From a virus (lineage: Duplodnaviria > Caudoviricetes), in the IMG/VR virus record IMGVR_UViG_3300032218_002330, positions 1 through 48,855 of that record: a stretch of 48,855 nucleotides of DNA, one strand, 5' to 3'. Under the pieces are notes generated by a model. It saw only the letters and a program-made list of their open reading frames with translations. It ran no database searches and was not told where the DNA came from. Made by a program: the position numbers and the translations under genes. This document shows positions 1-48,855 of the stretch, one piece after another (position 1 is the first letter of the stretch; the number at the start of each line of letters is the position of its first letter).

Positions 1-119
1 AATTTATATCCTGTTACAAACTTAGTTAGAGTATTTAAAGGCCTGGTTACAGCAATAGAAATAGTGGTACCACTAACTGTTGCAGTTAATCCCGTTACTG
101 GGTTAATTGTATTTGCCAT
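1..119 (-). CDS. N-terminal part of a tail/fibre protein (possible FN3-like strand), truncated by the window edge
   Basis: ATG at 119 with GGAGG upstream; reads MANTINPVTGLTATVSGTTISIAVTRP and stays open to the edge. Confidence 0.65.
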   Translation of the reverse strand, partial: MANTINPVTGLTATVSGTTISIAVTRPLNTLTKFVTGYK

Positions 120-134
120 TTATTCCTCCAACCT

Positions 135-1058
135 TTACAATAATTCTACAAAATATTCTATGTCTAAAGCCGTACTATATGTCTTGGCAATTGGTGTAGA
201 TAATGTAGATCTACTTATAACATAATCATTACTGGACAATTCACCAAAAGCTGATGTTTTTATAACATCAATAGTCAATGATGCTTCACTATCTGTAATA
301 ATATCAATAGACTGCAAATTTGAAAAATTTCTTATTGAAGAAGGCATGTTGGCGGATAACTTTTGATAAGATGTATCTGTACCTATATTATATTCTAATG
401 TAGCTGTTATCCCAGATATGTCTGTTAGTACAACTGTTAGTGTCCCGCCAACTGTATTGTATGCAAGTATGTCTAAAGTATCTACTTCGGAATAACCTAC
501 TAAAGTTGTTGAATATTCATTATTTGAAAAAATAGTATTTTGAGAAATTGTAACTGAATATGCACCATATCTAGGTGATCCTACTCCTTGTGGAACAAAA
601 AGATTAGACTGACTTAAACCTTGATTTGTTATACTTAATGCATTATTATAAATATTAGTTGTCCAATTTGTAAGATCTGTAAAATCTGTAATAATTTCAT
701 TATTCCTAGACAAAGCTTCTGAATTAATGGATTGTGGGAATAAACCAATTTCATATATATTTGCATACATATTTGCTGGAAGCGTTCCTCTAACAACTAT
801 TAAATCTGGACTTCCAGCATATGCAGGTTGATACGTTTTTAAAATTACTGGAACTCTCATTGTTTCATAAGCTAACTGAGTATCTGCTTCTGTTGGTGCA
901 TTTTGATTTACTGCCCCTATTGCTAGAGAAGAAGCCCAGTCTGGTTCTAAACCACAAAGATATTTCATTAAAATAGTTCTTCCATTTGTGGTAATTAAAT
1001 TTTTTGATCTTCCAATTTCTACGCCATTTTCTTTAAATATATATGTGCCTTTAAACAT
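135..1058 (-). CDS. Baseplate/tail-tip structural protein
   Basis: 307 aa; N-terminal NLITTNGR..LAIG..L.YE..R and C-terminal K...LDIEY.V pattern typical of fibre-anchoring baseplate proteins; lies downstream of Dit and the large tail protein. Confidence 0.6.
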   Translation of the reverse strand: MFKGTYIFKENGVEIGRSKNLITTNGRTILMKYLCGLEPDWASSLAIGAVNQNAPTEADTQLAYETMRVPVILKTYQPAYAGSPDLIVVRGTLPANMYANIYEIGLFPQSINSEALSRNNEIITDFTDLTNWTTNIYNNALSITNQGLSQSNLFVPQGVGSPRYGAYSVTISQNTIFSNNEYSTTLVGYSEVDTLDILAYNTVGGTLTVVLTDISGITATLEYNIGTDTSYQKLSANMPSSIRNFSNLQSIDIITDSEASLTIDVIKTSAFGELSSNDYVISRSTLSTPIAKTYSTALDIEYFVELL

Positions 1059-1851
1059 TTACTGTCCACCCCACTGCCCCAGAATTTACTGTAGTAGATG
1101 TTGTTTTGTCATCATAAACTACCGCTATATAGAATTGATACTCTCCGATAAAAGTACTTGGAACTGATCCCCCGCCATATTTAGGAGAATCACTTTGATT
1201 TAATACCCAAGTATGAATTCCTTTAACATTATTAATTGCTGCATCTTCTAAATATTCTGTGCTTTCTTGACCAAAAGTTCCTGGTAAATTTGCACCAGAT
1301 GCATAAATATAATAAGATGTGGCTTTTGGAATTTCATTCCAACTTATAGAAATTGTTGAAGATGTTGCTGTTACTGTATTTAATGTAGATGCATTAATTT
1401 TAGTTATTGTTGTATTGTCTGATATAGGTTCAAAATGGACTCTATACTCTATTGTATCGTCCCCGCCTAAAACTCCTGGATCAAAGCTAATTGTTAAATC
1501 TACTAAAACTTGTCCATCTATTGTGACAAAGTTTGTAGAATCTGGGTCTACTGAATCCCAAATTAAACTTACAGGAGGAACTAGAGTAGTGTTTAAATTA
1601 CCATAGTCTTCAGCATTTTCTGATGCATCCAGAAAGTCCCAGGAGCCACTACCGCTACCGCTTGCAAGGGAGTTAACATACTTTGCATATTCTATTTCTG
1701 AAAGGACTATAACCTGTCCTGAGACTGATTTAAGGTATTGTAAATCCTTTGATCTAGGGTCTGTCTCTGAAATTACATATATTTCTCTTTTTTTGACAGA
1801 GGCAGCTAGACCAGTTGCTGGTCTTTGACTTGAATTGTTTGATACGGTCAT
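1051..1851 (-). CDS. Minor tail protein with an FN3-like C-terminal domain
   Basis: 266 aa; TSSTISISWNEIPKATSYYIY is FN3-like; tail operon context. Confidence 0.5.
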   Translation of the reverse strand: MTVSNNSSQRPATGLAASVKKREIYVISETDPRSKDLQYLKSVSGQVIVLSEIEYAKYVNSLASGSGSGSWDFLDASENAEDYGNLNTTLVPPVSLIWDSVDPDSTNFVTIDGQVLVDLTISFDPGVLGGDDTIEYRVHFEPISDNTTITKINASTLNTVTATSSTISISWNEIPKATSYYIYASGANLPGTFGQESTEYLEDAAINNVKGIHTWVLNQSDSPKYGGGSVPSTFIGEYQFYIAVVYDDKTTSTTVNSGAVGWTVNV

Positions 1852-1888
1852 ATTGTCTCCCCCTAAATTATATCATTTTAATGGTATA

Positions 1889-4800
1889 TCATGCAATTTG
1901 GTTTAATGTCAATACAGTTTTTAGTCCTTCTTGGAATGTTTGACTAATTCCTTGAACAAAATACCTATTTGAGGATGTCTCATTTTCTCCAATATTCTTA
2001 AGGCTGTATTGAATGTGAACTACATCACCTATTTCAAACAAAGGATTTCCATAAATAGATATTTGAGTATCTCTACTAAACCCATCAATTGCTTTAAATA
2101 TAGTCTTTAAAATATTATTGGCTGCTTTTTTAGTTTGGACCCAATTTGAAGAAATTTCTATTGATTCTGATATATTTGTATAGTCAAATATTTTTTCAAT
2201 AACAGTTTCATTACCCAAAGAGATCATATTTTTGGTACTTATATTAAATTCAATATTAAATGGGTTAGTGTAATCTGAAGCATGTTTTATATAAACCATT
2301 CCTGGAGAACTATTAATTATTGCAAATTTAGCTCTCGCCCCTGAATAATGAATTGTTGAATAATTAAGTGAATTTTCATAAACCTTCATTGTTTTATATG
2401 GTGGGTTTAAACCTGCTTTATATGTTAATGATGGGTCATCTAGGTAATCCCAATTATATTTAACTTTTAATGGTATAGCAGTTAAGGCTGAAGAATTAGC
2501 TAAATCATTTTTAACATCATAATAATTAATACCAACAATTTGTGGTTGTGCTTGCATCATATAATTCATTTCAAATAAGTTTTTTCCATTTAAAATTGTA
2601 TCTGCAAACCCTTGTTCTTCATAATGGTAATATGTATTAGGATTGTTTAGTCTTGATTGACAAGCATAAAGTTCTGTAAATGCTACTGAGCCTGTTGCAC
2701 CTCTTACAAATATTCCAAACTTTCCACTTGTGTTTAAAATATTAGAATTAATATCAGTTATGTGTATTGCATCTATGTTAATTTTATTTTTGTTTATATA
2801 TATTTCATAAGTTGTGTTTGATATTTTAACAAATTTTAAGTTAACATATTTTCCAAAATCTTCAAATGGTGATTTTGGGGGGTATTGTGCAGATTGGTTA
2901 AATATTGCTTCGGTAATATCTACTTTTTGAACATTGTTATTCAACAAAGTTATAGGTAATCCATCTGTACCATATTTATAAACTCTTAAAGAAAATCCTG
3001 ACATTATAATGCCATTTCTATCTTTATATTGTTTTGCTGTATCTTGGGTTAAACTTATATGAATTGCTTGTTGAGTTCCTATACCGATTGTCATTCCAGA
3101 TTCAAACCCGTCTAACTTATTGTTCCCAGAATTTACACCAATTAACATTTTTGTAGAAAAAGTATTATAACCATTAATAGTATTGCTTACTTCTTCTATT
3201 CCATTATTTGCTGCAGCATATTCTGTAAAATTATTATTTGACGCTGAAAGCACTATAGACCCATTTGCAGTATCAATTGCTGCATCTTTACCACTTTGTT
3301 TAACAAGTTTTTTATTTAAATTTGTAAGATTATTAATTACTAAGTGATCTCTGACTGGGGTATTAAACAATCCTCTTTGAATATTTGCAATAACACCTGT
3401 TGGATAGTATTTATAAGAACCATTTAATCCAACAATACCTGATGCTTCATGTGTTGCTCTTTCTAAATCCGTTGAATTTGAAATATTATAAAAATATTTT
3501 TTCATAGTTCCATTAAGATTAGGACCGCTATAAGCTTCAACGCAGTATTGTTTATCTGTAAAATTTACAATTTCACCTTCAATTAAACAATATCCTACAT
3601 GGTCTATAGGGTACTGCCTAAATAATCTTTTACTAGATGAATTAGTATCAGTTTCACTTGGATCAATTTGTAATGAATTATGTTCTATTAACATGTCATT
3701 AAATAATAAATTAAATGGAACAACCTCTTCTTGTTCTAAATTCCAAAGAACGTGGCTTACAGTAACACGAGAAGTTTCTACGCTTTGTAAAGTTGAACTA
3801 CCACTTGCAGGGAACCATGTATTTACTTGTGGTGATTTATATTTTAATGTAGCTTTACCAAGTTTAACTTTAACTGTTTCAGTATAAGTATCTTGGACTA
3901 TATTGCTTGTTACTGTCAAATCTTGTTCATATATTGGAACAGCAATATCTTGTGGCATTGGATTATCATGAAGTAACATATCTGGTTTTGTATACTGGAG
4001 TATCTGCTCTAAGTTAATAAATTTAAGAACACCATATGCATCTACGTATGCTCCAATCTGATAAACTTCAAATATTTCTTTTAATACATCAAATACTTTT
4101 TGATTTTGTCCATCTACAAAGAAGTATCTCATAGATATCGGATGACTATTTACCGTATTTGTTCCATCTATCAGTTTATATTTATCTTGAGTTATCCTTC
4201 TAAGATCATCATAATCATAATCTGTAAATCCCGCAAAATCTAAAATGTTACTAATTACTGTAAATACATCTTGAGAATAAGATACATAATCTGTTGGAGA
4301 TAATAAATGTAAATATTTTGTTATATCATAGAGTTGAACTCTAGTTTTTTGAATATCTTGTCCATCCCAGGAGTCTGCGTAGTAGACTCCTCCTGGGATT
4401 ACTTTGTCTTTTGCTTGTGCATTTTCTACATTATCTCTAATTAAATAATTAATATAAAATTTTACATTCTTTTTAAACAAACCTTTAAGAGGTGAAGTGC
4501 TGGAGTTATTAGAAAATAAACTTAATACATGGTTACTTACTACAAATGGAATATTGGAAAGAGTAATTGTTGCACTATTTGAAGATATTGCTGAAATAGG
4601 AAGTGGGTTTGATTTGTTATCTAGCTCAACAGTTGTGTCTGTTTCCATTGCAAAACTACTTAAATCTAATTCTAGTCTTGGGGATAATTCAATAATTTGT
4701 AAACGCTTCATTTCATTTTGCAAATTTGTATTTGATGTAACTCCTGATTTAATTAAATTTGATGATTGCTGTGTAATAGTAATTTCATTAATTGATTGAT

Positions 4801-6130
4801 ATCTAGTAATATTGCCAGAAAGATCAAAAGTTGGCATTACAGTCCAAGGGGTTGTGGACCAAGATCCGTCTGATTGTAAATAAAGAATGCACACTCCAGC
4901 ATCTGAAATATCAGCAGCGATAAGAGTTTTTTGATAATAAGTAGAAGTTACTGTATTTCTTAAGGTTAACGATAGTTGTGCTGGTTTAGAATAAGCTAAA
5001 CTAAACTTAATAACTATTTTATTGGTTGCAAGTATTTGATCATACTTTGCTCCAATTTTTTGATTATTAAGATCTGAAACAAAATATCTATAAACTGAAT
5101 AGTCGGATATCATTCCATTTTTAAATCCAGGTATGTCAGTAGGCTTACTTATTAATGTTGGGTGATAAGAAACTGGGCTACATGGCATATATTTATCTTG
5201 CAAGTTTGTAGCCCCTTTAATTTTTCTAAAATCTGCAGGAAGCGGTGTTAAAGCATTCCCAGATGGAACATAACTTTCTCCTGGTCTAAATGCACCAAAC
5301 ACTGATTTAGTTTGCCACAAATTACCATATTGATATTCATATGAGCTAGTTTTATACATTTCAACTTGATCAATTAATATTGTATATGATTGAGATACAG
5401 AATCTTCTGAAGCAAAACCTAACTTAAGATCAAATGAAGAATATGTAGTATCTTGTGGCCTTGAACTTACATATACTTCATATTTAGTCCATAAAGCACT
5501 ATCAACAACGTGTGCCGATGAATTTGTTCTATGATAATCAATGTATGTTAAAGCAGTTAGGTATACACTTGGGGAAGGATTAGTTGCATCCCCCGTTTCT
5601 TTTACTTTGGCATAAAATACTATTTTGTAAGTATCATTTGCTCCGCCTGAAATTGGCACATTTATTGTTGCTGTACCCGAAGTTGCGGTTGATGTAAATT
5701 GTAAACATGGTCTTGTAGTTGGAATATCTTTTGTCCAACTTGATCCATTCCAAATATAAAATGTATTATCAGCATTTACAAACCATTCATCGTTTAATGT
5801 ATTTCCTGAACTTGGAAGATTTGCAACTGCTGCTTTGCTGCCCAGCAAATTTAGAATAGGGTAGGATGTAGTTACTTTGCCCATGCCATACCTATTCACA
5901 TCATCTTTTGCATATAAAGCAGTTACTCCTGATGTACATGACCAATTTGCAGCAGTCTTCCAATTCTTTGTTCCGCCAGTGCCATCAAATGCAAACTTAG
6001 TTCCATCTCCAGAAAAAGTAATATGTGGTTCATAAAATAGATTATAATTCCATTCTGCTGAAATTGCAGGAGTTAAATAATGAGAACTACCTGTAGAAAA
6101 GTATTGTTTTACAGCACTTGTACCTAACAT
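1889..6130 (-). CDS. Large minor tail protein (tail hub/Tal-like)
   Basis: 1413 aa directly after Dit; C-terminal GNPLFEIGDVV..Y.V..I motif typical of hub proteins; N-terminal CBM-like region. Confidence 0.7.
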   Translation of the reverse strand: MLGTSAVKQYFSTGSSHYLTPAISAEWNYNLFYEPHITFSGDGTKFAFDGTGGTKNWKTAANWSCTSGVTALYAKDDVNRYGMGKVTTSYPILNLLGSKAAVANLPSSGNTLNDEWFVNADNTFYIWNGSSWTKDIPTTRPCLQFTSTATSGTATINVPISGGANDTYKIVFYAKVKETGDATNPSPSVYLTALTYIDYHRTNSSAHVVDSALWTKYEVYVSSRPQDTTYSSFDLKLGFASEDSVSQSYTILIDQVEMYKTSSYEYQYGNLWQTKSVFGAFRPGESYVPSGNALTPLPADFRKIKGATNLQDKYMPCSPVSYHPTLISKPTDIPGFKNGMISDYSVYRYFVSDLNNQKIGAKYDQILATNKIVIKFSLAYSKPAQLSLTLRNTVTSTYYQKTLIAADISDAGVCILYLQSDGSWSTTPWTVMPTFDLSGNITRYQSINEITITQQSSNLIKSGVTSNTNLQNEMKRLQIIELSPRLELDLSSFAMETDTTVELDNKSNPLPISAISSNSATITLSNIPFVVSNHVLSLFSNNSSTSPLKGLFKKNVKFYINYLIRDNVENAQAKDKVIPGGVYYADSWDGQDIQKTRVQLYDITKYLHLLSPTDYVSYSQDVFTVISNILDFAGFTDYDYDDLRRITQDKYKLIDGTNTVNSHPISMRYFFVDGQNQKVFDVLKEIFEVYQIGAYVDAYGVLKFINLEQILQYTKPDMLLHDNPMPQDIAVPIYEQDLTVTSNIVQDTYTETVKVKLGKATLKYKSPQVNTWFPASGSSTLQSVETSRVTVSHVLWNLEQEEVVPFNLLFNDMLIEHNSLQIDPSETDTNSSSKRLFRQYPIDHVGYCLIEGEIVNFTDKQYCVEAYSGPNLNGTMKKYFYNISNSTDLERATHEASGIVGLNGSYKYYPTGVIANIQRGLFNTPVRDHLVINNLTNLNKKLVKQSGKDAAIDTANGSIVLSASNNNFTEYAAANNGIEEVSNTINGYNTFSTKMLIGVNSGNNKLDGFESGMTIGIGTQQAIHISLTQDTAKQYKDRNGIIMSGFSLRVYKYGTDGLPITLLNNNVQKVDITEAIFNQSAQYPPKSPFEDFGKYVNLKFVKISNTTYEIYINKNKINIDAIHITDINSNILNTSGKFGIFVRGATGSVAFTELYACQSRLNNPNTYYHYEEQGFADTILNGKNLFEMNYMMQAQPQIVGINYYDVKNDLANSSALTAIPLKVKYNWDYLDDPSLTYKAGLNPPYKTMKVYENSLNYSTIHYSGARAKFAIINSSPGMVYIKHASDYTNPFNIEFNISTKNMISLGNETVIEKIFDYTNISESIEISSNWVQTKKAANNILKTIFKAIDGFSRDTQISIYGNPLFEIGDVVHIQYSLKNIGENETSSNRYFVQGISQTFQEGLKTVLTLNQIA

Positions 6131-6816
6131 TATACCTCCGTAAAATCTATGTTAATATTGACTAGATCGTAAAAATTATTTCTTTTTACAACCTCATAAT
6201 CAAAGTTTGTAATATATGTAACATAGTCCATTGTATTAGAAGTAAATGTTCCTATTCCTGATACTGTTGCTGTATTTGTTCCAGATAGGGTTATTGTATT
6301 GCTAGATATATTTGTTATTTTAACTCCCGCCCTAATACCTGTTCCAGTAACTGACATACCCTTTAATAATCCAGTATTGTTATTTACTGTAATTGTACTA
6401 GAGCCAGATGTTCCAGATATAGTTTTTCTTGAACTTGCATAGAATGAATTTACATATGTATCTTCATCTGGTAATACATTTCCATTTACATCTGCAGCAG
6501 AATTTCCTTCATTTGAAGCAACCACTCTTACATATATAGGATTAAATACATTAGCTTCGTAGAATGATCTCATCCATGCTCCCGCTTTATTTAAATCAAC
6601 AGTGTTAGATGTTATGCTTGGAACCATTTGCCAACTTGTTGCTATTTTGTGTTTTCTTGCAACAACATATCTTCTTAAAGTTCCATCAGCCATACGATTA
6701 GTTTTTTCAATAACTTCAAATGTTATCTTAATTGGTTGACGATTATGATCGGTAAGCGGGAACCAAGTAATGTTATCAACAGATACTGATATACCAGCCT
6801 TAATTGCATATGCCAT
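6130..6816 (-). CDS. Distal tail (Dit-like) protein with an inserted module
   Basis: 228 aa immediately after the TMP; RMADGTLRRYVVA..K...W and C-terminal F.EV motifs. Confidence 0.65.
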   Translation of the reverse strand: MAYAIKAGISVSVDNITWFPLTDHNRQPIKITFEVIEKTNRMADGTLRRYVVARKHKIATSWQMVPSITSNTVDLNKAGAWMRSFYEANVFNPIYVRVVASNEGNSAADVNGNVLPDEDTYVNSFYASSRKTISGTSGSSTITVNNNTGLLKGMSVTGTGIRAGVKITNISSNTITLSGTNTATVSGIGTFTSNTMDYVTYITNFDYEVVKRNNFYDLVNINIDFTEV

Positions 6817-9800
6817 TATTTAACACCCACCTTACTTAACGAGCCATTCATTCCAACTCTTTGATTCAAAATTCTTTGTACTTCCATTGCTACTTCTTTA
6901 GCATTAGCATTTTGTGCATTTATAGTAATATTAAACGTTCCACCCATTGTACCATTATTCATGTTTGCGGGTATAATTGCTTCTCCTTTATGTATTTTAG
7001 CAATCATATCATATGGAACATTTGGAGTTCCTACTGCAAATGAAGGCATAGAATATTTAGGTGTATTTATCATTCCGCCATTAGCAAATGATCCAAGTTC
7101 TTTTAATACTGTTCCTGCTGGTTTATTTAAAGCTAACCATAATGCACTTGGAGTATTTCTTCCAGATCTAATATTTGGCATAATAGAACCAGTAAGTCCT
7201 GCATTATTCATCATTTTGCCTAACTCTGGTCCTGCATAATTATAATTTTTTCCGCCTAACATTTTCCACAAATCATAGTTTTGAGATTTAATTGATTTTG
7301 TAAAATCTATGTATTTGCCAAATGGAATGTTGGCTACTTGATGAGTTGGACCATATGTATCAATTCCTGTATTAAATCCTTGTGCATATCTTTCTGCTTC
7401 ATTTTTGCTGGAGGTGCTAAAGAATCCCATACCATAATGAGCATCTCTTGCATATGAACCATCCAAAACAGATGTGCCTGACATAGACATAGCAGAGTCG
7501 CCATGGTACATACCTTGTTTAACTAGGTTCTTAGCCTTAAAATAATTTTTATATTGATTAAGTAAATTAACTGGCTTATATGCCAAAGATGTTGCTTCAC
7601 TTAATTTTGCAATTAATCCGCCAATAGACCCTGGACCATAAGACATTTCATTCTTTAATAAAGGAACCTGTTCCATTTTTCCTGTATTTGGATTTTTCAT
7701 TACTATAGGTTTGTTGCTACCAAATAATAATTTGCTCCAGAAACTTTGTTTATTAACTTGACCACCATTTGCAAAATGACCTGCATTTAATGAATCAAAC
7801 ATTCCCTTGCCATATTTGTTAACTGAAGATGCTTTAATTACATATTCTCCATTTGATAGATATGCGGGTATTGAATCAGATGTTGCAGATCCTGCTCCAG
7901 ATATGTGTCCTCCAGAAGCTAATTTTAATTTTGGACCATACACGTTTTGCTTTGTTTGATCAAATTTATAAATTTCTGTACCAGTTAAAGTATCTGCAGC
8001 ATAAGCTTGTCCTTTCCAAGTAAATATTTTATATGAACGAGTAGGATCACCTGGATCTGGCATCCAAGTTGTAGTTGGGGTCTTACCACCTTGTGCTGCT
8101 TTAACTGCTTCTTTTAATGTTTTTGCTTCAACATTTTTAACTGGAACATTAGTACTTTGTCCATGACCAGCAACTGCATCAGATACACTTCCTGCTTTAT
8201 TAGCAGCTGCAATTTTGTCTGCAAGCGATTTAATACTTGCTTCATCTAACACAGTAGGTTTTGGGTCAGTAGCTTCATTTGAAAGTGTTTTTAAATATCC
8301 TTCAGATTTTGCAATACTTGCATTTTGTTTATCAAGTTTTGCTTGTAAAGTATCAACTAATGATTGCGCTGGACTTTTAGTTGTTGTATCTTGAAATTCA
8401 TAAGTTTTAGCTCTTAATTGTTGTTGTAAAGATTGTACCTTTAAATAATCACCTTGTGACCTAGCAACTCGAATTTGTCCTTCAAGATCTGTTTGAGTAA
8501 CTGCAAAATCATGTATTGCTTTTGCAATTCTTTGACTTTCTTGTTCAATTTTTAATTTTTTCTCAGCTGCTTTTAATTGATCTTGTAATGAAGTTGCAAC
8601 TGCTTGTTGTGCAGTAACTGTTTGACTTGCAATCCACAAATTTAATTTTTGTTGTTCGCCTTGTCTAATAAGACCTGCAATTAATTTTGGATCAGTTGCA
8701 AGCTTTAACAAATCTTCTTTAGTTGCATTTTTTGGGATAACATTACTTTGATTATATTTTAACAAAAATTGTGCAGCTGAAAGATTTAATCCCATATCAT
8801 TATATTTTTGTAATAATGTAGCGGTTGTGTAATCTTTAGCATCATTTGCAGCTAAAATTAATAAATTATAAGCTTGTGCTGTATCCCTAACACTTCTATC
8901 TAAAGCTTTTGCAGCAATTACTGCATCTCCCCAAGAAGTATTTGTATCCATAATTGTATTAAGAGTTTGGAGTAAACCATCAGCGTATCTTTTTTGATTT
9001 TTATTTAAACCTTCGTAAGAACCAGATAAAATTCCTGAAGCCCCTGCAGCATCTCCAAGTTTTTTTATCAAAGTTGATGTAGCTGTTTCTACATCTTTTG
9101 TAGCTGGAATAATTTCTTTTAACGCAGCAGAAAGATATTTTGATTGTCCTGAATATTCTAATATTGCTGCCACCATCTGTTTGACAGCTTTTGGATCCAT
9201 ACCTCCCGCAACTTGTGCTGCTGCATATTGCTTTAAAGTTCCAATAACAGAACTTCCTGTATCCATTTTACTAATGGAATCAGCAACTAATTTTAATCCT
9301 GATTTATCATTCAATTTTCCAATTGCATCTACATTTTCTTTTAATTTTTTTGCTTCTTCTGAAGTAAAAGCAATTTCTTTAGAAAATGTGTGAATATGTA
9401 TTGATTGATCACGTAAAGTTCCACCAAACATGCTAATCGCATCGCTGCTTGCTGTAAATGATGCAGTAACCATTGCTTGATGTTCTTTTTCTTTTGCAAT
9501 TAATGTTGATATACCGCTAGTTACTAATCCTAGTGCTGCTCCCGCTGCTGCTCCCCAAGGACCAAACATCATACCCATAGAACCCATACTTAAAGCTGAG
9601 GTTAGCATTTCTTTGCCAGCAAACTCTGGTGCTGCATTGAGAGCCATGCTACCACCCATCATTGCAAGGCTTCCGCCTATCATCATTTTACCGCTGGACA
9701 TTCCTTTAAGTCTTGAAGCAAATCTACCTTTACCTTTTGCTGTGTTTTCAGTTGCAATTAGTGCTTCTACAGCTGTTTCTTCTGCTGCTGCTACAACTAA

Positions 9801-12647
9801 ACCTTGATTTTGAATCATACCTTGTGCAAGTCCCTGATCCATTTGTTTACCAATTTTAGCCATTTCTTGTGAAGGGCTTTTAATTCCTGCTGCTTTTTTA
9901 TATGCTTCTCGTGGATTTTTTTCTACTGTAATGCCTGCTGCAATTGCTTTTGGAGTTTGCATTTCATCTACAAAATCATCACTTACAATATGCATTTGAG
10001 TTGCACCTGGTCTTCTAGACTTAGCAAAGTAAGGAATTATACTTCCTGCGCTACGGATCCACCTTGCAGAACCTCCAGATACACCTCTTCCATCTGATCT
10101 TGGAGTAGTAGCTGTTCTTACACCGCCTACCATTCTTTTTTCATTTTCATATTGTTGTATAAATTGCGGGTTATCCGCAAACTCTTGCGCTATAACCTGA
10201 TCATATGCAGCAAATGCTGACCTACCTACTATTTTATCCGAAAGATTATGCGCAAATTTTTTAATTGATTCTTTATAAGCAAAATGAACTTTTTCCCCAA
10301 CTATTTTAGCTTTTTCATCATCTATGCCTGCAGATTTCATTAATGCCATTAACGCTGTATGTGTTTGATAACCACCATTTTTATCAGTCCAAGCAGCTAA
10401 CTCTGGACCAGATGCTTTGCCAGCTGTTAACTGACTATTCATAGATCCAGTTCCCTTACCTCTTGGACCTTCAAGATAAAATGTAGGCAGCAAAGTTCCA
10501 TCAGTGCCTTGCTCAAATGCTTTACCACCACTTGGATTTATTAAATTTAAAGCTTGCATTGCAGCTAACGGGTTACCTGTTCTAACTTTATCTATCACAT
10601 GTTCAGGAATAACAGCTTCACCTTTTTGTAAGATAGCTGGAATTTCATCTCCTGCTGCTTTACCAGTATGAAATTTCTTTCCAAATCCTGGTTGTCCTGG
10701 AAGTAATAATTTAGATGCAACTGATGATGCTACATTAACAGAATTTACAGCATTCATAGCTGTAGCCATTCCTTCAATAGTAATTGTCAATTCTCTAATT
10801 GCCTGATTTAAAAGATTTACTGAATTTTTATCTTGTAATATTTCAGTACTAAATAAACTTGCTGCTTGTTGAGATGCAATTAAATTAGGTGTAAGTAATT
10901 CGCCTAATGTTTTTGAACCACTAATTAAAGATTTAAGTCCAAAAACACCTCTAAGAATATATCCCACAAAGTTACCAAGCACACCAGTAAACATAATTAG
11001 TGGTCCCGCCAAAGCTACACCACCTGCCAAAATTCCCATTAAACTTTTAACTGGTGCGGGAAGATTGCTAAATACATTTGCAACAGAATCTCCAAATTTA
11101 AGAAGTACTGTTGCTATCTGCATAACCTTTTCACCAATTGGAATTAGATCTGCTTTAATTGTTTCTATTGCTCTTTGAAATTTACCTGTAGTGGATTCTG
11201 TAGCAGTTTTCATTTCACCTGCTGCAATACTTGCAAGTTGTCCACTGCTAGCATTCATAAGGTCAAACGCTGATTTTGTCTGACTTGTTGCAGAACCTAA
11301 ATTAGTTATCAATGCTTGAATTCTTGCTTCTTGAAACTTTCCAAAAAGCTTTTCAATAAGTTGTGCTTGAGCAAGCGGTTGCAATCCTTTTAATGCTGAT
11401 TGTAACATCATAATCATTTTGATAGGATTGCCTTTTGTTGTTGTTGCAATACTTTCTAAATTTATATTATAATCAGCAAAAGCTTTTTTTGCTGCTACTG
11501 TAGGATTAATAAGTGAAGCAAGTGCTGATTTAATTGCGTTAGCAGACTGTGCTGCTGGAACTCCTGCTTCTTTCATTGCAACCATCATGATTGCTGTATC
11601 TTTAAATGATCCGCCTAATTGTTTTACAATTGGTCCAACTCTTGGAATACCATCTACCAAATCTTGAAGACTTGTTGATGTTTGGTTTTCAACTGCGTTA
11701 AGGAAATTAACTGCGCCAGAAAGATCCTCTGTACTTAATTTATAAACATTTTGCAAGGATACAGTTGCTTTCATTGCAGACTGAGTATCCATTTCACCAA
11801 GTTTTGCAAGCCTTAATGATTCTCTTGTTGCATTAAGAAGTGCATTACCCTGTAAACCTGTAGCAGCTAAATCTGCTGCCATTGCTGCTGTATCTTTAAC
11901 TGCAATACCCATAGTTGAAGCAAGTTCTTTTGCTAGTCCTATCGTTTGAGCTTTAATGGTTGCAAGTGCATCAGCTGTTGGTTGTGTTAGTCCAGAACCG
12001 TAAACTTTTTGCAAACGAATAAGTTCATCATTTACATCTTTAAATGTTTTCATTGCTGTATTGCCAAATATAGCCATAGGTACTGTAAGTCCAACTGTTA
12101 ATTGACGACCTGCCCACTGAGTATTTTTACCCCAGTTAATTAAAGACTGAGTTCCTTTTTGAACGGCAATATTATAAAGATTTTGCATGTTAGTTGCAAT
12201 TTTTGTAGCATTAGCAACTTCATTAATTTTAGTTGGTGTGTATACAGAAAAAACACCCTTTTTTGTAGGGTCTGCCATAACTATAGAATTTTGTAATTTA
12301 GTTTGTTCTAACGCAAGTGCTCTCATTTGAGCAGAAGCAGCAGAAGATTGATTTCTGATTATACTAAAATATTCGGTAAGTTTTAATTTTCCATTAACAA
12401 GTGAATGTGCAAATTTATCTGTTTCTGCTTGAAGCTTTACTGTACTTGCAGTAAATTCTCCAGTTGAAAGCATGGCTGATTTAAATGCAGCATTTGCAGA
12501 ATTTAAATCTTTAGTTAATTGTTGGCTTACGCCTGTACCCATTAAACTTTTGTTTAATAAATCAACTTGAGCTTTTAAAGCAGCAATTTGGGAATTAACA
12601 CTCTTAAAGTCACCTAAAGCAACTATATTAAGTTCAACTCTTGCCAT
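6816..12647 (-). CDS. Tape measure protein (TP901-type core) with C-terminal accessory domains
   Basis: 1943 aa, Ala/Gly/Lys-rich helical; core DLAATG...AVENQTSTSLQDL; GPWGAAAG hydrophobic segments; follows the chaperone pair. Confidence 0.93.
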   Translation of the reverse strand: MARVELNIVALGDFKSVNSQIAALKAQVDLLNKSLMGTGVSQQLTKDLNSANAAFKSAMLSTGEFTASTVKLQAETDKFAHSLVNGKLKLTEYFSIIRNQSSAASAQMRALALEQTKLQNSIVMADPTKKGVFSVYTPTKINEVANATKIATNMQNLYNIAVQKGTQSLINWGKNTQWAGRQLTVGLTVPMAIFGNTAMKTFKDVNDELIRLQKVYGSGLTQPTADALATIKAQTIGLAKELASTMGIAVKDTAAMAADLAATGLQGNALLNATRESLRLAKLGEMDTQSAMKATVSLQNVYKLSTEDLSGAVNFLNAVENQTSTSLQDLVDGIPRVGPIVKQLGGSFKDTAIMMVAMKEAGVPAAQSANAIKSALASLINPTVAAKKAFADYNINLESIATTTKGNPIKMIMMLQSALKGLQPLAQAQLIEKLFGKFQEARIQALITNLGSATSQTKSAFDLMNASSGQLASIAAGEMKTATESTTGKFQRAIETIKADLIPIGEKVMQIATVLLKFGDSVANVFSNLPAPVKSLMGILAGGVALAGPLIMFTGVLGNFVGYILRGVFGLKSLISGSKTLGELLTPNLIASQQAASLFSTEILQDKNSVNLLNQAIRELTITIEGMATAMNAVNSVNVASSVASKLLLPGQPGFGKKFHTGKAAGDEIPAILQKGEAVIPEHVIDKVRTGNPLAAMQALNLINPSGGKAFEQGTDGTLLPTFYLEGPRGKGTGSMNSQLTAGKASGPELAAWTDKNGGYQTHTALMALMKSAGIDDEKAKIVGEKVHFAYKESIKKFAHNLSDKIVGRSAFAAYDQVIAQEFADNPQFIQQYENEKRMVGGVRTATTPRSDGRGVSGGSARWIRSAGSIIPYFAKSRRPGATQMHIVSDDFVDEMQTPKAIAAGITVEKNPREAYKKAAGIKSPSQEMAKIGKQMDQGLAQGMIQNQGLVVAAAEETAVEALIATENTAKGKGRFASRLKGMSSGKMMIGGSLAMMGGSMALNAAPEFAGKEMLTSALSMGSMGMMFGPWGAAAGAALGLVTSGISTLIAKEKEHQAMVTASFTASSDAISMFGGTLRDQSIHIHTFSKEIAFTSEEAKKLKENVDAIGKLNDKSGLKLVADSISKMDTGSSVIGTLKQYAAAQVAGGMDPKAVKQMVAAILEYSGQSKYLSAALKEIIPATKDVETATSTLIKKLGDAAGASGILSGSYEGLNKNQKRYADGLLQTLNTIMDTNTSWGDAVIAAKALDRSVRDTAQAYNLLILAANDAKDYTTATLLQKYNDMGLNLSAAQFLLKYNQSNVIPKNATKEDLLKLATDPKLIAGLIRQGEQQKLNLWIASQTVTAQQAVATSLQDQLKAAEKKLKIEQESQRIAKAIHDFAVTQTDLEGQIRVARSQGDYLKVQSLQQQLRAKTYEFQDTTTKSPAQSLVDTLQAKLDKQNASIAKSEGYLKTLSNEATDPKPTVLDEASIKSLADKIAAANKAGSVSDAVAGHGQSTNVPVKNVEAKTLKEAVKAAQGGKTPTTTWMPDPGDPTRSYKIFTWKGQAYAADTLTGTEIYKFDQTKQNVYGPKLKLASGGHISGAGSATSDSIPAYLSNGEYVIKASSVNKYGKGMFDSLNAGHFANGGQVNKQSFWSKLLFGSNKPIVMKNPNTGKMEQVPLLKNEMSYGPGSIGGLIAKLSEATSLAYKPVNLLNQYKNYFKAKNLVKQGMYHGDSAMSMSGTSVLDGSYARDAHYGMGFFSTSSKNEAERYAQGFNTGIDTYGPTHQVANIPFGKYIDFTKSIKSQNYDLWKMLGGKNYNYAGPELGKMMNNAGLTGSIMPNIRSGRNTPSALWLALNKPAGTVLKELGSFANGGMINTPKYSMPSFAVGTPNVPYDMIAKIHKGEAIIPANMNNGTMGGTFNITINAQNANAKEVAMEVQRILNQRVGMNGSLSKVGVK

Positions 12648-12650
12648 GTG

Positions 12651-12965
12651 TTAATCCTCCAATTGCATAAAGCTTAGTCCTTCACCCATTCCGAATCCCT
12701 CGCTTTTAGCTACGGATCCCTTTAAATCAATGATGTCTGATTCTTCTTCACTTTCAGTAAGATCAACACCATTCATTGCAGCAAGGAACTTTCTTTCTCT
12801 ATCATCTCTTTCTCTAGAAGCATCTAGTATCGCTACTAGTTCATCCATAGAAAGCGAACTTTCTAACTCGTCAAAATTTTTCCAATGACCGAGCAGAAAA
12901 ACTTCAGACTCAATGGAGCGTAGGTCTAGTTCGTCCCAACTAGAGCTGCTCCCAGAAGGTTTGGG
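12651..12965 (-). CDS. Tail assembly chaperone extension (gpGT-like), reached by -1 frameshift
   Basis: The -1 frame is open from slippery C CCA AAC through PSGSSSSWDELDLRSIESEVFLLGHWKNF into the 65 aa ORF ending at 12651. Confidence 0.82.
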   Translation of the reverse strand, partial: PKPSGSSSSWDELDLRSIESEVFLLGHWKNFDELESSLSMDELVAILDASRERDDRERKFLAAMNGVDLTESEEESDIIDLKGSVAKSEGFGMGEGLSFMQLED

Positions 12966-13261
12966 TCGTTAAGCTTTAAGCCACCGCACACTTCTAGAAT
13001 CTTCATCATTGTAGGAATTTCGATCATGTCTTCAAACTTATCTTTATCTTGTGATAATTCTGGCTTTGTTGATTCTAAGCAGACCATTGCAGCTTGAATA
13101 AAAATTTCCATAGCTGCATCTTCTGACTCTAATTCTGCTTCATCCATTTTTTTAATTACAGTCATAAATTTCTTTAGGTGTTTAATTGATAGGGGTTTTA
13201 AGGTGAGTACTTCACCATTCGATAATTCAATTTCTACTACATCATATACTGTTGTTGCCAA
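12926..13261 (-). CDS. Tail assembly chaperone (gpG-like)
   Basis: 111 aa, TTG start with AAAGGAG RBS, between major tail and TMP, slippery heptamer near the 3' end. Confidence 0.85.
   Translation of the reverse strand: MATTVYDVVEIELSNGEVLTLKPLSIKHLKKFMTVIKKMDEAELESEDAAMEIFIQAAMVCLESTKPELSQDKDKFEDMIEIPTMMKILEVCGGLKLNDPNLLGAALVGTN
12959..12965 (-). other. -1 ribosomal frameshift heptamer CCCAAAC
   Basis: X XXY YYZ pattern in the correct phase (GAC CCA AAC). Confidence 0.8.
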
Positions 13262-13322
13262 TTTATAGCTCCTTTGTGTTATTTAAATTATACCAATATT
13301 ATACGGTAAAACAAATTCAAGA

Positions 13323-13342
13323 CCCCACCATTTCTGGTGGGG
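13323..13342 (-). terminator. Hairpin terminator after the major tail gene
   Basis: CCCCACCA-GAAA-TGGTGGGG perfect 8 bp stem, followed by U-rich sequence on the minus strand. Confidence 0.7.
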
Positions 13343-13375
13343 CCATGAATACAATATTAAGTTGTTATTAAATTA

Positions 13376-14113
13376 TTATGCAGTTGCCCACACACGATCA
13401 ATTACAACACCATACTCAGAACCTGCGTATGAAGAGTTGCTGTCATCTGGCAAACAACGGAAGCTTACTGGGAAAACAGTTGCAGAGTCACGCTTCAAGC
13501 CGTGTGCTGTTGTATCAATTGATACTACACGACGTGCAACATAAACACGTTCCTTAGTTCTCTCATCGCTTGTTGTTGGAGTAATATTTTTAACTTGAGC
13601 TGGAGCATTTCCAACTGCAATTAGAACACGCTCAACTGGAGCATCGCCAAGAGCGCCTGCTGCCATATTCAATGTTGTTCCTACTTCGCCTGAAATTGGA
13701 GTTGTATCATCCATTGAAGCTATTGGAGTAATTGAACTTCCAGTTGCATTCACATAATACGTATCCATCTGACCCCATGATAGAGTTAGGTTTTCAAGAG
13801 TTGCCTCAACAAGTTCTGTCTTAAGCATAACCTTAAGTGTCTGCTTAAATAATCTTGCTGCATCTAGCAGCTGATCAACCATAACTTCACCATAATTTGG
13901 TTCGTATGAAATTTCAAGACCTGAATTTGTGAAACCAACTTCACGGTAACCAGAACCTGCCTTAAGAAGACCAGTACGTGCTGACTTACCTGTAGTTGTT
14001 CCAAAAAGAGTTTTTAGCGTATTAGTGTCTGTATCTGGACGAGCATTGTCTTCCAAAGAGCTGACGAATAGTTCAGCAGCACCTACGATAACATTTTTTG
14101 TATTTGTAGCCAT
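13376..14113 (-). CDS. Major tail (tube) protein
   Basis: N-terminal NVIVGAAELF, VGFT..G.E..Y.P and EATLENL motifs; start reset to ATG 14113 behind AAGGTGGTG. Confidence 0.85.
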   Translation of the reverse strand: MATNTKNVIVGAAELFVSSLEDNARPDTDTNTLKTLFGTTTGKSARTGLLKAGSGYREVGFTNSGLEISYEPNYGEVMVDQLLDAARLFKQTLKVMLKTELVEATLENLTLSWGQMDTYYVNATGSSITPIASMDDTTPISGEVGTTLNMAAGALGDAPVERVLIAVGNAPAQVKNITPTTSDERTKERVYVARRVVSIDTTAHGLKRDSATVFPVSFRCLPDDSNSSYAGSEYGVVIDRVWATA

Positions 14114-14209
14114 TTTTATTTTCACCACCTTATTTTATTTAGAATAAAAAATAGTGACAATTTACTTCCTCAAGGAAAATCATAGCATTAAAACTTAATA
14201 AAACAAAGT

Positions 14210-14725
14210 TTATAGGTATCTTCCAGTATTTGGATCAAGCTCTCTAGTATATGCGTATGATATGGATAATGTCCCAGACATAAACCCGCCTTCGCTATGA
14301 TACGCCTGAACGGGATCAGCATTTTCTAACCTGAAAAAGTGGAAGGTAAATGGACTATTTGAATCTAATTTAAGGTTGGCTTCTTTTGCGGATATATCAT
14401 ATCTTCTAAAAACATCGGTTATAAAGTTTATTAAAGTTTGAATTTCTGCTGCATTGATAGATGTGATTTCAAGATTAATTGTTTCTTCAGACATCCACCA
14501 TTGTACGCCTGTATGAGACTGTGCAATATCATAAATGATATATGTCTTGCCTGGGAGCAAGTTATTGAATTCTGGGACCTGTTGAGCGGGTATAATGGGT
14601 ATCAGAGGATCATATAATCCATCTGCATAGTAGTTATTTTCATCAAAAAGGTTATTTTCTTGTAGTTCTTGCCATAATATTTTTCTAACGTCGTATGCTG
14701 CTACTTTTGTATAATCTGTTGTCAT
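14210..14725 (-). CDS. Tail terminator-like protein
   Basis: 171 aa immediately upstream of the major tail gene; called mainly by synteny. Confidence 0.55.
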   Translation of the reverse strand: MTTDYTKVAAYDVRKILWQELQENNLFDENNYYADGLYDPLIPIIPAQQVPEFNNLLPGKTYIIYDIAQSHTGVQWWMSEETINLEITSINAAEIQTLINFITDVFRRYDISAKEANLKLDSNSPFTFHFFRLENADPVQAYHSEGGFMSGTLSISYAYTRELDPNTGRYL

Positions 14726-15441
14726 TTGATTATTGATACCTCCCCGCCTATTGAATTAGATACTTTTCTTGCTGCAAATTTAACTTCAGCCACTCCAGCA
14801 TTTTTCTTATTTAAGGCAACTGCTGCTTCATTAACTATTCTACTATACAAACCTGAAGAATCAATAATTGAATGAGCATTCTTTGTATACCATTCAGTTA
14901 AGAATTTAGAGAATGAATGTTTTACGCCTATACCACCTGGGTTCATAATGTTAATAATTGTTCCTGGAGCAACAAAGACTTCATCATTATTGGCAAAAAA
15001 AGCAAGGGTTTTTTGAGCTTTAAATCTTACAGCTTTTCCTTCTTCCATAACAACAGCTTTATTTTTAAATACATGTCTAGAAAGTATAAAACTTCTTTTT
15101 GATAAATTACCAGAACTTAGTGGTACGTATGACTTTGATGGTAAAAATGTTGAGTTAACAAGTATAGTGCCAGACATTACTTTTGATCTTTCAAGTATAA
15201 ATAGTCTTGACTGTGGATTACCAATTTTATTCCATTCATAAATATGATGCATAGATTTTGGATTTGCAACAGCATATCTATCTACTGCTAACATAAATCT
15301 TTCACCTAGTATAACAAATGCTGCTTTTCCAACTTCATTTAATACTGATGGAGAAGTAAGTTCTTTTATGCCCATTGTTTTTAAAGTTATCTCTTTATAG
15401 AGATCAGCTAAATTTTGTTTATTGATTGACAGTTCTATCAT
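14722..15441 (-). CDS. Neck/tail-completion protein
   Basis: Likely start ATG 15441 (MIELS...); basic; HHIYEW and F.NKA.VMEEG motifs; synteny. Confidence 0.55.
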   Translation of the reverse strand: MIELSINKQNLADLYKEITLKTMGIKELTSPSVLNEVGKAAFVILGERFMLAVDRYAVANPKSMHHIYEWNKIGNPQSRLFILERSKVMSGTILVNSTFLPSKSYVPLSSGNLSKRSFILSRHVFKNKAVVMEEGKAVRFKAQKTLAFFANNDEVFVAPGTIINIMNPGGIGVKHSFSKFLTEWYTKNAHSIIDSSGLYSRIVNEAAVALNKKNAGVAEVKFAARKVSNSIGGEVSIIK

Positions 15442-15871
15442 TGCTTTGTACTGGAACCCTTTGCATTGTAGCTTCATAATAAGAAATTTTACCAAATGGG
15501 TCAAGTACAGCATGAGAAGATGTTATTTCAAATATAGAATCTGGATTACCATATCTATCTATTTCAACAAATACTTGTTTGCCATCACTTGATCTAATAT
15601 TTTGCACTCTCCACCTTTTACTTAAAAGTTCAAGAGATTTAGTTTTAAGTTGTAGTTTTTCTGAATATCCACCAGTTTGACCTTTATCAAATGTTTTATT
15701 GTCTCCACGTGTGGAAGCTCCAGAACTTTTTACAGGTTCTATTTTGCAAGGAATAGTTTTTTCATAAACCCATTCTCTAAGGATAGTGCCAGTGTTAGGA
15801 TCTTGTACGTTTTGCTGTATCATAACTTCTAACGACATGTTCATTACAGAACCAATAACTGAATTTATCAT
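15419..15871 (-). CDS. Head closure (stopper) protein
   Basis: 150 aa beta-rich; synteny after the adaptor. Confidence 0.6.
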   Translation of the reverse strand: MINSVIGSVMNMSLEVMIQQNVQDPNTGTILREWVYEKTIPCKIEPVKSSGASTRGDNKTFDKGQTGGYSEKLQLKTKSLELLSKRWRVQNIRSSDGKQVFVEIDRYGNPDSIFEITSSHAVLDPFGKISYYEATMQRVPVQSNDRTVNQ

Positions 15872-16818
15872 ATTATCACAATATTGACATTGCGATATTG
15901 ATCAAGGATATTATCAACAGTGAGATTACCAGTACCGTTGAAAGCACCACCTGCCATTTCAAATGAAATTTCACTTAAGTCAACCTTCTTTAGATATTTA
16001 TTTCTCCAGTTAAAATCGTTTGCAAGAATATCATTTACAAGTAGCATTGAAGCAATTTTTATATCTTCTGGTACGTACTTATAACCTATCTTGCCAACAA
16101 ACTCATATCTTGCTCTGTCTCTAAACTTTCCGTAATACATTATTGTTGGATCTACTTGATTATCATATCTTACATCCCAACCTGCATGTAATATTCTTAC
16201 CGCTTTACCTGTAGGGGTAATTTCAATGGGAAACCCAAAAGTATTGTATGTTGGATCAATTGTATTATCTATTACTAGTGTGCTATTTTCATAAACTTTA
16301 TCTATTGAAATCATTTTTTCTACAAGTTCTATAGAATCTGAACCAATTCCAATTTGTTCTTGTGATCCATAATATTGACCAAATTTTTGACCTGTGTAAC
16401 CATCAATTATAGTTCTTGCAATTTTTTCTGCTGTTTGAATATCTTTAGATGCTACATAATTTATGTCTGAAGGTACTGTACCAAAGTTTAAAAAATCTAT
16501 AATTTCGCTAACATCAGCATATGTAGTTTCTACTTTGTAATAATCATTTTCAACTGTTTCTGAGCCATTTAGACTATAAGTCCATGTTATAAATAGCGTT
16601 CTGTTAAGTTGAGTAAGGTCTGGGGTTATCAGATATGAATACTCCCCAGCCCTTGATTCATTTGTTGCGTTTATATTTGCAAATCCCGCTAAAGGTGCTG
16701 CATCATCATCTGCATCGTAAATATTGATTTTTGGCAAAGAGTCTGCCTGAGTCAATACCCCATTACTAAATACACTTAAGTATATCTTTTCTTGCTTTCC
16801 TTTAGTTATGTTTTGCAA
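15868..16818 (-). CDS. Head-tail adaptor with an N-terminal Ig-like extension
   Basis: AR.IIDGYTGQ.F, GY..VP.DI..A..L and TGN..VD.IL..YR motifs of gp6/gp15-type adaptors. Confidence 0.75.
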   Translation of the reverse strand: MQNITKGKQEKIYLSVFSNGVLTQADSLPKINIYDADDDAAPLAGFANINATNESRAGEYSYLITPDLTQLNRTLFITWTYSLNGSETVENDYYKVETTYADVSEIIDFLNFGTVPSDINYVASKDIQTAEKIARTIIDGYTGQKFGQYYGSQEQIGIGSDSIELVEKMISIDKVYENSTLVIDNTIDPTYNTFGFPIEITPTGKAVRILHAGWDVRYDNQVDPTIMYYGKFRDRARYEFVGKIGYKYVPEDIKIASMLLVNDILANDFNWRNKYLKKVDLSEISFEMAGGAFNGTGNLTVDNILDQYRNVNIVII

Positions 16819-16833
16819 TCAAAACGCCCCCAA

Positions 16834-17220
16834 TTAATTATAGAATTCTTGTGCCTCTCGCGGAGTAGCAAGGCGGAAACCTTCTTCTCTATCGAAAATA
16901 TGTTGTGCATCTGACTCTGGCATTGCCACAAATGGATGCTGAGATGTAAAGTCATAACCCATTGTTTGGTATGAGTAGTTAGATCTTTCCATTTTTACAA
17001 GTACTGAATTTTCTGCTTTCATTGTTTTTTTCTCTTTTCTTTTTTCTACTTCAATCGGTTGTTTTTCTGCTCCTGTGAACTTTTCATACATCTGCGCTGT
17101 AATTCCTTCTTCTTCAAGCAAAGCAATTATTTCTTGCTTTGTCTTTACTCCTTCTGAACTTACACCAAATGCTTCTGCTACTTTTTTGAGCTCTGTAATT
17201 TTTAAATCTGAAAAAGACAT
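16834..17220 (-). CDS. Protein with an N-terminal Rho-N/SAP-like helix-extension-helix domain
   Basis: LKITELKKVAEAFGV....TKQEIIALL motif; follows the capsid gene. Confidence 0.6.
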   Translation of the reverse strand: MSFSDLKITELKKVAEAFGVSSEGVKTKQEIIALLEEEGITAQMYEKFTGAEKQPIEVEKRKEKKTMKAENSVLVKMERSNYSYQTMGYDFTSQHPFVAMPESDAQHIFDREEGFRLATPREAQEFYN

Positions 17221-17264
17221 ATTGTTACCTTTCGTTTAGTTAGATTATATCAGAAAATGATTAA

Positions 17265-17286
17265 GGGAGATATTTGCATATCTCCC
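17265..17286 (-). terminator. Hairpin after the major capsid gene
   Basis: GGGAGATAT-GCAA-ATATCTCCC perfect 9 bp stem with a GNRA loop. Confidence 0.7.
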
Positions 17287-17308
17287 TCAATCTTGCAACT
17301 AATAAATA

Positions 17309-18436
17309 TTAGTATGTGTATGTTGAATTGCCACCAGTTACATGAGCTCCGTGTGTTACGGAACCAAATGCACCATCAGCAACTGAACCTGAAACCTTTA
17401 CGTTCTTAACAAGAACGTGGGCATCGTAGTTCTCAATAGCGCAACCAACACGAATGAATAGAGTATATTCAATTGTGTCTTTCTTTGGCTGGAACAGACG
17501 ATAGACAGTTACGTCACGCTTGATACCAATGATAAAGTTCTGTGGGAATGTCAAGTGGACATCACCATGAAGACCTGAAGGACTATTGTAAGTTCCTGCA
17601 AGTGTCTCATCCATCAATGGTACGTTGATTACGGGAATACCGAAAGCAAACGGAGTTACTGAGCCTGGACCACCATCGTTAGCTGCAACATCTCCACGAA
17701 TAACGCCAGAAGCGATATCAAATGGATTTACTGAGCCAGCGTTGGCTGTGAGATTGTACAAGTAGTCCTGTACCAAATTCGATCCTGTGAAGAAGCGAAG
17801 CTGATTACGGCGTTGCTTGTACTTACGTGGTAGGGTCTTAATTGCAAGGTTGAATACAGCCTTGTCAAGTCCTACACCCTGTGCATCAACAACGTGTGCG
17901 TTGTCTGATGCCAATTTACGAAAACCTTTGAACGCAGAGAGCAATCCTGTGCTAGTTCCTATACCGTTGATGAGAACATCCTCGATATCGTTACCAGCCT
18001 GGGTTGCCATAAGACGTGCAATGTGGTCTTCTAGATCTGGACCCTCAAGGTTATCCTCAAGAGATTCAGAAGAAAGTTCCCAGTCAAGACGAAGCTTGCG
18101 GGTTGTTAAAGAAATTTTTGAGAATGTTGCACCAGCTGCTGTGAACTGGTCATCGCCTGCATTAACATAATCTCTAGGATTATCTTCTGCTGCAACTGTC
18201 ATAATTCTCTGACCAACGGAAACACGATCAATTTCAGTTACATTAGAGCGCATACGGATTGTACGAGCTGCCTTTGCAAGAATTGTTGCATCCCACATGT
18301 AATCTAGGAAACGATTAGCCTGATCTGGGTATAGAAGACCAGTACCTGAAAGGGTACGACCATCACCTGAAAGATCAGAACCTGATGTTCCGAGATTTGT
18401 TGTGTCAATAACTTTTTGTAGAAGTTCATTACTCAT
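17309..18436 (-). CDS. Major capsid protein (HK97 fold)
   Basis: 375 aa; GLL.P.QA.RF, ELS.ESLEDN.EG, D.E...ING motifs; follows protease and portal. Confidence 0.92.
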   Translation of the reverse strand: MSNELLQKVIDTTNLGTSGSDLSGDGRTLSGTGLLYPDQANRFLDYMWDATILAKAARTIRMRSNVTEIDRVSVGQRIMTVAAEDNPRDYVNAGDDQFTAAGATFSKISLTTRKLRLDWELSSESLEDNLEGPDLEDHIARLMATQAGNDIEDVLINGIGTSTGLLSAFKGFRKLASDNAHVVDAQGVGLDKAVFNLAIKTLPRKYKQRRNQLRFFTGSNLVQDYLYNLTANAGSVNPFDIASGVIRGDVAANDGGPGSVTPFAFGIPVINVPLMDETLAGTYNSPSGLHGDVHLTFPQNFIIGIKRDVTVYRLFQPKKDTIEYTLFIRVGCAIENYDAHVLVKNVKVSGSVADGAFGSVTHGAHVTGGNSTYTY

Positions 18437-18465
18437 TTTTATTTCACCACCTTATTTTTTTTAGA

Positions 18466-18978
18466 TTATTTAGTTAAGCTTTGTACACCGAGGAAGTGTC
18501 CTTGCCATATACTTTTTTGTATTTTTGTTTCTTCCATTGATCCATTAAGATCACTGGACTTCTTAACTGCAGTTGCAGATTCAAAACCTGTCAACTTATT
18601 ATCAACATATTCAATCTTTCCGTACATATCCGTGATTGATTTGTTCATTTCTTCATGCTTTGCTTTGATTTCATCAATAGCTTTTGACATATCTGCTCTG
18701 GTTTCCTCTACCATGCGATAAACGTCTTGAACTGTAGCTGCATGTGTTGCATAATTCTTTTCGATTGATTCACTAAAGAAGGTCTTAAGGTCGGTTACCA
18801 TTTTTGTGAAATCAAGGGTATCCTCAACCTCTGAAATAGTTACAGCCTTTTCGATTCCTTCGCCTGCAAAGCCTACTGCTTCATCAACAGCAACTACTGC
18901 TGTTTCTTCGACTGGAGCTTCAACTGGAGCTTCAACTTCTGTAGTTTCAACTACTTCTGTGTTTGTATCTTCTGTCAT
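18466..18978 (-). CDS. Putative nested in-frame scaffolding protein (170 aa)
   Basis: Internal GGAGG (18986-18990) 7 nt before an in-frame ATG at 18978. Confidence 0.55.
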   Translation of the reverse strand: MTEDTNTEVVETTEVEAPVEAPVEETAVVAVDEAVGFAGEGIEKAVTISEVEDTLDFTKMVTDLKTFFSESIEKNYATHAATVQDVYRMVEETRADMSKAIDEIKAKHEEMNKSITDMYGKIEYVDNKLTGFESATAVKKSSDLNGSMEETKIQKSIWQGHFLGVQSLTK

Positions 18979-19848
18979 TTCATTCCCTCCTTCATTTTTC
19001 TTAATATTTGCCTGCTCCACTGGAGTAAACAAAACTTTTTTCTTTTCTTTATTTTGATCTGGATATAAATTTATTGCAGACTGACTATTAATTACATTGC
19101 CTGGAGCTGCTGTTTCTGAAACTTCATGATTTGATGTTGGGGCATCATCTTTCTTAAAATAACCATCAATAACTTTTTCAATTGATTCATATTTTTCAAT
19201 GTCTGCCTGTTCTACCCAACCTATATTTTCCATTGAATCACCACATACAACACATTCTCTTGATGTTGCTGCAGATGTAGAAGAAACTTCATCTGACTTA
19301 CACCAGAATACATTTTCTGTTACAATACCCTCTGCCATCTTTTGAATAGAAAAAATATTTGCAAGTGGATTTGCTGGTGAATCTACTAAACTTAATTCAT
19401 GTAACTCATACTTATTGATTACTCTATGCTCTTGGCTACCATCATCTGATTTTTCCATCTTTGCATCAATTATGTTCCCGCCAATAGAAAAACCTGTGTA
19501 TGTGCCATCTAGGCACTTTTCCCAGGCATCCTGCGCACCTTTTGATATATACGCTTCAACAAAAACACCGCTATATTTTTTGCTTGTTTTTGGATCAAAA
19601 AAAGAATCTTCTTTAAAGTTAAGCATTTTACCTACTGCAGATGGACCGTGCATTTCACGTATGTTTCCTCTGAAATTTTCAAATGCGGATTTACTTGCTT
19701 CTGCTGTTACAACGTCACCATGATGATCAACATTGTCTAGGGAGGCAAATCCAGAGACAGTTCTTTTTTCTTTATTGACCTTCGCAATTGGGAAGGATAA
19801 AGTCATTGATGATTCGCTGTTGTTCCAGTACGTTTTCTGAAGTTCCAT
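18466..19848 (-). CDS. Prohead protease fused to a C-terminal scaffold
   Basis: HK97-type protease motifs REMH, GFSIGG, ELSLVD.PAN; Cys cluster; acidic coiled-coil tail. Confidence 0.9.
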   Translation of the reverse strand: MELQKTYWNNSESSMTLSFPIAKVNKEKRTVSGFASLDNVDHHGDVVTAEASKSAFENFRGNIREMHGPSAVGKMLNFKEDSFFDPKTSKKYSGVFVEAYISKGAQDAWEKCLDGTYTGFSIGGNIIDAKMEKSDDGSQEHRVINKYELHELSLVDSPANPLANIFSIQKMAEGIVTENVFWCKSDEVSSTSAATSRECVVCGDSMENIGWVEQADIEKYESIEKVIDGYFKKDDAPTSNHEVSETAAPGNVINSQSAINLYPDQNKEKKKVLFTPVEQANIKKNEGGNEMTEDTNTEVVETTEVEAPVEAPVEETAVVAVDEAVGFAGEGIEKAVTISEVEDTLDFTKMVTDLKTFFSESIEKNYATHAATVQDVYRMVEETRADMSKAIDEIKAKHEEMNKSITDMYGKIEYVDNKLTGFESATAVKKSSDLNGSMEETKIQKSIWQGHFLGVQSLTK

Positions 19849-19900
19849 GTATAGATAAATAATAGCAAGTTTTATAAATAAGTCATAATTTTAACTGTAA

Positions 19901-21490
19901 TTATTCTTGCGTTCTTCCTTCTCCTTTTGGATTTCTCCCTGACCCCATTTTGTCAGGGGCATTTAAAACTCTATTTTGATCTCGTTCTCTTGTTCCTTTT
20001 GCACTTGTTAATGCTTCCGATGCATCTTTACCAGTCAAGTCAATTACTTCGTCACCACCAGATAGTGGTGCCATTCCCTTTCTAGATCTAACTTCATTAG
20101 GGGTAATAACTTGATCTTTAAGATAACGATCATCAATTCTGCTTTGAGTTTCTTCATCTGTAAGAGCTAATTCATTAAATCTGAGCGTAAATGCGTCTGT
20201 AAATTCACGAATAATCATGTTTACTTTATGTTCAAGTTCTTCCTGCATTGGACGACAAACTTGCTCTTTAAATGTTTTATCAGCATCTTTAGCATTAGCA
20301 AGGGAAACTCCTTGTGGCATACCTATTTTGCTGATAGGAACTCTATGCGCTATAAGGATACGATCTCTATTTTCTACTGCATAATTTTTGAATGAAGAGT
20401 CTTGTACTCCCGCTTCAACTGGTTCCATGTTAAATTCTACACGAGAATTTTCTCCATCACTAGGTAGCGGGATATAAAGTGTTCTGTGATTTCTTCCACG
20501 CAATCCAGTCTGAAAAAATTCAAGAAGTTTTCTTTCTGAATCAGCAGTTAATTTTGCACCTTTTACTGTGATGATATATCTTGGAACAGCTTTGTTCTCA
20601 AAGTAATCCAAATTAAATCTTTGTGCAAATTCATCTCCCGCAACGGCATTTTTTGCAGATAAAATATCTGGCACTCCATAATAAGTATTAGATGGGGTGA
20701 ATTTTTTAAAATGAATAACTTCGTTTGGCTGTGGATCTGTACCAATTTGATCTGGAGTTTCTATATCTCCAAAATTTCTAAAGAAAGTGTAACGATTATA
20801 TACAACTTGTACAAAACCATCTCTATGTCTACGTATACGCATTGTAGTGCAAGGTATATGGCCTATATATCCTATTTTACCCATTGCTGTTCTACCAACT
20901 TCAAGATATGCATTTCCTGTAGTTTCTAGGTCTGTATAAACTTTTTTCATATTCTCTAGGAAAGAATCGTCTGAGTTAAGTGATTCTAGATACTCTCTTA
21001 GGTCTACTTTAGCCCCCTCAATTTTTGAACGAAGTTTATCTAATTTTTTAGAATTATCCATTGCTTCTTCAACTTTTTGAACAACCTTAAATGTTTCATC
21101 AAATTTGTATCCGAGTCCAACTACGTTGGCAACTTTAGCATTTACTGCTGAATGGTGATATGGAGATACATCATACAACTGTGAAAGATAAAGCATGTTA
21201 TATGGTGGCTGAACAATTTGGAAAAGTGAATAACCAGTTAAATCAAGTGGATCAAGTTTTTTAGATTTAGCATCATCTTGCCCAGTAAATGCTTTTTCAA
21301 GCCTTGTAGCTTGTCGTCTTAAATTAGGATTAAGACCTTCCATTTTTCTAATATCATCCCAAGTTTTACTAAAAGGATCCTCGAAGCTTTCTTGTGTAGT
21401 CCCCGAAATACCATAATCTATACCTGTTTTTATTTGAACACTATCTCTTTCATCGTCATCATCCATGACTGTTATATTATGCGAGTCCAA
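19901..21490 (-). CDS. Portal protein (PBSX/HK97-like)
   Basis: 529 aa; GNAYLE, EVIHFK, YYGVP, AHRVP, TPNEVR...GM.PL.GGD motifs. Confidence 0.93.
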   Translation of the reverse strand: MDSHNITVMDDDDERDSVQIKTGIDYGISGTTQESFEDPFSKTWDDIRKMEGLNPNLRRQATRLEKAFTGQDDAKSKKLDPLDLTGYSLFQIVQPPYNMLYLSQLYDVSPYHHSAVNAKVANVVGLGYKFDETFKVVQKVEEAMDNSKKLDKLRSKIEGAKVDLREYLESLNSDDSFLENMKKVYTDLETTGNAYLEVGRTAMGKIGYIGHIPCTTMRIRRHRDGFVQVVYNRYTFFRNFGDIETPDQIGTDPQPNEVIHFKKFTPSNTYYGVPDILSAKNAVAGDEFAQRFNLDYFENKAVPRYIITVKGAKLTADSERKLLEFFQTGLRGRNHRTLYIPLPSDGENSRVEFNMEPVEAGVQDSSFKNYAVENRDRILIAHRVPISKIGMPQGVSLANAKDADKTFKEQVCRPMQEELEHKVNMIIREFTDAFTLRFNELALTDEETQSRIDDRYLKDQVITPNEVRSRKGMAPLSGGDEVIDLTGKDASEALTSAKGTRERDQNRVLNAPDKMGSGRNPKGEGRTQE

Positions 21491-21815
21491 GTTCTCTAGC
21501 CTCCTTTACGTATTCCATCATTGCTGGTAAATCTTGTGGATCTGGAACCATTCCAAATTCCGATCTTTGTTTTTGCTGCTCTAATTCTTCATCTGTTACT
21601 TGTCTGTGACCTGAAAAAAATATTGGTTTACCCTCATCTAGGCCGTAATGTTTTGCTGTTTCTTTAAGTTTTTTAATCTGTCTAATATCACCTTTGCGTG
21701 ACGGGATACTTAAATACCCGCCATCATCATCCATTACAACGGATTCGTCTGGCATCTGCCATAAATACAGTCCCCAATTAACTTCTTCTACTGGAGTAAT
21801 CTTCATTTTTCCCAT
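21477..21815 (-). CDS. Hypothetical protein upstream of the portal
   Basis: 112 aa ORF with an extended -10 element 7 nt before its ATG. Confidence 0.7.
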   Translation of the reverse strand: MGKMKITPVEEVNWGLYLWQMPDESVVMDDDGGYLSIPSRKGDIRQIKKLKETAKHYGLDEGKPIFFSGHRQVTDEELEQQKQRSEFGMVPDPQDLPAMMEYVKEARELGLA

Positions 21816-21876
21816 AATATATATAATACCATTCTATGTTGTTAAAGCCTAAAAAATGTACTGCAAACTGCCAAAA

Positions 21877-23871
21877 TTAATAAATATGTGTATGCGAAAA
21901 GACAGGTTTACCACTATTTACTTGAGAAGATGTACCTGCATATTCCAAAACACTTCCAAATGATGTTTCTGAGTCATTTAATTGTGCGACTTTAGAAGTT
22001 AAATAAGAAATATATCTACTTTCTACATCTGCATGAGATAATGTATCATGAAATAAAGTAACATATCCATAACTTCCTGAACAAGGTTGGAGTGAATTAT
22101 CTGCTGCCTTATTTAAAAAAAAGTTATTTGATATATCATCTGGATATACCATTATTATGTGATATGGCTCACCTATTATTAAAGTAATAGGTGATAATGT
22201 TTTATCTACTGAGTTTACATATAAAACTCCGCCTGCTATATTTGAAATAAGTGTATTATCACTTGTATCAACATAGATGTCTACACCACCTTGGTTTGTA
22301 TCTAAAATAGCTGCCCCTTCTCCATTATATGTAAACCAAAACTCTACACATCTATAAGTAGATCCATTTAAAGTGGTGCCTAGTAGCGAACCTGGGATTC
22401 CCTCATCTGTTTGTTTTTCAAAATTAAAACCTAATTTTTTTGTACGGGATATAAAAGAATTATCATTAGAGCGAAGCATATACGGGATACTGCTTGCTGG
22501 GGATAAAGAAAAACTACCAGAATCTGAAATAATATCTAAACTGCTGTAAAGTTTTATATCTAGGTTATCTATTCTTGGTTGATACGCCAATGAAGTATCT
22601 GCAGAATATATTTGAACTTTAATTAAAATATTTGCAGAATAAATATCTGAAACTGTATCTGAAAAATATGGGACTACTTTTCCATTTGTAACAGGATAAT
22701 AACCTTCACCACCATTATAAGATATAAATACGCAAACATATTTATCTAATGCAAACTCATTATTATTTACCGCTGAATCCCAAGAAATAGACATAGCTGC
22801 AAAATTTGTATAGTAGTTAATCGGATGGTTATATGTCCAAGTTCCTATTAAACTTCCTGGAATATCTGTTTTTGCTATTGTTAAGCCCGTATTATTTGAT
22901 ATCAATCCATCAAAATATCCTGCCGTATATTCCCCTGGATAATTAAAAGATCTTTGTGAAACTATTCGACCTGAATTACTATTGTTTAAAAAATGAGAAG
23001 TGTTTGTTTGATATGAAAAATTTAAAGGATCGCTGTCTCTTGATGCCCAAAATAAATGAGACCTTATTTCATTTACAGATAATGGCCTGTCGTATACAGC
23101 AAGATCACTAATTATGAAATTTTTATTAGGGCCAGATGGACCAATTTTTATTTTAAGTTGATTTGATTTTGGAGATATAAATTCAAAATTTTCTGGCAAA
23201 TTAATAGTTTCATCTACTAACCCGTTAACATATATAGAAATAGTCTTGTTGCGATATAACGCAAAGATATGCATTTTTGAATCCCAAGACCTCAGTTGTT
23301 TTTTAGAAGAATATCCAAGTACTGCAGATGTTGATTCTGATTGAGTTATTTCTGCTGTTACTGGGTCTTTAGACAAAGATGTAGTATGAGTTAAACCATT
23401 GATGTCAAAATATATTGCATCATTATTTACATATATATTTGCGGTAACATCTTCATTTTCAACTGTTAAAATGTTTAAATTTGAATCATAATTTTGTGGG
23501 ACTAAAAGCCAAAATTCTATACCAAATGTCTTTTCCTCATAACCCTTATATAAAGAATTATATACATTTGGTATTACCAGAGAAGATGAGTTATCTATTC
23601 TACATGCATTAAAATATGTTTCTGTACTATCAAAAGTTGTAAGTGGAGCAATATTTTCAATTGTAGGTTGAGATGCAAAATTAACAAAAATAGGGTTATC
23701 ATTATAAATTCTATCTGGGATTACATATGCCTCAGCATCTCCATTATAGGCAATAGATCCGTTGTAATAAATATGTGGGTCATTATAAGAAATAGATAAG
23801 TTGTTAGTAATGTTATTAAGTTGCCAGTACCCTATTGGTCTGTCTGATATAACTTTATTTTTGTATGACAT
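21877..23871 (-). CDS. Concanavalin A/LamG-domain virion protein
   Basis: MSY...V..D.P.GYW.L start, IEFW, IYVNG, ISDLAVYDRPLS..EI..H motifs. Confidence 0.8.
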   Translation of the reverse strand: MSYKNKVISDRPIGYWQLNNITNNLSISYNDPHIYYNGSIAYNGDAEAYVIPDRIYNDNPIFVNFASQPTIENIAPLTTFDSTETYFNACRIDNSSSLVIPNVYNSLYKGYEEKTFGIEFWLLVPQNYDSNLNILTVENEDVTANIYVNNDAIYFDINGLTHTTSLSKDPVTAEITQSESTSAVLGYSSKKQLRSWDSKMHIFALYRNKTISIYVNGLVDETINLPENFEFISPKSNQLKIKIGPSGPNKNFIISDLAVYDRPLSVNEIRSHLFWASRDSDPLNFSYQTNTSHFLNNSNSGRIVSQRSFNYPGEYTAGYFDGLISNNTGLTIAKTDIPGSLIGTWTYNHPINYYTNFAAMSISWDSAVNNNEFALDKYVCVFISYNGGEGYYPVTNGKVVPYFSDTVSDIYSANILIKVQIYSADTSLAYQPRIDNLDIKLYSSLDIISDSGSFSLSPASSIPYMLRSNDNSFISRTKKLGFNFEKQTDEGIPGSLLGTTLNGSTYRCVEFWFTYNGEGAAILDTNQGGVDIYVDTSDNTLISNIAGGVLYVNSVDKTLSPITLIIGEPYHIIMVYPDDISNNFFLNKAADNSLQPCSGSYGYVTLFHDTLSHADVESRYISYLTSKVAQLNDSETSFGSVLEYAGTSSQVNSGKPVFSHTHIY

Positions 23872-23892
23872 TTTATAACACCCCCTTATATT

Positions 23893-25284
23893 TTAAAGAA
23901 TTAATGAATAGTACCACGCTATACCTTCATCTACTTCGCCTGTTGCACCTTGTGTTCCTGTTGGGCCTGTAGAACCTGTTGGCCCTGTATTTCCTCTTGC
24001 TCCTGTTGGCCCATTTGCACCATCGTTTCCTGAAAATCCTGTTGCTCCTGTTGGCCCTGTTGCTCCAGTAATAGAGTTAGCAGCACCAGTTGGCCCAATT
24101 GATCCTGTAGCACCAGTTGCTCCCGTAGGACCAACGACTGTACTATCTGCTCCCGTAGGACCAGTAGATCCAATATTGCCTTGTGCTCCTGTTGGACCTG
24201 TAGAACCAGTATTACCTTGAGATCCTGTTGAACCTGTAGACCCAGTATTGCCTTGTGCTCCTGTTGGACCTGTAGAACCAGTATTACCTTGAGATCCTGT
24301 TGAACCTGTAGACCCAGTATTGCCTTGAGACCCTGTTGGACCTGTAGAACCTTGTGCGCCCGTATTTCCTTGAGGACCTACAATTTGTCCAACATTTGTC
24401 CAAGAAGAACCATTCCATACATAAAGATTTCCATTATCAATCTGTAGATAAGCGTCATTGGTTAATTGTCCAGTTATTGCATTTAAAGCTGTTGAATTAG
24501 CTACAGAACCTTTAAAGTTAATACTTGTTCCTTGAGCACCTGTCGCTCCTGTAGGGCCTGTAGATCCTGTTGGACCTGTAGGTCCAGGAACTGTACTGTT
24601 TGCTCCTGTTGGGCCCGTTAAACCTGTATTACCTTGTATCCCAGTAGGTCCTGTGGCACCAGTTGGACCAGCTATGGTACTATTTGCGCCAGTAGCGCCT
24701 TTAATATTTCCAATGTCAACCCATGAAGATGTTAGCCAAACAACCAAATCTCCATTATTCAATATGTATGCATCTCCATTTGAACCAACTGGTATTGCTG
24801 CTGATAATGATGATAAATCTGTATATTGACCTTTTATTAAAGTTGGAACTCCTTGAGCACCCGTTGGTCCAGTTGGACCAATAATTCCAGTTGGACCTGT
24901 TGGACCTGTTGCTCCAAAAGCGGGAGACCAAGAAAGTTCAGAACCATTTGTTGTTAAAAAATAACCATTTTTATTAGTTTGACTTGGAACTATTGGGATA
25001 GTTATTGAATCACCAAGTTCAATTTGATTACCATTTATATCAATGTAAGAATTAATCAATGAAGAATTTGGTATAGATAATATTGATGTTAGTAATGAGC
25101 TAACTTTGTAATCTATAGAATTTGTATTAGCAGAACTATTAATGCCAATTTTTGCTTGCATTGATTCAATGGCATCATTGATATCTGAGTGTTCAGACGA
25201 GTGTCGAACACCTTCATCATTTAGAGTATTACTAGAATTGGGGTTTTGAAAATCATCTAACCCGCCAGGGAAATTAGTAGCCAT
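23893..25284 (-). CDS. Collagen-like fibre protein 4
   Basis: Long G-X-T/Q triplet runs, two GDAY..GDL.VW linker domains, C-terminus AWYYSLIL. Confidence 0.85.
23935..24370. repeat. Collagen-coding tandem repeats including a 72 bp unit
   Basis: Repeated 24-codon unit [24 protein letters not shown]. Confidence 0.8.
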
Positions 25285-25318
25285 ATATATACGATTATAC
25301 CATTCCCTTCAAGAAAGA

Positions 25319-25930
25319 CTATCTTCTAAATACGCCTGTTGCCCTTGCAAGATGATTCATAATTCCTGGATCCCAGCCTACTGGAAGATCATTCATCCAA
25401 GTTACCAATACATATTTTTCACCTTCTGTAACTGGCATTGCTGCATGTAGGTATGTATGATTAGAAGGGAAAAGCACAATTGCTGGCTTTTCAGGTTTTA
25501 CGCTAAGATCGAAATGCTTAAAGTGAGTTTCTCCACCTTGATAATCAGACGGGTTTAAGTAAATCAATGCAGAACTTGTTCTGTAAATACTCCAAGCTCC
25601 GTCTGAATGATAGTCATACTTATTAGACTCTCTATATCTCAAAAGATTTAAACCTTCATCTTGATTAACTGGTGCAGCAAAATATGCTGAATAATCATTG
25701 ATTGCTTCTGTAAGAGTTTTTCTTACTTCTTGAGACCAGAACGGCAAAGACTCATCAAAATTAATACTTTGACTTGTTCTAATTTCTTGCTCTTGCAAAT
25801 CATCATTACCTACACCACTTTTAGACCAAGGGAGCGTTGTTGACTGTTGAACCATATCTACTATATTTTTTGCTACGGATTCTGGAAAATCATACTGCCA
25901 AACTCCTACTGCTAACTCTTTATGTTCCAT
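25319..25930 (-). CDS. 2OG-Fe(II) oxygenase, prolyl 4-hydroxylase-like
   Basis: IRTS, LLRY, HSD, YLN..DY.GGET.F, FPSN..Y.H..MPV..G.KY: HxD...H triad and 2OG-binding Lys. Confidence 0.9.
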   Translation of the reverse strand: MEHKELAVGVWQYDFPESVAKNIVDMVQQSTTLPWSKSGVGNDDLQEQEIRTSQSINFDESLPFWSQEVRKTLTEAINDYSAYFAAPVNQDEGLNLLRYRESNKYDYHSDGAWSIYRTSSALIYLNPSDYQGGETHFKHFDLSVKPEKPAIVLFPSNHTYLHAAMPVTEGEKYVLVTWMNDLPVGWDPGIMNHLARATGVFRR

Positions 25931-26646
25931 TATTTTACCTTTCTTTTAAAAATCTTTTTAACCCATAAATCTTTTGAATAATGTTTTTCTATATTTCCAA
26001 TATTATCCTCAAGTGTAATATATTCTTCTTCATCTATGTCTTTGTATTCTATTTCCCACTCTGAACGAACAAATGGAACTATTTGTGCAAGAGGTGTTCC
26101 TGATGCTATCTTTACTGGTTTATTTATATCCATATCTTTTATTGTAAATAAAATATTTAATGGCATATAAAAATTATCTGTGTCTACAATCCCTGGCATA
26201 ATTTCTGTTTTTAGATCTGGTCTATATTGAGGTTGCATCATCATTATACTAGTACCTTTTGGAGTTTTAAGTCTAAAAGGGCTTATAAATTTTTCTACGC
26301 CAGTTTTTTGCATAGCAAAATTTACTGATGGGAATAAACCTAATTGTTCATGTGGATGAGGGCTAAACATTTGTCGACCTTCATCTCTATGTCTAACCAC
26401 AAACATTTTTCCATTTTCATCTTTTTGAATGAGCACATCAAATGGCCAAAAAACAATATACCCTTGTGTCATTTGATCATAAACCCCACGACAAGTTTTA
26501 ACTGTTTTTCTAGTCATTGGGTTATGTAATTCTTTAAACCATTCAGGAATACATTCTTCAGCTGGTTTTGGTTTAAACATATTTACATGATGATCTTCGC
26601 TGAAAGAAATCTCTTTATAATGAAATTCTATTGTATTTCTTTTCAT
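25930..26646 (-). CDS. dUTPase-like-fold protein (DUF6065-like), paralog B
   Basis: TVKTC..V.D.M..GY, KTPKG, PGIVDTD, GTPLAQIVPF. Confidence 0.6.
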   Translation of the reverse strand: MKRNTIEFHYKEISFSEDHHVNMFKPKPAEECIPEWFKELHNPMTRKTVKTCRGVYDQMTQGYIVFWPFDVLIQKDENGKMFVVRHRDEGRQMFSPHPHEQLGLFPSVNFAMQKTGVEKFISPFRLKTPKGTSIMMMQPQYRPDLKTEIMPGIVDTDNFYMPLNILFTIKDMDINKPVKIASGTPLAQIVPFVRSEWEIEYKDIDEEEYITLEDNIGNIEKHYSKDLWVKKIFKRKVK

Positions 26647-27362
26647 TTGTAAGTCTTTTTATTCCAAAAAGTTCTTTTATATCTATTTTCAAAAAATATT
26701 GAATGCTTCATTAAATTAAGCATTTTCTGACCTTTCTCTAGCGTGGAGTACTCTGCTTCCCAATCATTTCTTTTAAAAGGTATAACTTGTGCTATTGGTG
26801 TATTAGCTGGGATTACCCCTTCAAAATCATTTCTTAATATAAATGGAAATTGCACTGATAATTTAAACCCATCTGTATCTACAATTGCAGGTAATATTTG
26901 AAATGGTAGATCATCTCTATGCATTGGTTGAACAAACAAAGTACTCCAACCCTTTGGAGTTTTTACTATCCAATTATTAGTCCATTTTAAAAAATTTCTA
27001 TTAAATTCTTTAGGTATATTCATAGTATCTACTTGCGAATTTGCATGCTCTGTCACAAGCTTAAAATCAATTGGGTTTGAAAACACGATTCCACCATTTT
27101 CTTTGTTTCTAGAAACATTTACATCTGATGGCAATAAAATATAATAGCCTGTTGTCATAGAATCAAACACTGGCATACATTTTTTTATAGTAGAGTTTGC
27201 AAAACCATTTTCATAATTTTTTATACCATCCATATAACCATTCATTTTTTTATACCACTCAGGCACCATTTTAGAAGCTGGAACTGGTTTTGGCCAATAA
27301 TCTAAATCTGGTTCCTCAGAAATAAATTCTATTTTTAGCCTATTTCTCATTCTCAAGAACAT
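26643..27362 (-). CDS. dUTPase-like-fold protein (DUF6065-like), paralog A
   Basis: TIKKCMPVFDSMTTGY, KTPKGWS, PAIVDTD, NTPIAQVIPF; start may be the Met a few codons downstream. Confidence 0.6.
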   Translation of the reverse strand: MFLRMRNRLKIEFISEEPDLDYWPKPVPASKMVPEWYKKMNGYMDGIKNYENGFANSTIKKCMPVFDSMTTGYYILLPSDVNVSRNKENGGIVFSNPIDFKLVTEHANSQVDTMNIPKEFNRNFLKWTNNWIVKTPKGWSTLFVQPMHRDDLPFQILPAIVDTDGFKLSVQFPFILRNDFEGVIPANTPIAQVIPFKRNDWEAEYSTLEKGQKMLNLMKHSIFFENRYKRTFWNKKTYK

Positions 27363-28557
27363 TTTCTAGCCAAGGGTATCCTGGTTGATACATCCACTTA
27401 TCATAGTCAGTTGTAGAGTATACATAAAGCTCAGTTAAAAAGTTAATGTATGAAGTTATTTTATTATGCTTAATCTCATCGACTGGAGCAAATATTTTTT
27501 TGTCTTTATAACTTATATTTGCTAACTTTTCATAATCTTCAAAAGATCGTTTTGCGTTTTTAGTTTTTTTAAGTTTTTCAATTAATTCTTTTCCACCTAA
27601 TCCACTATCCCAATATGATTCTGCAGCAAAAAGTTCTGGGAATTCTGTTTCTGGATGAGGTCTATGGGCCAAGTTTTGTCCTGCAGATTGTGAATAAAAA
27701 TGCATAATTCCAGTAATTCTGGGGGTATAAAAAGTATAACCTTTCATATAAGAAAGAATAGAATAATATTGTTCTTCTTCTAAAAATCTTAATTTAGGAT
27801 CAGCTGGAACATCGTAAATATATTTTCCATCTGCAAATATTTGTGCTGGAGATATTGCTGATGCAAGTGCAATTGTTTCAGCAAAAGCCATTTCTCTATC
27901 GCCATGTCTTGGGAAACCATTTTTATTAAAATCTGGTTCTGCATGACTTACAGGCCTCATGCAAGGAACACGATTAAACCCTTCTTTGCCTCTAAAGTAA
28001 ATTTCTTTTGACTTTTTATTATAAAAAGGATACATTTCATTGACAAATGGAAATTCGTCTGGAGCATATGCAATTGGATATCCAGTTATTAGTGGCATAT
28101 CATCACCTAAAGCTTTTAATCCCTCCAAGTGATTTATCAAAAGATCATCCCAATGTGGGTCAAATTTCATATGAGCATCTATTTGTAAGAAATAATCTTC
28201 TTTGTTATAAAAAGAATTTGCGTCTGCTCTTTGTTTTCCAAGCCCAACGTTTTCTTTATTAATTGGCTTTAAACTTATTTGTATATTTTTAAACTTTTTT
28301 AATTTTTCCCAATATGGTTTTTCATCTTCGCCAAATACAAGACCTATACCAAAAAATAACCTATCTGGATTTTTTGCGTTATAAATAGCACTTTCAATTG
28401 TTTCAACTAGATCATCATCTCTATAACAAGGTATAGCAACAAAAATTGTTTTACTATCTCTGCCATCACGATATACATCAAAAAAAGATTCATATTTATA
28501 AACATTATCTAACTCATTTGAAACTGAAGTTTGATACGGTTTTTGCATTATTGACAT
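27340..28557 (-). CDS. GT60-like GlcNAc transferase (Skp1-hydroxyproline/polypeptide GlcNAc-transferase family)
   Basis: IFVAIPCYRD...TI.S....A.NP.R..FG, YFLQIDAHMKF...WD (DxH motif), F.EE, GY..Y.P...H.Y, R.F.DYE motifs. Confidence 0.8.
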   Translation of the reverse strand: MSIMQKPYQTSVSNELDNVYKYESFFDVYRDGRDSKTIFVAIPCYRDDDLVETIESAIYNAKNPDRLFFGIGLVFGEDEKPYWEKLKKFKNIQISLKPINKENVGLGKQRADANSFYNKEDYFLQIDAHMKFDPHWDDLLINHLEGLKALGDDMPLITGYPIAYAPDEFPFVNEMYPFYNKKSKEIYFRGKEGFNRVPCMRPVSHAEPDFNKNGFPRHGDREMAFAETIALASAISPAQIFADGKYIYDVPADPKLRFLEEEQYYSILSYMKGYTFYTPRITGIMHFYSQSAGQNLAHRPHPETEFPELFAAESYWDSGLGGKELIEKLKKTKNAKRSFEDYEKLANISYKDKKIFAPVDEIKHNKITSYINFLTELYVYSTTDYDKWMYQPGYPWLENVLENEK

Positions 28558-28572
28558 TATTATTTCTTTCTA

Positions 28573-29250
28573 TTATACGATAAACTCTAGAGCTGTACCT
28601 GATGCATATCCAGTTACATCTATTAATATATTACTTGTATTTCTTGTAGCTTGTGAGACTAACACTACAACCCCGCCACCAGTTGTATAAGTAGAAACTG
28701 GTTTATAGCCTGTAGCATAAATTGTACCATATCCAGAGATTTTACGTGCAGAAACTATTGCAACCCCACCTCCTGGATTCGTTCCATCTCCTGCGCCACC
28801 TTTTAAAAATAAAGGGGTTGTTTGACCAGCATGTAACATGTATCCTGAAACTGCGTTTCTTGCTAAATTAAAATAACCCGTAGTGGTTGGGGCGGTTGCT
28901 GTATAGCTTGCACTAGAGCCACCTAAAGAATTTGCTACAGATACTGTTCCTCCACCTTGAATTGTTCCTGTAGTAGATGAACCATTTTTTAAACCAATAC
29001 TTGTTGTTGCTTGATTAGCAATAGCAGTTGAAAATGAAAGAGAATTTCTTACAAATACTCTATACCCAGCAGTATTTAGATGTATACCATCATTAATAGT
29101 TAAATTATTATAATACATATCTCTTGACAAAGATGTATTTGCAGATATAGTAACATTTCCATCTTGACCTGAACCATATACCTCATCTGGGATTGAAGTA
29201 AAACTAGTTGATGTTGATGCTCCTATTGATGAAGTACCTGATTTTCCCAT
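28573..29250 (-). CDS. Glycine-rich virion protein, short paralog of the 743 aa protein
   Basis: YG.G.DGNVTIS.NT.L.RDMYYNNLTIN.G..L..AG.R.FV shared with 29261..31492; GGGV..V repeats. Confidence 0.75.
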   Translation of the reverse strand: MGKSGTSSIGASTSTSFTSIPDEVYGSGQDGNVTISANTSLSRDMYYNNLTINDGIHLNTAGYRVFVRNSLSFSTAIANQATTSIGLKNGSSTTGTIQGGGTVSVANSLGGSSASYTATAPTTTGYFNLARNAVSGYMLHAGQTTPLFLKGGAGDGTNPGGGVAIVSARKISGYGTIYATGYKPVSTYTTGGGVVVLVSQATRNTSNILIDVTGYASGTALEFIV

Positions 29251-29260
29251 TTTTTTCTCC

Positions 29261-31492
29261 TTATTCTGCTGCTAAATTATTTACTATTACTATTGTACCA
29301 GAACTTGATGATCCTGTCTGACCAGTTGCACCTGCGATAGTACTTGTTGTTAATCCTACTGGAACACCACTTGTAGACATTATAAATATAACTCCACCGC
29401 CACCTACATAACCAGATGAACCTGTAGCACCTGTAGCACCAGCAGTTGCTGTCCCACCTGCCCCACCTGCTCCACCGACCCAATATGTTGCTGTATTAAA
29501 AGTTGCAGTTGGGTAATTTGTTGCATATGCTGATATTGGATATACAGTATTATATCCAGTTAATGGATATGCTGTTGAATAAGTTGAAATTGGATAATTT
29601 GTTGCATAATTTGCTGGATAATTTGCTGGATTAAAACCAATAGATGGATATGCTGTTGAATAACTTGAAATTGGATAATTTGTTGCATAATTTGCTGGAT
29701 AGTTTGTTGCATTAACTCCAGGAGAAGGATAATTTGTTGCATAGTTACTTCCAGATGCTGGATAAGTTGTTGGATTTGAACCTACTACTGGATAGTTTAC
29801 ATTTGTAACATATGATGATACTGGATAAACTGTTGGATTTGAACCAGCAACTGGGTAGGTAGTAGTAGTTGCATAGTTAGTTCCAGATACTGGATAAGTT
29901 GTTGGGTTTGTTCCAGCAAAAGGATACGTAGCTGGATTAAATGCACTAGGAATTGCAAAATAAGTAGTTGGATTTCCGCCAGCTACTGGATAAGTTGTTG
30001 GATTTGAACCAGCTACTGGATAAGTTGGAGAATTAAGGTTTTGTGAGTATTTTTGATTGCCTCCCGCAACAGCTAACGGATAAGTTGGCGCATTATATTT
30101 TAAAGTTTTTGGCGTAGGATTATAAAGACCTGTTGAAGTCCCCGCTGTAGTATTATAATTTGGCGTATTATAAGTTCCAAGTGCTACTGGGTTTCCACCT
30201 GCTACAGTATTGTAGTTTGTAGTTCCTGGAGTAGTAGAATAAAATGTTTGTGCTGGAGTTGTAGTATAAACTTGATTTCCTGAAACATAATTATAGTTTG
30301 AAGTTCCTGGAGTGGTAGTATAGTTAGAACCTGTTGATGGATAATTTACTGTAGTTGTATAATTTGGATTACCTGGAAAAGTATTATACCCCGCAGCAGA
30401 AGAACCAAAAGTTGTAGCATAGTTTGGATTACCTGGAGTGGTAACATAGTTAGTACCAACTGCTGGATAAGATGTTACATAGTATGGATTTCCTGGAACA
30501 GTATTATATCCAGTTACTGGATAAGAAATTATATAGGGTCCAATAGGATAATTAGTGGCATATACTGCATTTCCTGGAACAGTATTATACCCATTTATTG
30601 GATAAGAGGTTGCATACAATGCAACAGGATAATTAGTGGCATATACTGCTGGGTAATTTGTAGCATATGCTGCAATTGGATAACTAGTAGAATATGTTTG
30701 TGGGCTTGAAGCTATAAATAAATTTGGAGCTGCTGCTCCTGCAGTTCCTGGAGTCCCCGCATTTCCTGCTGATCCTGCTGATCCTGCTGAAGCTCCTATA
30801 CCATTTGCATAAATTGCACCTGAGCCAGTAATTGTTTTAGCAATAACTACAATTACTCCACCACCTGAACCACCTGCTCCTCCAAGACCTCCTGCGCCAC
30901 CTGTACCAGCAACGCCATCAGTTCCAGTAGCGCCTTTACCACCTGGAGCTAAAACTGTATTTGCATTTGGTGGATAGTTACCAACAGAGCCTGCTGTACC
31001 AACATTTGCAGTACCTGCAGCACCTGTTGCTCCTGTTGCGCCTGTAGAGCCACCTGCACCACCTGAAACAGGAGAAATAGCACCTGTTGTAGCATTAATA
31101 TATAGAGTTGAAATTAAATTTGTTATGTTGTAAAAAAATTCTTTAGCAGAATCAATTTGCGTAGCTGTTTTATCTCCACTATTTCCGCCAAGGGAATTTA
31201 TAGCATTATTTCCAACAGTTGAACCGCCTGAAATTGTTCCTGTCTGCGTTGTATTTGCAGATCTTGCAATTGTAGAAGTTCCACTAACAAAAGTAAGCGT
31301 ATCTTTAACAAATATTCTAAAACCAGCGGGATCTAAATTAAATCCTGAGTTAATAGTAAGATTGTTATAATACATATCTCTAGTAAGGGTGGTATTAGTA
31401 GATATAGTAACGTTACCGTCGGTTCCGTTACCATAAACATAAAGTCCACCAGTTCTAGTATTTATTACAATTGGAATGGAACTAATTGACAT
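29261..31492 (-). CDS. Glycine-rich virion protein carrying a ~400 aa Tyr-Pro/Thr/Asn repeat insert
   Basis: 743 aa; about 26 YP dipeptides in YATNYP and GSNPTTYP units. Confidence 0.8.
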   Translation of the reverse strand: MSISSIPIVINTRTGGLYVYGNGTDGNVTISTNTTLTRDMYYNNLTINSGFNLDPAGFRIFVKDTLTFVSGTSTIARSANTTQTGTISGGSTVGNNAINSLGGNSGDKTATQIDSAKEFFYNITNLISTLYINATTGAISPVSGGAGGSTGATGATGAAGTANVGTAGSVGNYPPNANTVLAPGGKGATGTDGVAGTGGAGGLGGAGGSGGGVIVVIAKTITGSGAIYANGIGASAGSAGSAGNAGTPGTAGAAAPNLFIASSPQTYSTSYPIAAYATNYPAVYATNYPVALYATSYPINGYNTVPGNAVYATNYPIGPYIISYPVTGYNTVPGNPYYVTSYPAVGTNYVTTPGNPNYATTFGSSAAGYNTFPGNPNYTTTVNYPSTGSNYTTTPGTSNYNYVSGNQVYTTTPAQTFYSTTPGTTNYNTVAGGNPVALGTYNTPNYNTTAGTSTGLYNPTPKTLKYNAPTYPLAVAGGNQKYSQNLNSPTYPVAGSNPTTYPVAGGNPTTYFAIPSAFNPATYPFAGTNPTTYPVSGTNYATTTTYPVAGSNPTVYPVSSYVTNVNYPVVGSNPTTYPASGSNYATNYPSPGVNATNYPANYATNYPISSYSTAYPSIGFNPANYPANYATNYPISTYSTAYPLTGYNTVYPISAYATNYPTATFNTATYWVGGAGGAGGTATAGATGATGSSGYVGGGGVIFIMSTSGVPVGLTTSTIAGATGQTGSSSSGTIVIVNNLAAE

Positions 31493-31827
31493 TAAACTAT
31501 CTCAATTCCTGAAATGTGAATATTAATTGCACTAGTTGTTGACGCTAGAGCGTAAATTGATGCACCCGTAGGTATAACAATTGCAGTATCAATTGTAGTA
31601 GTTGTATTTGCAGAAACAGTAACAGCCCCAAGAATTTGATTTGAGGTTGTAGCTGATCCAGCACTTGGAACTAAATGTAGTGTAGCTCTTGCATCACTTG
31701 CTGTTGTATTTGCAAGAACAATTGTTTTAATTGTTGTTGTAGTTGAAGCGGGAGCTGTATACATTGAAACTGCAGATGCTGTTAATGTAGTAACTGCTGT
31801 CAATTGCTTTGTTGTATATGTAGCCAT
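31492..31827 (-). CDS. Small fibre adaptor-type protein
   Basis: 111 aa beta-rich; YTAP..TTT.IK.I..AN...ISG.EI pattern that typically follows phage fibre genes. Confidence 0.65.
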   Translation of the reverse strand: MATYTTKQLTAVTTLTASAVSMYTAPASTTTTIKTIVLANTTASDARATLHLVPSAGSATTSNQILGAVTVSANTTTTIDTAIVIPTGASIYALASTTSAINIHISGIEIV

Positions 31828-31850
31828 TTTTTCCTCCTATTCTAGACTTC

Positions 31851-34157
31851 TTAAAGTATCATGGAATAATACCATGCTGCATCTTCTGTTGATATTGTAC
31901 CAGTAGATGCGGGTAAAGTTAAAGTATTTGATCCTGCTATAGCAGTTGATTGAATAATAATTGCACCAGATGTAGAACCAGCATAAGAAACACTTGTAAT
32001 TCCCGTCAATGCTAAATTAGCAGATGTTCTATTTAATGCAACTGCAGTAGTTCCAATATATGCTGTTGAATTACCAAGAACTCCAGATGGAATTGTTCCA
32101 GAAAGATTTCCAGCAGTTAGGTTTGTTAAGTTTGCACCAGATACTGTACCAAATAAACCAGACCATGTTCCAGTGGTGATTGTACCAACTGATGTGATAC
32201 TTGTATTTCCAGTCCATGTTGACAATGCTGTATTTTCTACGTTATTTAAACTTAAATCTGTTTTTACAGTTGAAGCAGATGCTGCTGAAACTGTATTGTC
32301 TGCAGCAATCTTTAAATATGTTAATGCACTTGGATTAGTTAATGTAAATATATTTGAACCAACAGTTGTAGCACCAAGGTTTGTTCTTGCACCTGTAGCG
32401 GTAGTTGAATTAGTTCCACCATTTGAAACAGACAAAGTTCCTGTAACTCCAGTAGTTAAGGAAACATTTGTAATTGTATTGTTTGAACCATTAATTGTTT
32501 TATTAGTTAGCGTTTGAGCAGTTGAAAGATCTGCTGTAATTGTTGTGTCAATTGCTAATGTAGAACCAGATTTAGAAAGACCATTTCCTGCTTGAATAGC
32601 TTGTGCAGCATTAAATTGTGTGTAAACTAAATTATCAGTTCCTAGAACTGCAGTCCCCGTTGGAGAAGATAAAATAAATCCAGTATTAGCATTTGTTGAT
32701 CCTTCTGTAACAAATGTAAAGTCTCCACCTGCAACTTCGCCATTTGGATTATTATCATCATCTGCTGCACGAGTTATAATCCATTTAGAAGACCCGCTTC
32801 CAATATTTGTAACTTCATAAATACCATTTTGTTTTGCATCAGTTTGAGATTTTATTAAAACTCTATCGCCAACTGCTAATGTAACTCCATCGGCAGGGCT
32901 AATTGATTGATTTATTGATGCTGTTAAAGTAGCACCATATCCATTAGTTCCATTATCATAAACTGCAGACCAATTATTTACTGATGCAATTCTTACTGAT
33001 TTATGAAAGTTAATTCCTGAAGCAATACCATCAACATATAATTTAGTTGCTGCGTGTAAATCAGATGTAGGTGCACCAGATAATGTAAGTGCTCCAGTCA
33101 TTGTTCCACCAGTTTTTGAAAGTTTATCATCAATTTGTGTTTGAATTGCTGAAGTTACTCCATCAAGATATCCAATTTCTGTATCTGATACGTTAGTTAT
33201 TCTTGTTTGGATTGTTGTTGTGTCTACAACTAAATTAGAAGCATTTGTTGTAAGTCCCGTCCCAATATTTAATGCTACTGTGTTAGTTCCTGAATTATAT
33301 GTAACTGGAGCTGTTGCATTTGTTACTCCTGAAGGACCAGTTGGACCAGTTGTACCCGTAATTCCTGTGTTGCCTTGTGCTCCTGTTGGACCTGTAGATC
33401 CTGTAATACCTGTGTTGCCTTGTGCACCTGTAGCGCCTGTAATACCTGTGTTGCCTTGTGCACCTGTTGGACCAACCACTGTACTATCTGCACCTGTTGC
33501 GCCTGTAATACCTGTGTTGCCTTGTGCTCCTGTTGGACCTGTAGATCCTGTAATACCTGTGTTGCCTTGTGCACCTGTAGCGCCTGTAATACCTGTATTG
33601 CCTACTGCACCTGTTGGGCCAGTGGTTCCTGTAATTCCTGTATTACCCATTTCACCTTGTGGGCCTTGGTTTCCTGTATTTCCTACTGCACCTGTTGGGC
33701 CAGTGGTTCCTGTAATTCCTGTGTTGCCTTGTGCACCTGTTGGACCAGTGGTTCCTGTAATTCCTGTGTTGCCTTGTGCACCTGTTGGGCCAGTATTACC
33801 AACATCTCCTTTTGATCCTTGAGGTCCTGTAGCGCCTGTTGCACCAACAATTCCTTCTACACCTTGTGGGCCAGTTGGTCCAGTTGGGCCTAATCTTGAT
33901 GGAAGTTGTGAATCTGGAACTATACCAGATGAGTTTAATGTTGCAACTCCACCTGTAGCGCCTTTTTCTGAATATGAAATATAATCTGTACCTGCAACTG
34001 GAATATTTGCGGGAGTAGGGGAAGACACCCATTCACTACCATTATAATAAGTAATAGTATGTGTAACTAAATTCCAATAAATATCACCTTCACGACCTGA
34101 AGTTGGATCTGAATATAATGGAACAAGCTTAATTGGTGTTTTAAAAATTCTTGACAT
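31851..34157 (-). CDS. Collagen-like fibre protein 3 with a head-decoration/fibre domain
   Basis: G-X-T repeats, GGTMTGAL.L...P....HAATK.YVD, GDRVLIK.QT...QNGIY, C-terminus AWYYSMIL. Confidence 0.85.
33330..33890. repeat. Collagen-coding tandem repeats
   Basis: Repeated [10 protein letters not shown](A/S/T)TG(P)T units with near-identical DNA. Confidence 0.85.
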
Positions 34158-34172
34158 ATAATCCCCTTTAGT

Positions 34173-34211
34173 ATAGTGGGGTAGGAGGAAATTTTCTTCC
34201 TACCCCACTAT
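34173..34211. terminator. Long intergenic inverted repeat
   Basis: ATAGTGGGGTAGGAGGAA / TTCTTCCTACCCCACTAT, ~18 bp arms with one mismatch, between two fibre genes. Confidence 0.7.
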
Positions 34212-34224
34212 TATACCTTTAAAT

Positions 34225-36327
<2,103 letters not shown>

Positions 36328-36347
36328 TTATTTATTTTATTTTTTTA

Positions 36348-37001
36348 CTATGAGAAATACGCATATCCAGAAATTCCTTCAGAAAATGTAAGAACAACTG
36401 AATTTTCATTTGTATACGATATATCACATTCTACTTGATTTGAGCTGTAATCCATAACAATTACATTAGGTCTGAAGCCTAAATTATGAGTTACAGTCCA
36501 TGTTATTGCATTGCTTTGTTTTTCGTAAGTATACGAAACGAGATTTACATTAAACCCCGCCAAATCTCCTGGATCACCTTTTGCACCAGTTGCACCTTGT
36601 GCACCTGTAGCGCCATTGCTACCTGCAGAACCTGTTGCTCCCGCAACACCTGTTGCTCCTACAGCACCTGTTGCTCCAGTTGATCCGTTTGTACCTGATG
36701 GACCTGTAGCACCATTGCTACCTGTAGAACCTGTTACTCCCGCAACACCTGTTGCTCCTACTGCACCAGTGGCACCTGCTGGTCCTTGAACGGGGCCAAC
36801 ATTTGTCCAAGCAGAACTAACCCAAACATAAAGATTTTCAGCAACAAGATATCCTTGTCCTGATGTTCCAGTTGGGTGAGCTGTTTGTAGCGCAATAAGG
36901 CTATTATATCTGCCAAGGATTGTTATACCAGTACCTGCTGGACCTGTTGCTCCAGCTGGACCTCTTGAACCCTTTGCACGAACTACTATTGTATTAGCCA
37001 T
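36348..37001 (-). CDS. Collagen-like fibre protein 1
   Basis: G-A/S-T triplets; C-terminal W.V.HNLG..P.V.V.D...G.AY domain. Confidence 0.85.
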   Translation of the reverse strand: MANTIVVRAKGSRGPAGATGPAGTGITILGRYNSLIALQTAHPTGTSGQGYLVAENLYVWVSSAWTNVGPVQGPAGATGAVGATGVAGVTGSTGSNGATGPSGTNGSTGATGAVGATGVAGATGSAGSNGATGAQGATGAKGDPGDLAGFNVNLVSYTYEKQSNAITWTVTHNLGFRPNVIVMDYSSNQVECDISYTNENSVVLTFSEGISGYAYFS

Positions 37002-37357
37002 TAATTTATTGTCCCCGCATTCACTTTAAACCAACCTTGAAGAAAAGTTATCTTATCATCGTATGGGTCGGTTCCTTGAATTTGATATGAAGCTCTTGGG
37101 TAATTAAAGTTATTTGTTTTTTCAGGAGAGACTGAAATTATAATTGTTCCGTCGGCGGGATTAGGAACTTCTATTCCATCACCTATAGAGCATTCTGCAG
37201 ATAATATTTTCCCGCCAGGTTTATCTTTGATTTGCATCAAAAAAGAATAGCCAGTAATATCTACTATATTTTCATCTTCATCTTTATAGACCAACTCTAA
37301 ACTAAAGGTATCCCCTTGGGTTATCTTAAAATTTACATCTTGATCTACAGTGGCCAT
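37001..37357 (-). CDS. Small Ig/BppU-like virion attachment protein
   Basis: I.QGDTF...L.YKD.....DITGY...MQIK...G.I.I motif. Confidence 0.65.
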   Translation of the reverse strand: MATVDQDVNFKITQGDTFSLELVYKDEDENIVDITGYSFLMQIKDKPGGKILSAECSIGDGIEVPNPADGTIIISVSPEKTNNFNYPRASYQIQGTDPYDDKITFLQGWFKVNAGTIN

Positions 37358-37423
37358 TAATTACTCCAGGATAAAGCTTATATTAAGATGATTATATCAG
37401 TTTAATTATAAAAGCCATATTCT

Positions 37424-39352
37424 TTATTGGTTTATGTCGACAATTTCACATTCACCAGAAACACAGGCTAAAGCTTGTGAACCAGTTGTAGAATCCTCTA
37501 ATTCATATAAAGATAGTGCTTCCCAATTAATTGATTTAGGCATTTTTGAAACTAAATCGTTATAAGCATTTTTATCAATTTCTTGATATGGCGCTTGTAC
37601 ATATGTGTGCTCTGAATATGGCAAGAATGAAATTCCAGATACTTCATCAAAATGCTTATATACCCAAGCGCCTACTTCCATCCATTCATCTTCTTTTACT
37701 GATACAGTAATTGATGGTTTATGTTCACACCAATGGCGCTGATAAACTAACCAAATTTCTAATTGTTGAATTGCATTTAGTTTATCTCTTGTAATTGCAT
37801 TTGCTGGTGCTTTTACTGGAAACGAAAATACAGTTGTGTTATTTGGTTTCATTACATCATCTTCTGCAGGAATTCCTGTATCCATTAAAAATTGAGTAAT
37901 AGGATCTTTTTTATCTCCACGAACTGTTCTAATATAATAATCTGAATGCCATGCATGCATTCCTGAACTCACCCCGACCAATTGGGAAACTGTTCCTGAT
38001 GGTTTAACACAAGTAACTGCAGCAGAGGCGGGAATCCCAATTTTCGCTGCCTCTTCAATATTAATTTCAACAGCATACTCACGAAGTCTATCTAAAGTAT
38101 CTGCTAACTTTTTTAAACCATCTTGTCCAGAAAAGAATTTATTTCCAAACTGTCCAGTTAAAGAAACTCCAAGTAATCTTTCTTCTTCTGTATTATCTTT
38201 CCAAATTTTACGAATATACTTAAAGTCTGTAAGTGTTGATTGCCATGTTCCAAGAATTGTAGCAAGTCTTACTTTTTTAGCAACAGTTTCTGCTGTATCT
38301 TCTTCACGTAATACGACTTCTGAAAGATTACAAAACTGGTAAGGACGTAAAATAATTTCTGAACACGGGTTAGTTCCATAGTGTATATCTGGACTTCTTC
38401 TTCCATATTTTGCTGCTTGTAATTGTGCTGCTGCAACATTATAAATTCCTCTTTCTCCTGATTTTGAATCATACAAAGATTTCCATTCTGCAATAAATTG
38501 TTGCATTTCTGGTTTGCGAGAATATGCTACTGAGTTATTTGACAATGAACGCTGTGTATTTTTTTCCCACCAATTTCCAGCTTTTGCTGCAGCCATTTCA
38601 ATATCATTAATATTGGAAAGTGAAATCATAGCTGATCTACGAACTCCACCAACAACTACAACTTCGCCAATCTTACACATTAGATCATGACATTCAATTG
38701 GTTTTAATTGACGACCTAATGCGTTCTTAAATATTTGAATTGTAAAATCAAAAAGATTTACAAGTGGTTGTGGTCCTGATGAACGACCACCCATAGTTTT
38801 AAGTCTTGCTCCAGAAGGACGAACTTTACTAATATCAATTTGAGGAATTTGTCCAGCCCATAGCAAACCTAAAAGTTCACGATATGCTTTTGCCCAACCT
38901 TCTTTTGAATCTCCAACTATCACTGTTGTACTAGACTTCTCAAGTGTCTCTGGAAGTGAAGGAAGTTTATTTATATATTTATATTCAACAGAAAAACCAA
39001 CACCTGTACCGCACATTAAGATATACATTGCTTCATCAAAAGATCTTGCGTTATCTACTGGAAGAAATGCACAATTGTAACCAGAAACATTTTCTCTCTC
39101 CAAGGCAGCTCCTGCAGTCATTACTGATCGCATTGATGGCATAACATTGCGACTAAAAACTGCTTCACGCATTTCTTCAACTAAATTTTTATCAGGAGTA
39201 TAACCCTCTTTAGATAAATGAGAAATCATAAAATCAAAATAACGATCAACTGTTTCTCCCCAAGTTTCACGACGCTTTTCAGATTCAAGCCATCTTGCAT
39301 AACGACTTAAAGCAATAAAATTTTCGTACGGGTTTTCAATTATTTTTGACAT
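37424..39352 (-). CDS. nrdJ: Class II (adenosylcobalamin-dependent) ribonucleotide reductase
   Basis: SRYARW, PSMR, YNC, GGVRRSA, TNPCSEI, QFCNL, KPSGT, C-terminal ACxxxxC. Confidence 0.95.
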   Translation of the reverse strand: MSKIIENPYENFIALSRYARWLESEKRRETWGETVDRYFDFMISHLSKEGYTPDKNLVEEMREAVFSRNVMPSMRSVMTAGAALERENVSGYNCAFLPVDNARSFDEAMYILMCGTGVGFSVEYKYINKLPSLPETLEKSSTTVIVGDSKEGWAKAYRELLGLLWAGQIPQIDISKVRPSGARLKTMGGRSSGPQPLVNLFDFTIQIFKNALGRQLKPIECHDLMCKIGEVVVVGGVRRSAMISLSNINDIEMAAAKAGNWWEKNTQRSLSNNSVAYSRKPEMQQFIAEWKSLYDSKSGERGIYNVAAAQLQAAKYGRRSPDIHYGTNPCSEIILRPYQFCNLSEVVLREEDTAETVAKKVRLATILGTWQSTLTDFKYIRKIWKDNTEEERLLGVSLTGQFGNKFFSGQDGLKKLADTLDRLREYAVEINIEEAAKIGIPASAAVTCVKPSGTVSQLVGVSSGMHAWHSDYYIRTVRGDKKDPITQFLMDTGIPAEDDVMKPNNTTVFSFPVKAPANAITRDKLNAIQQLEIWLVYQRHWCEHKPSITVSVKEDEWMEVGAWVYKHFDEVSGISFLPYSEHTYVQAPYQEIDKNAYNDLVSKMPKSINWEALSLYELEDSTTGSQALACVSGECEIVDINQ

Positions 39353-39406
39353 GTTTTCTCCTTGTTATATTTAAAATGTAGAATCCTAGTGTATCACATA
39401 GAAATT

Positions 39407-40408
39407 CTAAAAATGGTCAGATTGTATTTTTTTCAATCTCTCAACTGCAGGTTTAGAGACTTTATTCCAGTTGTAGTCTTTATGAATAAGAAATGAATTT
39501 TGATAAGCTATTGCAGCATAGTGATCAAAATCACTAACCACATCTTGCATAAAATATTTTAATTGTGCATAATTTGGCTTTAATAGTAATCCTGGATGTA
39601 ATTCTGCCCAAGGAGATTCTGCCCAAACGGAATCTAAAGGCATAGTAATATATTTTTTATACTGTGCCCAACCAGATGTACATATCGTTGGCATTCCTGA
39701 AGCCATTGCTTGAAGTGGATTAAATCCAAAACCTTCTCCCCAAGACGGGTAAACAAAAACATCACATAAATCATAAAGTCCATGCATTTGTTCTACAGTT
39801 AATGAACTTTCAATTATTTTAATGTTTTTATAATTTGCATCTGGAGATCCTTTTACCATTCCAGTATCTTTATCAAAAATTCTAGTGGTATTTAATCTGC
39901 TACATTTTATAATTAATTCATATCGTGGATCATCCCCGTACAGACTAACAAAAGCATCTACAACCATTTGAGCATCTTTTCTAGAAGCTGGTTCTCCAAC
40001 ATGTAAAAATCTAAATGGGCGGGATTTATTAAATTCTCTTTTCTTAGGTATCCAAGAATCATCTACACCGTGTTCATAAACAAATATTGGTTTGTCAGTA
40101 TGCTTTGAAAATATTTCTCTATTCCACTCTGAAGTTGTCCAGAGTTCATCTATAACATTATTGATAACATTATCCCAACCCCAAAGTAACTCAGTTGATT
40201 CCCAAGGTGTATAACCAATTTTATATTGATCTTTGGCAAATGTATACTGCAATGGCTGAATAAAAGATATGCCTATGTTAGGCTCTTTTGATTTAACTAA
40301 GCATTCTATACCCAGATTGTTAAATGAATTAAATATATGATTTGAAGCTTCACCATATCCAACATTACGATCCATATACTCTGGAGCACCTGTAAATGAG
40401 ATTTTCAT
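39407..40408 (-). CDS. GT4 (GT-B) glycosyltransferase
   Basis: GYTPWEST, RK, FVYPSWGEGFG..PLQAMASGMP.I. Confidence 0.88.
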   Translation of the reverse strand: MKISFTGAPEYMDRNVGYGEASNHIFNSFNNLGIECLVKSKEPNIGISFIQPLQYTFAKDQYKIGYTPWESTELLWGWDNVINNVIDELWTTSEWNREIFSKHTDKPIFVYEHGVDDSWIPKKREFNKSRPFRFLHVGEPASRKDAQMVVDAFVSLYGDDPRYELIIKCSRLNTTRIFDKDTGMVKGSPDANYKNIKIIESSLTVEQMHGLYDLCDVFVYPSWGEGFGFNPLQAMASGMPTICTSGWAQYKKYITMPLDSVWAESPWAELHPGLLLKPNYAQLKYFMQDVVSDFDHYAAIAYQNSFLIHKDYNWNKVSKPAVERLKKIQSDHF

Positions 40409-40431
40409 TGATTTCCTGACTTGTTTTTCCT

Positions 40432-40449
40432 AGTATATCATGATAGGAT
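40432..40449. promoter_or_regulatory. Back-to-back extended -10 elements at the strand switch
   Basis: TGATATACT on minus (40432-40440) abuts TGATAGGAT on plus (40441-40449). Confidence 0.55.
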
Positions 40450-40482
40450 AGATATTACTACTCTTACCCCAGGAGGTTCAAA

Positions 40483-41169
40483 ATGAATAATGAGAACATA
40501 GCAAGGATAAGAACAGTATGGGCAATGATATTTGTGAGTATTATCACAATGTTATTTGGAGTAAATTCCGAAGCCCAGGCTGCAATGAAAGAAGTAATAG
40601 TGTACAATAGAAATATATTATATATTAATAAATATAATAATCTAGTTAATATAAAAGATATTATTAATATAGATTATAATATTAAAGATAAAAGAATAAA
40701 GAATAAAACTCTTTATTTAATTAATGATTTACGTTCTAGAAGCACATTTAAAATGCCCGCATATAGCGTTAAGCTAAATTTAAACTCAAGAGTAGACCAG
40801 CGGGTTTTCATATCAAGACTAGCAAATGCCCTCAAGTCCCAAGAAACGGGAGGCGTTGGCGCATATACACGCAAGTCTTATTCCAGCAGTGCATGTGGTG
40901 CTTTTCAGTACATGCCTAGAACATGGAATAACTACAAAGGTTATAAAAGTGCATGCGATGCACCAAATTGGGTTCAAGATGAAAGAGTGATTCATGAACT
41001 TGAATACAATTATGAAAAATATCATGATTGGCGCAAGGTTATCGCAGCACATTTAATGCCAGCAAGGGCGGGAGACATGAGATCTTGGAAACAACCAGTT
41101 CCAGGAAATCCTTCTGTCCATGATTATGTAAATTCTGTATTTAAGAAGGCGAACATTGCATTAGCATGA
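40483..41169 (+). CDS. Secreted/membrane-anchored lytic transglycosylase-like protein
   Basis: N-terminal hydrophobic signal with AQA site; catalytic ET.G, A.GAFQYMP.TW, AP..VQD, YV..V lysozyme-fold motifs; AGGAGG RBS. Confidence 0.8.
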   Translation: MNNENIARIRTVWAMIFVSIITMLFGVNSEAQAAMKEVIVYNRNILYINKYNNLVNIKDIINIDYNIKDKRIKNKTLYLINDLRSRSTFKMPAYSVKLNLNSRVDQRVFISRLANALKSQETGGVGAYTRKSYSSSACGAFQYMPRTWNNYKGYKSACDAPNWVQDERVIHELEYNYEKYHDWRKVIAAHLMPARAGDMRSWKQPVPGNPSVHDYVNSVFKKANIALA

Positions 41170-41396
41170 TGTTTATACAAATCTTTTCAGAATATAAAAC
41201 TATCGTAGAGGCAGGCAGGGCGAAAGCCCTGACCTGCCCTATGCACGAAGATAACATTTATGATCTTAACCCTAGTTTGACGGATAATGATAAAATTATG
41301 CTACAATGTTTTTCATGTTCATATAAAATTATTGTTGGACATACATTGTATGAAAATATTAAGCGAGTTGTAGAAAATGAAGCAATTACCAAATAA
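41166..41396 (+). CDS. Small Zn-binding protein
   Basis: CPMH...CFSC; overlaps both neighbours. Confidence 0.7.
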   Translation: MMFIQIFSEYKTIVEAGRAKALTCPMHEDNIYDLNPSLTDNDKIMLQCFSCSYKIIVGHTLYENIKRVVENEAITK

Positions 41397-42102
41397 CTAT
41401 CTACCATATTTAGATAAAGGCTATGTTGGCCTTATAGACACAATGGGTAGTGATATAGAAGTAGCAAACTCAGCAAGAGTATCTTATAATAAACAATCAA
41501 TCTTAGATGATGACGGAGCATTGAGCGCCCGAGACAGGAAGCTTATTTCTTTTCTTTGGGAAAACGAGCATACTTCTCCATTTAGACACTCCGTGTTGTC
41601 ATTTGAGATATACGCTCCTTTAATGGTGGCAAGACAACATTGGAAATATGCTGTAGCGTCAACTTTTGTAGATGATCAAAATGGCTGGAATGAATCATCT
41701 CGTAGATATGTTACTGAAAATGAAGAATTTTATATTCCGTCTCAAAATGAATGGCGTTCCGCACCTGAGAATAGTAAACAAGGATCTGGTGAACCTGTTG
41801 AACATGTATTAGGAGCCTATTACAGCGACAAACTGACGGAATTGGTAGGATATGGTGAGGCACTTTATAAAAAGGCCTTAGAAGAGGGTATAGCGCCCGA
41901 AATGGCCCGTTTATTCTTACCTGCTTACGGTATGTATGTCCGATATCGCTGGACAGTAAGCTTACATGGCGTTATGAACTTTCTACAACAGAGATTACCA
42001 CATGATGCACAATTTGAAATTCAAGAATTGGCCAAAACAGTGAGAATTTTCGCAGAAAGAAGTTTCCCTCATAGTCTTGAATTGCTCAATGACAAAAATT
42101 AG
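41377..42102 (+). CDS. thyX: Flavin-dependent thymidylate synthase
   Basis: ARVSY, H.SPF, ARQ, NE.SRRY, E.AR..LP, F..QR...AQ.EI. Confidence 0.92.
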   Translation: MKQLPNNYLPYLDKGYVGLIDTMGSDIEVANSARVSYNKQSILDDDGALSARDRKLISFLWENEHTSPFRHSVLSFEIYAPLMVARQHWKYAVASTFVDDQNGWNESSRRYVTENEEFYIPSQNEWRSAPENSKQGSGEPVEHVLGAYYSDKLTELVGYGEALYKKALEEGIAPEMARLFLPAYGMYVRYRWTVSLHGVMNFLQQRLPHDAQFEIQELAKTVRIFAERSFPHSLELLNDKN

Positions 42103-42343
42103 CACGATACGTGCCTATATTGAGCCATTTGATGAGGATAATGATGATTGGTCTTTATCAATTCATATTAAAGAAAATAAAAAAGAAGTTTTGGCGGGAA
42201 AAGTTGAAATGAAACCCAGATCTTGGATATATTTAGACTATAACAAAGAAGGGGATCTCATAATGAACAATAGCGCCAGTATGGAAGATAACAAATGGGA
42301 TCATATAACTGAGGAATTACTAAGGGTAGAGGATATATCATGA
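42089..42343 (+). CDS. Hypothetical protein
   Basis: ORF coupled to thyX; ATG at 42089 preferred over the upstream TTG. Confidence 0.6.
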   Translation: MTKISTIRAYIEPFDEDNDDWSLSIHIKENKKEVLAGKVEMKPRSWIYLDYNKEGDLIMNNSASMEDNKWDHITEELLRVEDIS

Positions 42344-42552
42344 ATGATGAACAAATAGACGCTATGTTGGAGCTAATGGGAGCTATGTATATACAATCTA
42401 TGAGAGCTTATGATATGTTATCTATTATTGCAGATAAACTAGGTGCAGATGCTAAGGGACTTAGCAATTTGCATGAACAAGGACAAGTCCTTGCTCCACC
42501 TCCCGCCTTTTTATTTGAAAATTTTGATGAAGATATGAAAGAAGATAAATAA
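42340..42552 (+). CDS. Hypothetical protein
   Basis: 70 aa, ATGA overlap, GAGG RBS. Confidence 0.7.
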   Translation: MNDEQIDAMLELMGAMYIQSMRAYDMLSIIADKLGADAKGLSNLHEQGQVLAPPPAFLFENFDEDMKEDK

Positions 42553-42553
42553 T

Positions 42554-42877
42554 ATGGCTATGCCAAATGCAAAAGAGTCTAGAAACATAGTTGATACTAT
42601 AAAATTACAATCTGGTTGTATTAAGTGTGGATATAATAAGAATCCAAAAGCTCTAGAGTTCAATCACATTGATCCCGCCACCAAATATAGAGATAGAAAT
42701 GGTAGATCTGTAGATATAGCACGTATGGCACTTGCATCTGGCAAAGAATCTAAGGTAAAATCTCGATATAGTATCAAAACTATACTTGCCGAAATCGAAA
42801 AATGTGAAATTTTATGTGCAAATTGCCATAGAGAGCATACTTTTCCAGATTCTAACGTTGATTTAATTTCAGAATAG
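42554..42877 (+). CDS. HNH endonuclease-like protein
   Basis: CIKCG...LEFNHIDP...KC.ILCANCHR.H. Confidence 0.8.
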   Translation: MAMPNAKESRNIVDTIKLQSGCIKCGYNKNPKALEFNHIDPATKYRDRNGRSVDIARMALASGKESKVKSRYSIKTILAEIEKCEILCANCHREHTFPDSNVDLISE

Positions 42878-42892
42878 GTATATAATAAGAAT

Positions 42893-43030
42893 ATGCCAAG
42901 ACATTTTGCTAAATTACAGTCAACAGTTAAACATCATCACTATTCTGAGACTCCCGCCATGCAATATGAGATTAAAATTGAAAGATTTTTTTCACGTATT
43001 GTTAAATTTGTCTTCAAAAAGAAAAAATAA
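42893..43030 (+). CDS. Leaderless basic micro-protein (45 aa, MPRHFAKLQ...FKKKK)
   Basis: TTGATT(42858)-17 bp-TATAAT(42881-42886), ATG 6 nt later. Confidence 0.6.
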   Translation: MPRHFAKLQSTVKHHHYSETPAMQYEIKIERFFSRIVKFVFKKKK

Positions 43031-43031
43031 T

Positions 43032-43166
43032 CTACTTTTTTCCACATTCTTCGCAATATCTAGTTAATATTCCAGATTTAGGATCCATCTTCCAGATTTT
43101 TCCATCCAGACCACATTCTAAGCATATATCTTTATGTCTTTTGATAGTTCCTTTGTGATATCTCAT
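43032..43166 (-). CDS. Leaderless Zn-ribbon micro-protein (44 aa, CLECG...CEECG)
   Basis: Minus-strand TTGACA(43201-43196)-17 bp-TAATAT, ATG 6 nt later; two CxxC motifs. Confidence 0.7.
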   Translation of the reverse strand: MRYHKGTIKRHKDICLECGLDGKIWKMDPKSGILTRYCEECGKK

Positions 43167-43215
43167 AATCACATATTACAGTTCCCGCCAACTTTTGTCA
43201 ATAGATCCATATAAA

Positions 43216-43231
43216 TGTGACTTGAGTCACA
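43216..43231. promoter_or_regulatory. CRP/GlxR-like site
   Basis: AAATGTGA-CTTGAG-TCACATATTT, perfect TGTGA-N6-TCACA core. Confidence 0.7.
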
Positions 43232-43312
43232 TATTTTTCAATTTGATCAAAATGTTAATGGATTTTTAATTTGTATGATACACGTTTTAAAAAACATTTT
43301 CAAAAAAAGATA

Positions 43313-43431
43313 GTGCGCCCGAAATGTCCGATTTGATAGCATATTTGCCTAGAAATGTGATGTAAAACACATAGAAAATGTCCGACATGTCCGATTTTGG
43401 ACTTGATTTTGTCAGTCCCGTGTGTTATAGT
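43313..43431 (+). promoter_or_regulatory. Early promoter module 1
   Basis: GTGCGCCC box, ATGTCCGA x3, CRP-like 43356-43371, TTGATT-17 bp-TATAGT with TGTCAG and extended TG. Confidence 0.8.
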
Positions 43432-43478
43432 TACACTATAAGAAATTGACAAGTAGTCAATAAAGAAAGGTTATCAAA

Positions 43479-43640
43479 ATGATGACACTAAAGTATAAAG
43501 CAGAGCGAGTCAGTCGCTTCGGTACTATGGAAAGCATGACAGTTCTTGCTCTCCCAGTTGCTAACGAGTTACACGCTAACTCACACCTAGATTTCCAAGT
43601 ATCCCTAGGCTTCACTATCCTAGAAATGGAATTAATCTAA
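43479..43640 (+). CDS. Micro-protein (53 aa, MMTLKYKAERV...)
   Basis: GAAAGG RBS; TAATG coupling to the next ORF. Confidence 0.75.
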   Translation: MMTLKYKAERVSRFGTMESMTVLALPVANELHANSHLDFQVSLGFTILEMELI

Positions 43641-43858
43641 TGAATAACTACTATAATGAAATCCGTAGCGATATTGCTAAAGACTTTGGGTTAGAGGCTG
43701 CTGGTTATGCTCCCCGCCCTACTATGCTACCTATCCGTATCGCTCAACGGATAAACAATAACTATCCCCCTACTATGGAGGGGCGTAAAGTTATCCTTCA
43801 CCCTATGGGTATCCGTATCGCTAAGCGATATATGTCCCTAGTGATGGGTGTGAAGTAA
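43640..43858 (+). CDS. Hypothetical protein (72 aa) with an internal duplicated P..IRIA.R motif
   Basis: ORF track; TAATG coupling. Confidence 0.7.
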   Translation: MNNYYNEIRSDIAKDFGLEAAGYAPRPTMLPIRIAQRINNNYPPTMEGRKVILHPMGIRIAKRYMSLVMGVK

Positions 43859-43914
43859 TTCACATCCCAGCTACGGCGTGTCGTGTTGATAATGTCAGCC
43901 CCCTATGCTACAAT
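43849..43914 (+). promoter_or_regulatory. Early promoter 2
   Basis: Perfect CRP core 43849-43864, TACGGCGTGTCG, TTGATA-17 bp-TACAAT with TGTCAG. Confidence 0.8.
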
Positions 43915-43951
43915 TCCTACTATAACAAGAACAACTAACTAAGGACAGATA

Positions 43952-44074
43952 ATGACTACCTCAAGACTACTAACTACCATAGTACAGATAGCCCTACTAT
44001 CTGTTGTCGTACCCCTCTGCTATACTATGTATAAAGAATTTAAGCAAGACCTAAAAGAAATGAGAAATAACTAA
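43952..44074 (+). CDS. Membrane micro-protein (40 aa)
   Basis: AAGGA RBS; hydrophobic LLTTIVQIALLSVVVPLCY; contains an embedded promoter motif. Confidence 0.65.
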   Translation: MTTSRLLTTIVQIALLSVVVPLCYTMYKEFKQDLKEMRNN

Positions 44075-44220
44075 TGAGCATAGATATATATCTATATAGC
44101 ACCCACCTATGGATAGAGAGCCTAGGTATAGACATCAAACTACCTACATGGCTTATCTTGTCAGTAGCATGTGGTACTATCGCCTATAAGAAATACCTAC
44201 TACATAGGGAGAATAACTAA
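44074..44220 (+). CDS. Membrane micro-protein (48 aa)
   Basis: TAATG-coupled on both sides; LPTWLILSVACGTIAY segment. Confidence 0.65.
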   Translation: MSIDIYLYSTHLWIESLGIDIKLPTWLILSVACGTIAYKKYLLHRENN

Positions 44221-44366
44221 TGAGTTATACTTACTCTTGGGAAAAGACCTCTACTCTATCCCCCCTCGATTTTATTACAGAACAAAACGATACTTGGGAA
44301 TTAGAAAACTCAGATGAGTTTCAGTTTCTAGATACACCAGATTTCGACCCAGACGAAATCCTATAA
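44220..44366 (+). CDS. Acidic micro-protein (48 aa)
   Basis: GGGAG RBS, TAATG coupling; ends DTPDFDPDEIL. Confidence 0.7.
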   Translation: MSYTYSWEKTSTLSPLDFITEQNDTWELENSDEFQFLDTPDFDPDEIL

Positions 44367-44368
44367 AT

Positions 44369-44399
44369 TTGACAAAATGTCAGACCCCTATGCTAGACT
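44369..44399 (+). promoter_or_regulatory. Early promoter
   Basis: TTGACA AAA TGTCAG-N7-TGCTAGACT. Confidence 0.7.
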
Positions 44400-44441
44400 A
44401 GCGTAGTAGCAACAAACCAACTAAAAAGAAAAGAGAAAAAA

Positions 44442-44603
44442 ATGACAGTATCAAATGTAACTTATCAAGTAGGAGATTTATTCACTACTCAAAAGAGCAA
44501 CATCACAGGTCGCATTAAAGAAATCACACCTGTAACCGCCTCTATGACTCGTGTGCTATTGGAAACCGAACAGGGTGACCGCTACACAACAGTAACACTA
44601 TAA
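44442..44603 (+). CDS. SH3-like micro-protein (53 aa)
   Basis: YQVGDLF...TGRIKEI...RVLLE pattern; purine-rich RBS. Confidence 0.7.
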   Translation: MTVSNVTYQVGDLFTTQKSNITGRIKEITPVTASMTRVLLETEQGDRYTTVTL

Positions 44604-44604
44604 C

Positions 44605-44648
44605 TTTAGCAAATTGCTAAACGACCTGAGCAAGTCGTTAAAAGGCTC
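44605..44648 (+). ncRNA. Candidate intergenic RNA structure (hairpin plus H-type pseudoknot)
   Basis: TTTAGCA/TGCTAAA hairpin; AACGAC/GTCGTT stem whose loop GAGC can pair with downstream GCTC. Confidence 0.45.
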
Positions 44649-44681
44649 CACTACTAAAAAAGAAAAGGACACATAAAAAAA

Positions 44682-44861
44682 ATGATGACACGAAAAGACT
44701 ATGTAGCAACTGCAGAAATTTTAAATTCTTATGCAACAGAAATTAAAAATGAAGTGCTAGAGGATTTAGTTCACGATTTTATTCAGATGTTTGCAAACGA
44801 TAACGAAAAATTTGACAGCGATAGATTTTGGGATGAAGTTTTTAAAAACATTTCAGAATAA
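44682..44861 (+). CDS. Small phage protein (59 aa, MMTRKDYV...F.NDN.KFD.DRF)
   Basis: GAAAAGGA RBS; motif recalled from a widespread small phage protein family of unknown function. Confidence 0.8.
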   Translation: MMTRKDYVATAEILNSYATEIKNEVLEDLVHDFIQMFANDNEKFDSDRFWDEVFKNISE

Positions 44862-44870
44862 AAAATAATT

Positions 44871-44908
44871 TAGATCTCGCAGAAATAAAAAGCTGCGGGA
44901 TTTATTTT
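44871..44908 (+). terminator. Intrinsic terminator
   Basis: TAGATCTCGCAG / CTGCGGGATTTA stem (G-U pairs) followed by TTTT. Confidence 0.65.
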
Positions 44909-44928
44909 ATAATTTAATTTTCAACTAA

Positions 44929-45046
44929 ATTTTTCGACGCGCCCCTGTGGATAACTTTGTGGATAACTTATGTGTTTAAGATCACAAAAATAATTCTACG
45001 ACACGCCCGAAAAACAGGTCAAAATGTCAGTGGGGTCTGTTATACT
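44929..45046 (+). promoter_or_regulatory. Early promoter module with two DnaA boxes
   Basis: GACGCGCC box, TGTGGATAA at 44946 and 44958, CRP-like 44971-44986, CGACACGCC 44999, TGTCAG-N7-TGTTATACT. Confidence 0.8.
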
Positions 45047-45094
45047 TCCAGTATAAAGAAAGTTAAAAGTTTTAACTAAAGAAAGGAGTTACTA

Positions 45095-45274
45095 ATGAGT
45101 AACTCAATGTTTGAAAGAGCGAAAGGTTTCGCTACTGTTTCCGATTATCCTAGAGGTTTGATGAACCTTTGCCCTTGTGGACAGGTTGTCCTTGCTCCCG
45201 CCCTATACCATGAGGGTTTCTCATGGTGGGAAAATCCCAATAAGTGTAAAGAATTGTGGTCTAACTCACAATAG
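45095..45274 (+). CDS. Micro-protein (59 aa) with CPC...H...C
   Basis: GAAAGGAG RBS; open frame. Confidence 0.7.
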   Translation: MSNSMFERAKGFATVSDYPRGLMNLCPCGQVVLAPALYHEGFSWWENPNKCKELWSNSQ

Positions 45275-45339
45275 CCACGCTCCATATATTGAGACTACTC
45301 CTCAGTATACTAGACAGTAGCGGTTTTATCTGTTATACT
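45255..45339 (+). promoter_or_regulatory. Early promoter
   Basis: CRP-like 45255-45270; TAGACA-17 bp-TATACT; shares TCTGTTATACTTCCAGTAT with the previous promoter. Confidence 0.75.
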
Positions 45340-45452
45340 TCCAGTATTAGAAAAATTAAATAGAAAATCCTGTGAGCCTCGCAAGAGCAAATAATCAGGT
45401 CAAGGAAAAAGTTAGCACAAGGCTAACGAATTAAAAGAAAGGTGGTCATATA

Positions 45453-45635
45453 ATGACTACACTAGAAAAAACAATAGAGTGCTTTAAGCACACACCTAAC
45501 GAGAGTGCTATCTCGTCATATCAAGATACAGAATATACTTTCTGCGAAAATTGTGAACAAAACATAGACCGATTCTGGGTCTATGATGATTCTGACCGCT
45601 TGCCTTATTCTACAAATTGGAGCGTTACTAGATAA
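45453..45635 (+). CDS. Zn-binding micro-protein (CxxH...CxxC)
   Basis: GAAAGGTGGT RBS; CFKH and CENC. Confidence 0.75.
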   Translation: MTTLEKTIECFKHTPNESAISSYQDTEYTFCENCEQNIDRFWVYDDSDRLPYSTNWSVTR

Positions 45636-45781
45636 TGGATAAAAATGAAAAAATTGAATTAGCCATAAAATTGGCTAAAGAAAAATATGATAAAGACTAT
45701 CTCTCAGGTCTTTGGGGTTGTGCTTCTGTATTGCTTACAGAAAAAGATTTCGATTTAATTATTAAAGTAATGGAGAACTAA
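45635..45781 (+). CDS. Micro-protein (48 aa)
   Basis: TAATG coupling; MDKNEKIEL...LWG. Confidence 0.7.
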   Translation: MDKNEKIELAIKLAKEKYDKDYLSGLWGCASVLLTEKDFDLIIKVMEN

Positions 45782-45783
45782 AA

Positions 45784-45963
45784 ATGATGACAGACTATGA
45801 ACTAGAAAATCTCTATGATGAGATTCTTAATGACTCTTATGGTGAAATTAAGTTAGGTTATCTAACTTTCTCTCCCGCCGATATTATTAAAAATTGCGAT
45901 CCAATCGCTTATCGTGTAGGTTTATCAGATTTTGAATCAACTTTAGAAGAGGAAAATGAATAA
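45784..45963 (+). CDS. Acidic small phage protein (59 aa, ...DPIAYRVGLSDF...)
   Basis: GGAG RBS; 15 D/E vs 3 K/R; DPIAY motif recalled from a widespread phage family. Confidence 0.8.
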   Translation: MMTDYELENLYDEILNDSYGEIKLGYLTFSPADIIKNCDPIAYRVGLSDFESTLEEENE

Positions 45964-46064
45964 TGGAAAAAGATATTTTTGGATTTGCTGATGCGATTGA
46001 GATTGAATTAATCAATGAAGATAATTTAAAAATTGTTGAATTGATTTTTAAAGATTTTAAATAA
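45963..46064 (+). CDS. Acidic micro-protein (33 aa)
   Basis: GAGG RBS, TAATG coupling, MEKDIFGFADAI... Confidence 0.65.
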   Translation: MEKDIFGFADAIEIELINEDNLKIVELIFKDFK

Positions 46065-46080
46065 ATAAAAAAAAGAAATG

Positions 46081-46106
46081 TCGCAGCTTGACACACTGCG
46101 ATTTTT
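46081..46106 (+). terminator. Intrinsic terminator
   Basis: TCGCAG-N9-CTGCGA followed by TTTTT. Confidence 0.65.
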
Positions 46107-46232
46107 CGACGCGCCCCTTGTCAAGTCGACACGCCGTATTAAGAAGGTGTTTTTTATCACATGGCTTGAGCGTCTCAAAATATGATATTACTGGCTAGTA
46201 AGTAGTCAGATGTCAGTGCTATACGCTATAAT
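46101..46232 (+). promoter_or_regulatory. Early promoter module
   Basis: GACGCGCC box, CGACACGCCGTA, CRP-like 46146-46161, TTACTGGCTAGTAA, TGTCAG-N7-CGCTATAAT. Confidence 0.78.
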
Positions 46233-46261
46233 TACGGCATAACAAAAAGAAAGGTTAAACT

Positions 46262-46396
46262 ATGAAACTTCACGAGTTTAAGGAAATGGTTCAGGCGCAG
46301 AAAGAAACTCAACGCCTAGCCAATTTAGAAAAAATGTCAGTGCTATCTGCTACAATTACAACAACAAAAAAGAAAGAGGAAACTAATGTCCGCTAA
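46262..46396 (+). CDS. Micro-protein (44 aa) containing an embedded promoter
   Basis: GAAAGG RBS; TGTCAG-N7-TGCTACAAT at 46335-46356 encodes MSVLSATI. Confidence 0.6.
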   Translation: MKLHEFKEMVQAQKETQRLANLEKMSVLSATITTTKKKEETNVR

Positions 46397-46586
46397 TGTC
46401 TATACTATCGAGGATTTACTTATTGGTAAAACCTATCGTTCTCGCACTACTCAAGGCGAGATTATCTCCGCAGAAACTCACCCTGCTTGCTTACACTATG
46501 ACGGGTGTGAGCCTTACCTAGTGGAAATTAGAAAACAAAATGGCGGTTATACTTATCGCTCAGTAGCAGTGAAAGTAGGTAACTAA
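46386..46586 (+). CDS. SH3-like micro-protein (66 aa)
   Basis: GAGGA RBS; IGKTY.S....GEI..AE...Y.VEI. Confidence 0.75.
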   Translation: MSANVYTIEDLLIGKTYRSRTTQGEIISAETHPACLHYDGCEPYLVEIRKQNGGYTYRSVAVKVGN

Positions 46587-46726
46587 TGATTAACTCAGTA
46601 ATGACTATTCCTTGCGAGGATTGTAATGGTAACGGCGTAATTTTTTTCGGTAACGAAAATGATTTTGATGTAGAAACTTGCGATTGCCAAGATGGTAATT
46701 TATTTTTGATCGGAGAAAACGAATAA
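46586..46726 (+). CDS. Zn-finger micro-protein (46 aa, CEDCNGNG...CDC)
   Basis: DnaJ-type CxxCxGxG motif; TAATG on both sides. Confidence 0.75.
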   Translation: MINSVMTIPCEDCNGNGVIFFGNENDFDVETCDCQDGNLFLIGENE

Positions 46727-46932
46727 TGTATCAGATAACTATTGCCTATGATAGCCAGCCTATCCATTGGAATAAAAATTATGTAGACGCTTTAGAAGCG
46801 TTCACCGATTTTCTAGCGTTCTCCGATTGGGGATTTGCTAACGAATACTCAACTGTCAATTTACTAATGCCTACTGGCAAGATGTATACTAAAATATTCT
46901 ATCGTCTAAATAGATTGGTGGTAACTAAGTAA
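46726..46932 (+). CDS. Hypothetical protein (68 aa)
   Basis: GGAG RBS; TAATG coupling. Confidence 0.75.
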   Translation: MYQITIAYDSQPIHWNKNYVDALEAFTDFLAFSDWGFANEYSTVNLLMPTGKMYTKIFYRLNRLVVTK

Positions 46933-47084
46933 TGGCACTATTCGAATTTACCTGCTTTATAAATGTCGAGGCAGATGACTATGACTCAGCAATTGAAGTA
47001 TTTGATAGTAATATTAAATATGGCTTACTAGATAAAAATGATGTATATGTCCATGAGATCGAGGAGAAAATATATAATGGGTAA
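46932..47084 (+). CDS. Acidic micro-protein (50 aa, ...INVEADDYDSAIE...)
   Basis: TAATG coupling; VEA...A motif. Confidence 0.7.
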   Translation: MALFEFTCFINVEADDYDSAIEVFDSNIKYGLLDKNDVYVHEIEEKIYNG

Positions 47085-47364
47085 TAACTTAGCGTATGAT
47101 TTAGCAGAAAGTGATTTATCACTAGAGCAAAGTATCACTATACAATTGCGTAGTAATCACTACCCGCCCGTTCCATATGAAATGGTTCCCGTATGTATTG
47201 AAGCGATCAATGCTTATAATGACGGGGATTATTATAAAGAAATTAAAATGCCAATGGTAAATGATTTTCAAATTACTTTCAGAGGTAGAAATACTGCACC
47301 TGCGAATGAAATTATTTCGCAACACCACTTAGATAATTGGATTACAGATAATGATTGGGAATAA
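47077..47364 (+). CDS. Hypothetical protein (95 aa, NHYPPVP...HHL..W)
   Basis: Start reset to ATG 47077 behind GAGGAG. Confidence 0.8.
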   Translation: MGNNLAYDLAESDLSLEQSITIQLRSNHYPPVPYEMVPVCIEAINAYNDGDYYKEIKMPMVNDFQITFRGRNTAPANEIISQHHLDNWITDNDWE

Positions 47365-47368
47365 AATT

Positions 47369-47482
47369 ATGGACAAAGTAAAACGAATTCAAGAATTGCG
47401 TCGTAGTAATGCTGCGACTGCAATTCCATCGAAAAAAAAATATACACGAAAACAAAAACATAAAAATAGATTTGACAATTAG
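47369..47482 (+). CDS. Very basic micro-protein (37 aa, RRSNAA...KKKYTRKQKHK)
   Basis: Open frame after the 95 aa gene; motif recalled from actinophage micro-proteins. Confidence 0.7.
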   Translation: MDKVKRIQELRRSNAATAIPSKKKYTRKQKHKNRFDN

Positions 47483-47490
47483 CTGAAAAA

Positions 47491-47599
47491 ACGGCGCGTC
47501 CGTTATCCACAGGTTATCCACAACCTTTAAGATGTGATTAAGAACACACTGAGAATATACGGCGTGTCGCTTGAAAATGTCTGATGAGTCTGATAGTAT
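47491..47599 (+). promoter_or_regulatory. Early promoter module with two DnaA boxes
   Basis: GGCGCGTC, TTATCCACA at 47503 and 47514, CRP-like 47533-47548, TACGGCGTGTCG, TTGAAA-17 bp-TAGTAT with TGTCTG. Confidence 0.8.
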
Positions 47600-47627
47600 T
47601 CTCATACTTAAAGAAAGGTAAAAACTA

Positions 47628-47792
47628 ATGGGTAATTTCCAAGAACTACTATGTAATATGTGTCGCTATGAGGGTATTCTCTCTGCTTATTCTGTCAAGC
47701 CCTCCACGCTATGTACCGATCATTATTTTGAGTGGTCTCAAGAAAAAATGTATGATGAACTAGATTCTTCTACTGAAGGGATATATTTATAA
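47628..47792 (+). CDS. Zn-binding micro-protein (54 aa, CNMC...CTDH)
   Basis: GAAAGG RBS; TAATG coupling. Confidence 0.72.
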   Translation: MGNFQELLCNMCRYEGILSAYSVKPSTLCTDHYFEWSQEKMYDELDSSTEGIYL

Positions 47793-47983
47793 TGGAAGAT
47801 ACTATTTTTGAAGTAGCCTGCCTATACTATGAAATATGTGGGGCTAAAGAGACATTTTACTCTATTGAAGAGTATGAGATCTATGGGGATGACTATGTAT
47901 GCCCTGAATGCTATGATCAAGAGGATATGGGGTTTATGGGATATGATTCTTTCCCTATGTCTTTAGAATATGATGAGGGATGA
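47792..47983 (+). CDS. Very acidic Zn-binding micro-protein (63 aa)
   Basis: C-x5-C...CPEC; 18 D/E vs 1 K. Confidence 0.72.
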   Translation: MEDTIFEVACLYYEICGAKETFYSIEEYEIYGDDYVCPECYDQEDMGFMGYDSFPMSLEYDEG

Positions 47984-47984
47984 T

Positions 47985-48006
47985 TGTCAGTCCCCCCTGC
48001 TATAAT
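47985..48006 (+). promoter_or_regulatory. Early promoter
   Basis: TGTCAG-TCCCCCC-TGCTATAAT upstream of a GAAAGG RBS. Confidence 0.75.
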
Positions 48007-48033
48007 TGTCTTCTCTCCAAATGAAAGGGTCCT

Positions 48034-48756
48034 ATGACTACTTTAAAACGTTCAAATGATAGAAAGGTGGCTAACCTTGTCACCAAGAATGGCAAGCAGG
48101 CTGCAATTGCTAACACTTTCGGTTTACCTGCAGGCAAGGCCTATTCGTGCCCTGGCGCCACTAGTATCTGCGAAAGCGTATGCTATGCGGGAAAGCTTGA
48201 AAAATTATTTAAAGGCGTAAAGGCCAACCTTCTTCATAATTGGGACCTGCTAAAAGACGCTGATTCTAATACCATGAAAGATCTGCTTGATCAAATGATT
48301 GTAGAATTCAAGGCGGATTGTAATAAGAAAAGTGCACCGTTACTATTCCGTATTCACTGGGACGGGGATTTCTTCAATGATACTTATACGTATGCATGGA
48401 AAGATATTATCGAGTCTCATGCAGATGTACAATTTTGGGTATATACACGAGTAAAGTCTGCTGCATTAATACTTAAGGATATATCTAATCTCTCATTATA
48501 TTATTCAACGGATGATGAGAATATTTCTATCGCTACTGAATTAAAGCAAGATGAAGGTATTCGCCTTGCATATCTAGGAAAAACGTTTGCGTTAACTGAA
48601 AGTAAGATGAAAGAAATTACTGGCAAGGTTGGTGCAAAGTGTCCTGAAAATAATAAAAGCATTCCATTAATTAGCAATGCAGGATCCGCATGTGTGTCAT
48701 GCGGTTTATGCGTTTATGGAAAAGCAGATATTAGATTTTCTGCGAGTAAAAAATAA
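48034..48756 (+). CDS. GP88-like (radical-SAM-like) protein
   Basis: FGLPAG...SCPGAT..C...CYA, FRIHWDGDF, W.YTR, CP....C..C.LC. Confidence 0.8.
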   Translation: MTTLKRSNDRKVANLVTKNGKQAAIANTFGLPAGKAYSCPGATSICESVCYAGKLEKLFKGVKANLLHNWDLLKDADSNTMKDLLDQMIVEFKADCNKKSAPLLFRIHWDGDFFNDTYTYAWKDIIESHADVQFWVYTRVKSAALILKDISNLSLYYSTDDENISIATELKQDEGIRLAYLGKTFALTESKMKEITGKVGAKCPENNKSIPLISNAGSACVSCGLCVYGKADIRFSASKK

Positions 48757-48757
48757 T

Positions 48758-48841
48758 ATGATTACAGTGTTGGCCCATTTATTTATGTTGGGTATACTTG
48801 GGCTAATACTGTATATATTAAATTTATTTATTGATTTATAA
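48758..48841 (+). CDS. Possible hydrophobic micro-peptide (27 aa)
   Basis: ATG 1 nt after the GP88-like stop; single TM-like stretch; no clear RBS. Confidence 0.35.
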   Translation: MITVLAHLFMLGILGLILYILNLFIDL

Positions 48842-48855
48842 TTTGACATTCCCGC

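What the first reader, a model, noticed from the sequence alone, without database searches (positions are those of the whole stretch)
25319..31492. Candidate phage system for hydroxylating and O-GlcNAc-glycosylating its own virion fibres
Seen: four tightly coupled enzyme-like genes (GT60-like GlcNAc transferase, two dUTPase-fold paralogs, P4H-like 2OG-Fe(II) oxygenase) sit in the middle of a structural fibre island. They follow a Tyr-Pro/Thr repeat protein and its paralog and are flanked by Thr/Pro-rich collagens. Established: in Dictyostelium and Toxoplasma the prolyl 4-hydroxylase PhyA and the GT60 enzyme Gnt1 act in sequence on Skp1 (Pro to Hyp to Hyp-GlcNAc), and trypanosome GT60s put GlcNAc on Thr of mucins. 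Inference: this is an enzyme-plus-substrate cassette that builds a mucin/extensin-like glycosylated fibre, tuning adhesion, receptor range or protease resistance, and possibly oxygen-dependent.
Basis: partly seen in the sequence, partly recalled or inferred. Interest (0 to 1): 0.88.

Follow-up and report, generated by a model that had tools for sequence, protein, structure and literature searches.

The report
Phage adhesin with matched tailoring enzymes
An uncultured tailed phage encodes an adhesin-like protein with a 413-residue Thr/Tyr/Pro/Asn insert directly followed by a mucin-type sugar transferase, a proline hydroxylase and two dUTPase-shaped proteins, and because related phages swap insert type and enzyme set together, the enzymes likely sugar-coat and hydroxylate that insert, though no chemistry has been shown.

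Summary
Observation confirmed. The four genes overlap in one operon. The GT matches Pfam GlcNAc (GT60), folds closest to polypeptide GalNAc-transferases and keeps DxH/EEE/His. The oxygenase is collagen-P4H type (HxD..H..Lys). The pair is DUF6065 with a dUTPase fold. The unit also includes a 111-aa gene and moves intact between unrelated phage backbones.

The 743-aa protein is a Gly-rich scaffold, distantly related to the hafunavirus tail adhesin, with a hypervariable insert. Across relatives, enzymes track insert chemistry. His-free Thr-rich inserts go with GT60, His-rich inserts with a halogenase, and Phe-Pro polymers with 3-9 hydroxylases and no GT. These patterns rest on only 2-4 independent changes and are not statistically significant.

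Best model (0.55): mucin-type Thr-O-HexNAc plus parallel Pro hydroxylation of the insert. No chemistry, expression or virion location is shown.

Precedents: mycobacteriophage virion glycosylation, mimivirus L230, Iyer 2010. The scan noted this module family earlier on several other genomes.

The parts
31492..31827 (-). 111-aa Thr-rich small protein that opens the module in nearly all relatives; likely a fibre connector (inferred)
   Evidence: phrog_1276/20100 weak hits; precedes the scaffold pair in most loci; 66-74% identical in type-A relatives
29261..31492 (-). 743-aa Gly-rich adhesin-like scaffold with a hypervariable insert (residues 257-669: T18, Y15, P13, N13, S8 %, no His, 3 charged); proposed substrate
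   Evidence: phrog_13336 E 2e-6, the family of HRTV-5 gp33; insert composition; variable inserts in relatives
28573..29250 (-). 225-aa short paralog of the scaffold, without insert
   Evidence: 54% identity over 98 aa; phrog_13336 E 8e-4; HHalign to HRTV-5 gp33 70.8%, E 4e-5
27340..28557 (-). GT60-like (GT27/GT60 clan) protein O-HexNAc transferase; D127-x-H129, E260-E262, H286
   Evidence: PF11397; model pLDDT 89.5; Foldseek top hits all ppGalNAc-T; Z 21.1 and 19.2 against next 16.0; motifs invariant in 38 close relatives
26643..27362 (-). DUF6065/phrog_7084 dUTPase-fold protein A with invariant TxKxC Cys; role unknown
25930..26646 (-). DUF6065/phrog_7084 dUTPase-fold protein B (paralog)
25319..25930 (-). 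Fe(II)/2-oxoglutarate oxygenase of the collagen-P4H type (H108, D110, H162, K172)
   Evidence: PF13640; best PDB matches bacterial P4H E 6e-10 and chlorovirus P4H E 4e-4; residues
23893..25284 (-). G-X-T collagen-like fibre protein downstream; not part of the conserved unit; possible secondary GT substrate
   Evidence: PF01391; triplet counts; absent from this position in relatives
31851..37001 (-). three G-X-T collagen-like fibre genes upstream (768, 696, 217 aa); variable flank
   Evidence: type-D islands with GT60 show no flagged collagen

Best explanation
The phage encodes, in one operon, an adhesin-like protein with a long Thr/Tyr/Pro/Asn insert and a matched enzyme set, in which the GT60-like transferase likely puts an alpha-HexNAc (probably GlcNAc) directly on insert Thr/Ser and the P4H-type oxygenase likely hydroxylates insert Pro in parallel, giving a predicted mucin-like patch on a virion fibre tip. 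Shown: gene order and coupling, enzyme folds and intact motifs, distant homology of the scaffold to the hafunavirus adhesin, transfer of the cassette as a unit, and in-register change of insert type and enzyme set. Inferred: that the insert is the substrate, the acceptor residue, the sugar, modification in the host cytoplasm before assembly, virion location, and the purpose (receptor choice, shielding from proteases, stiffening). The dUTPase-fold pair is inferred to be a general accessory of Gly-rich adhesin maturation rather than part of the sugar chemistry; this is the weakest step.
For: GT fold and motifs point to a protein acceptor; GT60s in protists initiate mucin-type O-GlcNAc (PMC8724618). 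The order paralog-GT-DUTa-DUTb is kept in 8 of 8 related type-A loci at 50-72% identity, with P4H next in 7 of 8 (the eighth ends first), while flanks differ. A complete 130.5-kb phage carries the cassette without a match to this portal (another record matched at 53%). The window's nearest portal relatives (84%) carry a different substrate and enzyme set at the same site. In 80 loci picked by a backbone gene: 16 had enzymes plus insert protein, 16 complete islands had neither, none was discordant; 48 were uninformative. In 24 enzyme islands: Thr>=6% with GT 10, Thr<6% without GT 13, Thr-rich without GT 1. Insert Pro% against hydroxylase number: rho 0.85, n=24, and 0.75 within 22 His-rich loci. 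In 52 scaffold clusters: 9 of 9 His-free inserts have GT60 within 3 kb; 27 of the 28 short-then-long clusters (27 strongly His-rich) have a halogenase and none a GT. GT60 follows Thr-rich inserts on three unrelated scaffolds.
Against: No chemistry, expression or virion evidence. The correlations rest on few events: 3 changes on the paralog tree, 2-3 independent pairs on portal trees, sign-test p 0.25-0.5; Spearman values ignore relatedness; the 6% Thr threshold and the Cys-rich insert class were defined after seeing the data. Thr is not sufficient: 15 type-B clusters (S+T 19-26%) have no adjacent GT60 (2 have a distal one), and His-rich inserts hold 5-13% Thr without GT. The GT next to the PFGFT repeats and the first GT of type-D islands lack DxH, which weakens one of the contrasts. 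GT60, DUF6065 and oxygenases also occur away from any repeat gene: 10 of 61 fully visible DUF6065 loci had other enzymes but no scored substrate within 2.5 kb, one of them a scoring miss. The chlorovirus P4H acts on Pro peptides, yet no Hyp was found in virions (PMC7019647). The GT has EEE where other GT60-like proteins have GEE, so the donor may differ.
Confidence: 0.55

Rival explanations
1. Gnt1-like relay: the oxygenase makes Hyp in the insert and the GT adds GlcNAc only to Hyp, making the coat oxygen-dependent.
For: Same two enzyme classes as PhyA/Gnt1, where the GT needs Hyp (PMC6939170). The insert has 53 Pro. P4H follows the GT in 7 of 8 type-A loci. A soluble cytoplasmic GT60 is what Gnt1 is.
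Against: 13 islands with 34-43% Pro repeats and 3-9 hydroxylases have no GT. L263 has a motif-intact GT60, a 15% Thr / 3% Pro insert and no hydroxylase in its island. The oxygenase has the collagen-type Lys; that PhyA-type enzymes use Arg is recalled.
Confidence: 0.15
2. The main substrates are the flanking G-X-T collagen fibres (Thr glycosylation stabilising the triple helix), with the insert incidental.
For: Y-position Thr dominates the collagens. Bacterial G-P-T collagens such as BclA are glycosylated (PMC8968730). Type-A loci L003, L005 and L007 have collagens upstream.
Against: Type-D, L263/L266 and PFGFT islands have GT60-like genes with no flagged collagen in view, and collagens occur next to the portal without enzymes in partial islands such as L237 and L305. 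Collagens have almost no Y-position Pro.
Confidence: 0.08
3. The enzymes modify host surface proteins or make a small peptide- or amino-acid-derived metabolite (superinfection exclusion or host fitness), and sit in the fibre island only because it is a recombination hot spot.
For: This is the published reading of comparable cyanophage and pelagimyophage clusters (PMC2938197; PMC7824862; PMC7029224). The same enzyme families occur away from repeat genes. Some FN3-repeat partners end in a Hint-like domain that could release a peptide.
Against: Enzyme type changes in register with the insert. 16 complete islands lacking an insert protein lack the enzymes. No peptide synthetase or sugar pathway lies in the window's island.
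Confidence: 0.13
4. A nucleotide or DNA modification pathway (dUTPase-fold enzymes, oxygenase and GT acting on bases).
For: dUTPase fold. DUF6065 genes lie next to ribonucleotide reductase in HRTV-5 and S-RIM4. Phage GTs are often read as DNA modifiers.
Against: The GT is closest to polypeptide GalNAc-Ts and the oxygenase to P4Hs. The DUF6065 proteins seem to keep only motif 3- and motif 4-like stretches and lack the C-terminal Gly-rich motif 5 (motif definitions recalled). 31 of 61 fully visible DUF6065 loci have a Gly-rich adhesin-like gene within 2.5 kb upstream, against 71 of 458 control positions.
Confidence: 0.06

Closest known systems
Protist GT60 polypeptide alpha-GlcNAc transferases: mucin-type Golgi enzymes (Dictyostelium, T. 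cruzi) and Skp1 Gnt1 with PhyA
   Same: Pfam GlcNAc family, GT27-like catalytic domain without a lectin domain, intact DxH; a prolyl hydroxylase-like partner.
   Different: Phage-encoded in an operon with its proposed substrate; EEE in place of GEE; the oxygenase is collagen-P4H type; gene co-occurrence favours Thr over Hyp as acceptor.
Mimivirus L230 lysyl hydroxylase/glucosyltransferase on viral collagens
   Same: A virus-encoded hydroxylase plus GT acting on the virus's own structural repeat protein (PMC9614988).
   Different: Eukaryotic giant virus, one fused enzyme, Lys and Glc, collagen substrate; in particles only hydroxylation was confirmed. Here there are separate genes and a non-collagen insert in an adhesin-like scaffold.
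Mycobacteriophage virion glycosylation (Freeman et al. 2023)
   Same: Glycans on virion proteins of an actinobacteriophage (seen only through citing passages).
   Different: Glycans sit at the C-termini of capsid and tail-tube subunits; no GT60, hydroxylase or variable insert is mentioned in those passages. The paper itself could not be read.
Syn9-type dioxygenase/halogenase/dUTPase-fold neighbourhoods and predicted collagen/tail-collar hydroxylation-sulfation operons (Iyer et al. 2010)
   Same: Tandem 2OG dioxygenases, tryptophan halogenases and a dUTPase-fold protein with a conserved Cys; co-encoded collagen-like or tail-collar proteins proposed as substrates in bacteria (PMC2938197).
   Different: The phage cluster was read as making secondary metabolites; the word glycosyltransferase does not occur in the main text; no insert-bearing adhesin or insert-enzyme matching appears in the passages seen.
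Hafunaviridae tail-fibre adhesin (gp38-like Gly-rich adhesins)
   Same: Same PHROG family and N-terminal head, Gly-rich motifs with variable segments, and a DUF6065-like gene three genes away.
   Different: Six to seven short hypervariable segments instead of one 120-420-residue low-complexity insert; no GT or oxygenase is annotated beside it; homology is weak and limited to about 53 residues.

Membership tests
GT60 (Pfam GlcNAc, PF11397) | Profile match above the curated cut-off | tested here: met
   104.4 bits against cut-off 21
GT60 (Pfam GlcNAc, PF11397) | GT27-like GT-A catalytic domain without ricin lectin domain | tested here: met
   Top structural hits ppGalNAc-T, Z 21.1, rmsd 3.8 over 280 residues; no lectin Pfam hit; definition in PMC8724618
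GT60 (Pfam GlcNAc, PF11397) | DxH plus distal His metal ligands and a GEE-type motif (motif roles recalled) | tested here: met
   D127-H129 and H286 invariant in 51 sequences; EEE variant of GEE
GT60 (Pfam GlcNAc, PF11397) | UDP-GlcNAc donor, alpha linkage to a protein hydroxyl | not testable with these tools
   Needs an enzyme assay
PhyA-Gnt1 Skp1 pathway | GT acts only after hydroxylation, so it should always co-occur with the hydroxylase | tested here: inconclusive
   L263 has an intact GT60 and no hydroxylase in its island, and Pro-rich repeats have no GT; a hydroxylase elsewhere in that genome was not excluded
PhyA-Gnt1 Skp1 pathway | PHD/PhyA-type oxygenase with Arg as 2-oxoglutarate ligand (recalled) | tested here: not met
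   K172 aligns with the Lys of bacterial P4H
Collagen-type prolyl 4-hydroxylases | HxD...H triad and Lys ligand | tested here: met
   H108, D110, H162, K172; best PDB hits are P4Hs
Collagen-type prolyl 4-hydroxylases | 4-hydroxylation of peptidyl proline | not testable with these tools
   Other 2OG hydroxylases also match weakly; Asn, Tyr or other targets are not excluded
Trimeric dUTPase / dCTP deaminase | Fold | tested here: met
   Z 9.2, rmsd 2.9 over 123 residues; the top 13 rows are dUTPases or dCTP deaminases
Trimeric dUTPase / dCTP deaminase | Five catalytic motifs (recalled) | tested here: inconclusive
   By eye, motif 3-like (IVDTD) and motif 4-like (PIAQ) present; motif 5 not seen; no sequence hit in PDB with a 118-sequence profile
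Hafunavirus/gp38-like Gly-rich tail adhesin | Sequence homology to the adhesin family | tested here: met
   phrog_13336 E 2e-6 and 8e-4; HRTV-5 gp33 is in that family; the same-length gene 33 of HRTV-8 is labelled putative adhesin; match limited to the head
Hafunavirus/gp38-like Gly-rich tail adhesin | Located on the fibre tip and determines host range | not testable with these tools
   No virion or host data; no structure was predicted for the scaffold

The most novel reading that the evidence does not exclude
Aquatic tailed phages use a RiPP-like code on their receptor-binding proteins: swappable low-complexity inserts (Thr/Tyr/Pro, His-rich, Phe-Pro, Cys/Thr) inherited with matched tailoring enzymes (GT60, flavin halogenase, hydroxylase arrays, dUTPase-fold proteins), so host recognition is set by post-translational chemistry and not by sequence alone. 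This window is the O-HexNAc (mucin-like) version and a prokaryote-virus counterpart of eukaryotic mucin-type initiation.
Probability: 0.3. Interest if true: 0.92.

Novelty: new variant of a known kind. Interest (0 to 1): 0.74.

Why it matters
Phage 2OG oxygenases, halogenases and glycosyltransferases are common and are usually filed as auxiliary metabolic, DNA-protecting or host-surface genes with no known substrate. This cassette names a concrete substrate for a phage GT60 and a P4H that can be tested by co-expression and mass spectrometry. If right, phage adhesins can carry mucin-like glycans, host range may not be readable from sequence alone, and a small soluble O-HexNAc transferase without a lectin domain becomes available for glyco-engineering. 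It also bears on where GT60/GT27 mucin-type initiation came from.

Tried and rejected
Complex prediction of the GT with DUTa gave no answer; it is not used either way. No RNA holder was listed for the region. Contigs of four other DNA runs gave only short pieces of close relatives. Sequence searches of PDB found nothing useful for the GT, the DUF6065 profile or the short paralog. GenBank phages gave no match to the short paralog and one GT match, in XacN1, in a non-structural context. The genome-contig scan gave 8 loci matching only the head, with no cassette and no host. The ESM Atlas gave only unnamed viral clusters. Promoter and terminator counts did not exceed shuffles. The type-B families f5 and f8 are not divergent GT60s by HHalign. 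The MCP search in four cassette-bearing records rang nowhere and had no positive control. Tyr-Pro as the defining motif was rejected. Literature: no paper held GT60+Gnt1+prolyl hydroxylase+bacteri or DUF6065. Listings showed no description of this cassette; subscription papers are not covered. Only 12 of 23 supplements of PMC8651126 were searched; the unread adhesin alignment could confirm the HRTV-5 gene number directly.


Full report
Setting. The window is the whole record held (48,855 bases). It is a tailed phage with portal, protease, capsid and a long tape-measure-like gene. Its best cultured portal matches are Streptomyces phages of the Stanwilliamsviridae at about 55%, which share the order glycosyltransferase, RNR, hypothetical, small gene, portal, protease, capsid. 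The finding lies in an island inserted after RNR. An actinobacterial host in fresh water is inferred from this and from a WhiB gene in a related locus; it is not shown.

Observation. The ORFs, overlaps and repeat are as described. The GT matches PF11397. Its model (pLDDT 89.5) is closest to polypeptide GalNAc-transferases by two methods, and DxH, EEE and the distal His are invariant among 38 close relatives. The oxygenase has H108, D110, H162 and K172 and is closest to prolyl 4-hydroxylases. The middle pair belongs to phrog_7084/DUF6065, and DUTa folds as a dUTPase (Z about 9) with an invariant Cys.

What the repeat protein is. The 743-aa protein is a Gly-rich scaffold with one insert of 413 residues (108 Ser/Thr, 53 Pro, 61 Tyr, 3 charged). 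It and the 225-aa paralog hit phrog_13336, the family of halovirus HRTV-5 gp33. The same-length gene 33 of HRTV-8 is labelled putative adhesin in a supplement of PMC8651126, whose text ties these Gly-rich adhesins to host range (passages). The homology covers only about 53 head residues, so 'adhesin-like' is a lead, not an assignment. HRTV-5 also has a phrog_7084 gene three genes away.

The cassette is a unit. Eight related loci keep paralog-GT-DUTa-DUTb, and seven of them P4H, at 50-72% identity with different flanks; L001 is identical to the window and is not counted. One of these is a complete 130.5-kb phage with no match to this portal. The window's nearest portal relatives carry at the same site an FN3 protein with a Phe-Pro polymer and 3-9 hydroxylases but no GT.

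Co-variation, test 1 (same scaffold). Two scans returned the best 80 of 169 and the best 80 of 398 stretches, so close relatives are over-sampled. Of 79 distinct long proteins, 78 had a usable short paralog and fell into 52 clusters. Nine His-free clusters all have GT60 within 3 kb and no halogenase. Fifteen with a small His core have no adjacent GT (two distal) and no halogenase. The 28 short-then-long clusters (27 strongly His-rich) have no GT, and 27 have a tryptophan-halogenase-family gene; the exception is cut short. A P4H-like gene is present in 50 of 52. On the paralog tree these classes need only three changes, so this is not independent evidence.

Test 2 (blind to island content). Eighty loci were fetched with the small gene before the portal (about 1,900 stretches were estimated to match). 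Sixteen had enzymes and an insert protein, 16 complete islands had neither, 8 had enzymes but were cut before the substrate position, 16 were partial without enzymes and 24 were too short. I added the Cys-rich class after seeing L263 and L266. One partial negative, L294, comes from the same contig as L099, which has enzymes further upstream. The portal tree gives 3 changes and 2 starred independent pairs (p 0.5).

Test 3 (which residue). Among 24 enzyme-bearing islands (16 blind, 7 found through cassette genes, and the window), GT60-like genes go with Thr-rich inserts in 10 and are absent from all 13 Thr-poor Phe-Pro repeats; one Thr-rich insert has none. Both traits change 4 times on a 22-row tree, with 3 starred pairs (p 0.25). 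Hydroxylase number rises with insert Pro content (rho 0.85; 0.75 within 22 His-rich loci), uncorrected for relatedness and not counting a second oxygenase-like family. L263 has a motif-intact GT60, 15% Thr, 3% Pro and no hydroxylase. So the GT tracks Thr and the hydroxylase tracks Pro, which favours parallel modification over a Hyp relay.

Results against. Thr does not guarantee a GT (types B and C). Several neighbouring GT60-like proteins lack DxH, including those beside the PFGFT repeats and the sister clade of the window's GT. The enzyme families also occur away from repeat genes. The chlorovirus P4H precedent shows peptide activity without Hyp in virions (PMC7019647 passages), and mimivirus particles showed hydroxylation but not glucosylation (PMC9614988 passages).

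The dUTPase-fold pair. It is directly adjacent to 25 of 42 GT60-like genes but also accompanies halogenases and hydroxylase arrays. It often stands alone behind Gly-rich adhesin-like genes: 31 of 61 fully visible loci against 71 of 458 control positions. It also sits beside RNR in HRTV-5 and S-RIM4. An adhesin-maturation role is my guess; a nucleotide role is open.

Mechanism. Likely sequence: late co-transcription; cytoplasmic modification of the extended insert using host UDP-GlcNAc, O2 and 2-oxoglutarate; assembly with the short paralog and the 111-aa protein on a fibre; a dense, uncharged glycosylated patch that changes binding or shields the protein. All of these steps are inferred.

Comparison and novelty. 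It works like protist mucin-type GT60 initiation (PMC8724618 and PMC6939170 passages) combined with a viral P4H, and resembles mimivirus L230 in logic. It is not a member of the PhyA-Gnt1 pathway on the oxygenase test. Iyer 2010 (passages) already reported the dioxygenase, halogenase and dUTPase-fold neighbourhood and proposed co-encoded collagen-like substrates in bacteria. Virion glycosylation is known in mycobacteriophages (citing passages only). Other papers seen as passages: PMC7824862, PMC7029224, PMC13326640, PMC9229481, PMC8968730; first part of the text: PMC10202952. My searches found no description of a phage GT60 coupled to an insert-bearing adhesin. Earlier notes of this scan describe the same module family on other genomes; they gave me the Iyer lead and are not counted as support.

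Verdict. Real, conserved, mobile cassette; new variant of a known kind; best mechanism 0.55; interest 0.74.

Noticed in passing
L230, L232, L244-L248, L251, L267, L299, L301, L304, L306, L307 (island before the portal): Proteins (mostly FN3, many with a Hint-like C-terminal domain) bearing (FFxPPx)n polymers, followed by 3-9 P4H-like oxygenases and DUF6065 genes, with no GT.
   Followed up: partly
L136:7453-8784, L130:7641-9263, L120:7909-9273, L140:672-1958: FN3-repeat-Hint-like proteins with PFGFT or FSPFGVFG repeats, followed by DUF6065 pairs and a divergent GT60 lacking DxH.
   Followed up: partly
L263:308-1339, L266:1688-2755: A third scaffold with a Cys/Thr/Asn-rich insert, followed by small Cys-containing ORFs, DUF6065 and a motif-intact GT60.
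   Followed up: partly
L028, L029, L034, L043-L079, L209-L229: Same adhesin-like scaffold with His-rich inserts (up to 36% His), nearly always followed by a P4H-like gene and a tryptophan-halogenase-family gene.
   Followed up: partly
L025:12318-13625, L057:12373-13644, L181:5910-7136, L071:12926-14197: The sister clade of the window's GT has lost DxH and GEE but stays directly before the DUTa orthologue, while a second intact GT60 follows; possible pseudo-enzyme.
   Followed up: partly
L167:6896-7738 and 8652-9857 (HRTV-5 gp36, gp33): Cultured hafunaviruses carry a DUF6065-like gene between the adhesin and RNR (49 of 50 GenBank hits were haloviruses): a tractable system for this family.
   Followed up: partly
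L094:3872-5050 and 13314-14534: In another virus contig, a (Thr-Pro)n mucin-like lectin protein lies within 10 kb of a canonical GT60 and a DUF6065 gene.
   Followed up: no
L214-L217: The enzyme block (halogenase, DUF6065, P4H) is inverted relative to the scaffold genes but stays adjacent.
   Followed up: no
window 39407-40408: A GT4 glycosyltransferase upstream of RNR, also present in enzyme-less relatives and in Streptomyces phages; a core gene separate from the cassette.
   Followed up: partly
window 1889-6130 and 34225-36315: A short motif of the kind [18 protein letters not shown] recurs in the collagens and once in the 1413-aa tail protein; possible fibre attachment or hinge module.
   Followed up: no
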